Assembly (NCBI GenBank): GCA_964521915.1 | Contig: CAZFTP010000001.1 | Coordinates: 67,611-131,610, forward strand | DNA: 64,000 nucleotides | Direction of reading: 5' to 3' | From: an uncultured Candidatus Marinamargulisbacteria bacterium | Lineage (GTDB): Bacteria > Margulisbacteria > Marinamargulisbacteria > CAZFTP01 | Shown here: piece by piece, positions 1-64,000 of the stretch | Layout: each line of letters starts with the position of its first letter | How positions within the stretch are numbered: the first letter of the stretch is position 1 | The notes under the pieces: generated by a model | Database searches by the model: none | Told to the model about the DNA's origin: nothing | Seen by the model: only the letters and a program-made list of their open reading frames with translations | Translations under genes and position numbers: made by a program

Positions 1-692
1 TTGACACTGGTATGAACCGTATTGGTTGTAGTATGACCACTGCCATAGAATTAATTAAATATGTATTAACTTTACCCAATTTAGAAATTGAAGGTCTATA
101 TACTCATTTTGCTACTGCAGATAAATCTAATTCCGAATATTTTTATTTCCAATTCAATAATTTCCAAAAAATTCTCAATGAAATAAAAAAAGAAAAAATT
201 CATATTCCTTTAATTCATACAGCTAATTCTGATGCCACCATTAATTATCCGGAAAGTCATTTTGACATGGTAAGGCTAGGTATTTCTTTATTTAAAAACA
301 CTTTAACCTTTAAAAGCTATGTTGGTTTTATCAAAAAAATACCGGCACAATCACAAATAAGTTATGGTGGTACTTACCAAACAGCTCAACCAACTTATCT
401 GGCTACCATAATGGTTGGTTACGCTGATGGGTTACCAAGGAGTCTTAGTAACAAAGGAAGGGTGTTAATAAAAGGAGAAAGTTATCCGATTGTAGGCAAC
501 ATCACCATGGATATGACCATGATAAATATTGGAGAAAATCCGCTTAGTATTAAAAAAGGTGATGAAGTAGTATTAATTGGCAAACAACTAACAAAAGAAA
601 TTACCATAGATGAAATTGCCTTAACTGCAAATAGAGTCAATTATGAAATTCTTACTGGCATATCTAAAAGAGTGAATCGAATTTATCATTGA
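1..692 (+). CDS. alr: alanine racemase, C-terminal portion (5' end lies outside window)
   Basis: Frame is open from base 3 (..DTGMNRIG at the window edge, an alanine racemase motif); YTHFATAD motif present; ORF track 12..692. Confidence 0.8.
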   Translation, partial: DTGMNRIGCSMTTAIELIKYVLTLPNLEIEGLYTHFATADKSNSEYFYFQFNNFQKILNEIKKEKIHIPLIHTANSDATINYPESHFDMVRLGISLFKNTLTFKSYVGFIKKIPAQSQISYGGTYQTAQPTYLATIMVGYADGLPRSLSNKGRVLIKGESYPIVGNITMDMTMINIGENPLSIKKGDEVVLIGKQLTKEITIDEIALTANRVNYEILTGISKRVNRIYH

Positions 693-748
693 ATTTTGAC
701 GCTTTTTTTACCGATAATATTTATATATAATCCTATAAAGAAAGATTT

Positions 749-3250
749 ATGCAAGAAAAAATTCAACCGCAAAAGCCGTATCTTTTTGTCGATATTTCTA
801 AACCAACCGGTATAAAACCGAATGTTGAGCATAATAAAACTTTATCTGATTTATCAGCTGTTTTTGATTATTTAATTTCCGTTAATAAAACGACTTCTAT
901 CAGCCATTTAATCCAGAATATTAAAAGTCTGTTAGAAAAAAAAGAACCTGTCCCTCCTAGTGTTTACAATCGAATAACACAACAAGCAGAAATGTTTTTA
1001 CACCTAATTAATACTTTACCAACAGAAATACAATATAAAAGTATTGCTAGTTTGCAATTAATTATTCAAGTCTTATCCGATATTAATAACGATCTAACTG
1101 ATCATCAAAAAGAAAGCCTTACTAAATTAAAAGAACATCTTTTTAGTTTACTTTCTAAGTACGAGCCTCATTTTTATCTAAACCAAAAAGAAATAAGAAG
1201 AGCTTTTTTTAAATTAAAAAATGAATCAACTACACTTACTGAATTACTAACACAACCACCTCTTGAAAAAAATTCAAATAACCTAAAAAATAATTCTAAA
1301 TTTTCTTTACCGGAATTAATTAAATTAACCAGCAAACAAAATCATCAACGTGTTGTTTTAAGACAAATTGAAACAACACCAAAAAACATTCAACAATTAT
1401 TACAAAATCTCAATCTTTATTTAAACCAAATTATCAATAATCAAATTCAAAATAGTCAAATAATTATGCATAATATTACCGATACACTTAACAAATTAAG
1501 TACCCTGTTTTTATTTTCTCATTTTTTAACACCTACTTTATATCATCATTTAATTATGATTTTTGAAACGGCTGTAAACTTAATTGATAACCAAAAATAT
1601 CAAACTTTGATTGATAAACAACTTACTTTTTTAACAAAAACTATCCCTAAAATGCCAATTAATTTACCAGTATTAGAAACGAATACTTTAAAATTAAATT
1701 TTTTAGATCATGGTTATTTAAAATCATTATTATCGATAACTTCACTAGAATTAAAACCAGATTTTGAAAATGTAATTGAAATAGTCAAAAATGCAATAAA
1801 GTCACCTAAAAATAATAATTTAGAAACAAATCAAATTTTTATTAAAGATCTTATTACTAAAATCATTAAAAATCGTGCCAGCAATCGAAACGACCTCTTG
1901 GTACTTCTGGCAACAATTTTACGATTAGGACAACTTTTAATCATAACTCAAAAAAATTCTCTTCAATTCCGTAATTATTTAGCTTTAATGGACACCCTGA
2001 AAAATGTTAATTACAATTTTAAAGAAACTAATCTTAATATATGGACTATTCTTAATAGAATAGATTTTAAAATTTTAACTAATATTAACTCTATTTCTAA
2101 TACCGGTACCACTAAAAACACGCCAAATATAAATTTTACTACAGATCAACAACTACCAAAATTAAATTCTTATAATATTAATCATCAGCTAATTGATCCT
2201 ATAATTAAACAAAAAAATGACATGCCTATTTATAAACCCAATTTTGAACATCACGAAATTTTATCGGTTTCTGATGAACCCCCAACTCTAATTGCGGAAC
2301 GAATCTTATTATTAGATAATTTTAATCATCATCAGCCTGAAGAACATATTAACTCTTTTATTTCTAATTTTTTCTGGTTTGAAGACTATTTAATAACAGG
2401 TTACGGCGATGGAACTATCAAAATTTGGCTAAAAAAAGATGATAAGTACAAACTAACTGGTTTTTTTGATTCTCATCTAGACCAAATCAATGATTTAAAA
2501 CTTTATAAAAACAACCTTGTTTCTGGTTCTGCAGACGCCAGCATCAGCCTTTGGGACGTTATTAACACTCGGCATCTTCTTAAGTTTAAAGAACATCGAG
2601 ATCAAATTACCAAATTGCATATAGGCTGGCATAATATCGGAATTGGCGATATGGAACTAGTAATGAGCAGTTCTTTAGATGGTACCGTAAAAATTTGGGG
2701 AGCAAAATCTGGTATTTGTCTTAAAACTCTAGATATTAACAATTCCGGGGTAACAGATTTTTGTTTTCAAGGTGAAATCATTATTACCAGCTCCAAAGAT
2801 CAAGTTATCAGGGTGTGGGATATCATCAATAATAATTGTTTATTAAACTTAAAAGGGCATTCTGCAGAAATTACCGGGTTAAAAATATTTGGTTCTTTAT
2901 TAATAAGTGCTTCAAAAGATCATACAATCAGATTGTGGGATTTAGAAAATGGTAATTGTGTTGATGTTCTTTACGGACATCAAGGCGGTATCAATTATTT
3001 ATGGATAGATTCCAACCAAAAACTTATTAGCGCCAGTGATGATAAAACTATCAGAATTTGGAATTTAAACAATAAAAAAACCAGTCGTATTTTAAAAGGG
3101 CACACAGCTGAAATAACTTGTATACAAACAAATAATAACCAATTATTAAGTAGCGGCAAGGATCATAAATTATTACTCTGGGATCTTACCACCGGCGAGT
3201 GTATTGAGCACTTTAACGGATCTTCACTAGCTAAAGATTTATTAAAATAA
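749..3250 (+). CDS. F-box-like / WD40-repeat protein. About 520 aa of Asn/Gln-rich helical N-terminal region, then a putative F-box-like segment (PPTLIAERILLLDNF), then 7 WD40 blades
   Basis: Repeated WD dipeptide blades (IKIWL, ISLWDV, VKIWG, IRVWDI, IRLWDL, IRIWNL, LLLWDL) each preceded by GH/SxS motifs; L-x-x-E-I-L-L-L-D motif about 50 aa before the first blade; no Walker A motif. Confidence 0.6.
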   Translation: MQEKIQPQKPYLFVDISKPTGIKPNVEHNKTLSDLSAVFDYLISVNKTTSISHLIQNIKSLLEKKEPVPPSVYNRITQQAEMFLHLINTLPTEIQYKSIASLQLIIQVLSDINNDLTDHQKESLTKLKEHLFSLLSKYEPHFYLNQKEIRRAFFKLKNESTTLTELLTQPPLEKNSNNLKNNSKFSLPELIKLTSKQNHQRVVLRQIETTPKNIQQLLQNLNLYLNQIINNQIQNSQIIMHNITDTLNKLSTLFLFSHFLTPTLYHHLIMIFETAVNLIDNQKYQTLIDKQLTFLTKTIPKMPINLPVLETNTLKLNFLDHGYLKSLLSITSLELKPDFENVIEIVKNAIKSPKNNNLETNQIFIKDLITKIIKNRASNRNDLLVLLATILRLGQLLIITQKNSLQFRNYLALMDTLKNVNYNFKETNLNIWTILNRIDFKILTNINSISNTGTTKNTPNINFTTDQQLPKLNSYNINHQLIDPIIKQKNDMPIYKPNFEHHEILSVSDEPPTLIAERILLLDNFNHHQPEEHINSFISNFFWFEDYLITGYGDGTIKIWLKKDDKYKLTGFFDSHLDQINDLKLYKNNLVSGSADASISLWDVINTRHLLKFKEHRDQITKLHIGWHNIGIGDMELVMSSSLDGTVKIWGAKSGICLKTLDINNSGVTDFCFQGEIIITSSKDQVIRVWDIINNNCLLNLKGHSAEITGLKIFGSLLISASKDHTIRLWDLENGNCVDVLYGHQGGINYLWIDSNQKLISASDDKTIRIWNLNNKKTSRILKGHTAEITCIQTNNNQLLSSGKDHKLLLWDLTTGECIEHFNGSSLAKDLLK

Positions 3251-3369
3251 CAACCCAAAACTAAAATAGAAATTCATTATTAGCATTAATTTTTGCTTAA
3301 ATAAGATCATTTTCTGATAAAAAAAATTTTCCTAAAAGAAAATAGCGCCGCTTAAACCCCCGGCATTTT

Positions 3370-3750
3370 TCACATTTCAATCGTACAAGTGGCATCAATA
3401 CCACCACGGGTGTTATAGATAGAAGTTACTTTAAGATAGTGTGGATTGAGAATTTTTTTAATGTCTTGAAAGATTCTATCTGTTACACCTTCTTGATAAA
3501 TCCCAACGTTTCTAAAAGAAACAAAATAATATTTCAAAGATTTTAACTCTACGCATAGTTTATCTGGAATATATTCAATTTTTACATGTGCAATATCCGG
3601 TAACCCAGAAAAAGGACATACCGCAGAAAATTCTTTGGTCTCGTTAAGAATATGTTGTCTTTCTCCTTCATATGGAAAGGTTTCTAAAAAATCAGTTCTG
3701 ATTTTATCTTCAGAATCAAATGTAAATTTTTTACCTTCAGCGAATATCAT
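3370..3750 (-). CDS. queF: NADPH-dependent 7-cyano-7-deazaguanine (preQ0) reductase
   Basis: 126 aa; CPFSGLPD catalytic Cys motif and ELKSLKYYF motif typical of type-I QueF. Confidence 0.85.
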
Positions 3751-3887
3751 TGTTGCTCCTTTTTATGTATACCCGTGGGGCGAAGCCCCACGGGTATACG
3801 AGAGAAATTGTTTTGCCCTGCCGGGCGGGCTTTAAGGCTTCGCCTTAAAAATCCTTTTTTTCTAAGGGGCTGCGCCTCTTAAACCCC
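3751..3887. repeat. GC-rich mosaic intergenic repeat cluster (modules A and B) between queF and the amidotransferase gene
   Basis: Perfect 33-nt hairpin at 3767-3799 (gtatacccgtggggc-gaa-gccccacgggtatac) plus ttctaaggggctgcgcctcttaaacccc unit; related copies at at least 8 other loci. Confidence 0.85.
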
Positions 3888-4457
3888 TTAAATATAATAG
3901 GCAAGAAAATTTTTAAGAATTTTCTTGCCTGGTTCAGTTAAAATAGATTCCGGGTGAAACTGAATTCCTTCAATCGGAAATTTTTTATGCCTAACGCCCA
4001 TAATAATTTTGTCTTTGGTCCAAGCAGAAATTTCTAAATCATCAGCTAAATTGTTATTATCTATAACCAAAGAATGGTATCTGGTAGCAATAAAAGGGTC
4101 TTCTATATCTTTAAAAATCGTTTTATTATCATGAAAAATTTCTGATGTTTTCCCATGCATTAAACTTGGTGCATAAGTAATTTTTGAACCAAAAACTTGA
4201 CCAATGGCTTGATGCCCCAAACAAACACCCAAAATCGGAATTTTAGGTCCTAATTTTTCTACAACTTCTTGAGATATTCCTGCATGTTCTGGTCTACCTG
4301 GCCCTGGTGAAATTACTAAATATTTTGGTTTTAATTTTTCGATTTCTTCAACGCTTAAAACGTCATTACGAATTACCTTAATATCTTGCCCAAGCTCACC
4401 AAAGTATTGGACTAGGTTATAAGTAAATGAATCATAATTATCAATAATTAATAGCAT
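3888..4457 (-). CDS. glutamine amidotransferase component II of anthranilate/aminodeoxychorismate synthase (TrpG/PabA type)
   Basis: MLLIIDNYDSFTYNL N-terminus, GVCLGHQ catalytic Cys, HPES motif; start moved to the internal ATG at 4457, which is preceded by AAGGAAA. Confidence 0.85.
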   Translation of the reverse strand: MLLIIDNYDSFTYNLVQYFGELGQDIKVIRNDVLSVEEIEKLKPKYLVISPGPGRPEHAGISQEVVEKLGPKIPILGVCLGHQAIGQVFGSKITYAPSLMHGKTSEIFHDNKTIFKDIEDPFIATRYHSLVIDNNNLADDLEISAWTKDKIIMGVRHKKFPIEGIQFHPESILTEPGKKILKNFLAYYI

Positions 4458-4493
4458 TAGTATTTCCTTGTATCTCCATTGGGCTACGCCCAA

Positions 4494-4719
4494 TGGAGAT
4501 ACGAAAAAGATATTTTTCTAAGGGACTCCGTCCCTTAAACCCTGTGGGGCTTCGCCCCGAGAACTAACAAGGTTTTTCTAAGGGGGCAAGCCCCTTCAAC
4601 CCCCAAAAATCATGTTAATCATTTAATCATGCGAATCCTGGTTCAGACAGTTCTCCGTCCCTTAAACCCTAGGTTTTATTTATGTATACCCGGGTGGCTC
4701 CGCCACCCGGGTATACGAA
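4494..4719. repeat. GC-rich mosaic repeat cluster (modules B, C, A) inserted between the component I and II synthase genes
   Basis: Units gggactccgtccc, ggggcaagcccc and gggcttcgcccc; ATCAT array at 4606-4650; perfect hairpin at 4684-4716 (gtatacccgggtggc-tcc-gccacccgggtatac). Confidence 0.85.
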
Positions 4720-6123
4720 TTACAAAATCGCTTGCAACAACGCGTAAGCTTTGTGGCAAGTTTCTTGATATTCCTTTTCAGGGTCAGAATCTGTTACAAT
4801 TCCAGCGCCAGCTTGAACATAAAGCTTACCAGCTTTTGCTAGAATAGTCCTAATAATAATACAAAAATTTAGATTATCTTGAAAATCAAAATAACCCATG
4901 GCACCGGCATATGGTCCGCGTTCACAAGGTTCCAGTTCTTCAATAATTTCCATAGCCCTAATTTTAGGCGCACCACTTACTGTGCCAGCTGGAAAAGTTG
5001 CCTTAAAAAGATCAAAAGCATCAAATTCGAGTTTTAATTTGCCAGTAACTTTAGTAACCATATGAATTACCCGAGAATATTTTTCAATATCAAACATATT
5101 TTCGGTTTTTACTTCATCAGCTACTCGGTTTAAATCGTTTCTGGCTAAATCTACCAGCATAATGTGTTCTGCTCTTTCTTTCTCATCTTGCAATAAATCG
5201 GCTATTACTTCCGGCTCTTTTAAAAAGTCATCCGGTCTTTGACGCGTACCTGCTATTGGTCTTAATTCTGCTATTCGATTATCGGATCTTACCAAAATTT
5301 CCGGCGAAGTACCAATAATCTGAAATTCAGGAGTATTATAGTAAAACATGTATGGTGAAGGGTTAATAAAACGTAATTTCCGGTAAATATCAAACGGGTT
5401 TTCTTTGGATTCAAAACTAAATTTCTGAGATAAAACTAGCTGAAAAATATCACCCTCAAAAATATAGTTTTTAGCTTTTTCAACTGCTTTTTTAAAATCT
5501 TCTTTTTTAAAATTACTTTGAATTTTTTCAAAAGGAATATGCTTTTGAATATTAGTTAAGAGTTTATTCTCACCCTGAAGTGGTTTTAAAATTCTTTTTT
5601 CAATTTCCGCTATTTTTTGTTTTGCTTTTTGTTCATCCTCTTTTTCAGCTAAAACTAAAATTATTACTTTTCTTTTTACATGGTCAAAAATTACCAGTGA
5701 ACCTGGAAAAAGAAAATGCATTAAAGGAAAATCAGTTTTTTCTTTATCTCGTTTATTGATTTTTTCAATATGATGAATTATCTCCCAACTAAAAAAACCG
5801 ATTGCACCACCAAAAAAATCCGGTAATAAAGGATCTTTTTTTACATCAAATTGGTGGTTTAGATTTCTAAGAATACTAATAGGGTTCTCTTTGGATTTAG
5901 ATGTTTTGTTTTCTAAAGTTATGGTTGTTTCATTATAATCATTTGTAACTTGGCAAAACGGATCAAAACCAATGAAGGAAAATCTCGCTAAATTTTCACC
6001 ACCAGTTACACTTTCTAATAAAAAGCTATTAGGTACATTAAGTTTAAGATAAAGCGAAACCGGAGTTTCCAAATCATCTAAGATTTCTTTATAAAAGGGA
6101 AAAAGTAATTTTTTTTCTGTCAT
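4720..6123 (-). CDS. anthranilate / para-aminobenzoate synthase component I (TrpE/PabB family)
   Basis: 467 aa chorismate-binding enzyme; C-terminal GTVSGAPK...PCERGPYAGAMGY...GAGIV motifs; no other trp genes nearby, so PabB is possible. Confidence 0.8.
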   Translation of the reverse strand: MTEKKLLFPFYKEILDDLETPVSLYLKLNVPNSFLLESVTGGENLARFSFIGFDPFCQVTNDYNETTITLENKTSKSKENPISILRNLNHQFDVKKDPLLPDFFGGAIGFFSWEIIHHIEKINKRDKEKTDFPLMHFLFPGSLVIFDHVKRKVIILVLAEKEDEQKAKQKIAEIEKRILKPLQGENKLLTNIQKHIPFEKIQSNFKKEDFKKAVEKAKNYIFEGDIFQLVLSQKFSFESKENPFDIYRKLRFINPSPYMFYYNTPEFQIIGTSPEILVRSDNRIAELRPIAGTRQRPDDFLKEPEVIADLLQDEKERAEHIMLVDLARNDLNRVADEVKTENMFDIEKYSRVIHMVTKVTGKLKLEFDAFDLFKATFPAGTVSGAPKIRAMEIIEELEPCERGPYAGAMGYFDFQDNLNFCIIIRTILAKAGKLYVQAGAGIVTDSDPEKEYQETCHKAYALLQAIL

Positions 6124-8445
6124 TTACTTCACTTCTTTAATTTCGTTAAATTTAGCTTTAAAAGCAACTACAATTTCAGGGTCAAATAATTTCGAATTTT
6201 CTATTTGTTTAAGGGCTTCTTCTGGTGTAAATCGACAGGTTTGGTGATAATATTTGTCGTTTGCTTTAGTAAGATAATAGCCAAAATTAGTTAAGGTATC
6301 GTAATGATCCGCCAAACCGATAATTTTGGCTTCTAAAGGAATTCGTTCATCACTTATACCTTCGGGGTAACCGGAACCATCAAAACGTTCGTGATGTAAT
6401 TTAGCGGCATTAATGTATTTATGTAAAATAGGGAATTGCTCTAATAATTTTGCCCCTTTTTCGGCATGAGATTTTAAAAGTATGTAATCTTCAAAAGTTA
6501 TTTCATTGGGTTTAAATAAAGCATTTGAATCAATCAATAATTTTCCGACATCATGAAGAATCGCACCATATTTTACCAAGTTAATTTCATCTTGGCTTAA
6601 ATTTAAACCTTTAGCTATAATTTCCGCAATTTTACTTACCCTTAAATTATGCATATACAAGGATTCATTTTTTTCTTTTAATTTATAAGCAAAGGCTTTA
6701 ATAGTGTTTATTTCTGAATATTTTGAGAGATTGGCTTGCTTAACTCCTTCTTGAACTTTTTGATAAGTTAGTACTCGGTTTCTTCCTAATTTTTTAGCAT
6801 TATAAAGAGCTTTATCTACCATGTATAAAAGTAAATCTTCCTCATTGGTGGTTTCTAAAAACATTTGGGCTTTGGCTGAATAGGCCATATCATCCGGAAA
6901 AGAGGAAATACCAAAACTAGCAGTAACTTTTAAGGGAGTAATTTTGTAGTTATTGTTTTCGAATTCCTCATTAATTCTATTTTGTAATAACTTTTTCATA
7001 TCATTAACAAAATCAGATTTTTTTATAGTCGGTTCATTAACTGGGAAAATTAATAATTCAATTCTGTTATTAACAATTTTTTCTAAAAAAATAGTTTCTA
7101 TTTCTTTTTGGGTATTTTTAATTTTAACAGAATAAAACTCTAATTCTTCAATTTTCATTCTGATTTTTTCCGCAACAGTAAAAGCTTCCATACTATCTGC
7201 ACCAACCAAAATACCGATTATTTCTTCACCACCGTATCTAGCGGCAATATCGGTTTTCCTGATAGTGTCCTTGAAAATTGATGCGACATGTTTTAAAACC
7301 ACGTCTCCTACCGGATGTCCAAAATTATCATTAATCTTTTTAAAGAAATCGATATCTAACATCACTAAAGAAATTGGGTAGGTATGGAGTTTTGATTTTT
7401 CTATTTCATCAACTATACTTTTTTGAAAAAATCCACGGTTGAATAATTTAGTTAGCCCATCTTCTAAAGCAAGAATTTCAACTGAACTATATAATTCTGC
7501 ATTTTCTATGGCAATAGAAATAAGGGAAGCCATCTCAATAATTATTCTTCTTTCTCTTTCATCGTAAGGTGTATCATCTTTTTTATCGGTAACATTAATT
7601 ACCCCTATTACTTGGTCTTTGGCTAATAGCGGAACGCACATAAAAGAATTAGAGCGGTAATTGTTTCTGTTAGTAAATTCAGCTTTTAATTTATTTAGGT
7701 TATCTATATCAGGAACAAAAAAAGGAATGCCACTTTGAGCCACTTTACCAGCTATTCCTTCACCTATTTTTTGTCTTTTACCAATAATTTTTCTTTTGGG
7801 TTTAGCCGCTTTTATTACCAATTCTTCTGTATTTTGATCTAAAAGCATTACGGAAATAGTTTTAGAATTTAACATCTGGGAAATTATGTTAATAATATAT
7901 TGTAAAGTTTTTTCAATATTCAATGTTGAAGTGATGATTTTAGAAGCAGTGTATAGTTTTTTGTATTCATCAAGAACAAATTTTAAATCAGTAATATTTT
8001 TTTCTAATTTTGAAGCTTTATTATTTTTTTTAGAAGAAACAAGATTAATTTTTAATGACATATTTTTGAGAATGGTATTATTTTCAACCATTTGCATGAG
8101 GGATTGAATGTTTATTTCAACCAGTTTGATAGAATCAGAATAATGAAATACTAATTTTGTTTCGTTAAGAATTGTTTGAGGCACATCATCACGATAATTT
8201 AATAATAGTGCTATTTCCGGTTTAGCTTTTTTAGTTTCCAAAAGGTAATTTTGAAGATAAATAAGAAATTCACCGTTATTTTTGAAAGGATTTAATATAA
8301 TAATATCCGGTGGGTTTTTTCCAAGTTTTTTTCTAAAACCAGATAAAGAACTTTTAATTTCCAAGGAAAAATCTAATAACGGAGATAAAACATTGAGTTT
8401 ATCTAGGAAATCTTTTCTTTTATCATTTATTAAAATTCTAATCAT
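6124..8445 (-). CDS. c-di-GMP signalling protein: degenerate receiver-like N-terminus, GAF-like region, GGDEF domain (GGEEI variant) and HD-GYP domain
   Basis: RYGGEEIIGIL (GGDEF-type), HDVGK and HHERFDGSGYPEG (HD-GYP); the N-terminal PDIIILNPF resembles a receiver with Asn at the phospho-acceptor position. Confidence 0.75.
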   Translation of the reverse strand: MIRILINDKRKDFLDKLNVLSPLLDFSLEIKSSLSGFRKKLGKNPPDIIILNPFKNNGEFLIYLQNYLLETKKAKPEIALLLNYRDDVPQTILNETKLVFHYSDSIKLVEINIQSLMQMVENNTILKNMSLKINLVSSKKNNKASKLEKNITDLKFVLDEYKKLYTASKIITSTLNIEKTLQYIINIISQMLNSKTISVMLLDQNTEELVIKAAKPKRKIIGKRQKIGEGIAGKVAQSGIPFFVPDIDNLNKLKAEFTNRNNYRSNSFMCVPLLAKDQVIGVINVTDKKDDTPYDERERRIIIEMASLISIAIENAELYSSVEILALEDGLTKLFNRGFFQKSIVDEIEKSKLHTYPISLVMLDIDFFKKINDNFGHPVGDVVLKHVASIFKDTIRKTDIAARYGGEEIIGILVGADSMEAFTVAEKIRMKIEELEFYSVKIKNTQKEIETIFLEKIVNNRIELLIFPVNEPTIKKSDFVNDMKKLLQNRINEEFENNNYKITPLKVTASFGISSFPDDMAYSAKAQMFLETTNEEDLLLYMVDKALYNAKKLGRNRVLTYQKVQEGVKQANLSKYSEINTIKAFAYKLKEKNESLYMHNLRVSKIAEIIAKGLNLSQDEINLVKYGAILHDVGKLLIDSNALFKPNEITFEDYILLKSHAEKGAKLLEQFPILHKYINAAKLHHERFDGSGYPEGISDERIPLEAKIIGLADHYDTLTNFGYYLTKANDKYYHQTCRFTPEEALKQIENSKLFDPEIVVAFKAKFNEIKEVK

Positions 8446-8451
8446 AATTAT

Positions 8452-8928
8452 TTAATTTAAAATATTAATTTTATCTTCGGGTTGAGATAAAACTCGAAAT
8501 TCAACTTTAGCTTCATTAAAAAGATCTTGATACATTTTATCCGGATATATGTTATAAGTAACTACCCTAATTATTCCGCTATTTACCATGAGTTTTGCAC
8601 AGATCAAACAAGGTGAATGAGTACAATATAAAGTTGCCCCTTTGATATTGATACCATGCAATGCGGCTTGAGCAATCGCATTTTGTTCTGCATGTACAGC
8701 ACGGCAGATTTCGTGCCTAGTTCCCGAGGCAATTTTGAGTTCGTCTCGCATACAACCTTTGGTGAGGCAATCTGTAACGCCTTTTACCGCACCATTGTAA
8801 CCAGTAGTAAGAATTTGTTTATCTTTAACAACCACTGCACCAACGTGATGTCTTAAACAAGTACTTCTTTCGGAAACAAGCATAGCAATTTTAAGAAAAT
8901 ATTCATCCCAGGAAGGTCGTTTTATCAT
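8452..8928 (-). CDS. deoxycytidylate (dCMP) deaminase, ComEB-like
   Basis: HAEQNAI and [11 protein letters not shown] zinc-binding cytidine-deaminase motifs; 158 aa. Confidence 0.8.
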
Positions 8929-9130
8929 ACTTAATCATTATAACAGAGTTTTAAGGGGTTTTTAAGTGGCTTTAGCCCCTATTTATATATACCCATGAGG
9001 CTTCGCCTTTTGAGTTTTTCATGTATACCAGAGTGGCTTCGCCACCCGGGATTCTTAAAGGGGGCAAGCCCCCTTAAACTCCATGAGTTTACCCTAGTGC
9101 CTTTTGCCTTGAGTTTCCAGTGTCTTTTAC
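8929..9130. repeat. GC-rich mosaic repeat cluster (modules A-degenerate, B, D)
   Basis: Units gggggcaagccccc and ctagtgccttttgcct; degenerate gtatacc...gccacccggg hairpin. Confidence 0.75.
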
Positions 9131-9226
9131 CTATTTTTACAAAAATAAAATAAGTTTTTTTATATTTACAAAAATAAAAAAACTAAGTATATTAGCTTTT
9201 AATAGTAAAAAATAAGAGGTGTGATA

Positions 9227-9733
9227 ATGGGAAATGGTGTATCAAAAACAAGTGCCGGACAGAGAAAGACAACAAAATCTTCATTAGCCGGAAGTTCAGA
9301 AGACAAAAAAGCGGAAAGAATTTTAAGGCTTATAAAAGCAAATGAGAATTGTGAAGGATCAACTTTCCTTGCTTCTTTACCTCAAATGGGAATGACTCCT
9401 GTTGAAATAGCTAGATTACAGGTTGCGACCCTAGCTTTAACAAGTGGTAGTATAAGCAGAGGTAAAGCAAAAACTGGTTTAGGAGCTGAAACGTTAGAAA
9501 GGATTTCCCAAGGGCATCCTTCAGGCAGAGCTACTCCACCTAAACCCAGACCTACTTTTGCACACAGTCATTCGTATGATGATTCACCCCTTCAATTACA
9601 TCCTGGTTATTCTTCTAGTTCCGAAATGGATTCTCCAAGAAAAAAATCCAGATCAACAGATGATATAGCTATACCCCCGGATAAAAAAAGAAAAACAAAA
9701 TTAGAAGAAAGAAGAGGGTCAGATCAGGTTTAA
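9227..9733 (+). CDS. hypothetical eukaryotic-like protein: N-terminal MGNGVSK (N-myristoylation consensus), Ser/Pro-rich, C-terminal KKRK basic patch
   Basis: ATG at 9227 lies 5 nt downstream of AAGAGGTG; local GC is clearly higher than surroundings; no recognisable bacterial domain. Confidence 0.55.
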   Translation: MGNGVSKTSAGQRKTTKSSLAGSSEDKKAERILRLIKANENCEGSTFLASLPQMGMTPVEIARLQVATLALTSGSISRGKAKTGLGAETLERISQGHPSGRATPPKPRPTFAHSHSYDDSPLQLHPGYSSSSEMDSPRKKSRSTDDIAIPPDKKRKTKLEERRGSDQV

Positions 9734-9774
9734 TCGATATTTACCAAATTCTAACTTTGAGCTAAAATAAGCTC

Positions 9775-11175
9775 ATGGCCAAAAACACACTTTATAACAA
9801 AGTCTGGGATCTTCATAAAATTGCTACTTTACCAACAGGACAAGATCAGATTTTTATTGGTTTGCATTATATGCACGAAGTTACAAGCCCAGCCGCTTTT
9901 TCTTTTTTAAGAGAACGAAAAGAAAAAGTGTTATTACCTCACCGCAATTTTGCTACTTACGATCACGTAATCCCTACGGATGATCAATCCCGTCCATTTA
10001 AAGACCAAGAAGCAGAAATTATGGCAAGTACCATTGAAAAAAATACAAAAGAATTTGGCATTACTTTTTTTGGTTTAAATTCCGGTAAAGAAGGTGTTGT
10101 CCATATTATTGGACCGGAGCATGGAATCACTAAACCAGGTATGATTATTGCTTGTGGAGATAGTCACACCAGTACGCATGGCGCGTTTGGCTCTTTGGCA
10201 TTTGGCATCGGAACTACAGAAGTAAGCATGGTTTTAGAAACTCAAACCTTAGCTTTGAATCCGTTAAAAGTACGTAAAATTCAATTTAACGGTACTATGC
10301 AAAAAGGGGTTTCTGCTAAAGATTTAATTTTAAAAGTAATTCAAGTTTTAGGTGTAAATGGTGGTTTAGGTTATGCTTATGAATTTAGCGGTGATGTAAT
10401 CAGTAAAATGAACATGGATGAAAGAATGACTATCTGCAATATGAGTATTGAGGGTGGAGCAAGAATTGGGTATATTAACCCAGATCAAATTACTTTTGAT
10501 TATATTAAAGATCGTGAATATGCACCAAAAGGGGCTGATTTCGATAAAGCTGTAAAATTTTGGCATTCAATAGCAAGTGATAAAGACGCAGTTTATGATG
10601 ATGTAGTAGAATTTGATGTGTCAAAAATTGAACCAATGATAACTTGGGGTATTAACCCAGGTATGGTCATGGGAATTAGCGAAAAAATCCCGATGCTAAA
10701 AGATTTGTCAGAAGCAGAACAAAAACATATTAAGCATGCTTTAGATTATATGAAATTTAAAGAAGGGCAATCACTTTTAGGTTTACCAGTAGATGTAGTA
10801 TTTATTGGGTCTTGTACTAACGGCCGAATGACAGACTTTAGGATTGCTGCAGAAATCATGAAAGGTAAAAAAGTTGCTGATAATGTTAAATGTTTGGTTG
10901 TACCTGGTTCTGCTGCCATTAAAAAGCAAGCAGAAGCAGAAGGCTTAGACAAAATATTTATTGATGCAGGTGCTGAGTGGCGTTATGCGGGTTGTTCGAT
11001 GTGTTTGGCGATGAACCCAGATAAGTTAATCGGAGATCAAATTAGCGTTTCAACTAGTAATCGTAACTTTATTGGCAGGCAAGGTAGTTCTACAGGTAGA
11101 ACTATTTTGGCTAGCCCGGCAGTTGCTGCCATCACCGCTATTAACGGTAAAATTAAGGGACCTTCGGTCCCTTAG
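9775..11175 (+). CDS. leuC: 3-isopropylmalate dehydratase large subunit
   Basis: 466 aa aconitase-family protein; [13 protein letters not shown] and GSCTNGR motifs. The last codons and stop (KGPSVP*) are encoded by a module-B-like repeat unit gggaccttcggtccc. Confidence 0.9.
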
Positions 11176-11403
11176 ACCCTAAGGATGAATATAGTATTCT
11201 TAGGGGACTTCGTCCCCTAAAACCCCTTGGGGAATAATGGTTTTTAAGGGACTCCGTCCCTTAAACCCTGGCGGGGCAAGCCCCTGCACCCCATGGATTT
11301 TTAAGGCGTAGCCTTAATATACCCAAAAGGGGTTTAAGGGGGCTTGCCCCCTTAGAAAACAATATTTTTCTCGTACTCTTTTTTGCGAAGCAAAAAAGAG
11401 TAC
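11155..11403. repeat. GC-rich mosaic repeat cluster inserted between leuC and leuD, ending in an AT-rich perfect hairpin
   Basis: Units gggaccttcggtccc, ggggacttcgtcccc, gggactccgtccc, ggggcaagcccc, gggggcttgccccc; hairpin gtactcttttttgc-gaa-gcaaaaaagagtac at 11373-11403. Confidence 0.8.
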
Positions 11404-11419
11404 ATAAAAAGGTGTAAAT

Positions 11420-12019
11420 ATGATTATAAAAAAAATAATTGGCAAAGCCGTTCCCATCGATGGCGATGATATAGATACAGATCAAATATTACCTGCCAAG
11501 TTTATGAAGGAAATCACCTTCGATAACATGGGTAAGTATCTTTTTTACGATTATCGTTATGATAAAGAAGGTAAAACCAAAGGGCATATTCTTGATAAAC
11601 CACAACATAAAGAAGCTGTTTTATTTTTTGCCAAAAAGAATTTTGGATGTGGTTCATCCCGCGAGCACGCACCGCAAGCTTTGAAACGCTACGGAGTAAA
11701 AGCCATTGTGGCAGAATCTTTTGCCGAAATTTTTGCCGGAAATTGTAAAGCTTTAGGTATTCCTTTAGTTACAGTTCCAAAAGAAGTTCTGGATATTATA
11801 ACCTTAATCAGCCTAGAAAAACCAGATACGGAGTTTGAAATTGATTTAGAAACTCAAACTATTTCGTTTCACGAAAAGTCATTCGTAATTGAAATAAAAA
11901 AATCTCACCGAGAAGACTTTTTAGCTGGAACTTGGGATGTCCGTTCACTTCTTAAAGCTAATTTAGACAAAATTATGGCAAAAGATAAAGAACTCAAAGC
12001 ACTAGGTGAATTATATTAA
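11420..12019 (+). CDS. leuD: 3-isopropylmalate dehydratase small subunit
   Basis: 199 aa; GDDIDTDQILPA and FGCGSSREHAPQAL motifs. Confidence 0.9.
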   Translation: MIIKKIIGKAVPIDGDDIDTDQILPAKFMKEITFDNMGKYLFYDYRYDKEGKTKGHILDKPQHKEAVLFFAKKNFGCGSSREHAPQALKRYGVKAIVAESFAEIFAGNCKALGIPLVTVPKEVLDIITLISLEKPDTEFEIDLETQTISFHEKSFVIEIKKSHREDFLAGTWDVRSLLKANLDKIMAKDKELKALGELY

Positions 12020-12058
12020 ATAATAAAAACTAAAATTTTGATTTAACGAATTTTGTCA

Positions 12059-13720
12059 CTAAGTTACCTTTTGAACATCTTCTGCCACCGAACTAATCGA
12101 ACTTAAATTAAACTTCTCTTTAATAATCTTATAAACATTTGGCGATATAAAAGCAGGCAAAGTTGGTCCTAAAATAATATTTTTAAATCCTAGGCTTAAA
12201 AGCATTAATAATACCAATACGGCTTTTTGTTCATACCAAGCAATATCAAAGGAAATTGGTAAATCATTAAGATCACTTAAACCAAAGACTTCCTTTAATT
12301 TTAAGGCAATTACAGCAAGAGAATAACTATCGTTACATTGACCGGCATCAAGTACCCTAGGTATACCGTTAATTGTACCTAAATCCAAAAAATTATACCG
12401 ATATTTAGCACAACCGGCAGTCAAAATTATTGTATCCGACGGTAATTTTTCGGCAAATTCGGTATAGTAAGTTCTTTCTTTAAATCGACCATCGCAACCA
12501 GCCATCACTATAAAACGTTTAATTGCGCCGGATTTTATAGCTTCTATAATCTTATCAGCATTAGCTAAAACGGTATCGTGAGCAAAACCAATTGTTAATT
12601 TCTTGCCTTCTTTAACCTCTAAATCGCCTAACTCTTGGGCTTTTTGTATAAGCCCGGAAAAATCTTTCGGTTGATTATTCTTCCTATCTTCAATATGTTT
12701 TACTCCCGGCCAAGCAACAAGTCCAGTAGTAAAAATGCGATCTTCATAAGTATCCAAAGGTTTTTGAATACAATTGGTGGTCATTAAAATTGCACCTTTA
12801 AATTCCGCAAACTCTTTTTGTTGATTGTACCAAGAAGACCCGAAATTCCCGATCAAATTTCCATACTGCTTGAAAAACGGGTAAGCATTTGCCGGCAACA
12901 TTTCACCATGAGTATAAATATTCACGTCTGTACCTTTAGTTTGTTCTAAAAGCTCAGCTAAATCTCTTAAATCATGCCCGCTAATTAATATTCCCGGTCC
13001 TTTTATGGTGCCGGTAAAAACTTCGGTAATTTCTGGTTTGCCATAGGTACTAGTGTTTGCAGTATCTAAAAGCGCCATAGTTTCTGCTCCGAAATTACCG
13101 GTTTCAATAATTAAACCCAAATACTCTTCGGCAGTTAAATTACTCAAACCTATTTTAGCTAGACAATTTTCGATAAAATCAAAAATCTTTTCATTTGTAT
13201 AACCTAAAACATAAGCATGATCTAAATAAGCCGAAATTCCTTTTAAACCATAGATAAGTAAATATCTTAAAGACCTAATATCTTCATTTTCAATACTTAA
13301 AATACCAACTTCTTTTGCTTTAGCTAAATAAGTTTGTTTTGAACTAATACTTGGTTGCCAATAGGCACTTTCTGGAACAAAGTTAAAATCAAAGGGCTGT
13401 TTGTTTTGTTCTTGGAATTTAACCAAAAACTTTTCTTTTAAACTGTCTCTTAAATCAAAAGCTTTATTAATAAGAACTATTAAACGATCATCATCAAAAT
13501 TAACATTAGTGATAGTTGAAAATAAGGCTTGAATAATAAAAACCGAAATAGTTTCATTTTTTAACCCAAGTTTTTTACTTTCAACCTGCCAAAAGCTTAA
13601 ACCGAACAATAAATAAATTAATAAATCCATTAAATTACTGGAATCGTCTTTTTTGCCGCAGACACCTTGGATGCTACAGCCTTGATTTTTCACGGTTTCT
13701 TGACATTGGTAGCAAAACAT
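12059..13720 (-). CDS. hcp: hydroxylamine reductase / hybrid-cluster protein
   Basis: MFCYQCQET N-terminal Cys motif of Hcp; start moved to the ATG at 13720, which is preceded by AAGGAG. Confidence 0.9.
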   Translation of the reverse strand: MFCYQCQETVKNQGCSIQGVCGKKDDSSNLMDLLIYLLFGLSFWQVESKKLGLKNETISVFIIQALFSTITNVNFDDDRLIVLINKAFDLRDSLKEKFLVKFQEQNKQPFDFNFVPESAYWQPSISSKQTYLAKAKEVGILSIENEDIRSLRYLLIYGLKGISAYLDHAYVLGYTNEKIFDFIENCLAKIGLSNLTAEEYLGLIIETGNFGAETMALLDTANTSTYGKPEITEVFTGTIKGPGILISGHDLRDLAELLEQTKGTDVNIYTHGEMLPANAYPFFKQYGNLIGNFGSSWYNQQKEFAEFKGAILMTTNCIQKPLDTYEDRIFTTGLVAWPGVKHIEDRKNNQPKDFSGLIQKAQELGDLEVKEGKKLTIGFAHDTVLANADKIIEAIKSGAIKRFIVMAGCDGRFKERTYYTEFAEKLPSDTIILTAGCAKYRYNFLDLGTINGIPRVLDAGQCNDSYSLAVIALKLKEVFGLSDLNDLPISFDIAWYEQKAVLVLLMLLSLGFKNIILGPTLPAFISPNVYKIIKEKFNLSSISSVAEDVQKVT

Positions 13721-13773
13721 TGTTGTTCTCCTTTTTTCTTTTTTGAAAAGAAACAAAATTTTTTATTTTATAT

Positions 13774-13803
13774 CTACTTTCTTTTTGTGAAAAAAGAAAG
13801 TAG
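13774..13803. promoter_or_regulatory. perfect 13-bp inverted repeat (ctactttcttttt-gtga-aaaaagaaagtag) about 55-85 nt upstream of hcp; candidate operator
   Basis: Read directly from the sequence; a second shorter palindrome tttcttttttgaaaagaaa lies at 13733-13751. Confidence 0.5.
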
Positions 13804-13816
13804 CAAAGAAAATCAC

Positions 13817-13915
13817 CCCAAAACACAGGGACCCGCTATTTGTGTGCTCAGCTCCACCCATCCCCCCGTGGGACCCCTTACGCTGTGCACAAAAACAGCG
13901 ACCTATGTTTTGGGG
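13817..13915. other. GC-rich structured element (about 99 nt) flanked by inverted ccccaaaaca/tgttttgggg arms, in the rrf2-hcp intergenic region
   Basis: Local GC is far above background; internal complementary segments (tttgtgtgctcagc / gctgtgcacaaa). Confidence 0.45.
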
Positions 13916-14053
13916 TTTGAACTCTTTTTTTACTCCCTCTCCTTAATAAGGAGAGGGGTGAGGTTATATTCCCCCTCGTTTTTTGCTTAAAAATCTAAAA
14001 ATTAACCAAAATATACCTGCCAGCAAAAAGAGAGGGGGTCAGGGGGTGAGTTA

Positions 14054-14449
14054 TCACAAATTTTTTATCTTAGTTCCCTCCAACTTAGCAAAAAATTCCT
14101 CCTGAAATTCTTTTAAAATCTTATGCATGGGGCAACTGCCTTGTAAAAAACAATTTCCTTCAGCATTTAAGCATTCATTAAAACGGAATTTAGGATCAAT
14201 AATATTAATTATATCTAAAACACTCGAATTTTTATTAATAAATCTTACTCCTCCTGTTTTACCTCTTTGCGATTCAATAATTCCTTTTTTCGCTAATTGC
14301 TGAAAAATTTTGGCTAAAAAAATTTCTGACACCTTAATATTTTTCGCAATTTGACTAATAGTTATAACATCATCCTGCGGTTGATTAGCTAAAAATATTA
14401 TTGCTCTTAAAGCATAATCTAACCTTCTACTAATTAATATCTCAATCAC
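14054..14449 (-). CDS. Rrf2-family (NsrR/IscR-like) Fe-S transcriptional regulator
   Basis: N-terminal wHTH (DYALRAIIFLA), C-terminal C-x6-C-x5-C cysteine triad; lies immediately upstream of hcp. Confidence 0.8.
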   Translation of the reverse strand: MIEILISRRLDYALRAIIFLANQPQDDVITISQIAKNIKVSEIFLAKIFQQLAKKGIIESQRGKTGGVRFINKNSSVLDIINIIDPKFRFNECLNAEGNCFLQGSCPMHKILKEFQEEFFAKLEGTKIKNL

Positions 14450-14690
14450 CTCCTAAATAAAACCATTTTAGTCTTATTTAAGAGTATGACCAAAAAATTA
14501 AGCTTTGTCAACAATATTATTAATATATTTACTTTGGTACTAGTGCGCTGGAAATATTTCTCTAATCTTATATAATAAAAAATACAAAAAAAAATTTAAA
14601 TATCAATAATTTAATAATCAGCGCTCCAAAAATAGCAAAATAATGTTTCAAAAAATTACTTTATTGGAAAAATATACTAGAGGATAAAAA

Positions 14691-14709
14691 TACGTAATCT
14701 AATTACGTA
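14691..14709. promoter_or_regulatory. inverted repeat tacgtaat-cta-attacgta between the predicted promoter and RBS of the 14728 gene
   Basis: Seen in sequence; 19 nt upstream of the start codon. Confidence 0.35.
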
Positions 14710-14727
14710 ATAGAGGGGGATAATATA

Positions 14728-17457
14728 ATGGATGCAATAGGTTTACCAAAACCAATTCCAACTAATCCTGGAGTAGCTCAGGAAATAAACGCTGAACCTA
14801 TAAAAGATGAAATTAAAAGAGGTATCTGTTCACCAACTAATTTACTTATAATCAAACCACCGTTAGATACTTCTCTCCTAACTATTATACCAGGTAAATT
14901 ATCAGATAAACAAACCGAGATTAATGATACAAGCGCTTATTTTTCAGAACTATCTTCATCAAAAGCAAAAGCTATAGTACCTACGCCTACTCCACCGCTA
15001 CCGCAAACATCGCCGTTACCATTATCATCAACATCTACATCCCCCCCAATTTCTACGCCAAGCCCAACAGTTCAAGGTTTTTTTACAGCTGATCTATTTC
15101 CTGGCTACGAAGAATCTGCTTCCGCTGAAACAAAACGAAAAATAATTACAGATAACTTTTACAATGAATATTTTAGCGATAACGAAGAATTAATTGGTAG
15201 CCTTACTAGAAATTTTTGCCAGATAAAAGAGACTTTATTAACTACAATACCTGAAAACCAACTAAAAATAGTCTCACAATTATGTACAGAAATAGAAAGA
15301 TTAATTGCTCTAAATATTAATGGTGAAGAAAATAATAATCCCTACTTTAATGCTGTAAATGCCTATATAGAAAGAATTCTAAAATTATTATTTGAAACTT
15401 TATCAGGGATTGAACCCGAAATAGATGGACCTTTACACACAATATATAATACTGCATTAGAAAAATTAAAAACGGCTGATAATATTGTTTATTTCCTATT
15501 AGAAAAAACTAAAACTTTTGAAAATTTAACAGAAACAAATTATTTCATAAATACCTATAAATTTGCAGATTATTTTGATCCAAATAGCGTTGAGACAAGT
15601 CTATCTGAAGCAACTGAGGCTGAAAGTCAACCTGAACAACCAAGAATATATCCTCACGATTTCAGAGAACTATATAGAAAAAAATTAGAGTTTGAGTTAA
15701 ATTATTTCCAAACTACGCTTTCAGATTTAGAAGAATACCTAAAAACTTCAATACCAGATTCTAATCCGGAACTAAATAAACTAATGGAATTGATCAATCA
15801 AAGTAGAAGCACTTTTCCTCCTGATTTAACTCCCCTAAATTTTTTGGAACTAAAAAATTTAACTGCCCATTGCAATGATCAGACAATAAAAATCATCTCT
15901 TCATTATCAGATTTATTAAGCAATATATTGTTGCCAGATTTTATTGATGTCCAAAAAGAAAAAATAAATATTTATATACACATGGGTAATCTATTACAAA
16001 AATTTAATAGTGAAGCATCTGTTATTTATTATCAAGAAGCTTTAAAAATTACAGATCAACTCCTTTTTTTATTTCCATTATCAGAAACAAACCTGGGAGA
16101 AATAAGGCAAAAGAAAATCACAATTACGGATAATATTATAAATGCTCTATCCATAGAGCTTAAAAATACGGTTTATGGTAATGATATATCCCTAATATTC
16201 TACAAAATAGCTAATTACTATTATCAATTAGGTCTTTACTCTGAAAAAATTGGCGAAATAGAAACCGCTCTTGATTATTATACCTTGGCATTATCTACAT
16301 ATTCAAAACAGATTTCGCATAATAATATATTTATCAGAACAAGAATAATGGAAATTAATCAACGTAAAGAAAAATTAGAAGGCACAAAAACAGATACTAA
16401 TGCTGAAAATGCTTTAAGTAGAGCTAAAATTATTGTTAAGCAATCAATTGCTAGGATGAATGGCGCTACTGAAGATACGCCAGAAGTAATACCTGCACCT
16501 GTAGAACCAAGCCAAATATTAAAACAAATTCAAAGAGACGGTGAATTATTTATTTTTCCCGATATTCATGCATCTTTAGACCTTGCCAGCCAGATGTTTT
16601 ATGCCGCCGGATTAACAGATGAAGATGGAAGCTGGCTAACTCCAGCTCAAAGAGCAGATCGCGGTGGAAATTCAGAACCAATTAACGTTGTAATACTTGG
16701 TGATTTTATAGATAGAGGTTTATATTCACACGAAACTCATGAATATCTAAAATATTTAAAGAAACTAGCAATAGCAACAGGCGATAACCTTGTTATTCTA
16801 GCAGGTAATCATGAGGCCGAAATATTCAGAAGCTCTTGTGGGGTAAATAATACTCCATATTTAGCAGATGAAATAAGAACTGAATTAAAAACAGATATTC
16901 TGCAAGGAACTATTCAATTAGCTTATTACAATCAAAAACATAATATTTTATTTACTCATGCTGGGTTAACTGAAAACTATTTAAAAACGTTTTATGGTCC
17001 TTTAGTTGGGAAACCCGCAACTGAAATTAGTACAATCCTAAACCTAGAATTTGTACAAAGTTTAGAAAATCCAGAAATTCTTACTAGATTATTAGTTGCT
17101 AGTACAAAAAGAGGTGGTTCTGCTGAATCTGGCAGTATGCTTTGGGCTGATGCAGAAGAATCATTTGCAGAATCAGGAGTACGCCCCTATATAAATATCT
17201 TCGGACATTCTCCTCATGCTATACCAATACAAAAACGCTCATTAATATGCTCTGATACCGGAATTTGCCCTTACTATGGCGGGCATATGTCTTTTCTAGT
17301 TAAAACCAAAAATCCGAATGAACCAATTAAATGGGTTCACTCAGAAGTTGATTATGAGGATTTACCAGAAGATCAAGATATTGAAATTTCTGGATATGAT
17401 TTAAAAGAAAATCCGGTAAACTCTGCTTGGGCTGTTTTGGGTATTCCAGGTGCATAA
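14728..17457 (+). CDS. large TPR-like + PPP-family Ser/Thr phosphatase protein (PP5-like architecture) with a Pro/Ser/Thr-rich N-terminal linker
   Basis: C-terminal motifs PDIHAS (GDxHG-like), GDFIDRG (GDxVDRG), GNHE, HAG, GHSPH; central TPR-like YYQEALKI/YYQLGLY/ALDYYTLAL; N-terminal PTPTPPLPQTSPLPL. Confidence 0.7.
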   Translation: MDAIGLPKPIPTNPGVAQEINAEPIKDEIKRGICSPTNLLIIKPPLDTSLLTIIPGKLSDKQTEINDTSAYFSELSSSKAKAIVPTPTPPLPQTSPLPLSSTSTSPPISTPSPTVQGFFTADLFPGYEESASAETKRKIITDNFYNEYFSDNEELIGSLTRNFCQIKETLLTTIPENQLKIVSQLCTEIERLIALNINGEENNNPYFNAVNAYIERILKLLFETLSGIEPEIDGPLHTIYNTALEKLKTADNIVYFLLEKTKTFENLTETNYFINTYKFADYFDPNSVETSLSEATEAESQPEQPRIYPHDFRELYRKKLEFELNYFQTTLSDLEEYLKTSIPDSNPELNKLMELINQSRSTFPPDLTPLNFLELKNLTAHCNDQTIKIISSLSDLLSNILLPDFIDVQKEKINIYIHMGNLLQKFNSEASVIYYQEALKITDQLLFLFPLSETNLGEIRQKKITITDNIINALSIELKNTVYGNDISLIFYKIANYYYQLGLYSEKIGEIETALDYYTLALSTYSKQISHNNIFIRTRIMEINQRKEKLEGTKTDTNAENALSRAKIIVKQSIARMNGATEDTPEVIPAPVEPSQILKQIQRDGELFIFPDIHASLDLASQMFYAAGLTDEDGSWLTPAQRADRGGNSEPINVVILGDFIDRGLYSHETHEYLKYLKKLAIATGDNLVILAGNHEAEIFRSSCGVNNTPYLADEIRTELKTDILQGTIQLAYYNQKHNILFTHAGLTENYLKTFYGPLVGKPATEISTILNLEFVQSLENPEILTRLLVASTKRGGSAESGSMLWADAEESFAESGVRPYINIFGHSPHAIPIQKRSLICSDTGICPYYGGHMSFLVKTKNPNEPIKWVHSEVDYEDLPEDQDIEISGYDLKENPVNSAWAVLGIPGA

Positions 17458-17714
17458 GAAAGTGCCTAGTTTTTGGGATCACTGGTAATTATTGCAAATA
17501 TGTTGTATTATAAAAAAATTGTATAGTAATAATATAAATTATTGTTAATTCTTTCTAATTACTTCTTTTATTTAAGTGTATTAAAGATTTCCAAGAACTA
17601 GCAAAATTTTCCTTCCCGTTTGGATCCATATCTTGGATATTATTAAGATACACTCTTTGTAATCGCTAATAATTAGCCTAATAAAATCTACAAAGAAAAT
17701 AAATAGGAGTGTTT

Positions 17715-18923
17715 ATGAGTTTTGATAATTTTAATTTAAATAAGGAGATCTTGAAACAAGTTGAAAAACTTGGTTATCAAGATCCCACCCCAATTCAAGA
17801 ACAAACCATACCTATAATTCTTGAAGGAAAAGACTTAATGGGATTAGCCCAAACCGGAACAGGTAAAACAGCGGCTTTTGTTCTACCAATTTTACATCGC
17901 TTAATAGAAAATACGAAAAGAGGGCTTCCTCGTGCTTTGATAATTGCGCCTACCAGAGAATTAGTTGAACAAATCAATGCCAATATTAACACTTTTGGCA
18001 GATCATCAGGAATTAGAAGCTTAACTATATATGGTGGAGTTAGCGGTTATAAACAAGCAATGTCTTTAAGACGTGGTGTAGATATTATTGTTGCTTGCCC
18101 TGGCAGGTTACTAGATCATATAAATCAACGCACTATTAATCTAGCTCAAATTGAAACCTTAGTGCTAGATGAAGCAGACCAAATGTTTGATATGGGTTTT
18201 TTGCCGTCCTTAAAAAAAATCATTACTTATTTGCCAAAACAACGTCAAAACCTGATGTTTTCTGCTACTATGCCACAGGCGGTTAATCATCTGGCAGAAG
18301 AAATTTTAAATAATCCAAGTGTCATCAAAATAAACCATGAAAAATCCTTAAAAAACATTTCTCATATAGTTTTTCCAGTAAAAAAACACCTTAAAACAAA
18401 TTTATTAATAGAAATTTTAAAAGAAACAGATTCAGATTCAGTTTTAATTTTCACTAAAACAAAGCATAAAGCAAGCCATTTACACGAAAAATTACAAAAA
18501 AATGGATACCCTACAACTTCTTTACAAGGAAATCTTTCTCAAGCAAAAAGAAAAACTGCCATTGAAGGTTTTCGCAGAGGTGATTATAAAATCATGGTTG
18601 CTACTGATATTGCCGCCAGAGGAATTGATATTGCTCAAATATCGCACGTTATTAATTATGACACGCCAGATACCCCTGAAGCATATATTCACCGTACCGG
18701 ACGTACTGGTAGAGCAATGAATAAAGGGATTGCTTTTTCATTGGTAACAAATGAAGATAAAAGTTTCTTCAGTATTATTGAACGTAAAATTGGAACTGAA
18801 CTCAAAAGTCGTTTAATCAATAATTTCAATTATAATGCTAAAATTGAAAATTTTGACCATGAAAAAAGTACCAATTCAAATAGAAGAAGATTTTCTAACA
18901 AGAGATATGCTCGAAGCTATTAA
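17715..18923 (+). CDS. DEAD-box ATP-dependent RNA helicase
   Basis: AQTGTGKT, PTRELV, DEAD, SAT and HRTGRTGR motifs; ATG at 17715 follows AGGAG. Confidence 0.9.
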   Translation: MSFDNFNLNKEILKQVEKLGYQDPTPIQEQTIPIILEGKDLMGLAQTGTGKTAAFVLPILHRLIENTKRGLPRALIIAPTRELVEQINANINTFGRSSGIRSLTIYGGVSGYKQAMSLRRGVDIIVACPGRLLDHINQRTINLAQIETLVLDEADQMFDMGFLPSLKKIITYLPKQRQNLMFSATMPQAVNHLAEEILNNPSVIKINHEKSLKNISHIVFPVKKHLKTNLLIEILKETDSDSVLIFTKTKHKASHLHEKLQKNGYPTTSLQGNLSQAKRKTAIEGFRRGDYKIMVATDIAARGIDIAQISHVINYDTPDTPEAYIHRTGRTGRAMNKGIAFSLVTNEDKSFFSIIERKIGTELKSRLINNFNYNAKIENFDHEKSTNSNRRRFSNKRYARSY

Positions 18924-18945
18924 GATTTTTTAAGGGAGGATTAAA

Positions 18946-19143
18946 ATGGATAAAACTTATATAATTTTACTTAGGAACAGTTATTTGATCTTTTGTGATA
19001 GTATTCCAATAAAAAAAGGCAATTATACTAAAGAAGTTAAACTTTTTGCTACAGATAAAAATAATAGCTGTTCAAAAATATGTGATTGGGTCAAGAATAA
19101 TTATAATCTACCAGAATTTGAAGAAGTAATAGATTGGGTTTAA
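18946..19143 (+). CDS. small hypothetical protein (65 aa)
   Basis: Strong RBS TAAGGGAGGA 6 nt upstream; no recognisable domain. Confidence 0.35.
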   Translation: MDKTYIILLRNSYLIFCDSIPIKKGNYTKEVKLFATDKNNSCSKICDWVKNNYNLPEFEEVIDWV

Positions 19144-19165
19144 AAAAAATCCTAATTAAAATATT

Positions 19166-19641
19166 TTAGTTTATATATTCTCTAAAAATTTCTTCAAACT
19201 TAATTTCTGAAATTATTTCATTTTCTGCTAAAATTCCTTCTATTTTTAAAAATAACCGTTGAAATTTTGTTTTTAAATTTTCTAAAATACAGTTTTGTTG
19301 ATCTAAATCTTTTAAACTTTTTACCAATAAATAAAATAAATCTTTTTTAGGTATTTCCTGATGAGTAGTTTTAATAATCAAATTAAAAAAATAATAAGCG
19401 AGATTGATTTTATCAAAATCTTTTCTAAGATTCTCATAATTCGCTAATATCTCAGCCTCTTTAAAAATAAAAAAACTCTTACCTTTAAATAAAAATAGCT
19501 TTATTTAAATTTTGGCGAATTAGCAGATTTAACTAATATTTTACATTTACCTAAATCTTCCGAAAAAACAGTTAATAATCTATCTTTTTCAAAAAAATTA
19601 ATACTTTTAATAACAATTGCTTTAGTAACAATATTTTTCAT
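19166..19641 (-). pseudogene. recO: recO remnant: N-terminal 46 codons intact then an in-frame stop; downstream fragment in another frame
   Basis: MKNIVTKAIVIKSINFFEKDRLLTVFSEDLGKCKILVKSANSPKFK* resembles the RecO N-terminus (B. subtilis [40 protein letters not shown]); total space about 480 nt versus about 750 nt for intact recO. Confidence 0.55.
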
Positions 19642-21027
19642 TTATATTAAAAACAAAATTGTGCCTAAAATTAAAGAAAAATAAATTATTTGTCCAATTA
19701 CATCTAAGGTTGTAGCAATAAACGGCGCACTGGCAACTGCCGGATCAATTTTTATTGCTTTAAAAATAATAGGCAAAGCAGAACCAATAATAGCCGCAGT
19801 AATAATATCAATTATCATAGCCACAAATAGAATAAATGAAAATAATAACGGATGTCCAGTAATTAAATTTACTGTCACAACAATACTTGAAATTATTACC
19901 CCTATACTTAAGCCAATAAATAATTCTCTTAATATATAATTTAAATATTTTCTTCTTACTAAACCTGTTGCTAAACCTCTAACCACAATAGTAGCAGATT
20001 GATTTGCCACATTTCCCCCTAACCCGAGTAACATAGGTAAAAAACTCAAAGAAATTGCCAAAGAAAAAAAATAATCCTTAAAATGATGCGAATAAAAATT
20101 AATTAAAAAAGAAGCTAGAAAACCACCGGTAATAGGTAATAAAATCCAAATAATTCTAGATTTTACTGCAAAAGAAATTTTACCGGATACTAATTTTTCC
20201 TCTTCAATATTACCAGTACCAGTTAATTTATAAATATCTTCGGTAGCTTCTTCTACCATAACATCCATAATGTCATCTATGGTAATAATACCAATAATAT
20301 TTTCATGCTCATTTATTACCGGCAAAACAGACATGTCATATTTGCGAAATAATTTAGCTACTTCTTCCTGGTCTAAATGCTTATTAATAATAACCGGTAC
20401 TTCATTTTTTATTTCTGAAATTTTTGTTTTTATCGGTTTTATCAATAACTCTTTTAAAGTAATAAAACCAGAAATTTTATTATCTTTATCATAAGTAAAT
20501 AAATAAAAACTAGCTTCATTTTCTGGCAATTCCTGTTTTTTTATCCAAGCTATAGTTTCTTGAACTGTAAAAGCTTCAGGAATAGCCAAATAATCACTGG
20601 TCATTATGGCTTGTGCAGAATCTTCTTTGGAAGCTAATAATTTACCTATTTCTTCAGCAGATTCTTCAGGTAAAGAAGATAAAATTTCATGTGCTTTTTC
20701 TTCATCTTCTTCAAAAAGTTCTTCTAGCAAATCTACGGCATTATCAACTTCCATTTCTTCAATAAATTTAGTAGCAAGATCAGTTTTAAAATCAATAATT
20801 AATTGAATTTGATTACCTAAACCCATTTGTTCCAAAATTTCTACGGCAATTTCTGGTTTAGCTTTTAAAAAGAATTGATATCTTTTTTCAAATGGAATTT
20901 CTTCTAAAACCTCAGCAATATCTGCTTCATGATATTTTTGGAAAAAAATATGATACTGACGCGGAGTGCCCCGTTCAATTAAACGTTCTAGTAGTTTTTG
21001 AGATGGTTTGTTGTCTGATTCTTCCAT
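19642..21027 (-). CDS. mgtE: magnesium transporter MgtE
   Basis: MgtE N-domain, CBS pair, C-terminal TM region with GGNVANQSATIVVRGLATG. Confidence 0.85.
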   Translation of the reverse strand: MEESDNKPSQKLLERLIERGTPRQYHIFFQKYHEADIAEVLEEIPFEKRYQFFLKAKPEIAVEILEQMGLGNQIQLIIDFKTDLATKFIEEMEVDNAVDLLEELFEEDEEKAHEILSSLPEESAEEIGKLLASKEDSAQAIMTSDYLAIPEAFTVQETIAWIKKQELPENEASFYLFTYDKDNKISGFITLKELLIKPIKTKISEIKNEVPVIINKHLDQEEVAKLFRKYDMSVLPVINEHENIIGIITIDDIMDVMVEEATEDIYKLTGTGNIEEEKLVSGKISFAVKSRIIWILLPITGGFLASFLINFYSHHFKDYFFSLAISLSFLPMLLGLGGNVANQSATIVVRGLATGLVRRKYLNYILRELFIGLSIGVIISSIVVTVNLITGHPLLFSFILFVAMIIDIITAAIIGSALPIIFKAIKIDPAVASAPFIATTLDVIGQIIYFSLILGTILFLI

Positions 21028-21126
21028 AATTTATGTCTATCTATAAGGGTCTCCGTCCCTTAAACCCTGATTTTTTTTCTCCTGTCTCCTGACTCCGGTC
21101 TTCTGTCTCCCGAGCCCCTCTAGTAC
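21028..21126. repeat. GC-rich repeat cluster (module B unit, CT-rich tctcctg repeats, module D)
   Basis: agggtctccgtcccttaaaccct; ctctagtacct overlaps the thiC stop codon. Confidence 0.7.
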
Positions 21127-22596
21127 CTATTCTCCAAATACTTTCATGGCACAAAAATTCGGACCACACATAGAACAATAATTTTTACCCTTATTATTTT
21201 CTAACAAATAACCAAATTTAAGATAACTATCCGGATCTAAACTTAATTTGAATTGATCTTCCCATCTAAATTCTTTTCTTGCTATTGATAAAGCCAAATC
21301 ACGCGCTATAGCTAAAGGTAATTGTTTACTTAAATCTGCGGAATGCGCCGCAATTCGATGAAAAATTATACCTTCTTTTACATCAGCCAAATCAGGTAAA
21401 CCTAAATGCTCCTTAGGTGTAACATAACAAAGCATAGAAGTACCTAAGTGAGCTATTAAAGCACCTCCTATAGCAGAAGACAAATGATCATACCCCATGG
21501 CACTATCTGTTACCAAAGGACCTAAGGTATAAAAAGGTGCCGACTTTGTATATTCAATTTCTTTTTGCATATTTTCAGGGATCTTATCTAAAGTTACATG
21601 CCCTGGTCCTTCAATCATGGTTTGCACATTATATTTATAAGCTATTTCTTTTAATTGTCCTAAAACTTTTAATTCGCCAAATTGCGCTTCATCATTAGCA
21701 TCAAAAATAGAACCTGGTCGTAAACCGTCACCCAAACTAAAACAAACATCATATTTAGCTAAAATCTGACAAATTTCTTCAAAATGCTCAAATAAAAAGT
21801 TTTCCTTATTAAATATCCGGCACCACTTGGCTAAAATTGCTCCTCCGCGCGATACTATACCTAACCTTCTTTTTTCTGCCAAAGGAATAAATTCCTTTAA
21901 TACACCAGCATGAATAGTAAAATAATCAACTCCTTGTTCAGCTTGTTCCAAAATTACTTCTTTAAAAACTGACCAGGTTAAATCTTTTATCTCCCCACCA
22001 ACTTTTTGTAAAGCTTGATAAATCGGTACAGTACCAATAGGAACAGGTGAATTTCGTAAAATTCTGTCTCGAGTTTCGGTTATATCATTTCCGGTAGAAA
22101 GATCCATAACTGTATCTGCTCCATACCAAATAGAACACACCATTTTTCCTAATTCTTTTTCAATAGAAGAACAACCGGTTGAATTACCTATATTGGAATT
22201 AATTTTTGTTTTAAATTTAGACCCAATAATCATTGGTTCTAATTCCACATGATTTACGTTAGCTGGAATAATAGCTCTACCTTCTGCAACCTCTTTTAAA
22301 ACTAGTTCTATGGGAAATCCTTCCCTTAAAGCCACAAATTCCATTTCAGGAGTGATATTACCTTCTTTTGCTGATTTCAATTGAAAATTACTTTTATTCC
22401 TTAATGGTTTAAGCCCTGTATTAAAATCAGTCTGAAAATTTTCTATAGAATAAGGACCGGAAGTATCGTATAAATTAATTTTTTCTTTATTAGAAAGAAT
22501 TACTTGTTGAAAAGGAATTTTTTGTTCTGGGAATTTCTCCCCTTTTTTAAAAATTTTCTCTGCACCATAGTATTTTCGGGATTCATTAAATTTCAT
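21127..22596 (-). CDS. thiC: phosphomethylpyrimidine synthase
   Basis: 489 aa radical-SAM-like ThiC; C-terminal [11 protein letters not shown] motif. Confidence 0.9.
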
Positions 22597-22710
22597 TTTT
22601 ATTCCTCGTTCAATTCATTATACCTAGATCAATAGTTTTGGAACAGAGGAATTTTTTTATGTGCTTAAATTTTTTTGCTTTGCAAAAAAATTTAAGCACT
22701 AATCGATCTA

Positions 22711-23355
22711 TTACGGTGTAGTAGCAACTTCTACAAAATCAATACACAATTTAGTAGCATAAGCTTGCTTCATAGCTTGTTTAAAATCGCCTTGCAGTTT
22801 TATTTCTAAAACTTCATCTATTGGCTGAGACCAACCTTCATCTGGTTTTCCCCAAGTTTTTAAGGCAAAGCCTGTTGAAGAAACCGAAGTATAATTACTA
22901 TCTGCTTTTAATTTCGCGTAAATCGGCAATATACTACTAGAATTATCTACACCTACAAAACCCTCACTATTTTCTAAATAAATCTTTAATTTATAATCAC
23001 TATTAGAAACAGCAAGATCATTGTAAACTATATTTAGTAATATTTTTCCGCCAGCTTCTACTTTATCTAATTCTGAAACAGAAAATCTTACCGAATTATA
23101 CATTTCAAAATTAGTTAAATTACCAATATCTACCGTAACATCTGTTGCATCTTTAGTTTCTAAAGAAGTAACCCCTATTTTATTAGTATTATTACTAATA
23201 CTCAAATTTATCTTACCAGAAGCTAAAACTGTTTCCGTAATTTTTGGTGTTTCAACAACAGAATCTGAAGATACTGGCAAAACAGATTTAGTGGTACTAC
23301 AACCAAATAAACCTAAAAACGCACAAAATATAATTAAAAATGCTATTCTTTTCAC
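22711..23355 (-). CDS. hypothetical lipoprotein
   Basis: Signal peptide with lipobox LFGC; Ser/Thr/Asn-rich; no recognisable domain. Confidence 0.5.
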   Translation of the reverse strand: MKRIAFLIIFCAFLGLFGCSTTKSVLPVSSDSVVETPKITETVLASGKINLSISNNTNKIGVTSLETKDATDVTVDIGNLTNFEMYNSVRFSVSELDKVEAGGKILLNIVYNDLAVSNSDYKLKIYLENSEGFVGVDNSSSILPIYAKLKADSNYTSVSSTGFALKTWGKPDEGWSQPIDEVLEIKLQGDFKQAMKQAYATKLCIDFVEVATTP

Positions 23356-23619
23356 TTATCTCCTCCCTTTTTTTATAATTGCTTTTGTCGACAAAAATAC
23401 AACTATATAAAAGCTTAGACAAAAAAATAGCGAAAATCAAGTACTATTTTCATTAATAAAAATTTTGTTTTTAATATTGATATATTATTTATCGCTACAA
23501 AAATAGATAAAATTATCAAGGGGGAATATAAAATCCATTTTATAAAAAGCTTTTTAATTAATATGATAATAAACAATACTTTTTATATTTATAGATAAAA
23601 ATGAGTTTTAATTGTAATT

Positions 23620-23662
23620 ATGAGTCTGTCGCAAAATGAGAAATAGCCATTTTGTAGCAGGT
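23620..23662. repeat. MITE-like inverted-repeat element, copy 1 (gagtctgtcgcaaaatg...ccattttgtagcagg)
   Basis: Shares the terminal-repeat core with copies at 24688, 35941, 36040, 44897 and 55060. Confidence 0.7.
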
Positions 23663-23673
23663 TTATTTTTAAC

Positions 23674-23706
23674 GTACCCCTGGGGGACAGCCCCCCCCAG
23701 GGGTAC
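23674..23706. repeat. module-A-type GC hairpin (gtacccctggggg-acagcc-cccccaggggtac)
   Basis: Palindrome read directly; same architecture as the 33-nt hairpins elsewhere. Confidence 0.75.
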
Positions 23707-23921
23707 AAAAAGAATTAATTTTATTTGACTTAAAGTAAAAGAAAAGCTTATTATATTATCAGATTAATTATTATGAATAATAAAAATTATTTATTAATTT
23801 TATTAATTATTTTTTTTATTCTTTTAGTGTTATTTATTTATAAACAATTCACTAATTGGCATAATGGTGAATTTAGTTTAAATTTAAGCAAAAAAATAAT
23901 TTATCAAGTAACTCAAAAAAC

Positions 23922-24668
23922 ATGAAAAAAACATTATTCATTATTTTTTTCAGTATCATTTTTTACCATACCGCTTTTTCTATTGGTACAGACCAAAGCA
24001 TTATTGAAAAAGCTGTTACTACAAACCAAGAAAACAATTTTAATCTCATTATTTATACAAAAAAACCCGCTGTTTTTATAAATGCTTATAATTGGACTAT
24101 TGACCCAGATGGTAATTCGGTAATTTTTCAAAATCAACCGATTACAGATTGGTTAATTATTCCCAATTTTATCAAAAAAAAAGATCCGAATTTAACTTAT
24201 ATAGAAATTCCTTATACCGTTAAAATTAAAAATCCGGTACAAGCAGAATACTTAGCCAAACTGATTATTTCAGAAGCAGATGACAAAAATACCAATATTA
24301 ATATTACCATGGGTTTAGGAATTCCAATTTATGTTTATTTCAAAGATAAAATCAAAATGAATAATTCTGATATTATGATCAAACAAGTCCGTTATGACCA
24401 TAAAAAATCATTATTAGAAGTAATAGTTGAAAATAACAGCAACGTACATATAAGACCTGATATAAATTTTACGATTGAAAAATCAAAAACCAACCTAGGA
24501 ACTGAAAATTTAACTTCAGGTTGGCCAATATTACCGACCAGCACCAGAAAATTCAGTAAAAAGATCGATCTAAAACCAGGAAAATATCAACTAATTTTTA
24601 CTTCTACTTGGGGGAAACTCTATAATTTAAGCTTTTCTAAAAAAGAAGTTAAAACTTTAATTTTATAA
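23922..24668 (+). CDS. hypothetical secreted protein (signal peptide), bracketed by two MITE-like copies
   Basis: N-terminal hydrophobic signal; no recognisable domain. Confidence 0.5.
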   Translation: MKKTLFIIFFSIIFYHTAFSIGTDQSIIEKAVTTNQENNFNLIIYTKKPAVFINAYNWTIDPDGNSVIFQNQPITDWLIIPNFIKKKDPNLTYIEIPYTVKIKNPVQAEYLAKLIISEADDKNTNINITMGLGIPIYVYFKDKIKMNNSDIMIKQVRYDHKKSLLEVIVENNSNVHIRPDINFTIEKSKTNLGTENLTSGWPILPTSTRKFSKKIDLKPGKYQLIFTSTWGKLYNLSFSKKEVKTLIL

Positions 24669-24687
24669 TCATATCTCATTAAAAATT

Positions 24688-24757
24688 TAGTCTGTCGCAA
24701 AATGAGACATTTTTTCAAAATAGTTTTGAGAAATAGCCATTTTGTAACAGACTCATC
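24688..24757. repeat. MITE-like inverted-repeat element, copy 2 (full length, about 70 bp)
   Basis: agtctgtcgcaaaatgagacattttttcaaaatagttttgagaaatagccattttgtaacagactc. Confidence 0.75.
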
Positions 24758-24769
24758 AAATTATAATTT

Positions 24770-25690
24770 CTAAGAATTAACAATATAAGTTATTTGCGAA
24801 ATATTTTCGTTCTTTTTTATCGGAGTATCCACAAAAAAATCAAAAGTAAGTTTGGTCGCTATTTCTGGTTGTTCAATATGATACAAATGGTCAGCATTTT
24901 TTATAGTCACAAAAACTGCTTTATTAAAACTATTAGCTATTTCTTTACAATATTTTGGTTTAGTGAAAGGATCATATTCTCCTGTAAAAACTATAGCTGG
25001 CACTTTAGATTTCTTTTGTAAATCAAGAGGTGGCTGAGTCAATAAACGTTTAGTATTAAAAATATATTTTGCTTTTTGATCTTCATTTAAAGACTTACAA
25101 CCACTGATTATAATCCTCTTTGCTAACTCAAATTTCTTAATTGTGTGAGATTTATTCTTACAAAGCAATATATTAAAAATTTCTTCCGCAAATTTTTCCA
25201 TATCCCCATTAATAACAGACTTTATAGTATTAGCTACTTTTTTCCGCTTCTCCTTCGGGATTTTCTTCATCGTACCAGTTAAAGCCAAACGATCTACCCT
25301 TTCAGGATAAAGTTGCGCAAATCTATGCGCTATCGGGGTACCATATGATGCCGCAATAATATTTATCTTTTTAATTTTCAATTTATCTATAAGATTAATA
25401 ATACAGGCTACAAAGAAATCCATATCATGTTCCTCAGAAACAGGATCTGCCTTACCCACTCCGGGTAGATCTGTTAAAACCACTTTAGTTCTTACTGAAA
25501 AGAAATCAGCGAATTTTTTCCAAGAATTCATATTTTGAAAAGCGCCGCTTAACATTAAAATAGGAGAAATTTTTCGATTTTTTTTACCAAAACAACGATA
25601 ATAATATTTAAAATTTTGATAAAGAATAACTGAATCTTGACAAGCAAACGGTATTTTTACGTCTTTACTATGTGGTTGCGACATTCCCAA
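24770..25690 (-). CDS. alpha/beta-hydrolase fold protein
   Basis: AASYG nucleophile-elbow variant; D and H downstream (DHLYH). Confidence 0.6.
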   Translation of the reverse strand: MGMSQPHSKDVKIPFACQDSVILYQNFKYYYRCFGKKNRKISPILMLSGAFQNMNSWKKFADFFSVRTKVVLTDLPGVGKADPVSEEHDMDFFVACIINLIDKLKIKKINIIAASYGTPIAHRFAQLYPERVDRLALTGTMKKIPKEKRKKVANTIKSVINGDMEKFAEEIFNILLCKNKSHTIKKFELAKRIIISGCKSLNEDQKAKYIFNTKRLLTQPPLDLQKKSKVPAIVFTGEYDPFTKPKYCKEIANSFNKAVFVTIKNADHLYHIEQPEIATKLTFDFFVDTPIKKNENISQITYIVNS

Positions 25691-25854
25691 AAAAACGCCT
25701 CCTTCCCCATTTTTACCTATTATTGTAGCAAAAATAATAAAATAAAATTTTGTTTTTCGTAAATAGTATATACCACTTATTTTTTATTTTTAAACATTTT
25801 AATATATTTTTTGATTTATAATTATTATCGTAGTTATGTAAATTTTATTACATG

Positions 25855-26120
25855 GATTGTTTATAATGTATACCCAGGGTGCGGAGCACCCTGGGTATAC
25901 GAGAAAAGGTAGTTTTCTAAGGGGCTTCGCCCCTTATACCCCATGGGGCTTTCGCCCCGAGAAACAAGGGAAATTATTTTCGAAGGGCTTTTTTTCATGA
26001 TTCTATCTTAACCCTTAATCTTACTCCTTAACCTTATTAGCAGACCCCCTTAAACCCCCTATAAAATCATGCTAATCATTTAATCATACGAATCATGGTT
26101 CAAGACATTCCCTATTGCCT
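25855..26120. repeat. GC-rich mosaic repeat cluster (modules A, B, B', C); the most complete composite locus
   Basis: Perfect hairpin at 25868-25900 (gtatacccagggtgc-gga-gcaccctgggtatac); ggggcttcgcccc and ggggctttcgcccc units; ATCAT array atcatgctaatcatttaatcatacgaatcatggttcaagacattcc. Confidence 0.85.
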
Positions 26121-27470
26121 TCATTTCAATTTCCAACGAACGCCTTCTGGCGTATCTTCTAAAATAATTCCTTTAGCAAGTAAAATATTTCTGATTTCAT
26201 CAGCTCTTTGAAAATCACGTTCTTTTTTAGCTAGTGTACGTTCTTCAATTAAGTTTTGATCTTCGATACTAATTTCCAAGGAATTATTATCTTCATTAAA
26301 CAATCCCAATATCTGCCCAAGCTTTTTTAATAACCAAACACCTTTATTATTAACATTTATATATTTATTAAGATCAAATAATACAGCAACAGCCAACGAC
26401 AAATTAAAATCATCATTCATAGCAGCAATAAAACGAGATTCGAACTCAGCTAAGTCAGGATTGATTTCTTCATCAATATCTTTATGAATTGCTAGGGTAT
26501 TTTCAAACCTTTGGTAAGCATGTTTAGCTTCCTCCAAAGCATCAAAAGAAAAATTGAGCGGAGAGCGATAATGTACCCGAATTAAAAAGAACCTCAATAC
26601 TTCTCCTGAATAAGATTCTAAAATTTGTTTGATAGTAAGAAAATTATTAAGCGATTTAGACATTTTTTCTTCGTTAATATTTACAAAACCGTTATGAAGC
26701 CAGTATTTTACAAAAGGTTTGCCGGTAAAACTTTCAGATTGGGCAATTTCATTTTCATGATGAGGGAAAAGTAAATCCTCACCACCGGCATGTATATCTA
26801 TCGTTTCCCCTAATTCTGCCAAAGACATAGCAGTGCATTCAATATGCCAGCCTGGTCTTCCTTCGCCCCATGGGCTAGTCCAGGATGGCTCACCAGGCTT
26901 AGCTTTTTTCCATAAAGCAAAATCAAGCGGGTTTTCTTTATCAGTATCTATATCTACTCTTGCCCCAGCTACTAGATCTTCCAAATTTTTTTTCGATAAT
27001 TTACCGTAATTACGAAAATTATTTACCCTAAAATACACATCCCCGTCTTTACCAATATACGCCATTTTTTTATTAATTAAACCGCTTATTATTTTTTGTA
27101 TTTCTTTAATATATTCTGTTGCCTTTGGATATTTATCCGCTCGTTTCACAAAAAGACGGTCCAAATCTTCAAAATAAGATTCAATATACTGATTAGTAAT
27201 TTGCTGGAAAGGCTTATTTAATGAATTAGCTTTATTAATTATTTTATCGTCAATATCAGTAAAATTTTGAATATATCTTACATAATAACCTAAATATTCC
27301 AAATAACGACGAATAGTATCAAAAACTACATACGCTCTGGCATGCCCTATATGACAGTTATCATAAACAGTAACGCCGCAAGTATAAAAAGTAACTCTTG
27401 GTTCATTTATTGGTACGAATAATTCTTTACTTTTAGTTAAAGAATTATAAAGATATAATTGTTTGTTCAT
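26121..27470 (-). CDS. cysS: cysteinyl-tRNA synthetase
   Basis: HIGHARAY and KMSKS class-I motifs. Confidence 0.9.
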   Translation of the reverse strand: MNKQLYLYNSLTKSKELFVPINEPRVTFYTCGVTVYDNCHIGHARAYVVFDTIRRYLEYLGYYVRYIQNFTDIDDKIINKANSLNKPFQQITNQYIESYFEDLDRLFVKRADKYPKATEYIKEIQKIISGLINKKMAYIGKDGDVYFRVNNFRNYGKLSKKNLEDLVAGARVDIDTDKENPLDFALWKKAKPGEPSWTSPWGEGRPGWHIECTAMSLAELGETIDIHAGGEDLLFPHHENEIAQSESFTGKPFVKYWLHNGFVNINEEKMSKSLNNFLTIKQILESYSGEVLRFFLIRVHYRSPLNFSFDALEEAKHAYQRFENTLAIHKDIDEEINPDLAEFESRFIAAMNDDFNLSLAVAVLFDLNKYINVNNKGVWLLKKLGQILGLFNEDNNSLEISIEDQNLIEERTLAKKERDFQRADEIRNILLAKGIILEDTPEGVRWKLK

Positions 27471-27475
27471 TGTAA

Positions 27476-28297
27476 CTAAAAACTATGTTCATCTGAAGGA
27501 AAAATCCCAGACTCCACTTCCTTTTTATATTCATTAACAGAATTAGTAATAATTTCCGTTAAATTAGCATATCTTTTTACAAAAGTTAATGGCTTGGTAT
27601 TAGGTTCATTATAACCTAAAATATCATTGGTAACCAACACTTGCCCGTCACAAAAAGGACCAGCTCCACAACTAATGGTAGGAATATTTACTTGCTCAGT
27701 AATCTTTTTAGCCAGTTCTTTTGGCATCATCTCTAATAGTAAAGCAAAACAACCATTTTTTTCTAACTCAATTGCCAAGTCCACTAATTTTTCTGTTGCC
27801 TCTTTTTCTCTACCTTGAATTTTATACCCTCCCAATTGATATAAATATTGCGGTGTAAACCCAATGTGCCCTACTACCGGTATACCAATATCAGTAACCG
27901 CTTTTATTAGATCTATTTGTTTATCTGTAATTTCCATTTTCACTGCCGTAGCCCCGGCTTCTTTAAGCAATCGCCCAGCATTTAATCTTGCTTGATCAAC
28001 CGAAATTTGATAACTCATAAAAGGCATATCCGCCAAAACCATTGCATGTTTAACAGATCTAGCTACTGCTTTTGTATGATAAAGCATATCTTCAATTGTT
28101 ACTGGAAGCGTATTTTTATATCCGTTAAAAACATTACCTAAAGAATCTCCTACCAAAATTATATCTATCTCTAAATTATCCAAAAGATTAGCTAACAAAT
28201 AATCATAAGCAGTTAGAGCTACTATCTTTTTTTGATTTTTAAATTTAATAATATCTATAGGTAAAATTCTTTTCATATTATCTGTGTTTTCCACCAA
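27476..28297 (-). CDS. panB: 3-methyl-2-oxobutanoate hydroxymethyltransferase
   Basis: 273 aa; conserved GATAVKMEI region. Confidence 0.85.
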   Translation of the reverse strand: MVENTDNMKRILPIDIIKFKNQKKIVALTAYDYLLANLLDNLEIDIILVGDSLGNVFNGYKNTLPVTIEDMLYHTKAVARSVKHAMVLADMPFMSYQISVDQARLNAGRLLKEAGATAVKMEITDKQIDLIKAVTDIGIPVVGHIGFTPQYLYQLGGYKIQGREKEATEKLVDLAIELEKNGCFALLLEMMPKELAKKITEQVNIPTISCGAGPFCDGQVLVTNDILGYNEPNTKPLTFVKRYANLTEIITNSVNEYKKEVESGIFPSDEHSF

Positions 28298-29087
28298 AAA
28301 TAAGATTTAAAAAAGATTTAAAAGTATAACTATTGTCACTATAATTTTCACAATAAATACTAAAAAGTCGTGCTTCTAACGCCTCTTTAGTTAAATAACG
28401 AGTTAGATTACCGTTTTCTGCCATTGAAATTGTACCTGTTTCTTCTGAAACAACAATTACTATAGCATCTGTATCTTCAGATAACCCTATAGCCGCTCTA
28501 TGTCTGGTACCTAACCTTCTATCAGTAATACGAGCATCTGTTAAAGGCAATAAACATCTAGCCGCAATAATTTTATCTTCTCTAATAATTATTGCACCAT
28601 CATGTGTTGGAGTATGGGGCCAAAACAAATTAATAATCATTTCTGCGGTAACTTGTCCATTAATATTAATACCGGTTTCAACATATTCAGATAAATTAGT
28701 GGTAACTTCGATTGCTATTAATGCCCCTATTTTCTCTTTAGCTAAATAATCTACTGCTCTTAAAATATGTTTAATAATCAACATACCTTGAGTTTCAATG
28801 GATATCAAAGGGGAAAATAATTTTCCTCGGCCAATTCGTTCTAATAATCTACGTAATTCCGGCTGAAAAATAATGAGTACTAAAATAATCAATACCGGGG
28901 TAAATTTACCTAATAACCAATTTAAAACTGTTAATTTACAAAAATAACTTATTACAAAAAGAAAAAAAATAATAATTAAACCTTTTACAACATTAAAAGA
29001 TCTGGTTGCTTTAATAAACAACAAAAAATAATAAACAATTAAATAAACTATAAAAACATCTAAAAACCTTAAAAATATAGCAATCAT
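28278..29087 (-). CDS. cdaA: membrane-anchored diadenylate cyclase (DisA_N / CdaA type)
   Basis: N-terminal TM helices; DGAIII and TRHRAAIG motifs. Confidence 0.8.
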   Translation of the reverse strand: MIAIFLRFLDVFIVYLIVYYFLLFIKATRSFNVVKGLIIIFFLFVISYFCKLTVLNWLLGKFTPVLIILVLIIFQPELRRLLERIGRGKLFSPLISIETQGMLIIKHILRAVDYLAKEKIGALIAIEVTTNLSEYVETGININGQVTAEMIINLFWPHTPTHDGAIIIREDKIIAARCLLPLTDARITDRRLGTRHRAAIGLSEDTDAIVIVVSEETGTISMAENGNLTRYLTKEALEARLFSIYCENYSDNSYTFKSFLNLIFGGKHR

Positions 29088-30379
29088 ATTAAATCATTCC
29101 TAATTAAATCTTGAAGACTTTCTCTTTTAACTATCAATTTTGCTTCACCATTATTTACCAGAACCATCGCTGGTTTACAGAATCTATTATAATTACTGGA
29201 CATGGCATAATTATACGCTCCGGTTGAATAAACAATTAAATAATCTCCAACTTCAACATCACACGGTAAAGCAACATGCTTAGCCAAAATATCTCCGGAT
29301 TCACAAAATTTTCCAGCTATAGTAAAATAAGCATTCTTTTCCAACTCTGCTTTATTTATTATATCAAAAGAATATTCAGATTGATAAATCAAAGGACGCG
29401 GATTGTCTGCCATTCCGCCATCAATAAATAAATATGTTCTTTTTGCAGAAACTTTTTTTATAGTTCCTATTTTGTAGATCGTAATTCCAGCTCTACCAAT
29501 AATTGACCTACCTGGCTCCATTATTAGTTGTAACTCTGGTAAACCGAATTTTTTCAATTCTTTTTTTAAATGATTAGCTACTTTTGCAACAGTTAAACTA
29601 ATATCCGGTGGATCATCGGTTTTAAGATACTGAATTCCCAAACCACCACCAATATTAATTACTTCGGATGTTATATTTAATTCATCTTTAATCCGCTTAG
29701 TTAATTCTGCTAAAATTGAAACTAAAGCAAGGTAAGGCTCAATATCTAAAATTTGTGAACCTATATGAGCATGTAATCCTAAAAATTTTACATATTTTTG
29801 ATCTTTAATCTGTGTTATTAAAGGTAACAAATCGCTGATTGCCACTCCAAATTTAGAATCTTCGTGTCCGGTTTTAATAAAATCATGTGTGTGCGCTTCT
29901 ATACCTGGTCTTACTCTAATTAAACAACCTATTTCTTTCTTCAATTCTTTGGTTAATTCAATAACCCTAGTTAGCTCTGTTTGATTATCAATTACAATTT
30001 TAATCTGGTTTTCTACTGCCATTGCCAATTCTTCATCGGATTTATTATTTCCATGAAAATAAATTTTTTTTGGATCAATTTTACTTTGTAACGCTGTATA
30101 TAATTCTCCACCGGAAACTACATCTACGCCTAAATTTTCTTCTGCTAAAACATTCAACACTCCAATAGTACTTAAAGCCTTACTGGCATATAATACCAAT
30201 GAATTTGGATATTCATTTTTTAAACTATAGGTATATTTTTGACAATTAGATCTGAGAGTTGCTTCATCGATAACATATAACGGGGTTTGGGATTCTTGCG
30301 CGAGCTTGGTTAAATCTACCCCGCCGATACAGATATTGCCTTTTTTATTTATTTCATAAGTAATTGGTTTAAGATTCAT
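29084..30379 (-). CDS. lysA: diaminopimelate decarboxylase
   Basis: PLP fold-III decarboxylase; YASKA lysine and GGGLG motifs. Confidence 0.85.
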   Translation of the reverse strand: MNLKPITYEINKKGNICIGGVDLTKLAQESQTPLYVIDEATLRSNCQKYTYSLKNEYPNSLVLYASKALSTIGVLNVLAEENLGVDVVSGGELYTALQSKIDPKKIYFHGNNKSDEELAMAVENQIKIVIDNQTELTRVIELTKELKKEIGCLIRVRPGIEAHTHDFIKTGHEDSKFGVAISDLLPLITQIKDQKYVKFLGLHAHIGSQILDIEPYLALVSILAELTKRIKDELNITSEVINIGGGLGIQYLKTDDPPDISLTVAKVANHLKKELKKFGLPELQLIMEPGRSIIGRAGITIYKIGTIKKVSAKRTYLFIDGGMADNPRPLIYQSEYSFDIINKAELEKNAYFTIAGKFCESGDILAKHVALPCDVEVGDYLIVYSTGAYNYAMSSNYNRFCKPAMVLVNNGEAKLIVKRESLQDLIRNDLI

Positions 30380-30707
30380 TGTATTTATTTTTCCCTAATA
30401 ATCCTATTTTTTATTTTAAAAAAGAAACAAAATTTTATATTTATGTATCCCCAGGGTGCTTCGCACCCTGGGGATACATAAAAAACTCATGAGATGAGGG
30501 TAAAAATTCACCCTCTTTAACCTCGTAGAGCTATCATATCTGAACTCCGATTTATAGAATTATAAGATTTTCTTGATTAAAGGGTATATCTTAGGCTTAC
30601 TTATTTCTTTAATCATGCTAATCATTTAATCATGTAAATCATGGTTCAAGACATTTCCCTGAGCCCCACTAGTGCCTAGTGCCTTTTGCCTAGTACCTGT
30701 TCCCCAT
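30380..30707. repeat. mosaic repeat cluster (module E aaaagaaacaaaatttt, module A hairpin 30445-30477, ATCAT array, module D ctagtgcctagtgccttttgcctagtacct)
   Basis: Perfect hairpin gtatccccagggtgc-ttc-gcaccctggggatac; module D abuts the stop codon of the leuA/cimA-family gene. Confidence 0.85.
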
Positions 30708-32288
30708 TTATTTTCCCAACAATTTATATTCGTAACTATCTACCAATGCATCCCAGGAGGCATCAATAATATTTTTAGAAACCCCAACAGTTGCCCATTC
30801 TTCATTTGGGTCATCCCAAAGAATGTGAACTCTAACAGTTGCATCTGTTCCATCTTTAGAATCTAATACTCTTACTTTATAATCTACTAGCCTGATTTTC
30901 TTAATCTCTGAATATAAAGGTTCTAAAGCTTTTCGCAAACCATGATCTAAGGCACTAACCGGACCAGTTCCATCACTAGCAATATGCACTTCACTATGAT
31001 TAATTTTAGCTTTAATAGTTGCTTCAATATGGAAGTCTCTTACTTTGGTCCTTTCGCTATTAACTCTAAAAAACTCTAAATTAATTTTAGGAGTAAAATT
31101 TGTTAACATTTTACGCATCAAAATATTTAAACTTACTTCTGCTTCTTCGTATTGATACCCCATATTCTCTAATTCTTTTATTTTCTGGGTTAATTCTTTT
31201 AACTGCTCTTTATGAGACTCATCTATTTCTATACCGAATTCTTTGGCTTTATAATGCAAATTGCTTACCCCACTAAGTTCAGAAACTACTACTCTACGAC
31301 AATTACCTACTTTTTCCGGCTCTATATGTTCGTAAGTACCCGGATTTTTAAGTACAGCATTAACATGAACACCTGCTTTATGAGTAAATGCGCTTCTGCC
31401 AATATAAGGGCTAAAAGCGTCATGATTTAGATTGGCTATTTCATCTAAATGATAAGAAATATTAGCTAGATTTTTCAACTGTTCATCACTAATACATTCT
31501 ATTTTCTTTTTTAAAATCAAAGTTGGCATTATGGTACTTAAATTCATATTACCGGCTCTTTCACCGTAGCCGTTAAGCGTACCCTGAATATGTTCCACCC
31601 CTTCATCAATGGCAAATAAAGCATTAGCCACTGCCAAACCATTATCATTATGAGGATGAATTCCCAACCTCATTTTTGGATATTTCTTTTTTATTATGCT
31701 AATTATTTCCTGCACTTCATTAGGTAAAGTACCGCCATTGGTATCGCAAAGACACATAATATCAGCACCGGCAACTTCCGCTGTTTTTAGAACTTCTAAA
31801 GCATATTTATGATTATGTTTAAAACCATCAAAAAAATGTTCGGCATCAAAAATTACTTCTTTGCCTTTTTGTTTTAAATAATGTAGAGAATCGTAAATTA
31901 AGGCTAAATTTTCATCTAACGTAATTTTTAAAGCTTCTTCAACATGAAAATCCCAAGCTTTACCAAAAATTACGGCTACAGGAACATCGGTATTTAAGAT
32001 TGCTTTTATATTTTCATCTTCATCAACTTTATTCTTAGCTCTTCTGGTACTGCTAAATGCCGCTATTTTGGCATTTTTGAGCTTTAAGTCTTTTACTGCC
32101 ACAAAATATTCTAAAGCTTTGGGGTTTGAACCCGGCCAACCGCCTTCAATATAATGGATACCAAGTTGATCTAAAATTTGAGTTACCCGCAATTTATCTC
32201 TTACGGTAAAAGAAATCCCTTCTCTTTGTTCACCGTCTCTTAAAGTTGTATCTAATACTGATACTTTTTTTATCATGTTACAGCTCAA
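30708..32288 (-). CDS. 2-isopropylmalate synthase / (R)-citramalate synthase family (short LeuA/CimA form)
   Basis: LRDGEQ and [13 protein letters not shown] motifs; 526 aa with a C-terminal regulatory domain. Confidence 0.8.
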
Positions 32289-32601
32289 CTATTTTAGGAT
32301 CTAATTTTTCTTTAGCTGGATCTATCATGGCATAAGATAAAATAAAAATTTCATCTCCTATTTCACCCATTCTAGCCGCCGGACCATTTAAACAAAAATC
32401 TCTACTACCACGAGGTCCCTTTATTACATAAGTTTCAAATCTATTACCATTATTTAAGTTTACCACATGAACTTGTTCATGTTCTAATAAATTTACCTGT
32501 TCCATAATATCTTCTGCAATAGTGATACTACCTCGATATAATAAATTTTTATCCGTAATCTTGGCATAGCTAATTTTGGATTTTAAAACATTAATTAACA
32601 T
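32278..32601 (-). CDS. panD: aspartate 1-decarboxylase
   Basis: 107 aa; [10 protein letters not shown]...YRGSITIA (pyruvoyl precursor G-S site). Confidence 0.85.
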
Positions 32602-32753
32602 AAAAAACCTCTATTTTTCTTTTAATAGTAAGTTTTATTAAAGATATTGTAAAGGGTTATTTGTGCTATTTTAGGGAGGAAACATGCAAATGTGGTAGCT
32701 TTAGTAACACATATGATCCTTGATTCACCAAATTAAATAATTAAGATTATAGA

Positions 32754-33239
32754 TTAAGTTTTATTTTGTTGTGGTTTAGGTTGTAAATAAAATAGATAAC
32801 TCCCCATTGATGCGACAGTACCAACTCCATAATCATATTGAAGACTAAAATAATAATTATTATCTGTATATTTAAATGTTGTAATTATAATATTATATGC
32901 CCCACTAGGTATTAAGAATACTCCAGTCTTATAAGTATTTCCATTTGTTTTTAAAGATAACTGATAATAATTATTTGTGTCCTTATCATAAGTAGTAGTA
33001 TAAACATTAGATACTACTGTTTTATTACAAAAAACACCAGGAATGACAACACAATTTTCAGGTGGTTTAACTTTTTCAATATTGAATTCTTCTATATTAA
33101 TATTTGAATCAACCTTATGTATTATATTTAGATTAATTGTTTTTTCGTCCAGACCTGAAATTTTATTATTAATACAAAAAAAAGAACCACAAATAAGAAT
33201 AAAAAATAGTAAAACAAAAATTTTTTCCATATTTTTCAT
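32754..33239 (-). CDS. small secreted hypothetical protein, paralog A
   Basis: Signal peptide; shares YYQLSLKTNGNTYKTGVFLIP core with the 33448 gene. Confidence 0.5.
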   Translation of the reverse strand: MKNMEKIFVLLFFILICGSFFCINNKISGLDEKTINLNIIHKVDSNINIEEFNIEKVKPPENCVVIPGVFCNKTVVSNVYTTTYDKDTNNYYQLSLKTNGNTYKTGVFLIPSGAYNIIITTFKYTDNNYYFSLQYDYGVGTVASMGSYLFYLQPKPQQNKT

Positions 33240-33447
33240 ATATTGATCTCCTTTTTTAATTACTCTCTAAAAATAAATATTAACACAAATAGGAAATCGG
33301 TATTAAATTTCACATAGTTGCATCGATATATTTTATTCTATTTTTAAACAATATTTTTTTCCATACATCATTAATTTAATTTCATGCGATAATAATTTCA
33401 GGCATTTTTAATAAAAAGGAGGTTATATTTAAAATTAAATTTTTAAA

Positions 33448-33912
33448 ATGGAGAAATTTATGAAAAAAGCTTTTATATTATTTATAATTATTTTTATTAG
33501 TTGTACGTTTTTTATAGTAAATAAAATTAATGGCGATGAGCCTAAAACAGCAAAAATTTCTATGCAAGTTTATTTACAAAATGGTTTAGGTTGTTCTGAT
33601 ATTAATATTAATGTATCCTCAACTAAAGAACCATCTTGTATTTTTCAACAAAACGTTAGTGGTTTACCTTCTATAAATGATCTAAAACAGTTTACAGCCT
33701 ATTCAGTAGATTCTACCCCAGGACAAGATAATTATTATTATCTATCGCTTAAATTTGGTAACAATACCTATAAAACAGGGGTATTTAAGATACCTGCTCA
33801 ACCAGGACAAGTTAGAATCTATATAATGGGTGCTAACGGTGTACATTATTTTACTTTTACTCATGGAACTGATACTACAATGGGACCTATAGGAGCTTCA
33901 GCATTTAACTAA
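33448..33912 (+). CDS. small secreted hypothetical protein, paralog B (true start possibly the ATG at 33460 after GGAG)
   Basis: Signal peptide; YYYLSLKFGNNTYKTGVFKIP core; divergently transcribed from paralog A. Confidence 0.5.
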   Translation: MEKFMKKAFILFIIIFISCTFFIVNKINGDEPKTAKISMQVYLQNGLGCSDININVSSTKEPSCIFQQNVSGLPSINDLKQFTAYSVDSTPGQDNYYYLSLKFGNNTYKTGVFKIPAQPGQVRIYIMGANGVHYFTFTHGTDTTMGPIGASAFN

Positions 33913-33934
33913 ATAATTCTTTGCTATTTAAAGG

Positions 33935-34000
33935 GGATGAATCAAAAAAGTCACCCTGGCTGACCCAAAAGCATCACGAGCTTTTGGGCCAACCCCCTTT
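33935..34000 (+). terminator. nested GC stem-loop followed by a T-tract, downstream of the 33448 gene
   Basis: gacccaaaagc-atcacga-gcttttgggcc within aaagggg...ccccctttatttt. Confidence 0.55.
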
Positions 34001-34157
34001 ATTTTCAACTTGTTACAAAGTGATAATTTTTCAAACTATTGCATCAAAATCAATTTTTAAATTTCATTCATAAGACTACTAAAAAAATTTTGCTAATTCA
34101 TCAAAAATATGCATTAATTATAGAATATAATTATTATTAAAAGGCAGGTTTATTCTT

Positions 34158-35792
34158 ATGAATAAAATTAAACTTATTTTTATCCTATTAATTGTTTTTT
34201 TGCTTTATAATTATTGTCAGCTCACTTTTGCCAGTATTTATTTACCAAAATATGATTTCAATATCCTAATTCCAAATTTTTGGGAAATTACTCCTACTAC
34301 TAACAATATCATTGCTCTAGAGCTAGAAAATAAAACTAGTTCTGCTAATCTTACTATCTATTATTTCCCTGATATTAGCGATTTAAAAATTATTAAAGAA
34401 CAAATACAAAATAAGAATTGGCAAAAAGTAAAAGAACGTAAATTATCAGAAACAGAACTAAAAAATTCCGGAGCAAATTATGGAATTGCTGTTTTACAAA
34501 ATTCACTAATACCAAATAATAACAAGTTTAAATTTGATTATTTTTATAAATATAATAATCAAATTTACGTAATTTCCCTTATTTGCGGAAAAAAACAATG
34601 GAAAAACATTGAAAAAGATATTCGTTTAATCCTAAAAAATTTTTGGTTCGGAGCATCTATAAGAGATGAACAAGCACTATTAGATCAAGAAACCGAATGG
34701 CGTATGGTTGGTAAAAATTCAAAAAACTATAACAGTTTAACAATTTCTCCTATAAATAATTTGGAATTAAATAATAATTTAACCATAGTAATACCAGATA
34801 ATATTTCCGCAAGCTATAATAATTTAACTTTTTACGAAAATACAATCTATTTAAAAACCGATTACAAAATCATAGCTTATAAATTAAACGGAGAAATAGT
34901 TTGGGAACATCATAATCAAAATAAAATTCTGAAAAATATTTTACTAGAAACTAATTTGCTTTTTTTTCTTACTTTTAAAAACAAAAATCAATTAGTGTTA
35001 AATTCACTAAAAAGCTCTACCGGCGAAATTTATTTTCAAAAAGATATTAAGGGCAAAGATACAACCTATTTAGTAAGTAATGATAATATTATTTATTTAG
35101 TTATAGATAAAAAATTGACAGCAATTGAAAATGAATCAGGGTCAATTATTTGGCAAACTACGGCAAATTATAATAATAGTTTTTATCCGGTAATTAGTAA
35201 TGACTATATAACAGCCATAAAACAAAAACAAAATTTAGTGGTTGCCGATAAAATAACCGGTGAAAAAATATGGGAAAAAAAACTGGAAGGCTTCCCCTTA
35301 TTTTCACCAATAATTACTAACAATTTAGTTCTTGTTTTTTATAAATCAAATATTCATCAGGTTTTTAATCTTAAAGCGTATAATTTAGAAACAGGTAAAG
35401 AAATATGGAATTTTCCCAAAATACTAAGTCTCAAAAAAGTGTTAAATCGCCCGTCTATTATTAATAACCAATTAGTATTTTTAGGTATTGATAAAAATAA
35501 AACTCAAGATTTGTTGCTATTTGTAGTAAATACAGAAAATGGCGAAGAAATTAAACAATATAAATTAAATAAAAATAATTGGCTTTTAGATAATATCATG
35601 AATACCAACGAGGGTATTTTTATTTTATCAAATAATATAAATAAACCATTAGCATTAAACAGAATAAATTTTAGTAAAGGTACTTTAAAAAAATATTATC
35701 TTAAAGAAACAAATCAAATTTTAGATACCAAAATATTTTTAAATCAACTATTTCTAATTAATAATAACCATGAACTACAGATTTACTATTAG
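34158..35792 (+). CDS. secreted protein with C-terminal PQQ-like beta-propeller repeats (BamB-like)
   Basis: Signal peptide; repeated G(E/S)xxW motifs (NGEIVWE, SGSIIWQ, TGEKIWE, TGKEIWN). Confidence 0.55.
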   Translation: MNKIKLIFILLIVFLLYNYCQLTFASIYLPKYDFNILIPNFWEITPTTNNIIALELENKTSSANLTIYYFPDISDLKIIKEQIQNKNWQKVKERKLSETELKNSGANYGIAVLQNSLIPNNNKFKFDYFYKYNNQIYVISLICGKKQWKNIEKDIRLILKNFWFGASIRDEQALLDQETEWRMVGKNSKNYNSLTISPINNLELNNNLTIVIPDNISASYNNLTFYENTIYLKTDYKIIAYKLNGEIVWEHHNQNKILKNILLETNLLFFLTFKNKNQLVLNSLKSSTGEIYFQKDIKGKDTTYLVSNDNIIYLVIDKKLTAIENESGSIIWQTTANYNNSFYPVISNDYITAIKQKQNLVVADKITGEKIWEKKLEGFPLFSPIITNNLVLVFYKSNIHQVFNLKAYNLETGKEIWNFPKILSLKKVLNRPSIINNQLVFLGIDKNKTQDLLLFVVNTENGEEIKQYKLNKNNWLLDNIMNTNEGIFILSNNINKPLALNRINFSKGTLKKYYLKETNQILDTKIFLNQLFLINNNHELQIYY

Positions 35793-35940
35793 CGTAAATA
35801 ATGATAAGTAAAAATAAATACTTGACGTTACTATAATTTCTGCATTATACTATATTTATCAAGCTTGAAGAAAAGCTCTATCAGCTGAGGGCTTTTCCAA
35901 AACTACCCTAAATTTGTTTAAGACACAAATTATAAAGAGA

Positions 35941-35982
35941 GTTTGTCGTGAAATAAATTTTTTTCAAAATAGAAGTCATAAA
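35941..35982. repeat. degenerate MITE-like copy
   Basis: gtttgtcgtgaaataaatttttttcaaaatagaagtcat matches the family core with substitutions. Confidence 0.45.
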
Positions 35983-36039
35983 TTAATTTTTGATTTGGAG
36001 TTTATGCTTATAAATAATTAATTTTAACGCACTAGTTTG

Positions 36040-36068
36040 GGAAAATAGCCATTTTGCTACAGACTCAA
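36040..36068. repeat. MITE-like half copy (aaatagccattttgctacagactc) upstream of ssb
   Basis: Right-arm terminal repeat only. Confidence 0.6.
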
Positions 36069-36119
36069 AGGAGAAAATAAAAAAAATAACCTAACCTTAC
36101 TTTAAAAAGAGGTGTTAAA

Positions 36120-36464
36120 ATGAGTTTCAATTATAATCATGCAGTTCTTATGGGCAGATTAACCAGAGATCCGGAAACTAAAACAATTTCGGATATTCAA
36201 AAAACTACTTTTGCAATTGCCATTGACAGACCATATAAAAAAGAAGATGGTACAAGTGATACGGATTTTTTTAATATTATTGCTTGGGGTAAACTTGCGG
36301 AAGTTTCTGCAAAATTATTACGCAAAGGGGCACCGGTTTTAGTTGACGGAAGAATACAAATTAGACCTTATGAAAAAGACGACAAAAAACATTGGTTCAC
36401 AGAAATTGTAGCGGATAATTTTCAGATTTTAGAACAAATAAGCAAGAAGACTCAAGAAGCGTAA
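36120..36464 (+). CDS. ssb: single-stranded DNA-binding protein (short form)
   Basis: OB-fold sequence MSFNYNHAVLMGRLTRDPE...FFNIIAWGKLAE; 114 aa. Confidence 0.8.
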   Translation: MSFNYNHAVLMGRLTRDPETKTISDIQKTTFAIAIDRPYKKEDGTSDTDFFNIIAWGKLAEVSAKLLRKGAPVLVDGRIQIRPYEKDDKKHWFTEIVADNFQILEQISKKTQEA

Positions 36465-36469
36465 TGGCT

Positions 36470-36504
36470 GTTATCTCCATGGTGCATAGCACCATGGAGA
36501 TAAC
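36470..36504. terminator. perfect 16-bp GC hairpin between the convergent ssb and OMP genes
   Basis: gttatctccatggtgc-ata-gcaccatggagataac. Confidence 0.6.
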
Positions 36505-36510
36505 AACTAA

Positions 36511-36978
36511 TTAAAGATTAACTATAAATCCTAAATTCGGTTCAATAGCAGAAAAAACACTAAACTCATGTGAAGTTGTATTAACTTTATATTTTAATAG
36601 AGATAAGCTTAATTCTACGGTTAAATTATCAACAATTTTATAACTAAATGATTTTTTCAAAGTAATTGAATAATTAGCTAAAAGATTTGTACTTTTTTTT
36701 GTTGTACTACTATAAGTACTATAAGCATCGCAATCAATATAAAGTCCCCATAATTTGTTAAACTTAATCCCTAATCTGGCTAAAGAAATATATGGGTCAT
36801 TATCATTAATGGTTATACCCAAACCTGTTCTTAAACCTAAATCTTCATTAAGATTAAAAGCAAAGGTTTGAATACCGGTATCTTTGCCGTTAAAAGAAGT
36901 AGTAAATTTCCCTTCGAAAGCATAAGATTGAACACTAAAAACTATCGCAAAAACTAACAACACTAATATTTTTTTCAC
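36511..36978 (-). CDS. small outer-membrane beta-barrel protein
   Basis: Signal peptide; alternating hydrophobic pattern; aromatic-rich C-terminus; 155 aa. Confidence 0.5.
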   Translation of the reverse strand: MKKILVLLVFAIVFSVQSYAFEGKFTTSFNGKDTGIQTFAFNLNEDLGLRTGLGITINDNDPYISLARLGIKFNKLWGLYIDCDAYSTYSSTTKKSTNLLANYSITLKKSFSYKIVDNLTVELSLSLLKYKVNTTSHEFSVFSAIEPNLGFIVNL

Positions 36979-37171
36979 TTAAATACTCCTTAATAAAAAT
37001 TATTTGCAATTTTAAAATTTTAAAACCCCCTTTTTTTTATTATTTATTAAAATAATAAAATTTTAATATTAAAAAAAAATTAAACTTTTATTAATTTTCA
37101 GTTTGATTAACACAATGTTATTATCATAAAAATAAATATACAATTAAAAAAAAATATTTTAAAATAAAAAG

Positions 37172-37975
37172 ATGCAAAACATTGGTTTACTCCTTACTTA
37201 TAACGAAGAAGATTGTATTGAAGAAGTAATGAAAGAGAATAAGAAATATTTTGATAAAATTCTAGTTTTAGATGGCTCTACTGATAAAACCGAGGAAATA
37301 ATTCGTAGCTTTGATAATGTTAAATACTTTTTAAAAGAACAAGAAATTTTTCCAAAACGTAAAATAAGTGATGGTATGCGCCAATTTTTAATAGAAAAAG
37401 CTCAGGAATTGTATGGTGCCCATGGTTGGTTTACCCTATTACACGGAGATGAGATATTTGTTGATAACCCTAATAAAATTGCAGAAAGAGCTGAAAAAGC
37501 CAAAGCTGAAAAAGTAAATTGGCACGGATTGAATTTTTATTTACATACTAGCCAAATAAAAGAATATAATCCAAAAAAAAATTTTGTAGATCAAGTTGTA
37601 TTTTATCAACCGGGAACTATTGAAATAAGACAATTTAGAAATAAACCAGGAATATGTTATGATCTTACCAAAAACGGAGTTGTCCCTAAAGGTATTGGCT
37701 GGCAAATTCTTTTTGATTATCCCGTTTTTAAACATTACCGGGTAAGGTACGCATTTCAAAAACGTTTCAATAAAGATCTTGGTTTTTTTGGTGTAAAAAA
37801 GGAAACTAAATATAACTTTGAAGATTATTTTTTAGATAGATTTGATCCGCAAACCAAAGAAGTATTAAAATTTGATACAGATTTTGGCGAATTCACTCCT
37901 GGTAAAAGGACTAATTTTCTCTTACAAGTATTACGCATTTCTTTAATGAATAAAAAATATAATAAACTTAAATAA
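37172..37975 (+). CDS. GT-A fold (family-2-like) glycosyltransferase
   Basis: N-terminal LLLTYNEEDCIEEV...VLDGSTDKTEEI pattern typical of GT2. Confidence 0.45.
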   Translation: MQNIGLLLTYNEEDCIEEVMKENKKYFDKILVLDGSTDKTEEIIRSFDNVKYFLKEQEIFPKRKISDGMRQFLIEKAQELYGAHGWFTLLHGDEIFVDNPNKIAERAEKAKAEKVNWHGLNFYLHTSQIKEYNPKKNFVDQVVFYQPGTIEIRQFRNKPGICYDLTKNGVVPKGIGWQILFDYPVFKHYRVRYAFQKRFNKDLGFFGVKKETKYNFEDYFLDRFDPQTKEVLKFDTDFGEFTPGKRTNFLLQVLRISLMNKKYNKLK

Positions 37976-37984
37976 AAGGAGTTA

Positions 37985-38057
37985 TGCGCCGTCGGGGATT
38001 CGAACCCAGGGCCCACTGATTAAGAGTCAGTTGCTCTACCAACTGAGCTAACGGCGC
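37985..38057 (-). tRNA. tRNA-Lys (anticodon CTT), no encoded CCA
   Basis: Reverse complement GCGCCGTTAGCTCAGTTGGTAGAGCAACTGACTCTTAATCAGTGGGCCCTGGGTTCGAATCCCCGACGGCGCA folds as a cloverleaf; anticodon loop CTCTTAA with U33. Confidence 0.85.
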
Positions 38058-38065
38058 GATATTTA

Positions 38066-38098
38066 ATTATATGTTGAGGCTACGCCTCAACATATAAT
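38066..38098. terminator. perfect 15-bp hairpin between rpsJ and tRNA-Lys
   Basis: attatatgttgaggc-tac-gcctcaacatataat. Confidence 0.55.
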
Positions 38099-38430
38099 TA
38101 AGAGTTTAACTTGATTTCTATATCTACGCCTTGCGGTAAATCTAATTGCATTAAAGCATCCATAGCAGAAGCTGGTGGATCTATGATATCAATTAATCTT
38201 TTATAAATTCTGATTTCATAATGCTCCCCCCCTCTTTTGTGCACATGAGGAGATTTAAGGATACACCATACTTTTTTTTCAGTTGGTAATGGAATTGGCC
38301 CAACTACTTTAGCACCGGATTTTTCGGCAGTTTTTACTATTTTCTCAGAAGATTGGTCTACTAAGATATGTTCAAATGCTTTTAATCTGATTCTGATTTT
38401 TTGTTCTTTTTTCTTTGTTGCTGTTGTCAA
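38098..38430 (-). CDS. rpsJ: 30S ribosomal protein S10
   Basis: [12 protein letters not shown]...GPIPLPT...LIDI motifs. Confidence 0.95.
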
Positions 38431-38485
38431 AATTGTTCCCTCTCTATTTTAAAGACGCTCTTCCGAGCGTCTTTAAAAAAATAAA

Positions 38486-39679
38486 TTATTCTATGATTTT
38501 AGTTACTACACCCGCACCTACTGTTCTACCACCTTCTCTAATAGCAAATCTCATACCATCTTCACAAGCTACTGGAATTATTAATTCTACATCAATTGCA
38601 ATATTATCACCAGGCATAACCATTTCAACACCTGCTGGCAACTTAATTTCACCAGTTACGTCTGTTGTTCTAATATAAAATTGTGGTCTGTAACCAGCAA
38701 AGAAAGGAGTATGACGTCCACCTTCTTCTTTCTTTAATACATAAATATTAGCTTTAAATTTGTGGTGAGGAGTAATACTTCCAGGTTTTGCTAATACCAT
38801 ACCTCTTTTTAAAGTATCTTTATCAACACCTCTTAAAAGAGCACCTAAATTATCACCAGCTACACCTTCGTCTAATAATTTTCTAAACATTTCCAAACCA
38901 GTTACTGTTGTTTTAAAAACTTTTTCTGCCATACCTACTAATTCTACTTCTTCACCAACTTTTACTTTTCCTCTTTCTACTCTACCAGTACCTACAGTAC
39001 CTCTTCCAGTAATACTAAATACATCTTCAATAGGCATCAAAAACGGTTTATCAATATCTCTTTTTGGTTCTGGAATATAACTATCAACTGCGGCTAATAA
39101 TTCTCTAATGCATTTTTCGCCTTCTTCACCAGCTTTTGCTTCTAAAGCTTTTAAAGCTGAACCTTTGATTATTGGAATATCATCTCCAGGGAATTCGTAT
39201 TTACTTAATAATTCTCTAATTTCAACTTCAACAAGTTCTAATAATTCAGGATCATCTACCATATCAACTTTGTTCATAAATACAACGATGTAAGGAACGT
39301 TTACCTGACGTGCAAGTAAAATATGTTCTCTAGTTTGAGGCATCGGACCATCCGCGGCGCTAACAACTAAAATAGCACCATCCATTTGTGCCGCACCTGT
39401 AATCATGTTCTTGATATAGTCAGCGTGACCTGGACAGTCAACGTGCGCATAATGACGATTATCTGTTTCATATTCTACGTGGGCAGTAGCAATTGTAATA
39501 CCCCTGGCTTTTTCTTCTGGAGCACTATCAATTTGGTCATATGCTTTAAATTCTGCTTTACCATCTGCGGCTAAAACTTTTGTAATAGCGGCAGTTAAAG
39601 TTGTTTTACCATGGTCAACGTGACCAATAGTACCTATATTAACGTGTGGTTTTTTTCTCTCAAATTTTTCCTTTGCCAT
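38486..39679 (-). CDS. tuf: elongation factor Tu
   Basis: [18 protein letters not shown] and NKVD motifs; 397 aa. Confidence 0.97.
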
Positions 39680-39846
39680 TTTTTCCTCCTAAAAATATTA
39701 TTTATAATTCATATAAATTAAAATATAAAGACTGACAAATTATATAATTACTAAAAACATTTTGCAATACCAAAAAACAACTAAATTTCAATTATCAACT
39801 TTATTTTATGCAAATTAAAAAAAATACAAAGAAAAATTGCCAGCTG

Positions 39847-40971
39847 TTATGAAATAATAGTTGTTAAAACACTATCAAGCAAATTTAAACCTTTTTCTTT
39901 TAAAATAACTTTATTGTTATTAATTTTTATCAGTTTTAAATTTAATAATTCTTCCAAAGGTTTTTGAAATTCCTTTAAAAAATCTATCTTAACTATTTGC
40001 TTAAATTTTTTTAGAGAAAACCCTTCTAATAATCTAAAATTTGTTATCAAATAATGTTTTATAAGTTCTTTCTTATTTAAAGGTTTTTTATCCATAAAAT
40101 ATTTTTGAGGTAAAGAATTTTGTGAATAACTACCAAAATTTTTAGCGTTTTTAAAATACCTGTTAGCTAAAAATGAATGAGCCCCCGGACCTAAACCTAA
40201 ATATTCTCTGCCCCGCCAATAATTAAGATTATGTCTAGATTCAAAGCCTGGTTTAGCAAAAGCAGAAACTTCATAATGCTTATATCCATAAGCTTTAAGA
40301 TAATTCTGAATAAACTGAAAAATCATGAGTGATTCTTCTTCACTAACTATCTGTTGATTCATCTTTTTAAATTTACTTTGTTCTTCTATAGATAATGCAT
40401 AGGTTGAAATATGCGTTGGTTTTAAACTAACTAGATTTTTCAAAGAAAATTCAGTTGATTTTAAACTAGATCCAGGCAAACCAAAAATATAATCCAAATT
40501 AAAATTAGTAAACCCCATATATTTTATAATTTCCACAGCTTCAATAATTTGCTGAGAATCATGAATTCTACCTAAAATTTTAAGTTCTTGATCTATAAAA
40601 GATTGAACCCCTAAACTTATTCTGTTAAATGAAAAATCTTTTAGTATTTGGATTTTTTCTTGAGTAACACTTTCAGGGTTAAGCTCAAAAGTTTTTTCAA
40701 TAATTTTTGAAAAATCAATGTATTTATTTAAATAACTGAATATTTCAAATAAACCGGATACACTTAAAACAGAAGGAGTTCCTCCGCCAAAATAAAGAGT
40801 CTTAATTTGATAATCTTGAAAAACTCTCTGATAACAATCAATTTCCTTCTTTAATGCAAAAATAAATTGTTTTTCTCGTTCATAATTCCAAATTAAACTA
40901 AAAAATGCACAATAATTACATTTCTTTTTACAAAAAGGAATATGAATATAAAGCCCAATTTTTCTATTCAA
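39847..40971 (-). CDS. hemW: radical-SAM heme chaperone HemW / oxygen-independent coproporphyrinogen-III oxidase-like
   Basis: CKKKCNYCAF CxxxCxxC motif; 374 aa. Confidence 0.75.
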   Translation of the reverse strand: MNRKIGLYIHIPFCKKKCNYCAFFSLIWNYEREKQFIFALKKEIDCYQRVFQDYQIKTLYFGGGTPSVLSVSGLFEIFSYLNKYIDFSKIIEKTFELNPESVTQEKIQILKDFSFNRISLGVQSFIDQELKILGRIHDSQQIIEAVEIIKYMGFTNFNLDYIFGLPGSSLKSTEFSLKNLVSLKPTHISTYALSIEEQSKFKKMNQQIVSEEESLMIFQFIQNYLKAYGYKHYEVSAFAKPGFESRHNLNYWRGREYLGLGPGAHSFLANRYFKNAKNFGSYSQNSLPQKYFMDKKPLNKKELIKHYLITNFRLLEGFSLKKFKQIVKIDFLKEFQKPLEELLNLKLIKINNNKVILKEKGLNLLDSVLTTIIS

Positions 40972-41791
40972 ATATTTTTTGTATTCTTTCTATAGAAATA
41001 GTTTTACCATTTTCCGTATCAATTTCTAAAATAATGCCATTTAAAAACTTATCTCCATAAGTTGGCGGTTCATATTTCACTGGCATTTGGGTTATAAATT
41101 TTTCAATAATTGGAGCCACTTCCATACCAATTACACTATCTCTAGCACCTACCATACCAATATCTGTAATATAACCAGTACCTTGCGGTAATATTCTTTC
41201 ATCAGCTGTAATAACATGAGTATGCGTACCAAAAACCGTACTTACTTTACCATCTAAAAACCAACCTAAAGCTTGTTTTTCTGACGTGGTTTCCGCATGA
41301 AAATCAACAATAACAAGATTAGTTTCAGCTTTTATTTCCGGTAAAATCCGTGATATAGTTTGAAACGGACAATCTGATAACCCCATAAAAACTCTACCAA
41401 CTAAATTAACCACTGCTATTTTATATTCATTTAACCTAAAAATTCGATAACCAACACCTGGGTTACTAAATAAATAATTTAAGGGTCGTACCATTTTTTT
41501 ATATTCATTAAAATCATTGATGCTTTCTTTCTTATTATAAATATGATTTCCGCTAGTATAAGCTTGGATATTATAATTATTAAAATCCTGATAAATCTTG
41601 GTGGTAATACCATGCCCGCCAGCTACATTTTCTATATTTACAATAGTAAAATGAATATCGTTTTCTTTTTGAATTTTAGCAAGATGTTCCTTAATAACCT
41701 GACGACCAGGTTTACCAACTACATCACCTAAACATAAGATTTTTATTTTTTTCAAAATGGTTTCCATTTCATATCCATGTAGCGAAGCCAC
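40964..41791 (-). CDS. ymdB: YmdB-like metallophosphoesterase (TIGR00282 family)
   Basis: KILCLGDVVGKPGR N-terminus; located downstream of rny as in Bacillus. Confidence 0.8.
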   Translation of the reverse strand: MASLHGYEMETILKKIKILCLGDVVGKPGRQVIKEHLAKIQKENDIHFTIVNIENVAGGHGITTKIYQDFNNYNIQAYTSGNHIYNKKESINDFNEYKKMVRPLNYLFSNPGVGYRIFRLNEYKIAVVNLVGRVFMGLSDCPFQTISRILPEIKAETNLVIVDFHAETTSEKQALGWFLDGKVSTVFGTHTHVITADERILPQGTGYITDIGMVGARDSVIGMEVAPIIEKFITQMPVKYEPPTYGDKFLNGIILEIDTENGKTISIERIQKIFE

Positions 41792-41998
41792 ATGGATATA
41801 AGAATTAATTTTCTAATGGGCTTAGCCCCTTAAACCCTTTGGGGCTAACGCCCCAACTCCAAGGGGAGATATCTTTTCTTAAGGGGCTTCGCCCCTTAAA
41901 CCCCGAGGAAGATATTTTCTCTTTTCCCAACGTTAGCACTTTAGCACGTTGAACGATTCTTGAGCCCCCCTAGTGCCTAATGCCTTCTGCCTAGTGCC
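41792..41998. repeat. mosaic repeat cluster (modules B x3, D) between ymdB and rny
   Basis: Units gggcttagccc, ggggctaacgcccc, ggggcttcgcccc; ctagtgcctaatgccttctgcctagtgcctta abuts the rny stop codon. Confidence 0.8.
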
Positions 41999-43534
41999 TT
42001 ATTTCGCTATTCCAACAGCTCTGGTTTCTCTGATAATTGCTACGCGAACTTCTCCTGGATAATCTACTTCGGTTTCAATTTTTTTAGCCATATCTAAAGC
42101 CAATTTATGAGCACTTGGGTCATCTACTTCATCTGGTTTTACCATAACCCTAATCTCTCTACCTGCTTGAATTGCAAATGCTTTTTCTACTCCTTCAAAA
42201 GTTTGGGCTAAATCTTCTAACTTTTTTAATCTCTTCACATAGTTCTCTAACGATTCTTTTCTAGCTCCCGGACGTGCGGCTGAAATTCCATCTGCTACCA
42301 TAACTAAAACAGCTTCTATAGTTTCACAAGGTACGTCTTCGTGATGAGACAAGATACAATTTAATACTTCTTCTGATTCTCCGTATTTTCGTCCAATTTC
42401 TTCACCTAATTTAGCATGGGTTCCTTCTTGCTCAAAATCTACTGCTTTGCCGATATCATGTAACAAACCAGCTCTTTTTGCTAAATTATCGTTTACGCCA
42501 AGTTCACTGGCCATTACTGAAGCCAAATGCGCTACTTCAATTGAATGCTGTAACACATTTTGTCCATAACTAGTTCTATAATATAATTTACCTAAATACT
42601 CTACTAATTTAGGGTTAACTTGAACACCTAATAAATCTACGGTTTCTTGCCCTCTTTCTTTAATTATTTCTTCTAAATCTTTTTGCGTTTTTAAAATAAT
42701 TTCTTCTATTCTGGCTGGGTGAATTCGACCATCTTCAACTAATCTTTCCAAAGCAATTTTAGCTACTTCTCTTCTAATCGGGTCAAAACAAGAAATAATT
42801 ACCGCATTTGGGGTATCATCAATAATTACATCCACCCCAGTCATAGCTTCAAAAGAACGGATATTTCTACCTTCTCTACCAATCACTCTCCCTTTCATTT
42901 CGTCATCTGGCAACATAATTATAGTAGTAGTTGTCGGGGAAATATGATCCATAGTAGTTCTTTGTATAGCGGTAGTAATAATTTCTTTTGCTTTCCTATT
43001 AGCAATTTTTCTTGCTTGTTCTTCTACTTGTTTAATAATTAAGCCTGCTTGATTTCTGCTATCTCTTTCTACATTTTTTAAGACTATTTCTTTAGCGTCA
43101 TCTTTAGAGATGCCTGCCGTTTTTAGTAGTTTCTCATTTAATTCTTCTACTAAACTCTCTTGTTTCTTTTTTAACCCTTTAACTCTATCAATTTCTTGAT
43201 TTAATTGTAAATCTCTTTCTGCCAAAAGAGCTTCTTTTTCTGCAATAAATTTTTCTTTTTGTAATAATTTTTCCTCAATTTGCTCAAATTCTTTTCTATG
43301 TGTGCGCAATTCATCTTCAATTAAATTTTTAGATTTAAAAATTATTTCTTTACTATCTGTTTCAGCTTTAAATAAAATTTCATTGGCCTTTTCTTTAGCA
43401 GATTTAATTTTATTGGCAATTTCTGTCTCTGCCCATAGAATTTTTTTATCTGCAAACGCTTTTCTAGCAAAATAAAAAACTATTACTGCTGTAATTATTA
43501 TAATAGCTATAATTAATACTAAAGTTACTATCAA
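41999..43534 (-). CDS. rny: ribonuclease Y
   Basis: N-terminal TM helix, coiled coil, KH domain ([11 protein letters not shown]), HD domain (HHEDVP); 511 aa. Confidence 0.9.
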
Positions 43535-44562
43535 TTAAGCACCTCCTCTGTTAATACGGCTGTTTTTTCCACCGGTACCACTAAAAATTTTTCTTTAATT
43601 TTAGTTTCTATTTCAGTTACTATTTTAGGGTTATTCTTTAAAAAATTCTTCGCGGCTTCTCTACCTTGACCTATTCTTTCTTCCCCATAACTAAACCAAG
43701 CACCACTTTTTTCCACAAAACTTTGATTCACTGCTAAGTCTAATAAATCACCTAATTTGGACATACCTTCATTAAACATAATATCAATATCCACCTGTTT
43801 AAAGGGCGGTGCAACTTTATTTTTAACAACCTTAATTCTCACCCTATTACCTAAAACATCTACGCCAGATTTTATTTGTTCAGCTCTTCTTACTTCCAAT
43901 CGAATTGAAGAATAAAATTTTAAAGCTCTACCTCCAGGTGTAGTTTCCGGATTACCAAACATAATACCTAATTTGTCTCGAACCTGATTAACAAAAACAA
44001 CAATGGTATTAGATTTACTTACTATTGCCGTTAATTTACGTAATGCTTGCGACATTAACCTAGCTTGTAAACCCATTTGAGGATCGCCCATATCTCCTTC
44101 AATTTCTGATTTTGGAACTAAAGCGGCTACAGAATCCACAACAATTAAATCAATAGCGCCAGACCTAACTAAAGTTTCTACTATTTCTAAAGCTTGTTCA
44201 CCAAAATCCGGTTGTGATAAAAGTAAATTATCAATATTAACCCCTATTTTTTCCGCGTAACTAGGGTCAAGAGCATGTTCAACGTCAATAAAAGCGCAAG
44301 TCCCGCCAATTTTCTGAGCTTCCGCCACAGCATGTAACGACAAAGTAGTCTTACCTGACGATTCCGGACCGAAAACTTCAATAATTCTACCTCTTGGATA
44401 ACCGCCTACACCTAAAGCAAAATCTAAAGATAAAGCCCCTGAAGGAATTACACTAAAAGAACGTTTTGGTGAATCCCCCATTTTCATAATGGCGCCTTTA
44501 CCATGGTTTTTTTCTATCTGAGCTAATGCAAAAGCTAATGCTTTAGTTTTATTATCTTCCAT
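43531..44562 (-). CDS. recA: recombinase RecA
   Basis: GPESSGKTT Walker A; 343 aa. Confidence 0.95.
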
Positions 44563-44896
44563 AATTTTCCTCCTTATTAATTATTTATGTATATTAAAGC
44601 TTCGCCTTAATATACATATAAAATACATAAAAAAAATTTTATTTATATCAATGAAAAATCTAAACAGAAGATACAGGATTACTTTGAATTAGTAATAACC
44701 AAACTAAATTTTCCAACAAAATTTATAATAAATTATTTTTTGTTAATTAACAAAAAAGATTTTTTTAATAATTTCAATTATTTACAAATATTTAAGTAAT
44801 CTAACTTTAATTTTATAGATATTAAATAGCTTATTTTATATCTAACTATTTAGTATTTTTCATAATCTAACCTTACTACTAGTATTATAACAAATT

Positions 44897-44936
44897 ATGA
44901 GTCTGTTGCAAAATGGCTATTTCGCGACAGACTCAT
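44897..44936. repeat. MITE-like compact copy with perfect 10-bp termini (atgagtctgt...acagactcat)
   Basis: atgagtctgttgcaaaatggctatttcgcgacagactcat. Confidence 0.7.
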
Positions 44937-44960
44937 TATTAAAATTTTATAGGCTTATTT

Positions 44961-45893
44961 TTATAAAAAGAGACCCTTGTATAAAAAATACACTCCAAAG
45001 CTAATTAAACCTACCAACCAAAACAACAAAACAACCTTAATTTCACTTAAGCCCATCATTTCAAAATGATGATGCAAAGGCGCCATTTTAAAAATCCGCC
45101 TTTTAAATAATTTATAACTACCAACCTGCAAAATTACAGACAAAGTTTCACAAATATAAACAAAACCAAACGGTATTAATAACCAAAAATTATTCAATAT
45201 CAAACTTAAACCCACAAAAAGAGCCCCTATTGATAAAGAACCGGTATCGCCCATAAAAATTTTGGCTTTATGCTTATTGAAAATTAGAAAACATAAAATT
45301 GAAGTAATAAAAACACCAACAAATTTTATTGATTCTAAATCGTTAACCTTAAAAAAAACCAGAAAAAAACCTATTGCCGAAATTATACTTAAACCACCTA
45401 ATAAACCATCTAAACCATCAGTTAAATTGGTAGCATTAGAAAACCCTACCATTAAAAACCAATAAATTAAAAAATTTATAATTCCAACTTTATTGATAAA
45501 AATAGTATATACACTTAATAAAACAAAAGTAATAATTATCTGAAGAAGAAATTTTTGTTTTGCGGAAAACCCCTTATTCTTATGACTTTTAACAGATAAA
45601 AAATCGTCCACAAAACCTAATATCACAAAACTTAAAAATACCAAATAAAGCCATAATATTATTGGCGAAAACAGCTTAAAAATAATTATGCCCAAACTTA
45701 AAATAAACAAAATACCTATGCCACCAAAAGACGGTGTTTTACTCTTTTGCTGATGACTTCCAGGACTAAGATCATAAATAGGCTGATAAATTTTTATCTG
45801 CTTTAAAAAAATGATTAACAACCAATAAAATACAACACCAACAAAAAAAAGCAAAATAAATTTAAGCATATTTTTCCTTAAGTTTTTCAACAA
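44961..45893 (-). CDS. mraY: phospho-N-acetylmuramoyl-pentapeptide transferase
   Basis: Polytopic membrane protein; GFVDDFLS and NLTDGLDGL motifs. Confidence 0.85.
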   Translation of the reverse strand: MLKNLRKNMLKFILLFFVGVVFYWLLIIFLKQIKIYQPIYDLSPGSHQQKSKTPSFGGIGILFILSLGIIIFKLFSPIILWLYLVFLSFVILGFVDDFLSVKSHKNKGFSAKQKFLLQIIITFVLLSVYTIFINKVGIINFLIYWFLMVGFSNATNLTDGLDGLLGGLSIISAIGFFLVFFKVNDLESIKFVGVFITSILCFLIFNKHKAKIFMGDTGSLSIGALFVGLSLILNNFWLLIPFGFVYICETLSVILQVGSYKLFKRRIFKMAPLHHHFEMMGLSEIKVVLLFWLVGLISFGVYFLYKGLFL

Positions 45894-47001
45894 TTTCTTC
45901 CATTTTCATACCTCTAGAACCTTTTATTAATATTACATCACCGGATTTTATTTCCGAAAAAAGTAAATTCATCAATTCTTTTTTATCTAAAAATGAAAAC
46001 TTAGTAATATCTTTTGATTTTACTTGCTGATATATCTCACCAAAAGTAAAAACTAAATCTATGCCATTTTCAACAGCCGCAATATTGATAATTTTTTCGT
46101 GTTCTTTAAAAGCTTCTTTACCTAGTTCCAACATGTCGCCAAGTACTAAAATTTTTCTCCCCGGCATTTTTTTCTGAAATTCCATTGCATAACAAACTCC
46201 ATCAGGATTAGCATTATAACTATCATCAATGATGGTTATATCTAATTTTGTTCCTTTAGTAACTGCCAATCTTTTTTCACTAGCGTGAAATTTTGCCATA
46301 CCTTCTCTAATTTCTTCATCATTCAAACCAAAATGCTTAGCAACCAGATAACACAAATTAAAACCTTGGTCTATCTTAGTTTCACCGCTAAAATTTAAAA
46401 CTTTAAAATTATTTTTCACCGCTTTTTCTTGCAGTAATTTATGATACGCTGTTTTTGAATTTAAAAAAGCATATCTTGTTTCTTTTTCCCAATTTAAAAC
46501 CGGCTGGAAAATTTCTGCTTTGGCTAAAGCAATATTTCTTTGCGTTTTTAATCTTTCTACATGTGTTAACCCAATATTAGTAATTATGGCATGAGTTGGA
46601 CGGCAAATTTTAGATAAAATCTTGATTTCTCCTCTTAAACGCATAGCTAATTCTACAATAATTATTTCAGTATCAAAATCTGCTTTTAAAATAGTTAATG
46701 GTACGCCTATCTCATTATTTTGATTTTGAAAAGTAGCCACAACCTTAAATTTTTGGCTTAAAATAGCATAGAGTAAATCTTTAGTAGTAGTTTTACCTGC
46801 CGAACCGGTAATAGCAATTACTTTTGCCTTTAATTTTTTTCGGTAATTTTTAGCGAATTTGGTAAGATCAACATCAAGAATTTTTCGGGCTCCTTTTTTG
46901 AGAGCTTCTTGAATAAAATCATGCCCATCAAAGTTTTCACCTTTGATTGGAATATAAATATCTCCTGGTTGTAATGTTCTGGTGTCGATAGATATTTTCA
47001 C
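45862..47001 (-). CDS. murF: UDP-MurNAc-tripeptide--D-Ala-D-Ala ligase (short form, GTG start)
   Basis: ITGSAGKTTTKDLL P-loop; position between murE and mraY. Confidence 0.75.
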   Translation of the reverse strand: MKISIDTRTLQPGDIYIPIKGENFDGHDFIQEALKKGARKILDVDLTKFAKNYRKKLKAKVIAITGSAGKTTTKDLLYAILSQKFKVVATFQNQNNEIGVPLTILKADFDTEIIIVELAMRLRGEIKILSKICRPTHAIITNIGLTHVERLKTQRNIALAKAEIFQPVLNWEKETRYAFLNSKTAYHKLLQEKAVKNNFKVLNFSGETKIDQGFNLCYLVAKHFGLNDEEIREGMAKFHASEKRLAVTKGTKLDITIIDDSYNANPDGVCYAMEFQKKMPGRKILVLGDMLELGKEAFKEHEKIINIAAVENGIDLVFTFGEIYQQVKSKDITKFSFLDKKELMNLLFSEIKSGDVILIKGSRGMKMEEIVEKLKEKYA

Positions 47002-47186
47002 TTTTTTTCCTTTTTCTTTTTAGAAAAGAAACAAAAAATTTTATTTTTAGGAGATTTTTCTTTTTGGAAAAAAGAAAAACCCTCTAAGACCCAAAAAGAA
47101 AAACTTTATTGCGGCTCAACTCGTTTTTTTCCTAAGCTAAACTTTGTGCCTTATTTTCTAAAATCATAGTCCATCAAATAATCATT
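47002..47186. repeat. degenerate repeat region (module E palindromes and an ATCAT-like array that runs into the murE 3' end)
   Basis: ttagaaaagaaacaaaaaattttat; ttttctttttggaaaaaagaaaa; aaatcatagtccatcaaataatcattttaatcacagttcaagac. Confidence 0.6.
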
Positions 47187-48404
47187 TTAATCACAGTTCA
47201 AGACCTCTCTCACTACCTCCCCGTCGTCAAAATGAATTGTTTTATCAGCAAAGATTTGATAATTTTCATGTCCTTTACCTAACAGCATTACAATATCATT
47301 TTTCTTTGCCATTTTAATTATCTTTATAATAGCTTCTTTTCTATCTAAAATAACCTGATAATTGCTAAAATCTTTTGGTAACCCTTGTAAAATATCTTGC
47401 ACTATTTGGTTTTGATCTTCTGTTCTGGGATTATCATTAGTAATAATCACAAAATCGCTTAACTGAACAGCAACTTCTGCCATTAGAGGTCTTTTGGTTC
47501 TATCTCTATCACCGCCACAACCAAATAAAGTTAAAACTCTACCACCATTATTTTTTACTATTTTTCCAGCTGTTTCTAAAACTTTTTTCATCCCATCAGG
47601 GGTATGGGCATAATCTACGACTACCAAAAAATCTCGATTAGTTATAACCTGCTCAAATCTTCCTTTAGGCGCTTTAGCTTTTGATAACCCTATTTCAATT
47701 TGCTCTTTTGTTAAACCTAGTTTTTGTAAAATTAAATAACTAAGTTCTAAATTAGCCAGATTAAAATCTCCTAATAATTGATGTTTAAAATCTATCTGGA
47801 CTTTTTGATAATCTTCGGGATAAATTTTTATGCTATCTCCTTCATTCATAAATTTCATTTTTGTTTTTTTATAATTAGCGAAAGTTTTATGAAAATCCAA
47901 ATGATCTTGTGTAATATTAGTTAATGCTTTAATAGCAAAATTAATCCCGTAAATTCTATCTTGCGCAATTCCATGGGAAGATACCTCCATCACAAAATAT
48001 TTTCCGCCTTTATTAAAATGTTTTTGCATTAAAGTTAAGATATCCCAAGATTCCGGGGTAGTAAGATTAGCAGTGATTGTTCCTAAAACAAAAGAGGATC
48101 CCGGTTCTAAATTATTTAATACCTGATTTACTAGATGAGTCACGGTTGTTTTACCATTTGTTCCTGTAACTCCAATTACCGCAAGTTTTTGAGATGGATC
48201 TTGAAAAACTTTTTGCCCTAATTCTCCTAATTCTTTTCTGTTTAATTTCAAATAATTTTGTGCGCCGCGTTTAAAAGCCTCTTCAATATATTTTTCCCCG
48301 TTAGGAAGTACGAGATAAGTATCACCTTTATTAATTTTACGAGAATCTATCTGATACATAAATATTTGAAAAACTAGTGAAAAATATGATATTATCCTAA
48401 ACAT
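47187..48404 (-). CDS. murE: UDP-MurNAc-L-Ala-D-Glu--2,6-diaminopimelate ligase
   Basis: VIGVTGTNGKTT, DYAHTPDG and DNPR motifs; the last codons and stop lie inside an ATCAT-array-like repeat. Confidence 0.8.
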   Translation of the reverse strand: MFRIISYFSLVFQIFMYQIDSRKINKGDTYLVLPNGEKYIEEAFKRGAQNYLKLNRKELGELGQKVFQDPSQKLAVIGVTGTNGKTTVTHLVNQVLNNLEPGSSFVLGTITANLTTPESWDILTLMQKHFNKGGKYFVMEVSSHGIAQDRIYGINFAIKALTNITQDHLDFHKTFANYKKTKMKFMNEGDSIKIYPEDYQKVQIDFKHQLLGDFNLANLELSYLILQKLGLTKEQIEIGLSKAKAPKGRFEQVITNRDFLVVVDYAHTPDGMKKVLETAGKIVKNNGGRVLTLFGCGGDRDRTKRPLMAEVAVQLSDFVIITNDNPRTEDQNQIVQDILQGLPKDFSNYQVILDRKEAIIKIIKMAKKNDIVMLLGKGHENYQIFADKTIHFDDGEVVREVLNCD

Positions 48405-48457
48405 AATTCCTGTTTTTGTAAACCCTAAGGGAAATTTAATTTACAAGGTGTAAACAT

Positions 48458-49234
48458 TTGTTTTCAGATCGCGAAGAACTAGTATTACAATATTTAAAAA
48501 CAAAAAATCAAAAATTACGCGAAAAAATTGTTTTGGCTTATAAACCGTTAACAGATTATATTGCCCGTAAAATGGCATATAACAGAGACGATTTAGAAGA
48601 TATTATCCAAATTAGTACTATTGCCTTACTAAAATCTTTGGAAAGATATAACCCAAATAAAGAAGTCGATTTTTCTTCTTTTGCTTCACCAAACATTATT
48701 GGAGAAATAAAACATTATTATCGCGATAAAGGAAATTTAATAAAAATTCCTAGACGCATTCAAGAAACCTATTCTAAAATCAAAAACTTTATAAAAGTTT
48801 TTACCCAAGAACAAAAACGCGCTCCCACAATTAAAGAAATTTCTGCTACAATTGATGTTCCTGCAGATACTATTTTAGAAGTTCTGGAGACAATTCAATT
48901 AACAAATATCGTATCTTTAGATGCGCCTTTATACAATGAAAATGTTTCAAAAGGAACAGACCATTTAACTTTAATGAATAGTTTAGGCGTAAAACCGTCG
49001 CATAGTTTTCTTTTAACAGAAGAACATCTCAAAGAAGCTTTAAAACATATTAATGAACGAGAAAAATATATTATTTTCCTAAAATTTTATGAAGGCTATT
49101 CACAAAGAGAAATTGCGGAAAAAATTCATATGTCACAAATGCATGTATCTAGACTATTAAATAGTGCTCTTAAAGCCTTAAAAAAAGAAATTATTAAAAC
49201 TAAAAAAACAGATGAAGAAGAACAAGGAGGTTAA
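48458..49234 (+). CDS. group-3 alternative sigma factor (SigB/SigF/SigG-like), TTG start
   Basis: Region 2 FSSFASPNIIGEIKHYYRD; region 4 HTH REIAEKIHMSQMHVSRL; AAGGTG RBS. Confidence 0.75.
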   Translation: MFSDREELVLQYLKTKNQKLREKIVLAYKPLTDYIARKMAYNRDDLEDIIQISTIALLKSLERYNPNKEVDFSSFASPNIIGEIKHYYRDKGNLIKIPRRIQETYSKIKNFIKVFTQEQKRAPTIKEISATIDVPADTILEVLETIQLTNIVSLDAPLYNENVSKGTDHLTLMNSLGVKPSHSFLLTEEHLKEALKHINEREKYIIFLKFYEGYSQREIAEKIHMSQMHVSRLLNSALKALKKEIIKTKKTDEEEQGG

Positions 49235-49245
49235 TTCATTTTTAT

Positions 49246-50247
49246 ATGAACATAATGACATCTGAACAATTATTAAACCAAGATCAAATTAAAAAATATA
49301 TACCCCACCGTTTTGAAAATTTGTTATTAGATAAATTAACTGTTTATAAAACTCCAGATAAAAGTATTGGTTTTCCTGGATTATCAGAAACAGTTATTAC
49401 TGAAAATGATAATTTAAACAGACATCTTTTTTACAAAAAAAATATTCATAATGAAAAAGTCATTATCAGCCCAGTTCTTTTAGAGATTTTAGCTTTAGCC
49501 GCTGTTTGTTCAACGGAAAAATTACCGCCTGGTTTTTGTGCTTTATTTGCTTCAATTTCGCACTACAAAAAACTAAACGATTCTAAATTAGGTGAAAAAA
49601 TCATATGTAAAGTTACTCCCTTAAAAATAAAATCTGAAATCTTTCTTTATCATGGTGAAGTATTTAACGAAAATAATACTTTATTAGCAACAGCAGATCT
49701 TATGGCCGCCTTAGGCAGATACGATGACCTAAAAAAAAGTATTAACCAAATTACGTTAGAAAACAAGGAACAAGATGATACTACAGAAAAAACCCTAATT
49801 CCAATAAACAAATCAAATACATATAAAAATCCGGCTTTATATTTTGTTGATGCATTAATTAATCAAACTGATAATAATTGTAAAACAAAATATACTTATC
49901 CTAAAAACCATCCTTTTACAAAAGGGCACTTTGAAGGTTTCCCTATTATGATGGGGATTAGTCAAATCATTATGATAGAAGATGCCGCTAGTTTATTTGT
50001 GGAAAAAATATTGGAAAAAGATACTATCAAAAAACAAGACTTAATATTGAATTGTAATGCAGAAATTAAAAAAAATAATGGAAATATTGTTGCAAATTTA
50101 AAAAATGCCAAAATAAAAATTACTATTGACCCAAAACAACCCATAAAAATACAAAGCGATTTAATCGAATGCACCAAAATTGTTTTTAGAAATATTGTTG
50201 CTCCAGGTGAAACCCTTTTCGCAGAATTAACCGACATTTTTTTTTAA
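49246..50247 (+). CDS. tandem hotdog-fold protein with two FabZ-like dehydratase domains
   Basis: IPHRFENLLLDKL (FabZ-like N-terminus) and HFEGFPIMMGISQI (FabZ HFPGxPxMPG-like) in separate halves. Confidence 0.55.
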   Translation: MNIMTSEQLLNQDQIKKYIPHRFENLLLDKLTVYKTPDKSIGFPGLSETVITENDNLNRHLFYKKNIHNEKVIISPVLLEILALAAVCSTEKLPPGFCALFASISHYKKLNDSKLGEKIICKVTPLKIKSEIFLYHGEVFNENNTLLATADLMAALGRYDDLKKSINQITLENKEQDDTTEKTLIPINKSNTYKNPALYFVDALINQTDNNCKTKYTYPKNHPFTKGHFEGFPIMMGISQIIMIEDAASLFVEKILEKDTIKKQDLILNCNAEIKKNNGNIVANLKNAKIKITIDPKQPIKIQSDLIECTKIVFRNIVAPGETLFAELTDIFF

Positions 50248-50270
50248 AGAACACGTTTGTGCATTGAATT

Positions 50271-50810
50271 CTATATTTTACTTAAAAACTTTGCATTCTT
50301 ATCTTTTTCAGAAAGATTGATTGGTAATCCTTTTATCAATGGCCATTTTATGCCAATAACCGGATCATCCCATCTTACACTACCATCAGCACTGGGTTCA
50401 TAATAATTAGTACATTTATAATTAACTACCGCAATATCTGAAAGAACATAGAAACCATGCAAAAAACCTGGCGGAATATACAATTGTGCTTTATTATCTT
50501 CTGAAAGTAGTTTAGCTACCCACAGCCCATAAGTTGACGAATTTTTACGTATATCAACCGCAACATCAAAAATTTCACCTACTAATACTCTTACTAATTT
50601 CCCTTGTGCATATGGTTCTTTTTGATAGTGTAAACCTCTTAAAGTACCTTTATTAGATTTACTTTGATTTTCTTGCACAAACCTTTCGTTTATACCATTT
50701 TCAATAAATTCTTTTTCACGTAAAACTTCATAAAAATACCCTCTTTCATCATTAATTACCTTAGGTAAAATATAAACAACTTCGGGTATAATTAATTTTT
50801 CAAAAATCAT
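50271..50810 (-). CDS. rfbC: dTDP-4-dehydrorhamnose 3,5-epimerase
   Basis: RGLHYQ, VGEIFDVAVDIR and PPGFLHGF motifs. Confidence 0.85.
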   Translation of the reverse strand: MIFEKLIIPEVVYILPKVINDERGYFYEVLREKEFIENGINERFVQENQSKSNKGTLRGLHYQKEPYAQGKLVRVLVGEIFDVAVDIRKNSSTYGLWVAKLLSEDNKAQLYIPPGFLHGFYVLSDIAVVNYKCTNYYEPSADGSVRWDDPVIGIKWPLIKGLPINLSEKDKNAKFLSKI

Positions 50811-50811
50811 T

Positions 50812-52518
50812 TTAGGAAACTCTTTTTATAATAAGTAAAGAAATATCATCTCGCATTTCATGAATAGCTATTTTTTGTATTTTTTCTTTAATTGTTGCTA
50901 TTATTTTTTCTGCCGGCAATTCCGGATCTTGAATAAAATCCGCTAATAACAAATGATCTGAAATTATATCCCCATTTTTATCTTTTTGATCAAATAAACC
51001 ATCTGTATATAGTAAAAGAAAATCGCCAATATTAAGAAAAACTTCTTTTTCTTCTACATCAATATTATCAAAAACACCTAAAATAACCCCAGTTTGTTTT
51101 GGTAAAAAATCCATTTTCCTTTCTTGACTGTTATAATAGATAGGGGCTTCATGACCTGCTCTAACAAATGAAAATAAATGTTTTTTAGTATCTAATAAAC
51201 CATAAATTGCAGTTAAATACATTAAACTTTCATGGTTAGAATTTGAATTAAAAATATTGAGAACTTTATTAAATTCTTTAATTACATTTTGTGGCAAAAC
51301 TTTATTTAAAATAGAAAGCCATAATAAAGTTTTAGACATCATCATATATAAAGCGGCAGAAATACCTTTACCGGAAACATCTCCGATAACAACACCTAAA
51401 TTATCTTGAATTTTAATAAAATCATAGAAATCTCCACCTATTTTTTTAGCTGGTAAATTAAAGGCCGCTATTTGATAGCCTAAAATATGCGGAATATTTT
51501 TAGGTAAAAAATCTTGCTGAATTTTATTGCCAATATCATAGTCTCTATTCATTAATTCTAATTGCGCATTTTTTATCTTAATATTTAAAGAAAAAATAAT
51601 TAAGAGAATTAAACTACTACATATAATAATAAGTATTCCTAAAAAAGTAATTTTCAAGAAAGTGGGAAAAATTAAATTGTTAATAATCTCTTTAGGTGTA
51701 GATACTAAAATAATCCACTTTAGGTTAAAAGTTTTTATAGTATCGTAAGAAGCAATGTATTCAATATTTTGTTTTTTATATTTAACACTACCTTTTTTAT
51801 TCTTTTGTATTTCACTATAACGAATATTAGGAATTAATTCAGAAAAATCCTTTTTAAAAGTAATCTCTTTATTAGTAAAAATAATTTTACCTTTATTATC
51901 TATAACATAAAATGATTGAAGAGAATTGAACCCTAATATTGAGGTTAACCTGTCAAAAATATATTTTAAACTAATATCAACTGCTAATACACCATTAAAA
52001 ACATTATTATTAGTTGTAAGCGGGACACCAAGTATAATTGAAGGAATTTGATATTTTAAATCTGTATATTGTTCACCACCGGCAATTACACAATCTGTAA
52101 TATAAGGCTTAAGATTCTTACAACTTTGAAAATATTCTCTGTAAGCATAATTTTTATTTAATGATTCTTTTTGATAATTTGGATAAATATATTTGAGAAA
52201 GCCTAATGTATCTTCGATATAAATTCCAGTAATCTTATTTTTCTGAAGATTATAAAGTGGTAAAATTTTTTGCTGAAATTCAGAATCATTCTCAGGAATT
52301 TTCTTGAAGCTCTTAGATAAAAACAATAATTGAAATTCTAAATCATCAAAAAAATCTTGTAGATTAAAACTTAATTCTTGCAATAATTGCTGTTCTTGAT
52401 TAAAAAGCTCATCTTCAATATTAATTTTAGTAGTATGATAAGCAGTAAAACTAAAATAAGAAAAAAAAGCTAGTAATAAAGCAATGCAAAAAGTAGAAAA
52501 AAGAATATATTTATTCAT
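50812..52518 (-). CDS. membrane sensor with C-terminal SpoIIE/PP2C-type phosphatase domain (RsbU-like)
   Basis: N-terminal TM helix, extracytoplasmic sensor-like region, second TM helix, PPM domain (GDVSGKGISAALYM...YTDGL...MRDDISLLII). Confidence 0.75.
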   Translation of the reverse strand: MNKYILFSTFCIALLLAFFSYFSFTAYHTTKINIEDELFNQEQQLLQELSFNLQDFFDDLEFQLLFLSKSFKKIPENDSEFQQKILPLYNLQKNKITGIYIEDTLGFLKYIYPNYQKESLNKNYAYREYFQSCKNLKPYITDCVIAGGEQYTDLKYQIPSIILGVPLTTNNNVFNGVLAVDISLKYIFDRLTSILGFNSLQSFYVIDNKGKIIFTNKEITFKKDFSELIPNIRYSEIQKNKKGSVKYKKQNIEYIASYDTIKTFNLKWIILVSTPKEIINNLIFPTFLKITFLGILIIICSSLILLIIFSLNIKIKNAQLELMNRDYDIGNKIQQDFLPKNIPHILGYQIAAFNLPAKKIGGDFYDFIKIQDNLGVVIGDVSGKGISAALYMMMSKTLLWLSILNKVLPQNVIKEFNKVLNIFNSNSNHESLMYLTAIYGLLDTKKHLFSFVRAGHEAPIYYNSQERKMDFLPKQTGVILGVFDNIDVEEKEVFLNIGDFLLLYTDGLFDQKDKNGDIISDHLLLADFIQDPELPAEKIIATIKEKIQKIAIHEMRDDISLLIIKRVS

Positions 52519-52612
52519 AATTTAATATATAAATTATATTAAACTTTTTTTAATAAAGATACTAGATTTTTTTTCGATCCTTTGATCCCTTGAACTTACT
52601 GTACCCTGTGGT

Positions 52613-52885
52613 CTACTTTGTAGCTTTTAAACTACTATTTAAAGCTTTCATTAAACGAGCTTTTTGTCTTGCGGCTGTTTTTTTCTTTAATACCCCTTTA
52701 GCAGCGGTTTTATCGATAACTTGTAAAGCTTTTCTTACAATTTCTTCTTTATTTTCAACTTTTGCTTCTATTGCTTTTACTGCTTTTTTAACAAACGTTT
52801 TCAATCTATTTTTATAATAAAGATTCTTTTCTCTATTTCTTTCTGCTATTAGAATACCTTTTTTAGAACTTTTTAAATTTGCCAT
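52613..52885 (-). CDS. rpsT: 30S ribosomal protein S20
   Basis: MANLKSSKKGILIAERNREKNL...; 90 aa. Confidence 0.9.
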   Translation of the reverse strand: MANLKSSKKGILIAERNREKNLYYKNRLKTFVKKAVKAIEAKVENKEEIVRKALQVIDKTAAKGVLKKKTAARQKARLMKALNSSLKATK

Positions 52886-52983
52886 TTTTTATAAACCTCA
52901 AAAATAATAAATTTGACAGTTAAACCTAAATTTAGCTATCATAAGAAAAACATTAACAAATAGTATCATGAAATGGTAAAAAA

Positions 52984-54003
52984 ATGTCAATACTAGATTG
53001 GTTCAATAATAATCAAAAAGAAAAAATTACTAGCCAAAAATTAGATCTACCTACGGATCTTTGGGTAAAATGCTATAACTGTAATGAGATATTATATTTA
53101 AAAGAATTGATGTCAAACTATAAAGTTTGCACCAAATGTAATTATCATTTTCGTTTAAATATTTCAGAGCGTATTTCTTTTACCTTTGATGAAAATTCTT
53201 TTGAAGAAACTAACAAAGATCTAAAACCAACTGATTTTCTCGAATTTTCTGATACCGTCAGTTATCAAAACAGAATAAAAAACGCTCAGATGAAAACCAA
53301 ACAAAATGATGCTGTTATTACTGGTATCGGCAAAATTAATGGAGTCCCCGTTAATGCTGGTATTATGAATTTTGAATTTATGGGCGGTAGTATGGGTTCT
53401 GTGGTTGGCGAAAAATTAACCAGATTATTTGAATCTGCTATAGAAAACAAATTACCTGTAGTTGTAATAACCTCTTCCGGTGGTGCCAGAATGCAAGAAG
53501 GTATTATTTCTCTAATGCAAATGGCAAAAACAAGTGCGGCTCTAGCAAAATTAGATACTGAAAAAATACCTTATATTGTAATTTTAACTGACCCCACTAC
53601 AGGTGGTACCAGTGCTAGTTTTGCCATGTTAGGAGATATTATTTTAGCAGAACCGGACGCGCTTATTTCCTTTGCCGGACCCAGAGTTATTGAACAAACT
53701 ATCAGACAAAAACTACCAAAAGGGTTTCAAAAATCAGAATTTTTGGTTAGTCACGGTTTTGTTGATAGTGTTGTAGAAAGAAAAAATTTAAAAAATATAC
53801 TTTCAAAATTGATAATGATTTTGAGTACAAAAAAAAATTCTGAACCACAGATTAAAGAAACAGATACAAACCCACAAAAAGTAAAGGATGCCAGTAGTTC
53901 GTCCGTACTTGGACTCAAAGAAAAAAATGGAATTATTAAAAGCAAAACCAGAGTTAAAAGGGACAAAGTACCCCTAGAAAAAAAGGGGAATAAAAACAAA
54001 TGA
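52984..54003 (+). CDS. accD: acetyl-CoA carboxylase carboxyltransferase beta subunit
   Basis: N-terminal C4 zinc finger (CYNCN...CTKCNYH) and carboxyltransferase domain. Confidence 0.9.
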   Translation: MSILDWFNNNQKEKITSQKLDLPTDLWVKCYNCNEILYLKELMSNYKVCTKCNYHFRLNISERISFTFDENSFEETNKDLKPTDFLEFSDTVSYQNRIKNAQMKTKQNDAVITGIGKINGVPVNAGIMNFEFMGGSMGSVVGEKLTRLFESAIENKLPVVVITSSGGARMQEGIISLMQMAKTSAALAKLDTEKIPYIVILTDPTTGGTSASFAMLGDIILAEPDALISFAGPRVIEQTIRQKLPKGFQKSEFLVSHGFVDSVVERKNLKNILSKLIMILSTKKNSEPQIKETDTNPQKVKDASSSSVLGLKEKNGIIKSKTRVKRDKVPLEKKGNKNK

Positions 54004-54950
54004 AAATTCTAGATTTTGAAAAACCTATTCATGAACTATACGATAAAATCAATGAATTAAAAAAGCTTTCCGGAGAAGGTCAAATAGATATTGTAGAAGA
54101 AATCAGTAAAATTGAAAAACGTGCTGAATTCATGGAACAACAAATTTATCAAAATCTTACAGCAAATCAAATTGTACAAATTGCTAGACATCCTAGTCGT
54201 TTAGATAGTTTGAATTTAATCAACTTAATTTGTGAAGACTTTTTTGAAATTCATGGTGACAGATTATTTCGAGATGATCCTTCAATAATTGGTGGTTTAG
54301 GTACAATTCAAAATCATAAAGTAGTATTTATTGGACAAGTTAAAGGTCATGATACCAAGGAAAATTTATACCGCAATTTTGGCATGCCAAACCCAGAAGG
54401 CTATCGTAAAGCCTTGCGATTAATGAAATTAGCCGAAAAATTCAATCTGCCAATTATTACTTTTGTAGATACACCCGGCGCCTACCCTGGTCTAGAAGCA
54501 GAAGAAAGAGGACAAGCCGAAGCCATTGCTAAAAATCTTAAAGAAATGACGAATATAAAAGTACCAATTCTATCCGTAGTAATAGGCGAAGGTGGTTCTG
54601 GCGGTGCTTTAGGTTTGGCTGTTGCTAATAAAGTTTATATCTTAAAATATGCTATTTATTCTGTTATCACCCCTGAAGGTTGTGCTTCTATTCTTTTTAG
54701 AGATGCCAGTAAATCAGCTTTAGCGGCAGAAAAATTAAAACTAACTGCAAAGGATTTATTAAAACTTAAAATTGCCGATGAAATCATTGATGAACCATTA
54801 AAAGGCGCACACTATAATTGGAATGAAACTGCAAATAATATTAAAAAAGCTTTAGTTAAAGATTTAACTATATTTTCCAAAATTTCAGAAAAACAAATTT
54901 TAGATCAAAGATATAAAAAATTTCGTTCTTACGGTAAATTTGAAGAATAA
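54000..54950 (+). CDS. accA: acetyl-CoA carboxylase carboxyltransferase alpha subunit
   Basis: 316 aa; FVDTPGAYPG and GEGGSGGALG motifs. Confidence 0.9.
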   Translation: MKILDFEKPIHELYDKINELKKLSGEGQIDIVEEISKIEKRAEFMEQQIYQNLTANQIVQIARHPSRLDSLNLINLICEDFFEIHGDRLFRDDPSIIGGLGTIQNHKVVFIGQVKGHDTKENLYRNFGMPNPEGYRKALRLMKLAEKFNLPIITFVDTPGAYPGLEAEERGQAEAIAKNLKEMTNIKVPILSVVIGEGGSGGALGLAVANKVYILKYAIYSVITPEGCASILFRDASKSALAAEKLKLTAKDLLKLKIADEIIDEPLKGAHYNWNETANNIKKALVKDLTIFSKISEKQILDQRYKKFRSYGKFEE

Positions 54951-55059
54951 AAGCTTGACTTACTAATTTCACTAATTAAAAACTTTATACTCTAGTCTCT
55001 GATTGACTTCTATGCTTAATTGTTCGTACAATATATAATAGAATAGAATAACTATATAA

Positions 55060-55116
55060 GAAGTCTGTCGCGAAATGAGAAATTTTTTCAAAATAGCCAT
55101 TTTGCAACAGATTCAT
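55060..55116. repeat. MITE-like copy upstream of fliK
   Basis: agtctgtcgcgaaatgagaaattttttcaaaatagccattttgcaacagattc. Confidence 0.7.
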
Positions 55117-55127
55117 AAGGATAAATT

Positions 55128-56414
55128 ATGATCGATACTATCGGTAATAGCATGGCTGATATTAGAAGTGTGCCTGTAATTTGGCCTACTTCTAAAGAAA
55201 AAGTTAAAGAGACTAAACAAACAGAAGAAAGCCAACAATCTTCCAGACAAGTTTCTACTAAATCGCCTACCAGTAGTCCGGCTACTGAATCAGCTACTGC
55301 CAGCCAAACAGCTCAAGCCGCTCAAAAAGCACAAACTGCCCCGCCGCCGCCTGCTACCAGAAATATGTCAATGGCAGATGTCGTTGATTATTTATTTCAA
55401 GCAAAAATTGCTAATACAGAAGAAAACAAATTACTAGCCAGCTTTATGATGCAACACGGAATTGAACTTTCAGAAGCAAATTTTAATTCCCTTTTTAAAC
55501 TTACTAAAGGTGAAAAAAATGCTAATATGCTCGAATCTGCTGTAATAAACTTAGGTAAAGGTCTTAATGATGCGCCTAAAGGAGCAGATATTCTTAGCAA
55601 TTTTTTACAAGAAAACCCGCAATTACAACAACAAATGGTTACTGCCAGTCAAAACATTGCTAATTTACAATCTGCTTTAAACTCAACCCAACAATTAATG
55701 AATCCTGGTTTAATGTCAGGCTTACTTTCTTTGTTAAGTGAAATGGATAACAATTTTAAAAAATTATTGAAATCAGCTCAAGAAGGAAAAACCGCTATTA
55801 ATGAAATTAATCGCGGTGAAATGATTAAAAACATCAAATCTTTCTCACAATTATTACAAGGTTTAGAACAAAAATTAGCTGAAACTAATCAATTAGACAG
55901 CCCAGAAGCCAAAGCGTTACAAGAAAAAATCATGCTCCTCAAAAAAAGTTTAAACGAAGTTCAAGAAAATTTAATTTCACAGACCATTATATCAAAAGAC
56001 TCTAATAGATCAATTTCTTCAATAAATGATAGATTTGCTTATTGGCAATTACCAAACCCTTTTGACAAAAACAATCAAATTGAAATTGCTATCAGAAAAG
56101 ACCCCCATAAAAACAAAGGAGAAATTGACTCTTCAAAAACCAGAATTGTATTAAAAGTAAATACTCCGGAAATCGGGGAAATAAGTATTATTATTGATAT
56201 TTTAGATAAAAAAATCTGGTATATTTTTAATACAGAATCTGAAGAAACAAATCATTTTATAAAAAAAATGCACGCTGATTTAATAAAACAAATGGAAGCT
56301 TTAAATTATCACGTTGCCGGTTTCCAAGCAATAAAAAAGAAAATTGATTTTAAAAAATTTATTTTACCAACTGTAAATTTAGATAATATGATAAGGATAA
56401 GTACAGAAGTATGA
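55128..56414 (+). CDS. fliK: flagellar hook-length control protein FliK-like
   Basis: Low-complexity Q/S/T/A-rich N-terminus; C-terminal Flg_hook-like segment (EIAIRKDPHKNKGEIDSSKTRIVLKVNTPEIGEISIIID); synteny with flhB-C-like gene. Confidence 0.55.
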   Translation: MIDTIGNSMADIRSVPVIWPTSKEKVKETKQTEESQQSSRQVSTKSPTSSPATESATASQTAQAAQKAQTAPPPPATRNMSMADVVDYLFQAKIANTEENKLLASFMMQHGIELSEANFNSLFKLTKGEKNANMLESAVINLGKGLNDAPKGADILSNFLQENPQLQQQMVTASQNIANLQSALNSTQQLMNPGLMSGLLSLLSEMDNNFKKLLKSAQEGKTAINEINRGEMIKNIKSFSQLLQGLEQKLAETNQLDSPEAKALQEKIMLLKKSLNEVQENLISQTIISKDSNRSISSINDRFAYWQLPNPFDKNNQIEIAIRKDPHKNKGEIDSSKTRIVLKVNTPEIGEISIIIDILDKKIWYIFNTESEETNHFIKKMHADLIKQMEALNYHVAGFQAIKKKIDFKKFILPTVNLDNMIRISTEV

Positions 56415-56770
56415 GTGAACCAAGCACAAAGCCTAAAAAAGTAAAAAAACATTTAGACGAATTAGATATTAAAGATCCGAAAAAATTAATGGCTGTTGCA
56501 GTAAAATACGATGTTAATACTGACAAAGCTCCTAAAATTATTGCTAGCGGAAAATCTACTTTTGCAGAAGAAATACTTAAACTGGCAGAGGAAAATAATA
56601 TTCCGCTTTATGAAGATCCTACCTTAGCTAACTTATTGGCAAAATTAGATGTTGATTCCGAAATACCGCCGGAATTATATACTTTAGTGGCTGAAGTCTT
56701 AGCGTTTGTTTATCAGCTAGATAAAATGATCAAGAAAAAAGAATCATTAAGAAAAAAACTAATAAAATGA
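56411..56770 (+). CDS. FlhB C-terminal-domain protein (FlhX/YlqH-like)
   Basis: AVAVKYD...APKIIASG...LAEENNIPLYEDPTLANLL...IPPELYTLVAEVLAFVY matches the FlhB C-terminal domain. Confidence 0.75.
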   Translation: MSEPSTKPKKVKKHLDELDIKDPKKLMAVAVKYDVNTDKAPKIIASGKSTFAEEILKLAEENNIPLYEDPTLANLLAKLDVDSEIPPELYTLVAEVLAFVYQLDKMIKKKESLRKKLIK

Positions 56771-57555
56771 GAAAATTATTTTTTTTATTCATAATAGTAA
56801 GCTTAATTTCCGAAAACCTATTTGCAACACAATTAAATAACCGGAATACTTATATTTCTGACCCTGCTTTATATTATTCTGTTAATGGAATGAATATGTA
56901 TCAAAAAAATTTTGAGGCTTTAATGCAAAATTCGGTTAATAGTAATACACCAGGTTATAAAGAAATCAATGTTTCTAATATTGCTAAAGGAAAATCTTTT
57001 GGTAATGTTGTTTATTACAAATTTTATCAAGGTACCGCAATACAAAGCGGCGGCAGTTTAGATTTCTTAATTCAAGGTCCAGCTTTTTTTGTTTTATCTT
57101 GTCCATGGGGTTTAGGATATACCAGAGATGGTCGGTTTACGATTGATGCTAACGGAAAACTAGTAACTTATGGAACTAACTTACCTGTATTAGGTGAACA
57201 AGGTGAAATTTTTATTGGAAAAGGAAAAATTAAAATCAATGAAAAAGGCGGTATTTATGTTGATAATACTTTAATGGATTCTTTTCTTTTAATCGACTTT
57301 AAAGATGTTTCCCAATTAAAATCTATTAATGGCAGTGTTTTTTATTTGAATGACCCTAATTTAGCTCCCAAAATCACAGAAATCGATACCCTTTCCAGTT
57401 TAAAACAAGGTTATTACGAGGCAAGTAATGTCAGTATTACTAACCAAGTAAGTCAATTACCGATTGTAAAAAACATCTATGATGCTAACAGTAAAACTGT
57501 TAAAATTATATTAAAAAGCATGAGTTCCGGAATACAAATGGGCTCTGCACAATAA
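56767..57555 (+). CDS. flgF: flagellar basal-body rod protein FlgF-like (with N-terminal hydrophobic extension; start uncertain)
   Basis: NGMNMYQKNF...NSNTPGYK rod N-domain; C-terminal EASNVSITNQ. Confidence 0.7.
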   Translation: MRKLFFLFIIVSLISENLFATQLNNRNTYISDPALYYSVNGMNMYQKNFEALMQNSVNSNTPGYKEINVSNIAKGKSFGNVVYYKFYQGTAIQSGGSLDFLIQGPAFFVLSCPWGLGYTRDGRFTIDANGKLVTYGTNLPVLGEQGEIFIGKGKIKINEKGGIYVDNTLMDSFLLIDFKDVSQLKSINGSVFYLNDPNLAPKITEIDTLSSLKQGYYEASNVSITNQVSQLPIVKNIYDANSKTVKIILKSMSSGIQMGSAQ

Positions 57556-57568
57556 AAAGGAGAAAAAA

Positions 57569-58369
57569 ATGACTTTACAACAATTTTATATTGGTGCTAC
57601 CGGAATGGAATCATTCCAAACAGATTTAATGAATATTACAAACAATGTTTCTAACGCACAAACAGTTGGTTTTAAAAGCTCAAGAGTTGAATACGAAAAC
57701 TTATTCCCGCAAATTTTAGATCAAGTTGAAAACCAAGTTCAAGCTTATTATGATGAAAAATATAACAATGGTAATAATGCTAACCAAGAAATTGGCTCTG
57801 GGGTAAAAATATCTGGTGTTACCAAAGATTTTAAACAAGGCTCCATTCAAGTTACTGGTAAACAATTAGATTTAGCGATTGAAGGAGACGGTTTTTTTCA
57901 ATTTAGATTAATTGATGGTACAACAGTCTATTCTCGAGCAGGTAATTTACGAAAAAATACTGAAGGTTATTTAACAGACCCTAACGGACATTTATTAGAT
58001 CCAGCTATTAATATTCCTAATAACGTAACAAATCTTACTATTGATGCAGAAGGTAAAGTTTATAACAGCTCTGATAAAACCGAATTAGGTCAAATAACGC
58101 TTGCTACTTTTTCCAATCCATCAGAATTAAAAGCAATTGGTCAAAACCTCTTTTTGAAAACTGTTGGATCCGGTGAAGCTATAGTTAGTATACCAAGCCA
58201 TGATAATGTAGGCGCTATTGCACAAGGATCTTTAGAATTTTCTAATGTTGATGTAGTAAGCGAAATGATGCGTATGGTAATTACCCAAAGAGCATTTGAA
58301 GTAGTTAGTAAAATGGTTCAATCCGGCGAATCAATGCTTAGATCTGCCACTGATATTGCTAGAAGTTAA
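57569..58369 (+). CDS. flgG: flagellar distal rod protein FlgG
   Basis: GATGMESFQTDLMNITNNVSNAQTVGFK and LEFSNVDVVSEMMRMVITQRAFE motifs. Confidence 0.9.
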   Translation: MTLQQFYIGATGMESFQTDLMNITNNVSNAQTVGFKSSRVEYENLFPQILDQVENQVQAYYDEKYNNGNNANQEIGSGVKISGVTKDFKQGSIQVTGKQLDLAIEGDGFFQFRLIDGTTVYSRAGNLRKNTEGYLTDPNGHLLDPAINIPNNVTNLTIDAEGKVYNSSDKTELGQITLATFSNPSELKAIGQNLFLKTVGSGEAIVSIPSHDNVGAIAQGSLEFSNVDVVSEMMRMVITQRAFEVVSKMVQSGESMLRSATDIARS

Positions 58370-58494
58370 TGAATTTAAAAAATAACCCCTATATTTTTTA
58401 AATAATTATTATTAAACTATAAAATATCATAGAAAGAGCTCTTTTAAGAGACCTACTTATTTAGAAAAATTCCTCAATTCGCTCACCATTAATT

Positions 58495-58675
58495 TTACGA
58501 GGTATGCGCCTAATAGGGAAATAGTTATAGAATTTGGGGGGAAATACTTTAAGCATCTATGCCTAGTAAACCCCCGTTTCTGACCCGCCGTGCGTCTTTA
58601 CATGGGCAAACACGTAGGTTTGCCCGTACGTTTCTAGTTTCTGATCCCTCACTTTATTCCCCCCATCAAATAGCT
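58495..58675 (+). other. GC-rich structured element in the flgA leader (candidate cis-regulatory RNA or sRNA)
   Basis: Outer inverted repeat ttggggggaaata / tattcccccca; inner hairpin gggcaaac-acgtag-gtttgccc; repeated gtttctga; GC far above the flanking DNA. Confidence 0.4.
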
Positions 58676-58687
58676 TATAATTAATAA

Positions 58688-59434
58688 ATGTTATCTAATA
58701 AAAAAATGAAATCTTTTTTAAAAATTATTTTTTTTAGCCTAATTTTATTATTAACAACTCCTTTTTTTTGTTTTTGCTTAACTGCAAACGAAATAGTCAA
58801 TTACATTAATAATGAAATTACCAAAAAAATTATTATTGATTATCCAAATTACGAAAATCTCTCTGTAAGTACAAATATTAAAAATAACCACTTATTAAAA
58901 AAAATACCGGAAAAAACTAATTTTTGCAGTCTTAGTTTGAATAAAAAACCAATACCAATTGGAATTTCTATCATTAATGTGAATTTACTTGATAAAGAAA
59001 ATAAAATACTAGAAACAAAACCCTTAATTATTTATATTACGGCAAATGCAGATTTTGTTGTAACAACTAGATTAATTAATGCAAAAGAAATAATAAAAGA
59101 AGCTGATTTAGAAATAATTAATTTAGAAATAAACAATAAACCGCAAAATATCATTTTAAAAAAATCAGCTATCATTAATAAAGAAACAAAAGTAGGAATA
59201 CCAAAAGGATCTATTATTACGAATTCTATGATTCAAGAAGTGCCAATTATTAGAAAAGGTGAGAAAATTACTATGATTTATCTAAATAATAATATACAAT
59301 TAGTATTAAGGGCAACTGCGCTTGAAGATGGATGCTTAGGTTCTAAAATAAATGTTAAATTATCTGATTCTGCCCAAGTTTTTAAAGGAGAAATAATTGA
59401 AGCAAGAAAAGTTTTGGTTATTAGTAATAATTAG
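58688..59434 (+). CDS. flgA: flagellar basal-body P-ring formation chaperone FlgA
   Basis: Signal peptide; C-terminal SAF/FlgA domain (GEKITMIYLNN...ALEDGCLGSKINVK). Confidence 0.8.
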   Translation: MLSNKKMKSFLKIIFFSLILLLTTPFFCFCLTANEIVNYINNEITKKIIIDYPNYENLSVSTNIKNNHLLKKIPEKTNFCSLSLNKKPIPIGISIINVNLLDKENKILETKPLIIYITANADFVVTTRLINAKEIIKEADLEIINLEINNKPQNIILKKSAIINKETKVGIPKGSIITNSMIQEVPIIRKGEKITMIYLNNNIQLVLRATALEDGCLGSKINVKLSDSAQVFKGEIIEARKVLVISNN

Positions 59435-60020
59435 TTTATTTTTTTTAGCTGGTTTTTCTTCTTTTTTATCAGCGGATTCTCTTTGGAATAAAAAAAACGC
59501 ATCTCTTTTTAGCACCACAAAACCGCTACATATTGGAGATATTTTAACCATTATTATTTCAGAATCATCTACAGCAGTACAAGAAGCTGGCACTAAAACC
59601 AGCAAAGCATCAAATATTAATTCGAATTTATTTAGTAATTGGCAACAAGTAGCTCAAGTTTTAGGACAAAGTGAAATGATGCGGAAAAATCAAGACATAA
59701 AACTTGGCGGCGGAGATAGTTATTCTGGTACTGGGCAAACTTCCCGAAAACACAAAGTGGAAGCTATTATCACAGCTATTGTTAAAGAAATTTATGATAA
59801 TGGTACCGTATTAATTGCCGGCGAACATAATGTTAAGGTTAATGACGAAGTTGAAACAATCTGTATTTCCGGTATTATCAGAATTGAAGATGTTACTAGT
59901 GATAATACTATTTTTTCTTATCAAATGGCAAAAGCTGATATTTCCGTAAAAGGTCAGGGAGTAGTAGCATCTAAACAAACTCCAGGTATTTTAACTCAAT
60001 TATTTAACTGGTTATTTTAA
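59397..60020 (+). CDS. flgH: flagellar L-ring protein FlgH
   Basis: Signal peptide; SLWN...ASLF...KPLHIGDILTIIISE FlgH core. Confidence 0.85.
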   Translation: MKQEKFWLLVIISLFFLAGFSSFLSADSLWNKKNASLFSTTKPLHIGDILTIIISESSTAVQEAGTKTSKASNINSNLFSNWQQVAQVLGQSEMMRKNQDIKLGGGDSYSGTGQTSRKHKVEAIITAIVKEIYDNGTVLIAGEHNVKVNDEVETICISGIIRIEDVTSDNTIFSYQMAKADISVKGQGVVASKQTPGILTQLFNWLF

Positions 60021-61135
60021 TGCTAACTATAAAAAAAATGAAAAAAATAACTATTTTAACTTTAATTATCACTATCATTTTTAATTTCTTTTTTATGCTT
60101 AATAAAATTAATTCTTCAGCAACTGTAAGATTAAAAGATGTTTCTAAAATTGTTGAAGTAAGAGAAAACCAAATTTATGGTTTTGGTTTGGTTATGGGGT
60201 TACAGAATTCAGGAGATTCCAAAGCCATGCTTTTTACCAATAAAGCTTTAACTAATTTATTGAAAAAAATGGGAATCCCTCAAGATGGTAGAGAATATAC
60301 TTCCAGAAACATTGCCGCAGTTATGGTAACTGCTACTTTGCCCCCATTTATAAAAAAAGGACAAAAAATTGATGTTATTGTTTCTTCTATTGGTGATGCT
60401 AATAGTCTTGCTGGCGGTACTTTATTGCTGACTCCTTTAGAAGGTCCTGATAAAAAAATATACGCATTAGCACAAGGAGCTATTATTGTTGGCGGTTTAG
60501 CTGAAGCTTCTACTTATTCACGCATGATTAAAAACCAAGCAACCGTTGGTAGAATACAAGGCGGTGGGATTGTTGAAGAAGAAGTACCTGTAACTTTATC
60601 TGATAATAAAAATATCACTATTGCTCTAAATAAACCGAATTTTATTACAGCTTCTAGGGTAGAACAAGCATTAATAAAAGCTGGTTTTACTAATGCTATG
60701 GCTATTGATGCTTCTACTATTACAGTTCCTTTAGCGAATGCATCTTTAGTTAATACCATTGCCAAAATTGAATCAGTTAGTCTTACACCTGATGCTTCTA
60801 ATAAAGTGGTCATTAATGCTAAAACTGGAACTGTTGCTATTGGTGAAATGGTTAGACTTTCCCCGGTTGCTATAACTCATGGTAATATTTCAATTAAAAT
60901 TCTAGATGAAAAAGAATATAATGATTATTTTGGTTATTATGACCCGGTTAGAGAACGCAACCCTATTACCATCACAGAATCAAAAGCAAAATTTATTTAT
61001 TTAAAACCTGACGACAATTTATCTAGCTTAGTAAATGCATTAAACAAAGTTGGAACTACGCCAAGAGATATGATTTCTATTTTGCAAGCTTTAAAAGAAT
61101 CTGGTTCTTTAATTGGAGATATTGAAATAATATGA
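60020..61135 (+). CDS. flgI: flagellar P-ring protein FlgI
   Basis: 371 aa; signal peptide; RLKDVS...RENQIYGFGLVMGL...GD FlgI N-terminal signature. Confidence 0.9.
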   Translation: MLTIKKMKKITILTLIITIIFNFFFMLNKINSSATVRLKDVSKIVEVRENQIYGFGLVMGLQNSGDSKAMLFTNKALTNLLKKMGIPQDGREYTSRNIAAVMVTATLPPFIKKGQKIDVIVSSIGDANSLAGGTLLLTPLEGPDKKIYALAQGAIIVGGLAEASTYSRMIKNQATVGRIQGGGIVEEEVPVTLSDNKNITIALNKPNFITASRVEQALIKAGFTNAMAIDASTITVPLANASLVNTIAKIESVSLTPDASNKVVINAKTGTVAIGEMVRLSPVAITHGNISIKILDEKEYNDYFGYYDPVRERNPITITESKAKFIYLKPDDNLSSLVNALNKVGTTPRDMISILQALKESGSLIGDIEII

Positions 61136-61461
61136 TAAATTCTATTGATACATCTTATTTTATCGAAAAAAATTTAGAATCAGCTGATTACCAACGTCGT
61201 ATTCAAGCTAATAACAAAAAACAAAATATTGAAGAATTTGAAAAAATTCTCCTCAAAAAAGTTTATTTAGAATCTTTAATTGATAAAGATGAAGAAGAAG
61301 ACGAAGAAAACGATAGAGGTATATTATCCAGCGATAATTCATTATATAATGAAATGTTACTTGATCTTTATGCTCAACAATTAGCAAAACAAGATATTTT
61401 TAATTTGCAAAAAATTTATAATAAAAATGAACAAACAAAAAGTACCGAACCAAACAATTAA
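61132..61461 (+). CDS. rod-binding protein (FlgJ N-terminal-domain type)
   Basis: EEFEKILLKKVYLESL...SLYNEMLLDLYAQQLAK matches the Rod-binding family. Confidence 0.6.
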   Translation: MINSIDTSYFIEKNLESADYQRRIQANNKKQNIEEFEKILLKKVYLESLIDKDEEEDEENDRGILSSDNSLYNEMLLDLYAQQLAKQDIFNLQKIYNKNEQTKSTEPNN

Positions 61462-62206
61462 TATCACAGAACTCCAGCAAAAAGAAATTACCTCCAAAAA
61501 AAGGGAGACGAAAATTTCTGAAGAGTTTATTAAAGAACATATGTCTACAGTTGAATCTATTGCTTCTGTAATTATGTCTGGCAGTAAAACGCCTCCCGGC
61601 ATTTTTTATAATGATTTAATTAGTTGGGGGGTTGAAGGCTTAATTAAAGCTAAAAATAATTTTAAAGCTGATAAAGGGTCTCAGTTTAAAACATATGCTT
61701 ATTACCGTATTAGAGGTGAAATTTTAGATAAGTTGCGTCAGGAATGGTATTATCGAAACCCGACAGATTACAAATTACAGCAAGAAAAAATACAAAAAAG
61801 AATTGCCGAAGTTACTGAACAAGCTATTGATAATTCAGATAAAACCTCAGATAAAAGTATTAATGATAAAGTCAACGATTTAATTGCTAATTCTGCAGTA
61901 GTATATTTATTATCTTTAGATGACATTGAATCAATTACTAAAATTGAAGGCACGGGCGGCGACCCTGCAATTGAAATTATCGAAGAAGTAGACAGAAAAG
62001 AAAGTCATTCTTTATTATGGGAAGAAATTAATTTTTTAAATAAAGATGAAAAAAGATTAATTGAACTTTTTTATGTAAAAGACCAAAAACAAAAAGAAAT
62101 AGCGGAAATAATGCATTTATCCAGAAGCAAAGTATGCCGTATGCACATGAAAATATTAGACAAATTAAGAAGAAGGCTTGAAAAAAAACTTAATGCAGAT
62201 GAATAA
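61427..62206 (+). CDS. fliA: flagellar sigma factor sigma-28 (FliA)
   Basis: FKTYAYYRIRGEILDKLRQEWYYR region-2 signature of FliA; C-terminal HTH EIAEIMHLSRSKVCRM. Confidence 0.85.
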   Translation: MNKQKVPNQTINITELQQKEITSKKRETKISEEFIKEHMSTVESIASVIMSGSKTPPGIFYNDLISWGVEGLIKAKNNFKADKGSQFKTYAYYRIRGEILDKLRQEWYYRNPTDYKLQQEKIQKRIAEVTEQAIDNSDKTSDKSINDKVNDLIANSAVVYLLSLDDIESITKIEGTGGDPAIEIIEEVDRKESHSLLWEEINFLNKDEKRLIELFYVKDQKQKEIAEIMHLSRSKVCRMHMKILDKLRRRLEKKLNADE

Positions 62207-62233
62207 TATTATTATATAATATTAGGAGATAAC

Positions 62234-62551
62234 ATGGAGAATAAAACAATTAATTCTATTGTCTATGATAAGCCAATGCAAGGTTTAGCTAGTGCTATAA
62301 AAATAGCCACTAGAAAACAAGCCATTTATTCTTATAATATTTCTAATGCTTCTACCCCAGGGTTTAGACCAATTCGTTTTGAAGATGAATTAGAAGATGC
62401 AGAAACTAAAATTGAGAATCAAGAATTTAATATTGAAGAAGAAATGGCCAGAATGAATGAAAACAGATTGCAACACAGTGCTTTAGTCAGAATTTTATAT
62501 ACTAAAGCTCAATTAATGAGAAAAGTTGTAACTTTAGGTAAAGGAGGATAA
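62234..62551 (+). CDS. flgB: flagellar proximal rod protein FlgB
   Basis: 105 aa; N-terminal ...ASAIKIATRKQAIYSYNISNASTPGFRP and C-terminal rod segment. Confidence 0.85.
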   Translation: MENKTINSIVYDKPMQGLASAIKIATRKQAIYSYNISNASTPGFRPIRFEDELEDAETKIENQEFNIEEEMARMNENRLQHSALVRILYTKAQLMRKVVTLGKGG

Positions 62552-62553
62552 AA

Positions 62554-63069
62554 ATGACTAAATCAGTTTATTTTTTTCTATTGATATTTACCATGATTTT
62601 AATGTTTAGTCTTATTTGTTTGGCAGAGGATCTCTCTAAATTCAAAACTGATAATGATGATGATATTTTATCTAGAAAAGATTTAGGCACCGATGATGCT
62701 TTAAAATTAAGTACTAGCGGGGTTTTAGCTCAAAAATTACAATTAAGGGTAAGTGCGGAAAATATTGCTAATGCAACAACCATAAAAACAGAAAATGGCA
62801 TACCCTATCAGAAAAAATATTTGATTTTAAAAACTTCTCAAAAAGGAGTAAAAGTTGCCGGCATTAGAAAAAGTACAGAACCTTTCAAAGAAGTTTATGA
62901 TCCGGCTAACCCATTATCAGATAAAAACGGTTTTATTTATTTACCTAACGTTGATGTCTCCCAAGAAATGGTCCAAATAAGTTTAACGAATGTTTTATAT
63001 GAAGCTAATACTACTGCTTATAAATCTGCTAAAGCTATGTATCAGCAATCTTTAGATTTATTAAAATAA
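62554..63069 (+). CDS. flgC: flagellar rod protein FlgC with a roughly 50-aa N-terminal hydrophobic extension
   Basis: RVSAENIANATT and C-terminal LPNVDVSQEMVQISLTNVLYEANTTAYK FlgC signatures; start fixed by AAAGGAGG 7 nt upstream. Confidence 0.85.
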   Translation: MTKSVYFFLLIFTMILMFSLICLAEDLSKFKTDNDDDILSRKDLGTDDALKLSTSGVLAQKLQLRVSAENIANATTIKTENGIPYQKKYLILKTSQKGVKVAGIRKSTEPFKEVYDPANPLSDKNGFIYLPNVDVSQEMVQISLTNVLYEANTTAYKSAKAMYQQSLDLLK

Positions 63070-63079
63070 GGAGAGAAAA

Positions 63080-63424
63080 ATGAATATTAACCCGATTCAA
63101 GCAATTAATTTAGAAAAAGAAAAAAACGACGAAATTTTCAACACTCAAAATATTAGTGTAATTAACCCGATAATAAACCCTATAGAATCAATTAGTCGGG
63201 CGCCCTTTCAAATTATGTTAGAAAATGCGGTTGATGCTTTACAAAATGTTAGTAATACGGAACAAGAAAATAACAAATTAATCGATGAATTTATCCAAGG
63301 GAAAAGATCTGTTGATGAAGTTTTAATTTCTACCAATCAATTAAATTTAGAAATGTCTTTATTAACTACAGTAGTAAATACAACTGTACAAACTTTTAAA
63401 GAAATTCAACAAATGCAGGTATAA
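63080..63424 (+). CDS. fliE: flagellar hook-basal body protein FliE
   Basis: C-terminal TTVVNTTVQTFKEIQQMQV (FliE ...MQV ending). Confidence 0.85.
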   Translation: MNINPIQAINLEKEKNDEIFNTQNISVINPIINPIESISRAPFQIMLENAVDALQNVSNTEQENNKLIDEFIQGKRSVDEVLISTNQLNLEMSLLTTVVNTTVQTFKEIQQMQV

Positions 63425-63448
63425 TTTAATTTATAAAAAAGGTTAAAT

Positions 63449-64000
63449 ATGGCAGAAGAAATAAATAATAATGATGATTTAGATTTAGGTTCCCCGATTG
63501 TTCCTGAAACAAAAAAACGTAAGCATTTACCTTTTTGGTTTTCAGCCGGATTATTTTCTTTAATCATAATAGTCATTATTGTGGGGTTAATTTTCATTCT
63601 TTTTAAAGGACATTCTTCACCTCATTCTAAAAAACAGTTAAGTTTAGATAACGTTAGTACTAGTTTAGACGACAGAAATTCTTCTGCAGAATCATCGACA
63701 AAACAAAAACAACTTGAAAAAGAAATTGAACAGCTTAAAAAAAATTTAAAAGCTCAAGAAGAAGCAAAAAAGAAAAAAGAAAAACCTACAAAAATAGATT
63801 ATGTATTACTCTATGTAAATTTGGATGCTAATCAAACTGCCGCTGTTATAAAAGAACTAAGTATTGCGGAAGTCTCTTTTGATTTAAAACAAAAAGGGAA
63901 ATATTATGACCTCTGGGTAGATAGAAATAAACAAGAAGAATCAAAAAACATTCTTGCTGTTAGAGGCTTACCAAGCGGCGGCATTAAAGGATACGAGTTA
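63449..64000 (+). CDS. fliF: flagellar MS-ring protein FliF, N-terminal portion (3' end outside window)
   Basis: TM segment FWFSAGLFSLIIIVIIVGLIFIL; YVLLYVNLDANQTAAVIKEL...NILAVRGLPSGGIKGYEL FliF motif; ORF runs off the window end. Confidence 0.8.
   Translation, partial: MAEEINNNDDLDLGSPIVPETKKRKHLPFWFSAGLFSLIIIVIIVGLIFILFKGHSSPHSKKQLSLDNVSTSLDDRNSSAESSTKQKQLEKEIEQLKKNLKAQEEAKKKKEKPTKIDYVLLYVNLDANQTAAVIKELSIAEVSFDLKQKGKYYDLWVDRNKQEESKNILAVRGLPSGGIKGYEL

Follow-up and report, generated by a model that had tools for sequence, protein, structure and literature searches.

The window, by which we mean the whole 64-kb stretch of DNA that was analysed, derives from an uncultured Margulisbacteria-like genome. 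It contains leuC, the gene for the large subunit of 3-isopropylmalate dehydratase, followed on the same strand by leuD, and 244 nt lie between the two genes (Table 1). Short GC-rich hairpin units and one 14-bp AT-rich hairpin make up this gap and the final 21 nt of leuC, and everything that the earlier note had described at 11155-11419 is present, except that the AT-rich hairpin lies 16 rather than 17 nt before the leuD ATG. The first GC-rich unit extends across the end of leuC. As claimed, its perfect 9-bp hairpin encodes the residues KGPSVP and two bases of the TAG stop, which ends at 11175; translation and ortholog tails identify the last six codons and the stop (11155-11175) as supplied by a repeat unit. 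The spacer folds with -127 kcal/mol (z = -8.7). An assembly artefact is ruled out by an independently stored contig (L001; Logan assembly, run SRR4343444) that is identical over the window positions 8395-11270, spanning the leuC-repeat junction and three of the GC-rich units.

Table 1. Genes, repeat units and repeat clusters of the window (clusters are named after the flanking genes; A-D are the repeat modules defined in the text)
Feature	Position	Strand	Description
leuC	9775-11175	+	3-isopropylmalate dehydratase large subunit; NCBIfam NF004016, 691.7 bits, residues 2-461
B unit in leuC	11154-11174	+	TAAGGGACC-TTC-GGTCCCTTA, perfect 9-bp hairpin, -13.9 kcal/mol
B unit	11200-11220	+	TTAGGGGAC-TTC-GTCCCCTAA, perfect hairpin, AAACCCC tail
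Two-hairpin unit	11243-11287	+	B (11243-11265, perfect), AAACCC, then hairpin GGCGGGGCAAGCCCCTGC (11271-11287)
Weak B-variant hairpin	11301-11317	+	TTAAGGC-GTA-GCCTTAA
Inverted B unit	11329-11356	-	GGGGTTTAAGGGGGC-TT-GCCCCCTTAG; perfect hairpin at 11335-11354
AT-rich 14-bp hairpin	11373-11403	-	-18.4 kcal/mol, z -7.4
leuD with Shine-Dalgarno	11409-12019	+	AAGGTG 11409-11414, then leuD 11420-12019
trpG|queF cluster	3751-3887		137 nt; A 3767-3799, small hairpins, B 3863-3881
trpE|trpG cluster	4458-4719		+ strand reading: A 4470-4502, B 4519-4537, hairpin, B2 4579-4597, C array 4608-4650, half B 4655-4673, A 4684-4716
Divergent-spacer cluster	8929-9135		Degenerate A, B, D; upstream of dCMP-deaminase/GGDEF/trpE/trpG/queF block
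thiC|mgtE cluster	21028-21126		B 21044-21062, heptamer array 21078-21110
cysS|hydrolase cluster	25861-26112		A, B, hairpin, half B, C array ending 16 nt from cysS stop
cimA|lysA cluster	30438-30704		A (20-bp stem), C array, D heptamer array ending ~3 nt from cimA stop
rny|ymdB-like cluster	41762-41998		Degenerate A beside ymdB start, two B, hairpin, D heptamer array at rny stop
murE 3' end	47160-47206		Degenerate C module

The clusters are built from four kinds of modules. Module A is a long hairpin of 15-20 bp; module B is a GC-rich hairpin of 8-10 bp with an AACCC tail (units of 19-27 nt), often accompanied by a second hairpin; module C is an array of ATCAT repeats with a terminal GGTTCAAGACA; and module D is an array of CCTAGTG-type heptamers, both kinds of arrays being detected with TRF. 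The stem of module A covaries, with 97% of the cells paired and compensatory changes in 11 of the 15 pairs, which was reached in none of 500 shuffles. The window contains 22 perfect hairpins with a stem of at least 7 bp and at least 4 G/C, against 1.0 expected, and nine matches to the B pattern, against 0.04 expected. Repeat families D1-D6 connect the clusters. The B hairpin at 11243-11265 shares an identical 19-mer with the one between trpE and trpG, and its dimer with GGCGGGGCAAGCCCCTGC recurs in related contigs (L109, L141 and L182). The inverted B unit in front of leuD and the AT-rich hairpin, the flanks of which (TTTTTCTC ... ATAAAAAGG) match module A in the inverted orientation, form a B-spacer-A composite of the kind found upstream of other genes. 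The only Rfam match in the window at the gathering threshold is a tRNA-Lys; the clusters have no match either at this threshold or, for the region 3300-14500, at E<=1, and 15 related loci gave no match. The B sequence was absent from the literature in a sequence-string search.

Modules occupy about one in five intergenic spacers, usually in the order stop-D-C-B-A-start. The two synthase components encoded by trpE and trpG were thought to be 226 nt apart; the split is real, and the gap extends to 262 nt of repeats since trpG truly begins with the ATG at 4457 (the TTG at 4493 falls within a hairpin). The A module of this cluster at 4684-4716 lies 3 nt after the trpE stop, and the cluster folds with -120.9 kcal/mol (z -8.6). 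In the next cluster, B adjoins the trpG stop and A lies 16 nt before the queF ATG. Two further pairs, murE|murF and rny|ymdB, are split in the window. The stops of the cimA-family gene and rny abut module D as had been described; the thiC stop, placed inside this module at 21120-21122, is actually the CTA at 21127-21129 and merely adjoins the heptamer array.

Comparison with related genomes indicates how these arrangements arose. In the three closest relatives, which share at most 75% LeuC identity with the window protein and do not belong to the same species, the leuC-leuD gaps are 31, 12 and 10 nt, and the loci are free of any modules. In the syntenic relative L213, trpE and trpG overlap by 4 nt and the trpG/queF spacer is 0 nt, so that both sites are empty, and murE and murF overlap by 4 nt in relative L210. 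The splits in the window are therefore derived. The clusters probably represent a dispersed-repeat cassette, mosaic, non-coding and specific to the lineage, that consists of modules A-D and was inserted in several copies between genes. Such cassettes would have entered a compact genome in which the receiving intergenic spacers initially measured just 0-30 nt, and the clusters would have grown, probably, by repeated or nested insertion. With host spacers this short, an insertion into an operon would border directly on the stop codon upstream and the ribosome-binding site downstream. The two ends of a cluster are unlike, one being formed by A and the other by D or C. Neither terminal inverted repeats nor target-site duplications were found, and comparison with the empty sites of the relatives showed no direct repeats at the junctions.

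The effect on the coding sequence is clearest in leuC, where DNA homology to the relatives ends after GGTAAAATT. The tail G-x-h-x-D-[VI]-R is kept in 118 of 120 LeuC homologs; the window protein lacks D-[VI]-R, and the alignment of C-termini proposed in the earlier note thus identifies its terminal residues as element-derived. One repeat cluster has overwritten the last codons of LeuC. The left insertion junction would lie about 21 nt within the gene, the ancestral tail ..V-D-V-R-x-x-L* would have been lost, and translation would now enter the B unit for six codons and end at TAG. It is very unlikely that this tail resulted instead from a small deletion or frameshift in ancestral codons that already resembled an arm of B, such that the likeness of KGPSVP* to the repeat unit would partly reflect ancestral sequence. 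The tail codons GTA AGG GAT of relative L086 do match the B arm TTAAGGGAC at 8 of 9 bases, and MAFFT places AAGGGAC of the window on this tail after an 8-nt gap. However, this microhomology is found in only one of the three relatives, the whole 21-nt hairpin, taken with its right arm GGTCCCTTA and its GACCC tail, matches eight other units as a complete B, and it runs on into 230 nt more of modules that are missing in all three relatives. A remnant of the ancestral tail was sought downstream of the cluster, and just a weak, unconvincing TTAGAAAAC resemblance was found.

Among the genes of the window, LeuC is the only one with a clearly rewritten tail. The broader proposal that the repeats rewrite C-termini thus holds for LeuC and does not extend to ThiC, TrpE, RNase Y, CysS and CimA, the tails of which are ortholog-like; ThiC, which had been named as a candidate, aligns with solved ThiC structures up to residue 487 of 489 and has an intact tail. 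MurE is ambiguous. The sequence GTCTTGAACTGTGATTAA, which matches the conserved end of module C, encodes VLNCD*, so that murE does end within the ATCAT array, but with five codons and the stop rather than the seven codons previously counted. The V-L of this tail is conserved in orthologs that lack the element; rewriting would concern at most 3-5 residues, and only NCD* is demonstrably non-ancestral.

The positions given earlier for the modules, at the 3' ends of genes and within operons, are both correct, although the operon position is not special. Modules are present at 8 of 35 co-directional junctions and at 2 of 14 other junctions, i.e., without any difference indicative of enrichment in co-directional spacers, and their location accordingly looks like tolerated insertion anywhere between genes. 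The conserved order and polarity of the modules could also indicate a regulatory unit under selection instead of selfish DNA that is tolerated. With respect to orientation, all but one of the 16 B tails and almost every A, C or D module face the same way on one DNA strand, and this near-uniformity could reflect replication-strand rather than transcription polarity. A replication origin near 52.9 kb, considered because of a gene-strand switch and a change in GC skew, was dropped: there is no dnaA at this position, which is flanked by rpsT and accD.

One-strand orientation is the outcome expected from strand-biased insertion, had the modules originated as REP/REPIN-type or IS200/IS605-derived palindromes that were moved as single-stranded DNA at the replication fork by a Y1 (RAYT/TnpA) transposase, the gene of which would lie in another part of the genome, and that had no role at the RNA level. 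The small imperfect palindromes, the mosaic clusters and the location near gene ends are all compatible with such an origin, which we nevertheless consider unlikely. A conserved GTAG or CGTC tag at one end of the palindrome defines the two large REP superfamilies (PMC3733652); neither tag is present here, (C)GTATAC standing at the start of module A and TAAGGG at that of module B. Genomes with RAYT-associated REP/BIME carry a RAYT gene, usually with REPs on its flanks. No transposase gene, of the Y1 (RAYT) type or otherwise, was found among the approximately 60 open reading frames of the window (the contig extends over at least 263 kb). Furthermore, the B-A pair in front of leuD has the opposite orientation on the DNA and hence retains its polarity relative to the downstream gene, which fits transcription polarity at least equally well.

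The cassette reading has implications for the RNA. The earlier note regarded the clusters as possible intra-operon terminators, a role that finds no support: a hairpin followed by a T-run is lacking on the plus strand of 11155-11419 and on the minus strand of 4458-4719, the transcribed strands of the two focal spacers, so that intrinsic termination is not supported. No promoter-like site is present on the transcribed strand inside either spacer. In this reading, the clusters would be selected terminators or attenuators that halt or throttle transcription after leuC, before leuD is reached, and likewise between the two trp genes, so that the subunits are expressed at different levels. The extremely stable hairpins placed exactly between cistrons, the conservation of module order and of polarity with respect to the neighbouring genes, and the compensatory changes that maintain the structure of module A would suit this role, and BIME-associated attenuation is known in Escherichia coli. 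All the same, it is improbable, not only because the T-run is missing, but also because module A is flanked, in the mRNA sense, by T-rich sequence on its 5' side and by A-rich sequence on its 3' side (ATAAAAA). LeuC/LeuD and TrpE/TrpG are moreover obligate partners of one enzyme, for which uncoupled levels bring no obvious benefit, and, given the lack of promoter-like sites, full termination would silence leuD, trpG and queF.

Under the cassette reading, the clusters would instead be co-transcribed with the flanking genes and would not end transcription. The A hairpins (-27 to -37 kcal/mol) lie 12-16 nt before the starts of queF, trpG and leuD, and also precede two genes in related contig L153; leuD, trpG and queF each have their own Shine-Dalgarno sequence directly after an A hairpin. 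The stable stem-loops may act as RNA-level insulators that shield the upstream cistron from 3'-exonucleases and give the downstream cistron a protective 5' stem-loop, and the clusters would replace the translational coupling of the relatives by independent initiation. If the cassette indeed insulates cistrons in this way, it would represent a compact natural part for operon engineering.

Altogether, the elements can be considered a fresh example of a known bacterial repeat type, with REP/BIME, SDR/STRR and RPE as the nearest counterparts, rather than a new system. Like the REP/BIME of enterobacteria and pseudomonads, they are imperfect palindromes of 20-40 nt in mosaics with other short motifs, occur in many extragenic copies (the 22 hairpins mentioned above), are located at gene 3' ends and between the cistrons of operons, and would be transcribed as stable stem-loops. 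REP/BIME are often located a few nucleotides from the upstream stop codon (PMC12306157), and REPs within 15 nt of a stop stall ribosomes according to Liang et al. 2015, as reported in PMC12306157; in the window, hairpins lie 0-16 nt from stop codons, a placement similar to that of this stalling model. Unlike REP/BIME, with which they share neither sequence nor, in the window, a RAYT gene, the clusters described here include tandem heptamer and ATCAT arrays, keep their modules in a near-fixed order and polarity with regard to the adjacent genes, and enter coding sequence.

In Cyanobacteria, to which the host phylum is the sister group, Elhai and colleagues (2008, Genome Res 18:1484; cited via PMC3116915) reportedly described small dispersed repeats (SDR) and heptameric STRR repeats. 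The SDR are hairpin-forming units of ~21-27 nt nested with other repeats such as tandem heptamer arrays and MITEs. The elements in the window similarly lack coding capacity and combine B units of 19-27 nt with period-7 arrays, and in other contigs a B-like hairpin is found inside a TIR-bearing element; this likeness is one of organisation. In contrast to SDR/STRR, the modules form an ordered cassette that extends into the ends of genes and, in related contigs, also into their interiors. Some 30 leuC loci from cyanobacteria contain no A, B, C or D modules beyond isolated single pattern matches.

Rickettsia palindromic elements (RPE) are palindromic repeats within protein-coding genes that are translated in frame (PMC10969869). 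In-frame translation is shared by the present elements, in the window for the LeuC tail alone and in related contigs L109 and L173. RPE differ, however, in being single units of ~100-150 bp that mostly lie within genes, whereas the present elements combine modules of 20-50 nt into mosaics and occur for the most part between genes. The two kinds of elements are unrelated in sequence and in host. MITEs such as Chunjie of Geobacter and Correia of Neisseria lie between operon genes without destroying the operon and can alter RNA processing (PMC10969869). They resemble the clusters as non-autonomous repeats of 100-300 nt. A MITE is a unit of 50-500 nt bounded by terminal inverted repeats and a target-site duplication, and the clusters differ in that neither terminal inverted repeats, target-site duplications nor a cognate IS element was found here.

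These empty-site comparisons show small palindromic repeats remodelling the compact genome of a little-studied candidate phylum. At least four pairs of genes for one enzyme or pathway would lose their translational coupling in this way, and a near-universal C-terminal motif of LeuC is replaced. For annotation and binning, the clusters are a hazard: they break short-read assemblies, create false open reading frames and mislead start calls, as with the trpG TTG within a hairpin. An element-encoded peptide (window 41808-41969, minus strand) yielded, in a phmmer search against 1.84 billion representatives, only spurious RCC1-like and low-complexity matches.

Proteins of relatives contain tens of additional internal residues that derive from the modules, a phenomenon known above all from Rickettsia. 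The modules are translated in frame in two genes of related metagenome contigs, contributing ~33 amino acids within an Nnr-like protein (L109, ORF 480-1367) and ~80 amino acids within an FtsX-type permease (L173, ORF 116-1534); in alignments with PDB structures, the respective segments are extra or replaced. Module B contains stop codons in two of the three frames in either orientation and the third frame is open, which explains this in-frame read-through.

At least 120 metagenome contigs, with GC contents of 30-71%, contain the B unit (TAAGGGNC-loop-GNCCCTTA-AAACCC). At least 72 of its contexts are unrelated, and it forms tandem arrays and is also found inside at least one MITE-like element. 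We tentatively entertain, at low probability, two linked readings that go further than insertion of a lineage-specific cassette: that D-C-B-A is a portable intercistronic cassette of fixed polarity, and that B is a tiny hairpin module distributed across many phyla. The former may supply a stop-codon context, RNA insulator hairpins and, beside A, a ribosome-binding region, and may thus be droppable between translationally coupled genes without killing them; the latter may amount to SDR-like behaviour far outside cyanobacteria, with occasional uptake into proteins. The wide metagenomic spread of the B hairpin merits a separate study. A TnpB/IscB guide RNA was considered as the conserved metagenome context of B and rejected, the flanking open reading frames being housekeeping genes (carB, nuoL-like and pyrD); this context is a TIR-bearing MITE-like repeat of ~125 nt. 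Several of the related contigs end within repeat clusters.

The leuC-leuD gap of 244 nt and the final 21 nt of leuC are made of hairpin units, as the earlier note claimed, and its gene names agree with NCBIfam and Pfam matches, which add several further genes (see table). Perfect hairpins with a stem of at least 7 bp and at least 4 G/C number 22 in the window (G+C ~30%) versus 1.0 in simulated sequence, and the module B pattern TAAGGGNC-NNN-GNCCCTTA is matched 9 times versus 0.04 expected. The predicted RNA folds of the leuC-leuD and trpE-trpG spacers reach -127 kcal/mol (z = -8.7) and -121 kcal/mol (z = -8.6), respectively. Four modules were delimited by repeat finding, TRF and pattern scans. 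Module A forms a hairpin of 15-20 bp, TTTTTAT-GTATACCC..GC-loop-GC..GGGTATAC-GAGAGAA, with stem energies of -27 to -37 kcal/mol; across 12 copies, pairing holds in 97% of cells and 11 of the 15 pairs show compensatory changes, a result matched by none of 500 shuffles. Module B consists of a short hairpin and, after it, an AACCC tail, frequently with a second hairpin, TGGC-GGGGC-loop-GCCCC-TGCACCCC; module C, an AATCAT array with a period of 8-9, terminates in GGTTCAAGACA, and module D is a heptamer array of the CCTAGTG type. A further AT-rich module, which reads ..AAAATTTTGTTTCTTTTCTAAAAAGAAAAAGGA.. in the mRNA sense and includes a small AT hairpin, immediately precedes the start codons of hcp, lysA and murF and may provide a 5' UTR, a ribosome-binding site or a promoter.

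Ten junctions in the window bear modules: queF-trpG, trpG-trpE, leuC-leuD, thiC-mgtE, cysS-hydrolase, cimA-lysA, rny-ymdB, murE-murF, the divergent spacer upstream of the dCMP-deaminase block, and ssb-hyp155, which has only a lone A-like hairpin. Operons are not specially preferred, given that modules occupy 8 of 35 co-directional junctions versus 2 of 14 others. At all nine junctions concerned, the first module lies at -21 to +16 nt relative to the stop, as expected from untargeted insertion into spacers of 0-30 nt. In the mRNA sense the modules follow the order stop-D-C-(B/hairpin)n-A-start. A single orientation (+ strand) prevails, with 15 of the 16 B tails and almost every A, C and D module following it. 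The leuD-proximal pair (B 11329-11356, A 11373-11403), whose flanks agree with those of the queF copy (ACATAAAAAGG[A/T]G), is inverted on the DNA and thus keeps the usual polarity relative to leuD; the three B units adjoining leuC have the opposite polarity. Since the - strand carries nearly every other flanking gene, polarity with respect to transcription is inseparable from that with respect to the replication strand. By our reading, modules in six related contigs keep the same polarity with respect to genes in all cases but one.

The best named relatives of the window LeuC, MurE and TrpE belong to Candidatus Margulisiibacteriota (best identity 75%, 59% and 63%, respectively); within the genome collection, LeuC identity to species representatives stays at or below 63%. 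The three relatives nearest in LeuC, at 72-75% identity, have leuC and leuD 31, 12 and 10 nt apart, and their loci of 8-17 kb are free of the modules. Locus L213 (GCA_042569005.1, Margulisiibacteriota) shares the gene order dCMP deaminase, GGDEF, trpE, trpG, queF; there, trpE and trpG overlap by 4 nt and trpG and queF abut, the window gaps being 262 and 137 nt. Likewise, murE and murF overlap by 4 nt in comparison locus L210 versus a 185-nt gap in the window. These sequence comparisons indicate that the gene-pair splits in the window are the derived state. In the TrpE relative nearest to the window (63% identity), the contig breaks off 33 nt past trpE at ...TATTTTTTC; B units usually have this sequence as their left flank, a hint of a cluster at this junction too.

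The proposal that repeats rewrite C-termini holds for LeuC, is ambiguous for MurE and fails for ThiC, TrpE, RNase Y, CysS and CimA. The motif G-x-h-x-D-[VIAPLT]-R is kept in 118 of 120 LeuC homologs, typically followed by 3-5 residues; the window protein lacks it and ends in KGPSVP. DNA homology of leuC to its relatives ends after GGTAAAATT, and tblastn matches in 80 genomes all end at residue 448-463 of 466, mostly 460. Judging from these alignments, the window LeuC tail is rewritten. The end of murE, GTC TTG AAC TGT GAT TAA, matches the conserved end of module C that recurs at cysS, cimA and trpE-trpG and in contigs L182, L141 and L173. MurE orthologs lacking the element terminate in ...FDDxExVRxVL, so that V-L is possibly ancestral, which leaves NCD* as the one clearly new part. 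ThiC can be aligned with solved structures up to residue 487 of 489, with its CX2CX4C motif intact; TrpE, RNase Y, CysS and CimA reach their profile ends or have tails like those of orthologs.

The suggestion that the clusters act as intra-operon terminators was not borne out: neither a terminator-like site (hairpin plus T-run) nor a promoter-like site was found on the transcribed strand of the leuC-leuD or the trpE-trpG spacer. Module A is flanked by a T-rich stretch 5' and an A-rich stretch 3' in the mRNA sense, and ends 16, 12 and 16 nt before the start codons of queF, trpG and leuD, shortly before AGGAG, AAGGA and AGGTG, respectively; contig L153 has A placed likewise before two genes. From this combination, we infer that the clusters are probably transcribed by read-through. 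The hairpin arrays would then serve both as barriers to RNA decay and as 5' protective stems, with independent initiation taking the place of translational coupling. An A hairpin lies 3 nt past the trpE stop and a B hairpin abuts the trpG stop; by analogy with E. coli REPs at most 15 nt from a stop codon (PMC12306157, citing Liang et al. 2015), these could also delay termination of the gene that precedes them.

A metagenome scan for B with its tail (TAAGGGNC-NNN-GNCCCTTAAACCC) yielded at least 120 contigs (loci L089-L208). Among the matches listed, six short contigs (L109, L141, L153, L173, L182 and L183) also contain A, B, C and D modules. In L109 (480-1367, - strand), a 295-aa Nnr/YjeF_C-like ORF continues in frame across two B units (...GFKGRSPLENNLPGGKGDFVPL..., ~33 aa); in L173 (116-1534, - strand), a 472-aa FtsX-type ABC permease reads through D and B modules for ~230 nt, the ~80 aa concerned lying between its periplasmic domain and TM2. 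Both segments appear as extra or replaced stretches in PDB alignments. Read in either orientation, B is closed by stop codons in two frames and open in the third, which encodes GFKGRSPL (antisense) or KGLRPLN (sense). The other B contigs among the matches listed span 30-71% G+C and place B in at least 72 flank contexts that are unrelated; in 128 of 132 listed instances, the two free positions of the stem are paired. Some metagenome copies form tandem arrays with a period of ~27 nt, and one context is a ~125-nt TIR-bearing MITE-like element with inverted ends TAGACTTGTTGC...GCAACAAxTCTA and B inside. The elements are small palindromic mosaic repeats, an already known kind: those in the window work like REP/BIME and cyanobacterial SDR/STRR, and those in the related contigs behave like Rickettsia RPEs, with in-frame translation inside two genes. 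The window elements lack the REP tags GTAG or CGTC, the MITE features (TIR, target-site duplication) and any matching Rfam family, and no transposase gene is encoded in the 64-kb window.

Several other structured sequences are present. The hcp-rrf2 spacer (13780-14050) holds a different GC-rich, apparently structured stretch with long-range pairing CCCCAAAACA...TGTTTTGGGG and a hairpin CCCTCTCCTT-AAT-AAGGAGAGGG at 13935-13957; its Rfam matches are at chance level. Another dispersed intergenic palindromic element of ~75 nt, with arms AGTCTGTCGCAAAATG...CATTTTGCnACAGACT, is unrelated to A-D. For the stretch upstream of thiC (22597-22710), Rfam at its gathering threshold gave no TPP riboswitch; a perfect AT-rich 18-bp hairpin lies at 22661-22699. 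At the 3' end of trpG (3899-3930), the GKKILKNFLA codons form a perfect 13-bp palindrome, with a tail rich in T on the transcribed strand, that the scan flagged as terminator-like; it belongs to the native coding sequence and is no repeat module. The last 16 kb (48000-64000) encode accDA and flagellar genes on the + strand and are free of A-D modules; near 53 kb, where dnaA is absent, the GC skew changes sign at the switch in gene strand. MurE (390-405 aa) and MurF (379 aa), encoded at 45862-48404, are short forms without most of the usual N-terminal domain, and a MurE of ~390 aa is the norm also among the retrieved Margulisbacteria-like homologs.

Coordinates of genes, hairpins and repeat copies (window positions unless a contig is named)
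Feature	Position	Strand	Remark
queF	3370-3750	-	
trpG	3888-4457	-	true start ATG at 4457
trpE	4720-6123	-	
leuC	9775-11175	+	
leuD	11420-12019	+	
mgtE	19642-21027	-	
thiC	21127-22596	-	
cysS	26121-27470	-	
lysA	29084-30379	-	
cimA	30708-32288	-	
ymdB-like phosphoesterase	40964-41791	-	
rny	41999-43534	-	
murF	45862-47001	-	
murE	47187-48404	-	
Perfect stems, leuC-leuD	11154-11174, 11200-11220, 11243-11265, 11335-11354		
Weaker stems, leuC-leuD	11271-11287, 11301-11317		
AT-rich hairpin	11373-11403		perfect, 14 bp
AT-rich module	13726-13799, 30389-30443, 46995-47077; L153 260-360; L173 1-60		
~75-nt palindromic element	23623-23657, 24689-24766, 36042-36078, 44910-44946, 55062-55126		
B in metagenome contigs	L194 640-870; L174; L150 1-110; L135 2769-2797		examples

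What the first reader, a model, noticed from the sequence alone, without database searches (positions are those of the whole stretch)
13721..14053. rrf2-hcp module with a perfect 13-4-13 palindrome and a GC-rich 99-nt palindromic element in the hcp promoter region
An Rrf2-family regulator with a three-Cys Fe-S ligand pattern (NsrR/IscR-like) sits directly upstream of the hybrid-cluster protein gene, a classic nitrosative-stress pairing. The 330-nt spacer contains three elements. A perfect inverted repeat ctactttcttttt-gtga-aaaaagaaagtag (13774-13803) lies 55-85 nt upstream of the hcp start. A second palindrome tttcttttttgaaaagaaa lies at 13733-13751. An unusual GC-rich element (13817-13915) is bounded by ccccaaaaca/tgttttgggg. 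The AT-rich dyads are plausible operators for the Rrf2 protein. The GC-rich element could be an sRNA or processed leader.
Basis: partly seen in the sequence, partly recalled or inferred. Interest (0 to 1): 0.5.

Follow-up and report, generated by a model that had tools for sequence, protein, structure and literature searches.

The report
Portable hairpin module splitting rrf2 and hcp
The palindromes between the rrf2 regulator gene and the hcp gene are real, but they belong to a reusable block of hairpin-forming DNA that also sits in front of unrelated genes, so they are probably not the regulator's specific binding sites.

Summary
Both genes lie on the minus strand, so the order is rrf2, then a 333-nt spacer, then hcp. 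The spacer is a chain of five hairpins.

The operator interpretation does not hold up:
- The roughly 95-nt AT-rich part, with both dyads in the same order and spacing, recurs directly upstream of murF in the same window. Part of it recurs upstream of a lysA-like gene.
- In a related metagenomic species (L184), the AT-rich part is fused to a 97%-identical copy of the 100-nt GC hairpin. There it lies between ilvN and an skp-like gene.
- Across its three copies, dyad 1 keeps a 13-14 bp predicted stem (12-13 Watson-Crick pairs as DNA) through compensatory changes, while its loop length varies (3, 4 or 5 nt). That fits a hairpin, not a fixed-spacing dimer operator.
- The closest rrf2 homologue sits 10 nt from hcp with no such spacer. 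It shares an ATAAGACTAAA palindrome half-site with the window's rrf2 promoter, which is a better operator candidate.

The GC hairpin is far more conserved than neutral sites and folds better on the gene strand.

Best reading: a portable hairpin (terminator or processing site) plus promoter/leader module has been inserted into an rrf2-hcp operon. The mechanism is inferred, not shown.

The parts
14054..14449 (-). rrf2 gene (131 aa as called; three Cys at positions 93, 100 and 106)
   Evidence: Pfam Rrf2 E 5.7e-28. NCBIfam hits reach only the superfamily level: NsrR, IscR and RirA equivalog scores are far below their cut-offs. Cys positions. The called GTG start overlaps the AGGAGG Shine-Dalgarno sequence; the start aligned to the homologue would be ATA at 14440 (inference).
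14483..14511 (-). promoter-like site of rrf2 (TTGACA-17-CATACT)
   Evidence: Consensus scan, 10 of 12 matches. This is a consensus match only.
14455..14479 (-). candidate autoregulatory Rrf2 operator, AAATAAGACTAA-A-ATGGTTTTATTT (12-1-12, 9 of 12 positions symmetric)
   Evidence: It lies just downstream of the -10-like hexamer. It shares ATAAGACTAAA with TAATAAGACTAA-A-TTAGTCCGATTA, which lies just downstream of TTGACA-17-TATAAT in front of the closest rrf2 homologue (L084). There are only two sequences, so this is a lead. No copy occurs in the rrf2-hcp spacer.
13971..14038 (-). GC-rich hairpin A (17-nt arms, 34-nt AT-rich loop)
   Evidence: the repeat finder I3, 88% complementary; appears in the fold of the whole spacer. 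No other copy in the window.
13935..13957 (-). GC-rich hairpin B (perfect 11-1-11)
   Evidence: the repeat finder I11; fold. Its 5' flank TAACCTCACCCC repeats the TAACTCACCCC that follows the rrf2 stop codon.
13815..13916 (-). 100-102-nt GC-rich long hairpin C: 24 consecutive base pairs in the lower stem, with a non-palindromic G-rich apex
   Evidence: Fold -58.6 kcal/mol, z -6.85 on the gene strand against -44.8 on the other strand. Four G-U pairs on the gene strand and none on the other. 97 of 100 positions identical to L184 660-759. No Rfam family matches.
13804..13814 (-). U-rich tail/linker (with the closing U at 13815, UGAUUUUCUUUG on the gene strand)
   Evidence: The scan flags a terminator-like site at 13832->13815 on the minus strand followed by GATTTTCTTT. 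In L184 the U-run starts 5 nt after the stem.
13774..13803 (-). dyad 1: perfect 13-4-13 AT-rich hairpin
   Evidence: Its counterparts at murF (47053-47081) and in L184 keep predicted stems of 14 and 13 pairs (12-13 Watson-Crick pairs as DNA), with different outer pairs and loops of 3 and 5 nt.
13765..13772 (-). -10-like box TATAAAAT
   Evidence: Promoter-like TTTTCA-17-TAAAAT at 13793->13765, 9 of 12 matches. TAnAAAAT is kept in all four cassette copies. Promoter function is inferred.
13733..13763 (-). conserved block AAAATTTTGTTTCTTTT plus dyad 2 (TTTCTTTT/AAAAGAAA), ending next to the Shine-Dalgarno sequence
   Evidence: 92% identical over 37 nt to 47011-47047, and 96% over 23 nt to 30420-30442; alignment.
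13728..13731 (-). Shine-Dalgarno GGAG of hcp, 7 nt before the ATG at 13720
   Evidence: Read directly from the sequence.
12059..13720 (-). hcp (hybrid cluster protein / hydroxylamine reductase), 553 aa from the ATG at 13720
   Evidence: NCBIfam NF003658, 788.6 bits. Homologues start with MFCYQCQE / MFCFQCQE.
47006..47093 (-). second full copy of the AT-rich two-dyad cassette, directly upstream of murF (45862-47001)
   Evidence: nhmmer E 4.9e-19; sequence; alignment; murF identified by Pfam Mur ligase domains.
30407..30441 (-). partial copy of the cassette (conserved block only) upstream of a lysA-like decarboxylase gene; a GC hairpin at 30446-30478 takes the place of dyad 1
   Evidence: E 0.02; Pfam Orn/DAP decarboxylase.

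Best explanation
The 333-nt rrf2-hcp spacer is a mosaic of hairpin-forming intergenic repeat modules that has been placed inside what is, in the nearest relative, a tight rrf2-hcp operon. It is not an hcp-specific regulatory region.

Along the mRNA strand it reads as follows:
- Two GC-rich hairpins (A and B).
- A 100-nt GC-rich hairpin C with a U-rich tail.
- A roughly 95-nt AT-rich cassette made of dyad-1 hairpin, a TAnAAAAT box, the conserved block AAAATTTTGTTTCTTTT, dyad-2 hairpin and the Shine-Dalgarno sequence.

Hairpin C plus the cassette (13732-13916) is one portable unit.

Proposed mechanism (inferred): hairpin C ends, or is cleaved out of, the rrf2 transcript. It could act as an intrinsic terminator, or as a double-strand RNase (RNase III-type) site and 3' stabiliser. 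The AT-rich cassette then supplies hcp with its own -10-type promoter and a short leader that begins with protective stem-loops. Rrf2 itself most likely binds the palindrome next to its own promoter at 14455-14479. It would then control hcp only as far as transcription reads through the hairpins.

Shown: the structures, their repetition at unrelated genes, their conservation and strand asymmetry, and the tight operon in the relative.
Inferred: termination or processing, promoter activity, and the operator assignment.
For: 1. The cassette is not hcp-specific. Region 13733-13769 is 92% identical to 47011-47047 upstream of murF. The dyad-1-like TTTCTTTTTGGAAAAAAGAAA lies at the same roughly 44-nt spacing. 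A profile search finds full copies only at hcp and murF, with a partial copy at the lysA-like gene.
2. L184 574-760 aligns to window 13732-13916 at 88.8% over 188 nt (E 1e-63), with nothing else shared between the two sequences. There the flanking genes are ilvN and an OmpH/Skp-family gene.
3. The unit sits at derived junctions. The window genome and two relatives have ilvN overlapping aroC, with no spacer. The closest rrf2 homologue is 10 nt from hcp.
4. Dyad 1 behaves as a hairpin. The predicted stems have 13, 14 and 13 pairs (12-13 Watson-Crick pairs as DNA), the outer pairs change in a compensatory way, and the loops are 4, 3 and 5 nt. At the lysA-like gene an ordinary GC hairpin occupies the position of dyad 1.
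5. Hairpin C is 97/100 identical between two species whose ilvN third codon positions are only 69% identical. The binomial probability of 3 or fewer changes is about 1e-10 to 1e-12 at that rate. It is 13.5 kcal/mol more stable on the gene strand, owing to four G-U pairs.
6. A terminator-like tail follows hairpin C.
7. The window is full of similar hairpins placed just 5' of ribosome-binding sites.
8. No NsrR box is present.
9. An alternative operator candidate is shared with L084.
Against: - Only two copies of hairpin C and three to four copies of the cassette were found, so multi-copy status of hairpin C within one genome is not shown.
- No target-site duplication is visible, and no transposase was identified.
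- The promoter assignment rests on weak consensus matches in very AT-rich DNA (9 of 12 matches), and the -35 region is not conserved among copies.
- In L184 the U-run begins 5 nt after the stem, which is poor for an intrinsic terminator.
- Of the three substitutions between the two hairpin C copies, two weaken pairs on the gene strand and one creates a pair, so there is no covariation support for the hairpin C structure.
- The very high sequence conservation, including the unpaired apex, is more than a plain terminator needs.
- The cassette-bearing genes murF, lysA-like and skp are all cell-envelope related, so a shared trans-acting regulator of the cassette cannot be excluded.
Confidence: 0.55

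Rival explanations
1. One reading: the AT-rich dyads, especially the perfect 13-4-13 repeat, are operators for the adjacent Fe-S Rrf2 repressor. That would make hcp a directly NO-responsive target.
For: The gene pairing is real and is seen again in the closest homologue. The dyad is perfect, overlaps the promoter-like -35/spacer region, and has a length (30 bp) near that of known Rrf2 sites.
Against: The same cassette stands before murF, the lysA-like gene and, in a relative, skp. The half-site spacing varies (3, 4 or 5 nt) and the outer pairs change in a compensatory way. The relative's rrf2-hcp operon has no such dyad. The published NsrR motif gATGyAT-N5-ATrCATc (PMC1274295) is absent. The protein does not reach any NsrR, IscR or RirA equivalog cut-off.
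Confidence: 0.1
2. Hairpin C is a stand-alone, sequence-specific structured RNA: a small RNA or a protein-binding RNA element of an undescribed family. On this view the neighbouring AT cassette is just the next gene's promoter.
For: 97/100 identity is far above neutral expectation, and that includes the non-palindromic G-rich apex. The fold favours the gene strand. A U-rich tail follows. A TAAAAA / TATAAA box lies about 14 nt upstream of the hairpin in both copies. No Rfam family matches.
Against: Only two copies are known and there is no covariation. In L184 the hairpin starts 12 nt after the ilvN stop codon, so it could simply be the 3' end of that mRNA. The -10-like boxes are expected by chance in 30% GC DNA. 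In both cases the hairpin is joined to the same cassette in the same orientation.
Confidence: 0.2
3. The module is selfish or neutral DNA: a MITE-like or recombination-junction repeat with no role in rrf2 or hcp expression.
For: It has terminal inverted repeats. It lies at derived gene junctions in two species. The genome is rich in other intergenic repeat families. The Logan assembly contig ends exactly 31 nt inside hairpin C, as expected at k = 31 if a second copy with a different flank exists in that sample (inference).
Against: No target-site duplication is seen. Both full copies share the same orientation relative to the flanking genes. The cassette ends precisely at the ribosome-binding site of the downstream gene at hcp and murF. 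Conservation is uneven, 97% for hairpin C against about 84% for the cassette, which argues for selection on hairpin C.
Confidence: 0.15

Closest known systems
Correia repeat-enclosed elements (CREE) of Neisseria
   Same: Both are short (about 100-150 bp) intergenic elements with terminal inverted repeats that fold into long hairpins in mRNA. [quoted passage not shown] Here a 24-bp uninterrupted lower stem sits next to a promoter-like cassette. The position differs between related genomes.
   Different: No TA target duplication and no IHF site were recognised. Only two copies of hairpin C are known. The promoter-like part is a separate AT-rich cassette that also occurs without the hairpin (murF). 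There is no sequence similarity. RNase III cleavage is inferred only.
REP/BIME, ERIC, and pneumococcal BOX/RUP/SPRITE interspersed repeats
   Same: These are modular intergenic repeats built from hairpin units and co-transcribed with neighbouring genes. They have effects on mRNA stability or termination (established knowledge; survey in PMC3049150, review in PMC2229807). The window carries several such families.
   Different: The composition contrast is extreme: about 59% GC hairpins in a 30% GC genome. Hairpin C is unusually long and has a conserved asymmetric apex. No RAYT-type or other transposase was found among the 24 window proteins scanned; the remaining proteins were not scanned.
NsrR/IscR-type Rrf2 operators
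   Same: AT-rich inverted repeats of 23-29 bp overlapping promoters. NsrR controls hcp in many bacteria (PMC1274295).
   Different: The spacer dyads lack the NsrR consensus. They recur at housekeeping genes, and their half-site spacing varies. The better-matching candidate is the 12-1-12 palindrome at the rrf2 promoter.
Intrinsic (Rho-independent) terminators
   Same: A GC-rich stem followed by a U-rich tract on the transcribed strand.
   Different: The stem is 4-5 times longer than usual. Its sequence, not only its pairing, is conserved. The U-tract is displaced by 5 nt in the second copy.

Membership tests
NsrR-type operator (Rrf2 binding site) | Palindrome matching gATGyAT-N5-ATrCATc (PMC1274295) | tested here: not met
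   With up to 3 mismatches there is no match anywhere near rrf2 or hcp. The window holds 3 matches against 7.8 expected by chance.
NsrR-type operator (Rrf2 binding site) | Fixed half-site spacing and conserved half-site sequence among sites of one regulator | tested here: not met
   The three copies of dyad 1 have loops of 4, 3 and 5 nt and different, compensating outer pairs.
NsrR-type operator (Rrf2 binding site) | Sites restricted to the regulon (nitrosative-stress genes) | tested here: not met
   Copies lie upstream of murF and a lysA-like gene in the window, and upstream of skp in L184.
NsrR-type operator (Rrf2 binding site) | Bound by the cognate Rrf2 protein | not testable with these tools
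   Needs EMSA or footprinting.
Rrf2 family Fe-S transcription factor | Rrf2 winged-helix domain plus three C-terminal Cys ligands | tested here: met
   Pfam PF02082, 98 bits. Cys93, Cys100 and Cys106 (C-x6-C-x5-C). The same pattern is in the homologue on L084.
NsrR / IscR / RirA equivalogs | Score above the NCBIfam equivalog cut-off | tested here: not met
   RirA 86.6 against 193; NsrR 63.9 against 182; IscR 55.1 against 207.6. Only superfamily membership is supported.
Hybrid cluster protein (Hcp) | Full-length match above the equivalog cut-off | tested here: met
   NF003658, 788.6 bits against 367; TIGR01703, 729.9 bits against 360.8.
Intrinsic terminator | GC-rich stem immediately followed by a U-tract on the transcribed strand | tested here: inconclusive
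   Met in the window: GGGG then UGAUUUUCUUU. In L184 the U-run starts 5 nt after the stem. The stem is atypically long.
MITE / Correia-like mobile element | Terminal inverted repeats | tested here: met
   CCCCAAAACA / TGTTTTGGGG perfect; arms of about 37 nt imperfect.
MITE / Correia-like mobile element | Target-site duplication | tested here: not met
   The flanks are TTCAAA|...|TGATTT in the window and AACTCA|...|CGCACT in L184, with no duplication.
MITE / Correia-like mobile element | Many copies per genome, with filled and empty sites | tested here: inconclusive
   There is one copy of hairpin C in 64 kb. One copy lies at a different locus in a related species. 'Empty' ilvN-aroC and rrf2-hcp junctions exist in relatives. 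The rest of the genome could not be searched.
Any Rfam RNA family | Covariance-model match at the gathering score | tested here: not met
   The only hit in the window is a tRNA at 37985-38057. In the spacer, all hits are far below gathering scores and are generic hairpin-like miRNA models.

The most novel reading that the evidence does not exclude
Hairpin C is a previously undescribed, sequence-constrained structured RNA of about 100 nt, in an uncultivated AT-rich lineage that is probably related to Candidatus Margulisiibacteriota. It travels together with an AT-rich promoter/leader cassette as a roughly 185-nt portable 'stop-and-restart' module. That module rewires operons: it splits rrf2-hcp here and joins ilvN to skp in a relative.
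Probability: 0.3. Interest if true: 0.55.

Novelty: new variant of a known kind. Interest (0 to 1): 0.35.

Why it matters
It shows that a perfect palindrome next to a regulator gene can be generic repeat DNA rather than that regulator's operator. Regulon predictions in repeat-rich, uncultivated genomes need a copy-number check first.

If the module really terminates or processes one transcript and starts the next, it would be a compact natural example of operon rewiring by a mobile hairpin-plus-promoter unit in a poorly known phylum. The strongly conserved GC hairpin would then be a candidate new RNA element.

For hcp biology, the result suggests that this organism has uncoupled hcp from its Rrf2 sensor, at least partly.

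Tried and rejected
- **Rfam.** Gathering mode on the whole window and permissive mode on 13650-14120 gave nothing credible. Fourteen metagenome loci were also scanned without relevant hits.
- **Exact look-up of the Hcp protein** (553-aa and 565-aa forms). Neither is on record.
- **The 80 closest hcp loci in genome contigs.** They are only 52-60% identical, so the source genome and close relatives are absent. Only 5 loci have an Rrf2 gene nearby, at 25-33% identity, which is too distant for operator comparison.
- **Other Rrf2 homologues** (P0003, P0004, P0005). None is next to hcp.
- **Metagenome scan for CCCCAAAACA-N65-95-TGTTTTGGGG.** Most of the 107 hits are unrelated. Two large 87-nt and 88-nt families in GC-rich contigs share only the termini I searched for, and a profile of hairpin C does not find them. 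I rejected them as relatives.
- **Viral contigs scan** for the hairpin C core: 0 hits.
- **Small ORFs in the spacer** (20-50 aa). They have no ribosome-binding site. The frame of the 32-aa ORF at 13763-13861 is broken by an indel in L184. Rejected as coding.
- **The rrf2-promoter palindrome motif** elsewhere in the window: no enrichment and no copy near hcp.
- **A third copy via the skp and ilvN orthologues.** The window genome's ilvN junction is empty. The skp homologue P0041 could not be looked up. L200 only repeats L184.

Full report
**What is there**

Both genes lie on the minus strand.
- rrf2 is at 14054-14449. It matches Pfam Rrf2 (E 5.7e-28) and carries Cys93, Cys100 and Cys106. It reaches only superfamily level in NCBIfam and falls well below the NsrR, IscR and RirA equivalog cut-offs.
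- A 333-nt spacer (13721-14053) follows.
- hcp runs from the ATG at 13720 down to 12059. It matches the NCBIfam Hcp equivalog at 788 bits, and its GGAG Shine-Dalgarno sequence lies 7 nt upstream of the ATG.

- The 13-4-13 repeat at 13774-13803 is perfect and does not occur in shuffled sequence.
- The GC-rich element is 13816-13915, which is 100 nt.

Folded as RNA, the spacer is a chain of five hairpins: -127 kcal/mol with z -7.5 on the gene strand.

**The AT-rich dyads are part of a repeated cassette**

- A short-word BLAST of the spacer against the window found 13733-13769 at 92% identity at 47011-47047, and 13746-13768 at 96% identity at 30420-30442.
- The first hit is the region immediately upstream of murF (45862-47001; Mur ligase domains). 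There a dyad-1-like TTTCTTTTTGGAAAAAAGAAA sits at the same spacing of about 44 nt from the dyad-2 block, and the cassette again ends at the ribosome-binding site.
- The second hit is upstream of an Orn/DAP-decarboxylase (lysA-like) gene. There the conserved block TATAAAATTTTGTTTCTTTT is preceded by an ordinary GC-rich hairpin in the place of dyad 1.
- A profile built from the copies finds full-length matches only at hcp (E 1e-21) and murF (E 5e-19), and the partial one at the lysA-like gene (E 0.02).

So the cassette is a low-copy dispersed repeat, not a general promoter consensus. It also stands in front of genes that have nothing to do with nitrosative stress.

**The GC hairpin travels with the cassette**

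One metagenome scan for the element's termini returned 107 loci. One of them is L184, a 1.5-kb AT-rich contig (Ga0172379_10181922). It holds a copy of hairpin C with 3 substitutions in 100 nt. Right next to that copy, in the same order and orientation, are dyad 1, the TAnAAAAT box, the conserved block and dyad 2.
- BLAST gives 88.8% identity over 188 nt (window 13732-13916, E 1e-63). No other similarity exists between L184 and the window.
- In L184 the unit begins 12 nt after the stop codon of ilvN and precedes an OmpH/Skp-family gene.
- The ilvN orthologue of the window's own genome is 89% identical at the protein level. It is on the same 262,883-bp contig and in Logan sample SRR4343442. It is followed directly by aroC with no spacer, and so are two more distant relatives.
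- The closest rrf2 homologue (52% identity, L084) is followed by hcp after about 10 nt.

In both species, therefore, the unit sits at a junction that is tight or different in relatives. That points to insertion or rearrangement, not an ancient regulatory region.

**Hairpin or operator?**

The three versions of dyad 1 are:
- hcp: CUACUUUCUUUUU-ucac
- murF: GGUUUUUCUUUUU-ucc
- L184: UUUCUUUCUUUUA-ugcgc

All three fold into predicted stems of 13-14 pairs (12-13 Watson-Crick pairs as DNA). The outer pairs differ on both sides, and the loops are 4, 3 and 5 nt. A dimeric repressor would need fixed spacing and conserved bases, whereas a hairpin needs only complementarity.

The published NsrR motif (PMC1274295) is absent.

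There is a better operator candidate upstream of rrf2. Directly after a TTGACA-17-CATACT promoter-like site lies AAATAAGACTAA-A-ATGGTTTTATTT (14455-14479). In L084, directly after TTGACA-17-TATAAT, lies TAATAAGACTAA-A-TTAGTCCGATTA. The shared 11-mer ATAAGACTAAA, found between two promoters from genomes of very different base composition, is unlikely by chance (my rough estimate is about 1e-3). It still rests on two sequences only. No copy of it exists in the spacer.

**Hairpin C is under unusual constraint**

- Between L184 and the window genome, ilvN is 84% identical in DNA and 69% identical at third codon positions.
- Hairpin C is 97/100 identical. The binomial probability of 3 or fewer changes is 1e-10 to 1e-12 at the third-position rate, and 5e-5 at the whole-gene rate.
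- The adjoining cassette is only about 84% identical.
- The hairpin is more stable on the gene strand in both copies: -57.8 against -44.3 kcal/mol in the window, and -51.4 against -46.3 in L184. The window copy has four G-U pairs on the gene strand and none on the other strand. That points to an RNA-level role in the sense transcript.
- Its lower stem has 24 uninterrupted pairs and is followed by UGAUUUUCUUUG, which the terminator scan flags.
- The three substitutions give no covariation support: one creates a pair and two weaken pairs.
- No Rfam family matches.

**Genome background**

The window is 30% GC but is studded with short GC-rich perfect hairpins in intergenic regions. Many have the form GTATAC-stem-GC-NNN-GC-stem-GTATAC, with variable and covarying stems. 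Many end 16-70 nt before the next start codon, followed by CATAAA(AA)GGAG. The spacer is therefore a local instance of a genome-wide habit of placing stem-loops between cistrons.

**Most likely mechanism (inferred; confidence about 0.55)**

- Hairpin C, perhaps helped by hairpins A and B, stops the rrf2 transcript or is cut out of it. It would act as an intrinsic terminator and/or a double-strand-specific RNase site.
- The AT-rich cassette restarts expression with a -10-type box (TAnAAAAT) and a short leader whose stem-loops abut the Shine-Dalgarno sequence.
- Rrf2 would autoregulate at 14455-14479 and would reach hcp only through read-through.

Rivals:
- Rrf2 operator (0.1).
- Independent structured or small RNA (0.2). 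This is favoured by the conservation of the unpaired apex.
- Functionless MITE-like repeat (0.15).

A further caveat: murF, the lysA-like gene and skp are all envelope-related, so a common regulator acting on the cassette is conceivable.

**Comparison and novelty**

The closest analogues are the Neisseria Correia elements, which can create promoters and are bound or cleaved by RNase III (PMC2649163). Related cases are the modular repeats REP/BIME, ERIC and BOX (PMC3049150, PMC2229807).

Membership in a MITE family is not established. Terminal inverted repeats are present, but there is no target duplication, and copy number is unknown beyond 64 kb.

The source organism is probably related to Candidatus Margulisiibacteriota. 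This rests only on the nearest named IlvN homologues at 59-64% identity, so it is weak.

I rate this a new variant of a known kind, of moderate interest. The main value is the correction of a plausible but wrong operator call, plus a candidate conserved RNA hairpin worth a genome-wide census.

Noticed in passing
window 3767-3799, 4468-4504, 4684-4716, 11373-11403, 22661-22699, 23674-23706, 25868-25900, 30438-30484, 36467-36507, 38063-38101, 41771-41799, 44586-44618: A family of perfect intergenic hairpins of the form GTATAC-stem-GC-NNN-GC-stem-GTATAC. The stems are variable and covary, and range from GC-rich to fully AT-rich. The hairpins usually end 16-70 nt before the next start codon and are followed by CATAAA(AA)GGAG. 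The apex is often GCGAAGC / GCTTCGC, which I recall (from memory, not checked) as an unusually stable mini-hairpin motif. Seen.
   Followed up: partly
window ~23618-23660, 24689-24757, 36027-36073, 44894-44934, 55061-55119: Five copies of another intergenic repeat, GAGTCTGTCGCGAAAT(GAGAAAT...)AGCCATTTTGCAACAGACTC. It forms a hairpin with a conserved loop and appears in both orientations. Function unknown; no Rfam hit at gathering.
   Followed up: no
window ~4570-4656, 26050-26108, 30607-30655: Three copies of GTCTTGAACCATGATTCGTATGATTAAATGATTAGCATGATTT, which has internal ATGATT repeats. They lie in long intergenic regions next to TTTAAGGG...CCCTTAGAAAA hairpins.
   Followed up: no
window 21028-21126, ~30660-30707, ~41950-41998: Short GC-rich tandem-like tracts (GGCACTAGGCA..., GGAGACAGGAGA...) immediately after stop codons of minus-strand genes.
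   Followed up: no
window 58370-58687: A 318-nt intergenic region with a GC-rich, apparently structured core (GGGGGGAAATAC...CCCCCGTTTCTGACCCGCCGTGCGTC...CCCTCACTTTATTCCCCCC). It has no Rfam match at gathering score and may be an unannotated RNA gene.
   Followed up: no
window 14438-14454: The called GTG start of rrf2 (14449) overlaps the AGGAGG Shine-Dalgarno sequence (14454-14449). Aligned to the homologue's MLISRRLDYAL, the start would be ATA at 14440, 8 nt after the Shine-Dalgarno sequence. That would be a non-canonical start codon.
   Followed up: partly
window 14046-14056 and 13956-13967; L184 ~756-772: The motif TAAC(C)TCACCCC occurs three times: right after the rrf2 stop codon, again before hairpin B, and in L184 right after the ilvN stop codon, where it runs into the 5' end of hairpin C. 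This hints that hairpins A and B arose by local duplication of the module's 5' edge.
   Followed up: no
L086-L191 (e.g. L108 985-1072, L113 4383-4470, L150 5243-5329, L149 5402-5489): Two large families of 87-nt and 88-nt GC-rich palindromic elements in 55-70% GC metagenome contigs. They have conserved flanks that are themselves inverted repeats, and several copies occur per assembly (LNFM01..., Ga0105046...). No Rfam match among the 13 family loci scanned. They are unrelated to the window element apart from the termini used as the search pattern.
   Followed up: partly
L001 end (= window 13886); L193/L194 ends; L200 start: Short-read assemblies of this organism and its relative break inside these repeats. 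L001 stops 31 nt into hairpin C. L193 and L194 stop at the apex of a GTATACCCC hairpin. L200 starts inside the AT cassette. This is consistent with repeated copies in the samples.
   Followed up: partly
window 14728-17457 and 749-3250: A 909-aa protein with a Pro/Ser/Thr-rich N-terminal part and a C-terminal calcineurin-like phosphoesterase domain is transcribed divergently from rrf2. An 833-aa WD40 beta-propeller protein lies near the window start. Both are unusual for a small AT-rich bacterial genome.
   Followed up: no

What the first reader, a model, noticed from the sequence alone, without database searches (positions are those of the whole stretch)
13727..13770. A conserved 5' module (AAAATTTTGTTTCTTTTC-AAAAAGAAAAA-GGA) precedes three unrelated genes (hcp, murF, lysA)
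Read in gene orientation, hcp has ...aaaattttgtttcttttcaaaaaagaaaaaaggagaacaacaATG. murF (47002-47045) has ...aaaattttttgtttcttttctaaaaagaaaaaggaaaaaaagGTG. lysA (30395-30440) has ...aaaattttgtttcttttttaaaataaaaaatagg... The block contains the TTCTTTT-N-AAAAGAA dyad and ends at the RBS. So a portable promoter/leader cassette appears to be attached to functionally unrelated genes. It could be part of the repeat family supplying promoters (as Correia elements do) or the binding site of a global regulator.
Basis: seen in the sequence. Interest (0 to 1): 0.5.

Follow-up and report, generated by a model that had tools for sequence, protein, structure and literature searches.

The report
Repeated AT-rich leader before three genes
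A 45-50 base AT-rich block really is repeated just upstream of hcp, murF and lysA in this uncultured Margulisbacteria genome, but it looks like one more unit of the genome's many hairpin-type intergenic repeats sitting in the mRNA leader, not a proven promoter or regulator site.

Summary
Three co-oriented copies of ATAAAAT..AAAATTTT(TT)GTTTCTTTTYWAAAA..AAAAA..GGA lie 0-25 nt upstream of the hcp, murF and lysA start codons. This is far above chance. The hcp and murF copies share about 95 nt, including an upstream AT-rich hairpin (H1). The lysA copy is a shorter, diverged member.

The host is a Candidatus Margulisiibacteriota genome with no close relative. Its intergenic regions are packed with hairpin repeat families that split rrf2|hcp, leuC|leuD, trpE|trpG and murE|murF. 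In the nearest relative, rrf2 abuts hcp with no cassette. Scans of 596 Gb of genomes and of metagenomes found no other genome with more than one copy.

The module starts with the ATAAA flank that follows the genome's "D1-type" hairpins, and in two of three cases it ends in the Shine-Dalgarno sequence.

A sigma-70 promoter is not supported. A usable -35 exists only at hcp, and only a weak TAAAAT is shared. The internal dyad is absent in lysA and folds no better than shuffled sequence.

Best reading: a lineage-specific dispersed repeat of the REP-like kind, lying in a transcribed leader or intercistronic region, where it supplies or preserves an unstructured A/U-rich spacer plus SD. Its function is unproven. 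Interest is modest.

The parts
13721..13772 (-). hcp copy of the module (ATATAAAATAAAAAATTTTGTTTCTTTTCAAAAAAGAAAAAAGGAGAACAACA). It ends at the hcp ATG (13720).
   Evidence: D7; nhmmer 31.8 bits
13746..13758 (-). Invariant 13-mer core TTTTGTTTCTTTT (hcp copy)
13735..13753 (.). H2 dyad TTTCTTTT-N3-AAAAGAAA (hcp), centre at 13744
   Evidence: As RNA it folds no better than shuffles.
13728..13733 (-). Shine-Dalgarno AAGGAG of hcp, at the 3' end of the module
   Evidence: Read from sequence. Typical SD context of this genome.
13765..13770 (-). TAAAAT, a -10-like hexamer. It is also part of the ATAAA-type 3' flank shared by D1-type hairpins.
13774..13803 (.). H1, an AT-rich perfect hairpin upstream of the hcp module (13-bp stem), centre about 13788.5
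47002..47050 (-). murF copy of the module (CTAAAAATAAAATTTTTTGTTTCTTTTCTAAAAAGAAAAAGGAAAAAAA). It ends at the murF GTG (47001).
   Evidence: 30.8 bits. Identical in Logan contig L129.
47024..47036 (-). 13-mer core TTTTGTTTCTTTT (murF copy)
47013..47031 (.). H2 dyad (murF), centre at 47022
47047..47087 (.). H1 hairpin upstream of the murF module. Core is 47055-47079, extended by flanking pairs; centre about 47067.
30395..30446 (-). lysA copy of the module (diverged). The dyad is broken and its GGA lies 22 nt before the ATG at 30379.
   Evidence: 25.5 bits; E = 0.015 with the hcp+murF model. Identical in Logan contig L001.
30420..30432 (-). 13-mer core TTTTGTTTCTTTT (lysA copy)
30440..30482 (.). 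GC-rich D1-type hairpin (20-bp stem, GC-TTC-GC apex). It occupies the position that H1 has at hcp and murF.
   Evidence: D1; -36.6 kcal/mol for the centroid, in which only this hairpin is paired

Best explanation
The block is a lineage-specific dispersed repeat. It is an AT-rich unit of the REP-like hairpin repeat repertoire that fills this Margulisbacteria genome's intergenic regions. It lies in the transcribed leader or intercistronic region of the downstream gene.

Anatomy, in the direction of the gene:
1. A stable hairpin: H1 at hcp and murF, or a GC-rich D1-type hairpin at lysA.
2. The ATAAA(AT) flank that follows D1-type hairpins throughout the window.
3. The conserved core AAAATTTT(TT)GTTTCTTTT.
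4. An A-rich run that, at hcp and murF, ends in the Shine-Dalgarno sequence.

Shown: the copies are related by descent (copy-and-paste or gene conversion), and they sit in derived, repeat-built spacers.

Inferred mechanism: the repeat arrays are transcribed together with the upstream gene. The hairpin acts as an RNA boundary or stability element. The A/U-rich, essentially unstructured module keeps the SD accessible, or supplies it, for independent translation of the downstream cistron. On this reading it is a portable translation-initiation leader and not a promoter. The copies near gene starts persist because they restore a working ribosome-binding region after the repeats invaded.
For: Related by descent:
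- hcp and murF align over about 95 nt at 68% identity, including the spacer and H1.
- The core is 86-92% identical in all three copies.
- H1 keeps its palindrome through two compensatory pair changes between hcp and murF (read).

Derived, repeat-built spacers:
- In the closest relative (hcp 64% identical, murF 71%), rrf2 stops about 20 nt before hcp, with no cassette. murF there follows another gene by 20 nt.
- The window's intergenic regions are mosaics of repeat families.

Lineage-specific:
- The 23-25 nt pattern gives 3 hits in this 64 kb. It gives 42 single hits in 596 Gb of genomes and single hits in 80 metagenome contigs, mostly in unrelated coding sequence.

Transcribed-leader context:
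- D1-type hairpins share one orientation relative to the flanking genes.
- They end 5-10 nt before the SD of queF, leuD and recA, leaving no room for a promoter.
- They split partners that are normally co-transcribed, leuC|leuD and trpE|trpG.

Tied to gene starts:
- All three copies are co-oriented with the gene and within 25 nt of its start.
- By my own calculation, random placement within these three spacers would give this with probability about 2e-4.

No stable structure in the module itself:
- Fold z-scores are -0.06 to -0.67.
Against: - Only 64 kb of the genome could be read, so copy number and genome-wide placement are unknown.
- No transcript data exist, so read-through across the hairpin arrays is inferred, not shown.
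- At hcp, a terminator-like hairpin with a T-rich tail (13816-13830) lies just upstream of H1. If it terminates, hcp would need its own promoter within the H1-module segment.
- In lysA the module's GGA is too far from the ATG (22 nt) to serve as the SD, so supplying the SD applies to only two of three copies.
- The 13-mer core is conserved more strongly than a mere unstructured spacer would need.
- No transposase or RAYT gene is in the window.
Confidence: 0.45

Rival explanations
1. The block is a promoter cassette with operators. TAAAAT is the -10 element and transcription starts near TTTTG. The H1 dyad (about -30) and H2 dyad (about +15), 44.5 bp apart, bind a dimeric regulator that co-controls hcp, murF-mraY and lysA-cdaA-panB.
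For: - TAAAAT is present in all three copies.
- hcp scores TTTTCA-17-TAAAAT.
- The exact dyad TTCTTTT-N1-6-AAAAGAA occurs 4 times, only at these two loci, against 0.11 expected. Centre-to-centre spacing is the same in both (read).
- A terminator-like hairpin precedes H1 at hcp.
- In the hydrolase intergenic region (25691-26120), a D1 hairpin is followed by a canonical TTTACA-16-TATAAA promoter, so hairpin-then-promoter is an existing layout.
Against: - No usable -35 at murF or lysA. In lysA the -35 position is inside a GC stem, and there is no TG-extended -10.
- lysA lacks H1, and its H2 dyad is broken at its only G-C pair.
- TAAAAT is trivially common at 30% GC, and it coincides with the generic ATAAA flank of D1-type hairpins that sit right on an SD (queF, leuD).
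- The equal dyad spacing follows from common descent of the hcp and murF copies.
- The three downstream gene functions have no obvious link.
Confidence: 0.2
2. The block is a neutral or selfish repeat with no role in expression. It would be a decaying AT-rich member of the hairpin repeat family. It is found next to gene starts only because of insertion-site preference for A-rich SD-proximal DNA, or because insertions elsewhere are lost.
For: - The genome is saturated with repeat families.
- The relative has its own, different hairpin families.
- The module is absent at orthologous sites in relatives.
- The lysA copy is degenerate.
- H2 can be read as a shortened version of AT-stem hairpins such as the one before leuD (11373-11403).
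Against: - Three of three copies are co-oriented and within 25 nt of a start codon.
- The SD lies inside the repeat in two copies, so these copies are necessarily part of the expression signals now, whatever their origin.
- The core is 86-92% identical.
Confidence: 0.25
3. The resemblance is a chance product of low-complexity A/T sequence.
For: - The window is 30% GC.
- A probably unrelated Patescibacteria MAG (L013) carries a 31-nt exact match to the hcp copy. This shows that such strings can recur across 596 Gb.
- The hcp-lysA pairwise score alone is borderline.
Against: - Markov and shuffle controls.
- The hcp-murF similarity of about 95 nt.
- The independent HMM hit on lysA.
- Shared position and orientation.
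- Roughly 10^5-fold or greater enrichment over public genomes.
Confidence: 0.03

Closest known systems
REP/BIME elements (repetitive extragenic palindromes of Enterobacteria and Pseudomonas)
   Same: Short extragenic palindromic units. They are dispersed, often lie between co-transcribed genes, and are transcribed. They are known (from my own knowledge of the malEFG and other operons) to act as mRNA stability or attenuation elements. Here the hairpins split leuCD, trpEG and rrf2-hcp, and H1 and H2 are palindromes.
   Different: There is no conserved GTAG head and no RAYT transposase in the window. Stems are AT-rich. The conserved part is a non-palindromic T-rich core plus an A-run. The unit abuts or contains the SD. 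Copy number in the genome is unknown.
Correia elements (Neisseria MITEs that can supply promoters and RNase III sites)
   Same: A dispersed repeat found next to gene starts that can become part of the 5' UTR and alter expression of unrelated genes.
   Different: There are no 26-bp terminal inverted repeats and no recognisable target duplication. The block is about 50-95 nt, against 100-155 nt for Correia elements. There is no complete -35/-10 pair and no sequence similarity.
5'-UTR stabiliser hairpin plus A/U-rich translational enhancer leaders (for example ompA, aprE and T7 gene 10 leaders)
   Same: The layout is a stable hairpin, then an unstructured A/U-rich stretch, then the SD. The genome encodes RNase Y (41999-43534), an enzyme that cuts A/U-rich single strands next to hairpins.
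   Different: This is purely an architectural resemblance. No 5' ends, half-lives or translation data exist. In those known cases the leader is gene-specific, not a repeated cassette.
Dual-operator repressed promoters (for example NsrR/Rrf2-controlled hcp promoters)
   Same: Two AT-rich dyads flank a -10-like box upstream of hcp, and an Rrf2 regulator gene lies next door.
   Different: The likely Rrf2 operator, conserved with the relative (AAGACT-type dyad at the rrf2 promoter, about 14450-14516), is unrelated to TTTCTTTT/AAAAGAAA. The same dyads precede murF, and lysA lacks them.

Membership tests
Sigma-70 promoter | -35 hexamer (at least 4 of 6 matches to TTGACA) 16-18 nt upstream of a -10 hexamer | tested here: not met
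   Met only at hcp (TTTTCA-17-TAAAAT). No match in the block at murF or lysA.
Sigma-70 promoter | -10 hexamer resembling TATAAT | tested here: met
   TAAAAT is in all three copies. Its information value is low at 30% GC, and it overlaps the generic ATAAA flank of D1-type hairpins.
Intrinsic (Rho-independent) terminator | G+C-rich stem followed within 0-2 nt by a T-run | tested here: not met
   H1 and H2 are not reported by the scan. The T-rich core starts 7-15 nt after the upstream hairpin.
MITE / Correia-like element | Terminal inverted repeats and target-site duplication bounding the unit | tested here: not met
   The ends of the hcp/murF shared segment carry only TTTCTTTT/AAAGAAAA-type low-complexity symmetry. 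No defined terminal inverted repeats or duplications are present.
REP/BIME-like extragenic palindromes | Short palindromic unit in extragenic DNA, dispersed in many copies | tested here: inconclusive
   The unit is palindromic and extragenic.
REP/BIME-like extragenic palindromes | Conserved GTAG head and a cognate RAYT (Y1 transposase) | tested here: not met
   No GTAG head. No Y1_Tnp or other transposase domain in any window ORF. A RAYT elsewhere in the genome is not excluded.
Operator of a dimeric transcription factor | Dyad symmetry conserved in all members of the regulon | tested here: not met
   The dyad is exact at hcp and murF (4 sites against 0.11 expected). It is broken in lysA. The conserved part is the 5' arm and flank only.
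Operator of a dimeric transcription factor | A cognate regulator that binds the site | not testable with these tools
   Needs EMSA, DAP-seq or a pull-down.
Structured cis-regulatory RNA (riboswitch, leader or other Rfam family) | Match to a curated covariance model, or a fold more stable than shuffled sequence | tested here: not met
   The only window hit at gathering score is tRNA-Lys. The hcp spacer has no hit at or above any family's gathering score in E-value mode. Module fold z-scores are -0.06 to -0.67.
Conserved regulatory site (phylogenetic footprint) | Presence upstream of orthologous genes in related genomes | tested here: not met
   Absent upstream of hcp (L127, L128) and murF (L124, L125) in the nearest available Margulisbacteria. 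These are only 64-71% identical at protein level, so the test is weak.

The most novel reading that the evidence does not exclude
This Margulisbacteria lineage has a mobile expression cassette made of a hairpin, a conserved T-rich core, an A-run and an SD. The cassette travels with its REP-like hairpin repeats and re-equips genes cut off from their operon partners with a new translation-initiation region, and possibly a weak promoter. Alternatively, the T-rich core and dyads are the site of an unknown RNA- or DNA-binding regulator that couples hcp, murF-mraY and lysA-cdaA.
Probability: 0.15. Interest if true: 0.55.

Novelty: new member of a known kind. Interest (0 to 1): 0.3.

Why it matters
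If the module is a portable ribosome-binding leader, or a weak promoter, spread by repeat invasion, it would show how an uncultured sister lineage of Cyanobacteria tolerates massive insertion of hairpin repeats inside operons. It would also give a ready-made expression element for a phylum with no genetic tools. If it is only a decaying repeat, its main value is as an annotation warning. Intergenic similarity upstream of unrelated genes in this genome reflects repeat spread, not shared regulation. These repeats also break short-read assemblies, as the Logan contigs ending at them show.

Tried and rejected
1. Whole-collection scans for AAAATTTTN{0,2}GTTTCTTTTYWAAAA in genome contigs and metagenome contigs. 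No genome had more than one copy. The hits were:
   - coding sequence in marine AT-rich bacteria, which I read as the N-terminus of a KdtA-like transferase;
   - a conserved non-coding site in about 25 gut Clostridia MAGs;
   - scattered singletons.

2. L013, with a 31-nt exact match sitting among GC hairpins between convergent genes, looked like a relative. Its Fic protein's named homologs are Patescibacteria, so I treat the match as coincidence or an independent AT hairpin.

3. Retrieval of more of the source genome failed. Only short Logan contigs are available.

4. Orthologous upstream regions in the nearest relatives carry no module.

5. Rfam at gathering and E-value thresholds gave nothing at or above any family's gathering score.

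6. RNA folding of the module is not better than shuffles.

7. By-eye comparison with CodY, Rex, NsrR, NtcA, Fur, ComK and sigma-B/sigma-28-type motifs gave no convincing match. This rests on my own knowledge of the consensus sequences and was not a formal test.

8. An attenuator-like alternative pairing (H1 3' arm with H2 5' arm) is possible, but it is far weaker than H1 and is expected for any T-run/A-run sequence.

9. Two look-alike sites in coding sequence are ordinary codons of conserved protein segments: the 13-mer in queF (3514-3526) and a dyad in leuC (9894-9930).

10. A literature search for Margulisbacteria repeats or the SRA run found nothing relevant.

Full report
OBSERVATION

On the minus strand, in gene orientation, the three sites read as follows.
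- hcp: ...CTACTTTCTTTTTTCACAAAAAGAAAGTAG-ATATAAAATAAAAAATTTTGTTTCTTTTCAAAAAAGAAAAAAGGAGAACAACA-ATG
- murF: ...GGGTTTTTCTTTTTTCCAAAAAGAAAAATCTCC-TAAAAATAAAATTTTTTGTTTCTTTTCTAAAAAGAAAAAGGAAAAAAA-GTG
- lysA: ...ATGTATCCCCAGGGTGCGAAGCACCCTGGGGATACAT-AAATATAAAATTTTGTTTCTTTTTTAAAATAAAAAATAGGATTATTAGGGAAAAATAAATACA-ATG

Pfam confirms the gene identities: Prismane/hcp, Mur ligase and DAP decarboxylase. The murF GTG start aligns with the ATG of the closest homolog.

The repeat finder reports the block as family D7, three copies of 36 nt at 86-92% identity. It reports an extended hcp/murF pair as D8, 74 nt at 77% identity. A gapped alignment of hcp and murF gives 68% identity over about 95 nt.

IS IT MORE THAN CHANCE?

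Yes.
- The exact 17-mer occurs twice, against 0.002-0.005 expected. The 13-mer core TTTTGTTTCTTTT occurs four times, against 0.09-0.21 expected under order 1-4 Markov models. One of the four is inside queF codons.
- The hcp-murF intergenic Smith-Waterman score is 36.5. In dinucleotide shuffles, the best score among all 561 intergenic pairs averages 20.5 +/- 2.1, with a largest value of 27. The hcp-lysA score is 25, which is borderline.
- A profile built from hcp and murF alone finds lysA as the best hit outside the hcp and murF regions themselves (E = 0.015).
- A profile of all three copies finds no fourth copy.
- The pattern AAAATTTTN{0,2}GTTTCTTTTYWAAAA occurs three times in these 64 kb. It occurs as 42 isolated hits in 596 Gb of species-representative genomes, and as single hits in 80 metagenome contigs.
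- The lysA and murF copies are identical in independent Logan assemblies, so they are not assembly artefacts.

The exact dyad exists at hcp and murF only. The block ends at the SD only at hcp and murF. One murF base was misquoted.

ORGANISM AND CONTEXT

The best named homologs of murF (71% identity and below) and of hcp (64%) are Candidatus Margulisiibacteriota. The source is an NCBI contig of 262,883 bp. I could not retrieve it beyond the window.

The window is about 30% GC. Its intergenic regions are mosaics of repeat families.
- D1-type hairpins. In the direction of the flanking genes they read TTTTCTC-GTATAC-stem-GC NNN GC-stem-GTATAC-ATAAA. The stems are perfectly complementary but differ between copies.
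- D2-type hairpins: TTAAGGGG-CTTCG-CCCCTTAAACCC.
- An AATCATG heptad array (D6).
- A GTCTGTCGCAAAATG palindrome (D5/D12).
- CCTAGTGCC repeats.

These arrays separate partners that are normally adjacent:
- trpE|trpG by 226 nt
- leuC|leuD by 244 nt
- rrf2|hcp by 333 nt
- murE|murF by 185 nt

In the nearest relative (L127, L128), the rrf2 reading frame stops about 20 nt before the hcp ATG. A canonical promoter and a palindromic operator lie upstream of rrf2. The 333-nt spacer in this genome is therefore a derived insertion. The relative has its own, different hairpin family with covarying stems and an ATAAATAAAAAATAAT flank. It has no copy of the module.

ANATOMY OF THE MODULE

The D1-type hairpins of the window are followed by an ATAAA flank, and often directly by the SD:
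- queF: GGGTATAC-ATAAAAAGGAGCAACA-ATG
- leuD: GAGTAC-ATAAAAAGGTGTAAAT-ATG
- recA: TATACAT-AAATAATTAATAAGGAGG

At these sites there is no room for a promoter between hairpin and SD. The hairpins must therefore lie inside transcripts.

In the three loci of the finding, the same layout is interrupted by the specific segment AAAATTTT(TT)GTTTCTTTTYWAAAA-AAAAA. The ATAAAAT at the 5' end of the module is thus the generic hairpin flank. The A-run plus GGAG is the generic SD context of this genome. The family-specific part is the T-rich core.

At hcp and murF the upstream hairpin (H1) is an AT-stem version resembling the one before leuD. H1 and H2 centres are 44.5 bp apart in both loci. H1 differs between hcp and murF by two compensatory pair changes, so the palindrome is maintained. 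At lysA a 20-bp GC-rich D1 hairpin replaces H1, and H2 is broken at its only G-C pair.

As RNA, H2 with its flanks is no more stable than shuffled sequence (z = -0.06 to -0.67). H1 and the D1 hairpin are stable.

PROMOTER?

The consensus scan finds TTTTCA-17-TAAAAT at hcp only. It finds nothing in the block at murF or lysA. In lysA the -35 position lies in the GC stem, and there is no TG-extended -10.

Canonical promoters are easy to find elsewhere in the window:
- TTGACA-18-TATCAT before accD
- TTGACG-17-TATACT in 35793-36119
- TTTACA-17-TATATT in 8929-9220
- TTTACA-16-TATAAA after the D1 hairpin in 25691-26120

A promoter function is therefore not supported. It is not excluded either, notably at hcp. 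There a terminator-like hairpin with a T-rich tail (13816-13830) precedes H1.

REGULATOR SITE?

The dyad TTCTTTT-N1-6-AAAAGAA occurs four times, all at hcp and murF, against 0.11 expected. Those two loci are copies of one roughly 95-nt segment, so this is one duplication event and not four independent sites. lysA lacks the dyad.

The probable Rrf2 operator, shared with the relative at the rrf2 promoter, is a different sequence. No known RNA family matches.

MOST LIKELY EXPLANATION (CONFIDENCE ABOUT 0.45)

The module is a lineage-specific dispersed repeat of the REP-like kind, propagated by duplication or conversion. It sits in the transcribed leader or intercistronic RNA, downstream of a stable hairpin. 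There it provides an unstructured A/U-rich stretch and, in two of three copies, the SD itself.

All three copies are co-oriented with the gene and lie within 25 nt of its start. By my own calculation, random placement within these spacers would give this with probability about 2e-4. This argues that the copies are part of the expression signals, or are retained because they preserve them.

Shown:
- repetition and relatedness of the copies
- the derived nature of the spacers
- lineage specificity
- the weak promoter signal
- the lack of RNA structure in the core

Inferred:
- read-through transcription
- a boundary role for the hairpin (the genome encodes RNase Y)
- a role in ribosome loading

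RIVALS

- A promoter with dual operators: 0.2.
- A neutral or selfish decaying repeat whose position reflects insertion preference or survivorship: 0.25.
- Chance: 0.03.

COMPARISON WITH KNOWN SYSTEMS

The module works most like REP/BIME elements inside operons, and like Correia elements that become part of 5' UTRs. It fails the structural membership criteria of both: no GTAG head or RAYT in the window, and no terminal inverted repeats. It has no sequence relatives outside this genome.

The 31-nt exact match in L013 belongs to a probable Patescibacteria MAG and lies between convergent genes. I regard it as coincidental.

VERDICT

The repeat is real and lineage-specific, and it is part of a striking repeat-invaded genome. 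The promoter and regulon readings are unsupported. Novelty: a new member of a known kind, short dispersed intergenic repeats. Interest: 0.3.

The decisive data are a whole-genome census of copies and 5'-end-resolved transcript maps.

Noticed in passing
window 3767-3799, 4470-4502, 4684-4716, 11373-11403, 22661-22699, 25868-25900, 30440-30482, 36469-36505, 38063-38101, 41771-41799, 44586-44618: A superfamily of perfect hairpins with a conserved apex GC-NNN-GC (loops GAA, TTC, TCC, GGA, TAC, ATA). The stems vary but are fully complementary. The flanks are oriented (TTTTCTC-GTATAC ... GTATAC-ATAAA) in the direction of the neighbouring genes. The loop triplet appears in either orientation between copies while the flanks stay fixed.
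   Followed up: partly
window 4494-4719 (trpE|trpG), 11176-11419 (leuC|leuD), 13721-14053 (rrf2|hcp), 47002-47186 (murE|murF): Operon partners that are normally adjacent are separated by 185-333 nt of repeat arrays. In the nearest relative (L127 and L128), rrf2 stops about 20 nt before hcp.
   Followed up: partly
window 3859-3902, 4515-4605, 11200-11354, 21040-21083, 25914-25957, 41810-41919: D2-type repeat TTTCTAAGGGG-CTTCG-CCCCTTAAACCC, with at least 7 copies. The short stems covary. It is present in both orientations in the leuC|leuD spacer.
   Followed up: no
window 4608-4655, 26065-26112, 30611-30658: D6 repeat: an array of AATCATG-like heptads (AATCATGCTAATCATTTAATCATGTAAATCATGGTTCAAGAC) at 81-92% identity in three spacers. 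It appears in a recurring order with the D2 and D1 units.
   Followed up: no
window 23623-23657, 24689-24766, 36012-36078, 44910-44946, 55062-55126: Palindromic repeat GAGTCTGTCGCAAAATG...CATTTTGCNACAGACTC (families D5, D12, D13). It is found mostly next to genes of unknown function.
   Followed up: no
window 13815-13916, 13935-13957, 13971-14038: The rest of the rrf2|hcp spacer consists of three long hairpins. One is an imperfect palindrome of about 100 nt whose base (13816-13830) plus the TGATTTTCTTT tail looks like an intrinsic terminator. The whole spacer folds at -102.7 kcal/mol (z = -5.7). It has no Rfam hit at or above any family's gathering score.
   Followed up: partly
window 14450-14516 (minus strand); L127 about 5450-5530: Upstream of rrf2 there is a canonical -35 (TTGACA) and an AAGACT-type palindromic site (TAAATAAGACTAAAATGG...). 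A matching layout in the relative reads TTGACA-17-TATAAT followed by ATTAGGACTTATTTAGTCTTAAT. This is probably the autoregulatory Rrf2 operator. It is unrelated to the module's dyads.
   Followed up: partly
window 21127-22710: thiC has no TPP riboswitch hit at Rfam gathering score. Its 114-nt upstream spacer instead holds an 18-bp AT-rich hairpin with a GC-TTT-GC apex.
   Followed up: no
L013 6300-6440 (JBDRIV010000003.1): A MAG labelled only 'bacterium', probably Patescibacteria by its Fic homologs, has a 31-nt exact match to the hcp module. The match lies between two GC-rich hairpins in a 600-nt hairpin-rich spacer between convergent genes.
   Followed up: partly
L002-L009, L014, L017, L019-L023, L031, L033, L035, L037, L038, L040, L087, L088: About 25 gut Clostridia MAGs share a conserved non-coding stretch of about 150 nt around AAAATTTTAGTTTCTTTTTTAAAA, followed by TAAAATCCACTCTCCTTTATG. 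On the opposite strand this looks like a conserved leader with an RBS. It is unrelated to this finding.
   Followed up: no
window 48458-49234, 50812-52518, 61427-62206: Two sigma-70-family genes are present. One is divergent from murE and one is inside the flagellar cluster. There is also a dCache-SpoIIE (PP2C) phosphatase. Alternative sigma factors therefore exist in this genome, and their promoter motifs are unknown.
   Followed up: no

What the first reader, a model, noticed from the sequence alone, without database searches (positions are those of the whole stretch)
23620..24757. MITE-like inverted-repeat element family (terminal repeat GAGTCTGTCGCAAAATG) bracketing a secreted-protein gene
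Copies at 23620-23662, 24688-24757, 35941-35982 (degenerate), 36040-36068 (half), 44897-44936 (compact, perfect 10-bp termini) and 55060-55116 share terminal repeats gagtctgtcgc(a/g)aaatg ... cattttg(c/t)aacagactc around an AT-rich core (gagaaattttttcaaaatagc). They are AT-rich and unrelated to the GC-rich modules. Two copies flank the hypothetical secreted protein gene 23922-24668 in a composite-transposon-like arrangement. Others sit upstream of ssb, recA and fliK. No transposase is present in the window, consistent with non-autonomous MITEs. Alternatively the palindrome is a recurrent operator for one DNA-binding protein.
Basis: seen in the sequence. Interest (0 to 1): 0.55.

Follow-up and report, generated by a model that had tools for sequence, protein, structure and literature searches.

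The report
Small mobile palindromic repeat (MITE) family
The repeated palindromes are real: they are short, non-coding "hitch-hiker" transposons (MITEs) scattered between genes of an uncultured Margulisbacteria genome. Each insertion is marked by a 5-base duplication of its target, so this is an ordinary kind of element in a little-studied phylum, not a regulatory site or a gene-carrying transposon.

Summary
The arm GAGTCTGTCGCAAAATG occurs 8 times in the window against 0.07 expected. The arms form five intergenic elements plus a sixth decayed remnant at 34006-34061.

The MITE reading is supported by new evidence. Exactly 5-bp direct (not inverted) duplications abut the arms in copies D (ATAAT), E (ATAAG) and in a copy from another Margulisbacteria genome (AAAAG). 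Two more copies match at 4 of 5 positions. The chance of three or more perfect matches in seven is about 2e-6.

The pieces listed at 35941-35982 and 36040-36068 are the two ends of one 128-bp long form (35939-36066). This form is about 88% identical to a metagenome copy. The 36-67 bp copies are nested internal-deletion derivatives of it, each with a different microhomology junction.

Two related MAGs (RecA about 80% identical, about 60 kb sampled) have no copies. Their recA sits directly after cinA, so this is not a conserved operator.

The composite-transposon idea for gene 23922-24668 has no support. The outer flanks match at only 3 of 5 positions, and adjacent-gap copies are expected by chance (P about 0.7).

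No transposase lies in the window, and the parent element is unidentified. The ends resemble ISH3 (CRGT, 5-bp duplication) and Tn3 (GGGGTCTGACGC, 5 bp) only partly.

Verdict: a new member of a known kind, of modest interest.

The parts
23622..23664 (+). Copy A, 43 bp short form. The left arm is perfect and the right arm (23648-23664) is degenerate. Flanking 5-mers are ATTAT (23617-23621) and ATTTT (23665-23669), matching at 4 of 5 positions. It lies in a divergent gap, 109 nt upstream of the small ORF 23774-23924. A GC-rich hairpin module follows at 23675-23706.
   Evidence: deletion junction microhomology AAAT; DNA hairpin z = -2.4
24688..24754 (+). Copy B, 67 bp. It retains part of the long form's right interior (TAGTTTTGAGAAATAG). 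It lies in a convergent gap, 19 nt after the stop codon of gene 23922-24668 and 15 nt after the end of the hydrolase gene 24770-25690(-). There is no clean target duplication: AAATT on the left recurs on the right only at an offset of +3.
   Evidence: junction microhomology TAG; DNA hairpin z = -5.6
34006..34061 (-). Copy F, a decayed remnant. It has a degenerate arm (CAACTTGTTACAAAGTG, 11 of 17 matches) plus the right-half interior of the long form. It lies upstream of the BamB-like gene 34158-35792 and is anti-oriented to it.
   Evidence: blast of L121 against the window; nhmmer E=0.005, model positions 112-163
35939..36066 (+). Copy C, the 128 bp long form. Its arms of roughly 36 bp are imperfect inverted repeats, and its interior is also palindromic. 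Flanking 5-mers are AAAGA (35934-35938) and AAAGG (36067-36071), matching at 4 of 5 positions. The ssb start codon is 53 nt downstream.
   Evidence: (about 88% identical to L121 over the shared parts)
44899..44934 (-). Copy D, the 36 bp compact form. It has a perfect 5-bp target duplication: ATTAT on the + strand at 44894-44898 and 44935-44939 (ATAAT in element orientation). It lies 26 nt after the end of the glycosyltransferase gene 44961-45893(-) and 336 nt upstream of recA.
   Evidence: junction microhomology GAAAT; DNA hairpin z = -5.2
55061..55114 (+). Copy E, 54 bp. It has a perfect 5-bp target duplication ATAAG at 55056-55060 and 55115-55119. It lies 110 nt after accA and 13 nt before the ATG of the FliK-like gene. 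The right duplicate plus the following GA forms the ribosome-binding site AAGGA.
   Evidence: junction microhomology AAAATAG; for the genes

Best explanation
These are copies of one family of miniature inverted-repeat transposable elements in a roughly 30% GC genome of Candidatus Margulisiibacteriota.

Proposed mechanism:
- A transposase encoded elsewhere (not in this window) recognises the terminal inverted repeats. The core is GAGTCTGTCGCRAAATG on the left and its near-complement CATTTTGYRACAGACTC on the right. The repeats are about 36 bp long in the long form.
- The transposase inserts the element into A/T-rich 5-bp targets (AWAAK-like) with a 5-bp staggered cut, which leaves a 5-bp direct duplication.
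- The progenitor is a long form of about 130 bp that is palindromic along its whole length. The 36-67 bp copies are nested internal-deletion derivatives of it, each with a different junction lying in 3-7 nt of microhomology.

Shown: the inverted repeats, the 5-bp duplications, dispersed intergenic copies in at least two or three genomes, absence from the sampled relatives, and the nested deletion series.

Inferred: the transposase and its family, whether the element is still active, and whether the deletions happened before or after insertion. Copies D and E share arm-specific variants and have perfect duplications, so at least the 54-bp form was probably itself mobile. Any effect on neighbouring genes, such as a hairpin in the 5' UTR of the FliK-like gene, is a by-product and is untested.
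For: - Arms: 8 found against 0.07 expected.
- Target duplications: exact 5-bp direct repeats, not inverted, sit at the same boundary in D, E and L101. No other length from 3 to 9 bp matches. A and C match at 4 of 5 positions. The per-copy chance of a perfect match is 0.003-0.004, so three or more of seven has P about 2e-6.
- Location: all six copies lie in the 12% of the window that is intergenic.
- Long form: C and metagenome copy L121 are about 88% identical, although one lies before ssb and the other before a different, unidentified gene.
- Other genomes: a Margulisiibacteriota single-cell genome (L101) carries the same arms, extended to about 20 bp, with a different loop and a perfect AAAAG duplication.
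- Deletion series: four short forms have four different junctions, each in microhomology: AAAT, TAG, GAAAT and AAAATAG (alignment).
- Relatives: about 60 kb from two MAGs with RecA about 80% identical contain no arm with up to 3 mismatches.
- Other signals: the window has no Rfam family hit apart from one tRNA. In the one region scanned (23300-24900), no promoter-like or terminator-like site lies inside copies A or B.
Against: - No autonomous element with matching ends was found.
- Two of seven copies (B, L121) lack a recognisable duplication.
- Copy lengths are heterogeneous, whereas recently amplified MITE families are usually uniform.
- Only 6 copies were seen in the window and 3 elsewhere. 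No filled-versus-empty site polymorphism was observed.
- In tandem gene gaps, 5 of 6 copies point the same way as the downstream gene. This could hint at selection on a transcript-level role, but it is not significant (two-sided p about 0.2).
Confidence: 0.8

Rival explanations
1. The palindrome is the operator of one dimeric DNA-binding regulator. A DNA-damage regulon is one candidate, because copies lie upstream of recA and ssb.
For: Copies lie upstream of ssb and recA. The arms contain CTGT...ACAG, which recalls the E. coli LexA box (my own knowledge). The arms are conserved in three genomes while the loop differs.
Against: - The distance between arms varies from 2 to 94 nt.
- Distances to start codons range from 13 to 336 nt.
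- One copy sits between convergent gene ends and one is anti-oriented to its downstream gene.
- Exact 5-bp duplications flank the copies. An operator has no reason to carry these.
- In two related MAGs, recA follows cinA directly and no arm is present.
- The other flanked genes (a secreted protein, a FliK-like protein, a BamB-like protein) form no coherent regulon.
Confidence: 0.03
2. These are REP/REPIN-type extragenic palindromes spread by a RAYT (Y1) transposase, or structural hairpins kept for an RNA-level role such as transcript stabilisation, termination or RNase processing.
For: They are strictly intergenic imperfect palindromes of 36-67 bp that fold into strong hairpins (z = -5.2 to -9.4 for B, D and L101). 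B and D sit 15-26 nt after the ends of genes. In tandem gaps, 5 of 6 copies are co-oriented with transcription.
Against: - REP elements leave no target duplication, whereas 5-bp duplications are present here.
- No Y1/RAYT-type protein is encoded in the window.
- In the one region scanned (23300-24900), no terminator-like site with a T-run was found, including at copies A and B.
- The orientation bias is not significant.
- The long form C folds no better than shuffled sequence (z = -0.8).
Confidence: 0.07
3. Copies A and B form a composite transposon (like a TIME-COMP) that carried the small membrane ORF plus the secreted-protein gene (23774-24668) into this locus.
For: A and B bracket exactly one two-gene unit. 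The outward-facing arms are the best preserved (A left has 0 mismatches, B right has 2), and A's inner arm is degenerate. The homologues in two related MAGs sit in a different context, next to ychF. Pairs of Tn3-derived MITEs have been shown experimentally to move intervening DNA with 5-bp duplications (PMC4133298).
Against: - The outer flanks ATTAT / ATCAA match at 3 of 5 positions, while A alone matches at 4 of 5, which suggests A inserted on its own.
- Adjacent-gap copies are expected by chance (P about 0.72 for 6 copies in 29 gaps). A second such pair, F and C, exists.
- Synteny is broken around recA as well, so relocation is not specific to this gene.
- The GC content of the segment is not distinctive.
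Confidence: 0.05

Closest known systems
Bacterial MITEs in general (for example Correia/NEMIS of Neisseria, RUP of Streptococcus pneumoniae, MITEAba12)
   Same: Small and non-coding, with terminal inverted repeats and a target-site duplication. Copies are multiple, dispersed and intergenic, often next to gene starts. No transposase is encoded in the element. Transcripts would fold into hairpins.
   Different: The duplication is 5 bp, not the TA typical of Correia/RUP-type elements (my own knowledge; PMC4133298 says DRs are 'usually the dinucleotide TA'). The sequence is unrelated. Lengths are very heterogeneous (36-168 bp) because of nested internal deletions. The host is an uncultured candidate phylum.
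[quoted passage not shown]
   Same: 5-bp (sometimes 6-bp) A/T-rich duplications. The long form has inverted repeats of about 36 bp, against 38 bp in TIMEs. Positions 3-11 of the arm (GTCTGTCGC) resemble Tn3's GGGGTCTGACGC (my own recollection of the Tn3 repeat). Pairs can bracket genes, as in TIME-COMPs.
   Different: The arm starts with GAG, not GGGG, and there is no inner TAAG motif. The 36-54 bp copies, with arms of only about 17 bp, have perfect duplications, which suggests that short ends are enough. No Tn3-family transposase is linked to the family.
ISH3 family insertion sequences (PMC2266710)
   Same: Duplications are typically 5 bp. The conserved ends are CRGT, and here the ends are GAGT. 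A Leptospiraceae repeat with a very similar end, CAGTCTGTTGCGAAATG, fits CRGT exactly.
   Different: The first base is G, not C. In 2008 ISH3 was known only from archaea. No transposase is available for comparison. This is a lead, not a test.
REP / REPIN elements mobilised by RAYT transposases
   Same: Short imperfect extragenic palindromes present in many copies.
   Different: REPs have no target duplication and are tied to a Y1 transposase gene. Here duplications are present and no such gene was seen.

Membership tests
MITE (non-autonomous DDE-transposon derivative) | Small (about 30-300 bp) with no coding capacity | tested here: met
   Copies are 36-128 bp in the window and 168 bp in L121. 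None is part of an ORF of at least 80 aa.
MITE (non-autonomous DDE-transposon derivative) | Terminal inverted repeats | tested here: met
   The core arms are 17 nt and occur 8 times against 0.07 expected. The inverted repeat is about 36 bp in the long forms.
MITE (non-autonomous DDE-transposon derivative) | Target-site duplication of fixed length at the element boundary | tested here: met
   The duplication is 5 bp: perfect in D, E and L101, 4 of 5 in A and C, and absent in B and L121. P(three or more of seven) is about 2e-6.
MITE (non-autonomous DDE-transposon derivative) | Multiple dispersed copies at non-homologous sites | tested here: met
   Six copies in 64 kb, plus copies at unrelated sites in L120, L121 and L101.
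MITE (non-autonomous DDE-transposon derivative) | An autonomous element in the same or a related genome with matching inverted repeats | not testable with these tools
   The source genome outside the window could not be retrieved. No transposase lies in the window. Plasmid and viral searches found nothing.
MITE (non-autonomous DDE-transposon derivative) | Presence/absence polymorphism (empty sites) between strains | tested here: inconclusive
   The only other assemblies of this organism (Logan SRR4343442 and SRR4343444) are 100% identical to the window. The sampled relatives, whose RecA is about 80% identical, lack the family altogether, but they are too distant for a site-by-site comparison.
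Tn3-derived TIME | 38-bp inverted repeats that begin GGGG and end TAAG | tested here: not met
   The arms begin GAG (or A/T at the first base). The inner end reads (A/C)TAG at about positions 32-36. Only GTCTGTCGC resembles Tn3's GTCTGACGC (Tn3 sequence from my own knowledge).
Tn3-derived TIME | 5-bp A/T-rich target duplication | tested here: met
   ATAAT, ATAAG and AAAAG. TIMEs give 5-6 bp A/T-rich repeats (PMC4133298).
ISH3-family derivative | Ends CRGT and 4-5 bp duplication (PMC2266710) | tested here: inconclusive
   The duplication of 5 bp fits. The ends are GAGT, matching 3 of the 4 consensus positions.
REP/REPIN | No target duplication, and association with a RAYT (Y1 transposase) gene | tested here: not met
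   5-bp duplications are present. No Y1 transposase hit among the window's ORFs.
Transcription-factor operator (for example a LexA box) | Fixed half-site spacing and a conserved position in orthologous promoters | tested here: not met
   Arm spacing ranges from 2 to 94 nt. The recA upstream regions of relatives lack the motif.
Composite transposon (TIME-COMP-like) around 23774-24668 | A target duplication flanking the outer ends of the two bounding elements | tested here: not met
   The outer flanks are ATTAT and ATCAA, matching at 3 of 5 positions.

The most novel reading that the evidence does not exclude
The family derives from a so far undescribed bacterial transposon lineage with 5-bp duplications and GAGTCTGTCGC-type ends. 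Candidates are an ISH3-like element, a family previously considered archaeal, or an atypical relative of Tn3. Because its preferred targets (ATAAG|G, AAAAG|G, AAAG|G) look like ribosome-binding sites, it inserts immediately upstream of start codons. Some copies, for example the one 13 nt before the FliK-like gene and those before ssb and recA, have then been co-opted as 5'-UTR hairpins that modulate expression.
Probability: 0.1. Interest if true: 0.5.

Novelty: new member of a known kind. Interest (0 to 1): 0.3.

Why it matters
A two-term full-text search (Margulisbacteria plus miniature inverted-repeat) found no paper holding both terms. A defined family with a clear 5-bp duplication has three practical uses:
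- It gives a marker for strain typing and for assembly breaks in these uncultured genomes.
- It gives a handle for finding the cognate transposase.
- It gives a small natural series showing how long palindromic insertions shrink through microhomology deletions.

It does not change any concept. For annotation, the main value is negative: these palindromes should not be read as operators of recA, ssb or flagellar genes, nor as evidence that the secreted-protein gene is mobile cargo.

Tried and rejected
1. Genome-collection scan with AGTCTGTYGCRAAATG. The pattern was too short. It did yield two by-products: L101, a true family member in a Margulisiibacteriota SAG, and a Leptospiraceae repeat at contig ends.
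2. Retrieving the source contig (262,883 bp) or walking beyond the window. The exact-protein look-ups failed or returned only short, identical Logan contigs.
3. Metagenome scan with AAATAGCCATTTTGYNRCAGA. It gave 6 loci, of which only L120 and L121 are clear family members. L122 and L124 carry the same sequence and look like chance matches. L119 and L123 are right-arm-only matches that remain unresolved.
4. Searches of plasmids with copy C and with the Leptospiraceae end, and a viral-contig scan. These gave only A/T-rich chance alignments and one match that looks like coding sequence.
5. Full-text literature search for the arm sequences. It returned only unrelated papers that contain the same short strings.
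6. Promoter and terminator consensus scan of 23300-24900. Nothing was found inside copies A or B. The best promoter for the 23774 operon (23725-23754) lies downstream of copy A.
7. The Rfam gathering scan found only tRNA-Lys.
8. Search for a cinA remnant between copy D and recA. None was found.
9. Reading the flanking 'AT' as an extension of the palindrome. Rejected, because the flanks are direct repeats, not inverted ones.

Full report
**Observation**

The 17-nt arm GAGTCTGTCGCAAAATG (up to 3 mismatches) occurs 8 times in the window, against 0.07 expected from dinucleotide shuffles. A ninth arm with 4 mismatches lies at 35939. The 14-nt core AAATAGCCATTTTG is present without mismatch in all five loci.

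Anchoring each element on GAGTCTG...CAGACTC gives five copies:

| Copy | Coordinates | Strand | Length |
|---|---|---|---|
| A | 23622-23664 | + | 43 bp |
| B | 24688-24754 | + | 67 bp |
| C | 35939-36066 | + | 128 bp |
| D | 44899-44934 | - | 36 bp |
| E | 55061-55114 | + | 54 bp |

Here '+' means left arm, then AAATAGCC, then right arm. A sixth, decayed half-copy (F) lies at about 34006-34061 on the minus strand. All six copies lie in the 12% of the window that is intergenic.

**Host and context**

The window has about 30% GC. Its RecA is most similar to proteins named Candidatus Margulisiibacteriota, and the nearest is 80% identical. The source NCBI contig of 262,883 bp could not be retrieved. 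Logan contigs from SRR4343442 and SRR4343444 are 100% identical to the window.

Pfam annotation of the ORFs of at least 80 aa between 12 and 56770 found housekeeping and flagellar genes and no transposase. Called genes on the identical Logan contig L117 cover 59173-64000 and show only flagellar and sigma-factor families.

The genes flanking each copy are as follows.
- A lies in a divergent gap, 109 nt before a small membrane ORF (23774-23924). That ORF overlaps the start of the 248-aa signal-peptide protein (23922-24668).
- B lies in the convergent gap between that gene and an alpha/beta hydrolase gene.
- C lies 53 nt before ssb.
- D lies 26 nt after the end of a family-4 glycosyltransferase gene and 336 nt before recA.
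- E lies 110 nt after accA and 13 nt before a weak FliK-like gene.

**Target-site duplications: the decisive test**

With the boundaries fixed at the arm ends, the five bases outside the left and right ends are:

| Copy | Left | Right | Match |
|---|---|---|---|
| D | ATAAT | ATAAT | 5 of 5 |
| E | ATAAG | ATAAG | 5 of 5 |
| L101 (a Margulisiibacteriota single-cell genome) | AAAAG | AAAAG | 5 of 5 |
| C | AAAGA | AAAGG | 4 of 5 |
| A | ATTAT | ATTTT | 4 of 5 |
| B | AAATT | ATCAA | 1 of 5 (AAATT recurs at offset +3) |
| L121 | TTTAT | TAAAT | 3 of 5 |

In the three perfect cases no other length from 3 to 9 bp matches. The repeats are direct, not inverted.

Two 5-mers at such spacing are identical with probability 0.003-0.004 in this sequence. 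Three or more perfect cases in seven has P about 2e-6. This is the signature of insertion by a transposase that makes 5-bp staggered cuts in A/T-rich targets.

**Anatomy of the family**

A metagenome scan with a 21-nt right-end pattern returned six loci. Two of them, from sample Ga0172379, are clear relatives.
- C and L121 are about 88% identical over their shared parts. L121 also has a GC-rich hairpin module nested in its centre.
- L120 carries only a right end, 17 nt before an ATG.

The long form is palindromic along its whole length. The first 36 nt or so of each half form the inverted repeat, and the interior pairs as well.

Each short copy equals the long form minus an internal segment, and the four junctions differ. 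Each junction lies in a short microhomology (alignment):

| Copy | Microhomology at junction |
|---|---|
| A | AAAT |
| B | TAG |
| D | GAAAT |
| E | AAAATAG |

B retains a piece of the right interior that E lacks, so at least two independent deletions occurred.

D and E share arm-specific variants (left arm CGCG, right arm TTGCAA) and have perfect duplications. The 54-bp form was therefore probably itself mobile, with D a further 18-bp deletion of it. Whether the other deletions came before or after insertion cannot be decided.

L101 has the same arms extended to 20 bp, with an unrelated 10-nt loop. The arms are thus the conserved, presumably transposase-bound, part.

As single-stranded DNA, the copies fold into hairpins better than shuffles for B (z = -5.6), D (z = -5.2) and L101 (z = -9.4). 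The effect is only weak for A (z = -2.4) and E (z = -2.5), and absent for C (z = -0.8).

**Distribution**

About 60 kb was sampled from two related MAGs whose RecA is about 80% identical to the window's: Ga0376277 (L125, L129) and ANAN16-1 (L126, L130). These loci contain no arm with up to 3 mismatches, whereas the 64-kb window has 8. The family is therefore patchy among Margulisbacteria, as expected for a mobile element.

**Rival readings**

*Operator.* The arm spacing ranges from 2 to 94 nt. Positions relative to genes are inconsistent. The copies carry target duplications. In both relatives, recA follows cinA directly with no palindrome. In the one region scanned, no sigma-70-like promoter or terminator consensus lies inside copies A or B. 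The operator reading is refuted.

*REP/RAYT-type palindromes or RNA hairpins.* This reading is disfavoured by the duplications and by the lack of a Y1 transposase in the window. It cannot be fully excluded without the genome.

*Orientation bias.* In tandem gene gaps, 5 of 6 copies point the same way as the downstream gene (C, D, E, L121, L120, against F). This is not significant (two-sided p about 0.2).

*Composite transposon around 23774-24668.*
- The outer flanks match at 3 of 5 positions, while A alone matches at 4 of 5.
- With 6 copies in 29 gaps, adjacent-gap pairs are expected with P about 0.72 (my calculation from the gaps). F and C form a second such pair around the BamB-like gene.
- The 248-aa protein has homologues of 46-48% identity in the two relatives, next to ychF and preceded by a small ORF of 54 aa in one relative's contigs, with no elements nearby.
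- Synteny is also broken at recA, so relocation of this gene is not special.
- TIME-COMPs show that such composites can exist (PMC4133298). Nothing here requires one.

**Parent element**

The parent element was not found. Families with duplications of about 5 bp include ISH3 (ends CRGT, typically 5 bp) and IS1634 (5-6 bp, A/T-rich) (PMC2266710). The Tn3 family and its TIMEs also qualify (38-bp repeats, 5-6 bp A/T-rich duplications; PMC4133298).

The arm GAGTCTGTCGC matches 3 of the 4 positions of the ISH3 consensus. It also resembles Tn3's GGGGTCTGACGC (my recollection), but it lacks the GGGG and TAAG hallmarks.

Three contig ends of a Leptospiraceae MAG carry a 52-nt repeat that begins CAGTCTGTTGCGAAATG. 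This fits CRGT exactly and matches 14 of 17 positions of our arm. It may be the end of a related autonomous element, but its body could not be fetched. These are leads, not tests.

**Side observation on targets**

Four right flanks read like ribosome-binding sites: AAAGGAG (C), ATAAGGA (E), AAAAGG (L101) and AAAAAGGA (L120). In E and L120 the gene's ATG follows within 13-17 nt.

The simplest reading is a target preference for A-rich purine 5-mers, which in this genome often are ribosome-binding sites. One consequence is that copy E must be transcribed as part of the 5' UTR of the FliK-like gene. Whether that matters is untested.

**Verdict**

The feature is real and statistically solid. It is a MITE family with 5-bp target duplications and a nested deletion series. 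It is a new member of a well-known kind in an understudied phylum. Confidence is 0.8 for transposition origin, lower for the order of the deletions, and none for the identity of the transposase.

Noticed in passing
window 3765-3895, 23675-23706, 33950-33997, about 44590-44615; L120 655-690; L121 (minus-strand display) 551-510 and 1345-1280: GC-rich hairpin modules in an otherwise 30% GC genome. Several have GCGAAGC or GCTTCGC (GAA/UUCG-type) loops, for example cccgtggggcgaagccccacggg and ttaaggcttcgccttaa. The same kind occurs in the Ga0172379 contigs. One is nested in the central loop of the long-form MITE in L121, and one abuts copy A. This is a separate repeat family, possibly terminator-like or REP-like.
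   Followed up: partly
L004 969-1021, L020 1-53, L035 6398-6449 (Leptospiraceae MAG DAORDH01): Three contigs end in the same 52-nt sequence, CAGTCTGTTGCGAAATGTTAAAGAATTAAAAGTCAGCCTTTAAAAATAAAT. It is probably the end of a multi-copy insertion sequence that broke the assembly. Its first 17 nt match the MITE arm at 14 positions and fit the ISH3 end consensus CRGT.
   Followed up: partly
window 23774-23924: An unlisted 50-codon ORF encodes a hydrophobic peptide. Its stop overlaps the ATG of the 248-aa signal-peptide protein (ATGA). Homologues of that protein in one related MAG's contigs (L130-L132) are also preceded by a small ORF of 52-54 aa, so this is probably a conserved two-gene unit of unknown function.
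   Followed up: partly
window 44563-44960 versus L125-L128: In the related MAGs the order is metK-cinA-recA-rny. In the window, recA-rny is kept, but cinA and metK are absent upstream. They are replaced by a 398-bp A/T-rich gap holding copy D and a GC-rich hairpin, and no cinA remnant is detectable.
   Followed up: yes
window 55115-55127, 36067-36073; L101 156-161; L120 2046-2053: The duplicated targets and right flanks of several copies look like Shine-Dalgarno sequences (AAGGA, AAAGGAG, AAAAGG). The element seems to prefer sites at or just upstream of ribosome-binding sites.
   Followed up: partly
L101 1-3632: The SAG contig carrying the perfect 50-bp palindrome has only four ORFs of at least 60 aa in 3.6 kb. 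That is an unusually low coding density. It could reflect pseudogenes, a different genetic code or a non-coding island.
   Followed up: no
L119 1965-1994 (Ga0209550 contig, 21% GC); L123 5235-5260: Isolated matches to the right arm only (AAAATAGCCATTTTGTAACAGA) in other A/T-rich metagenome contigs. They could be solo ends of related elements or chance matches.
   Followed up: no
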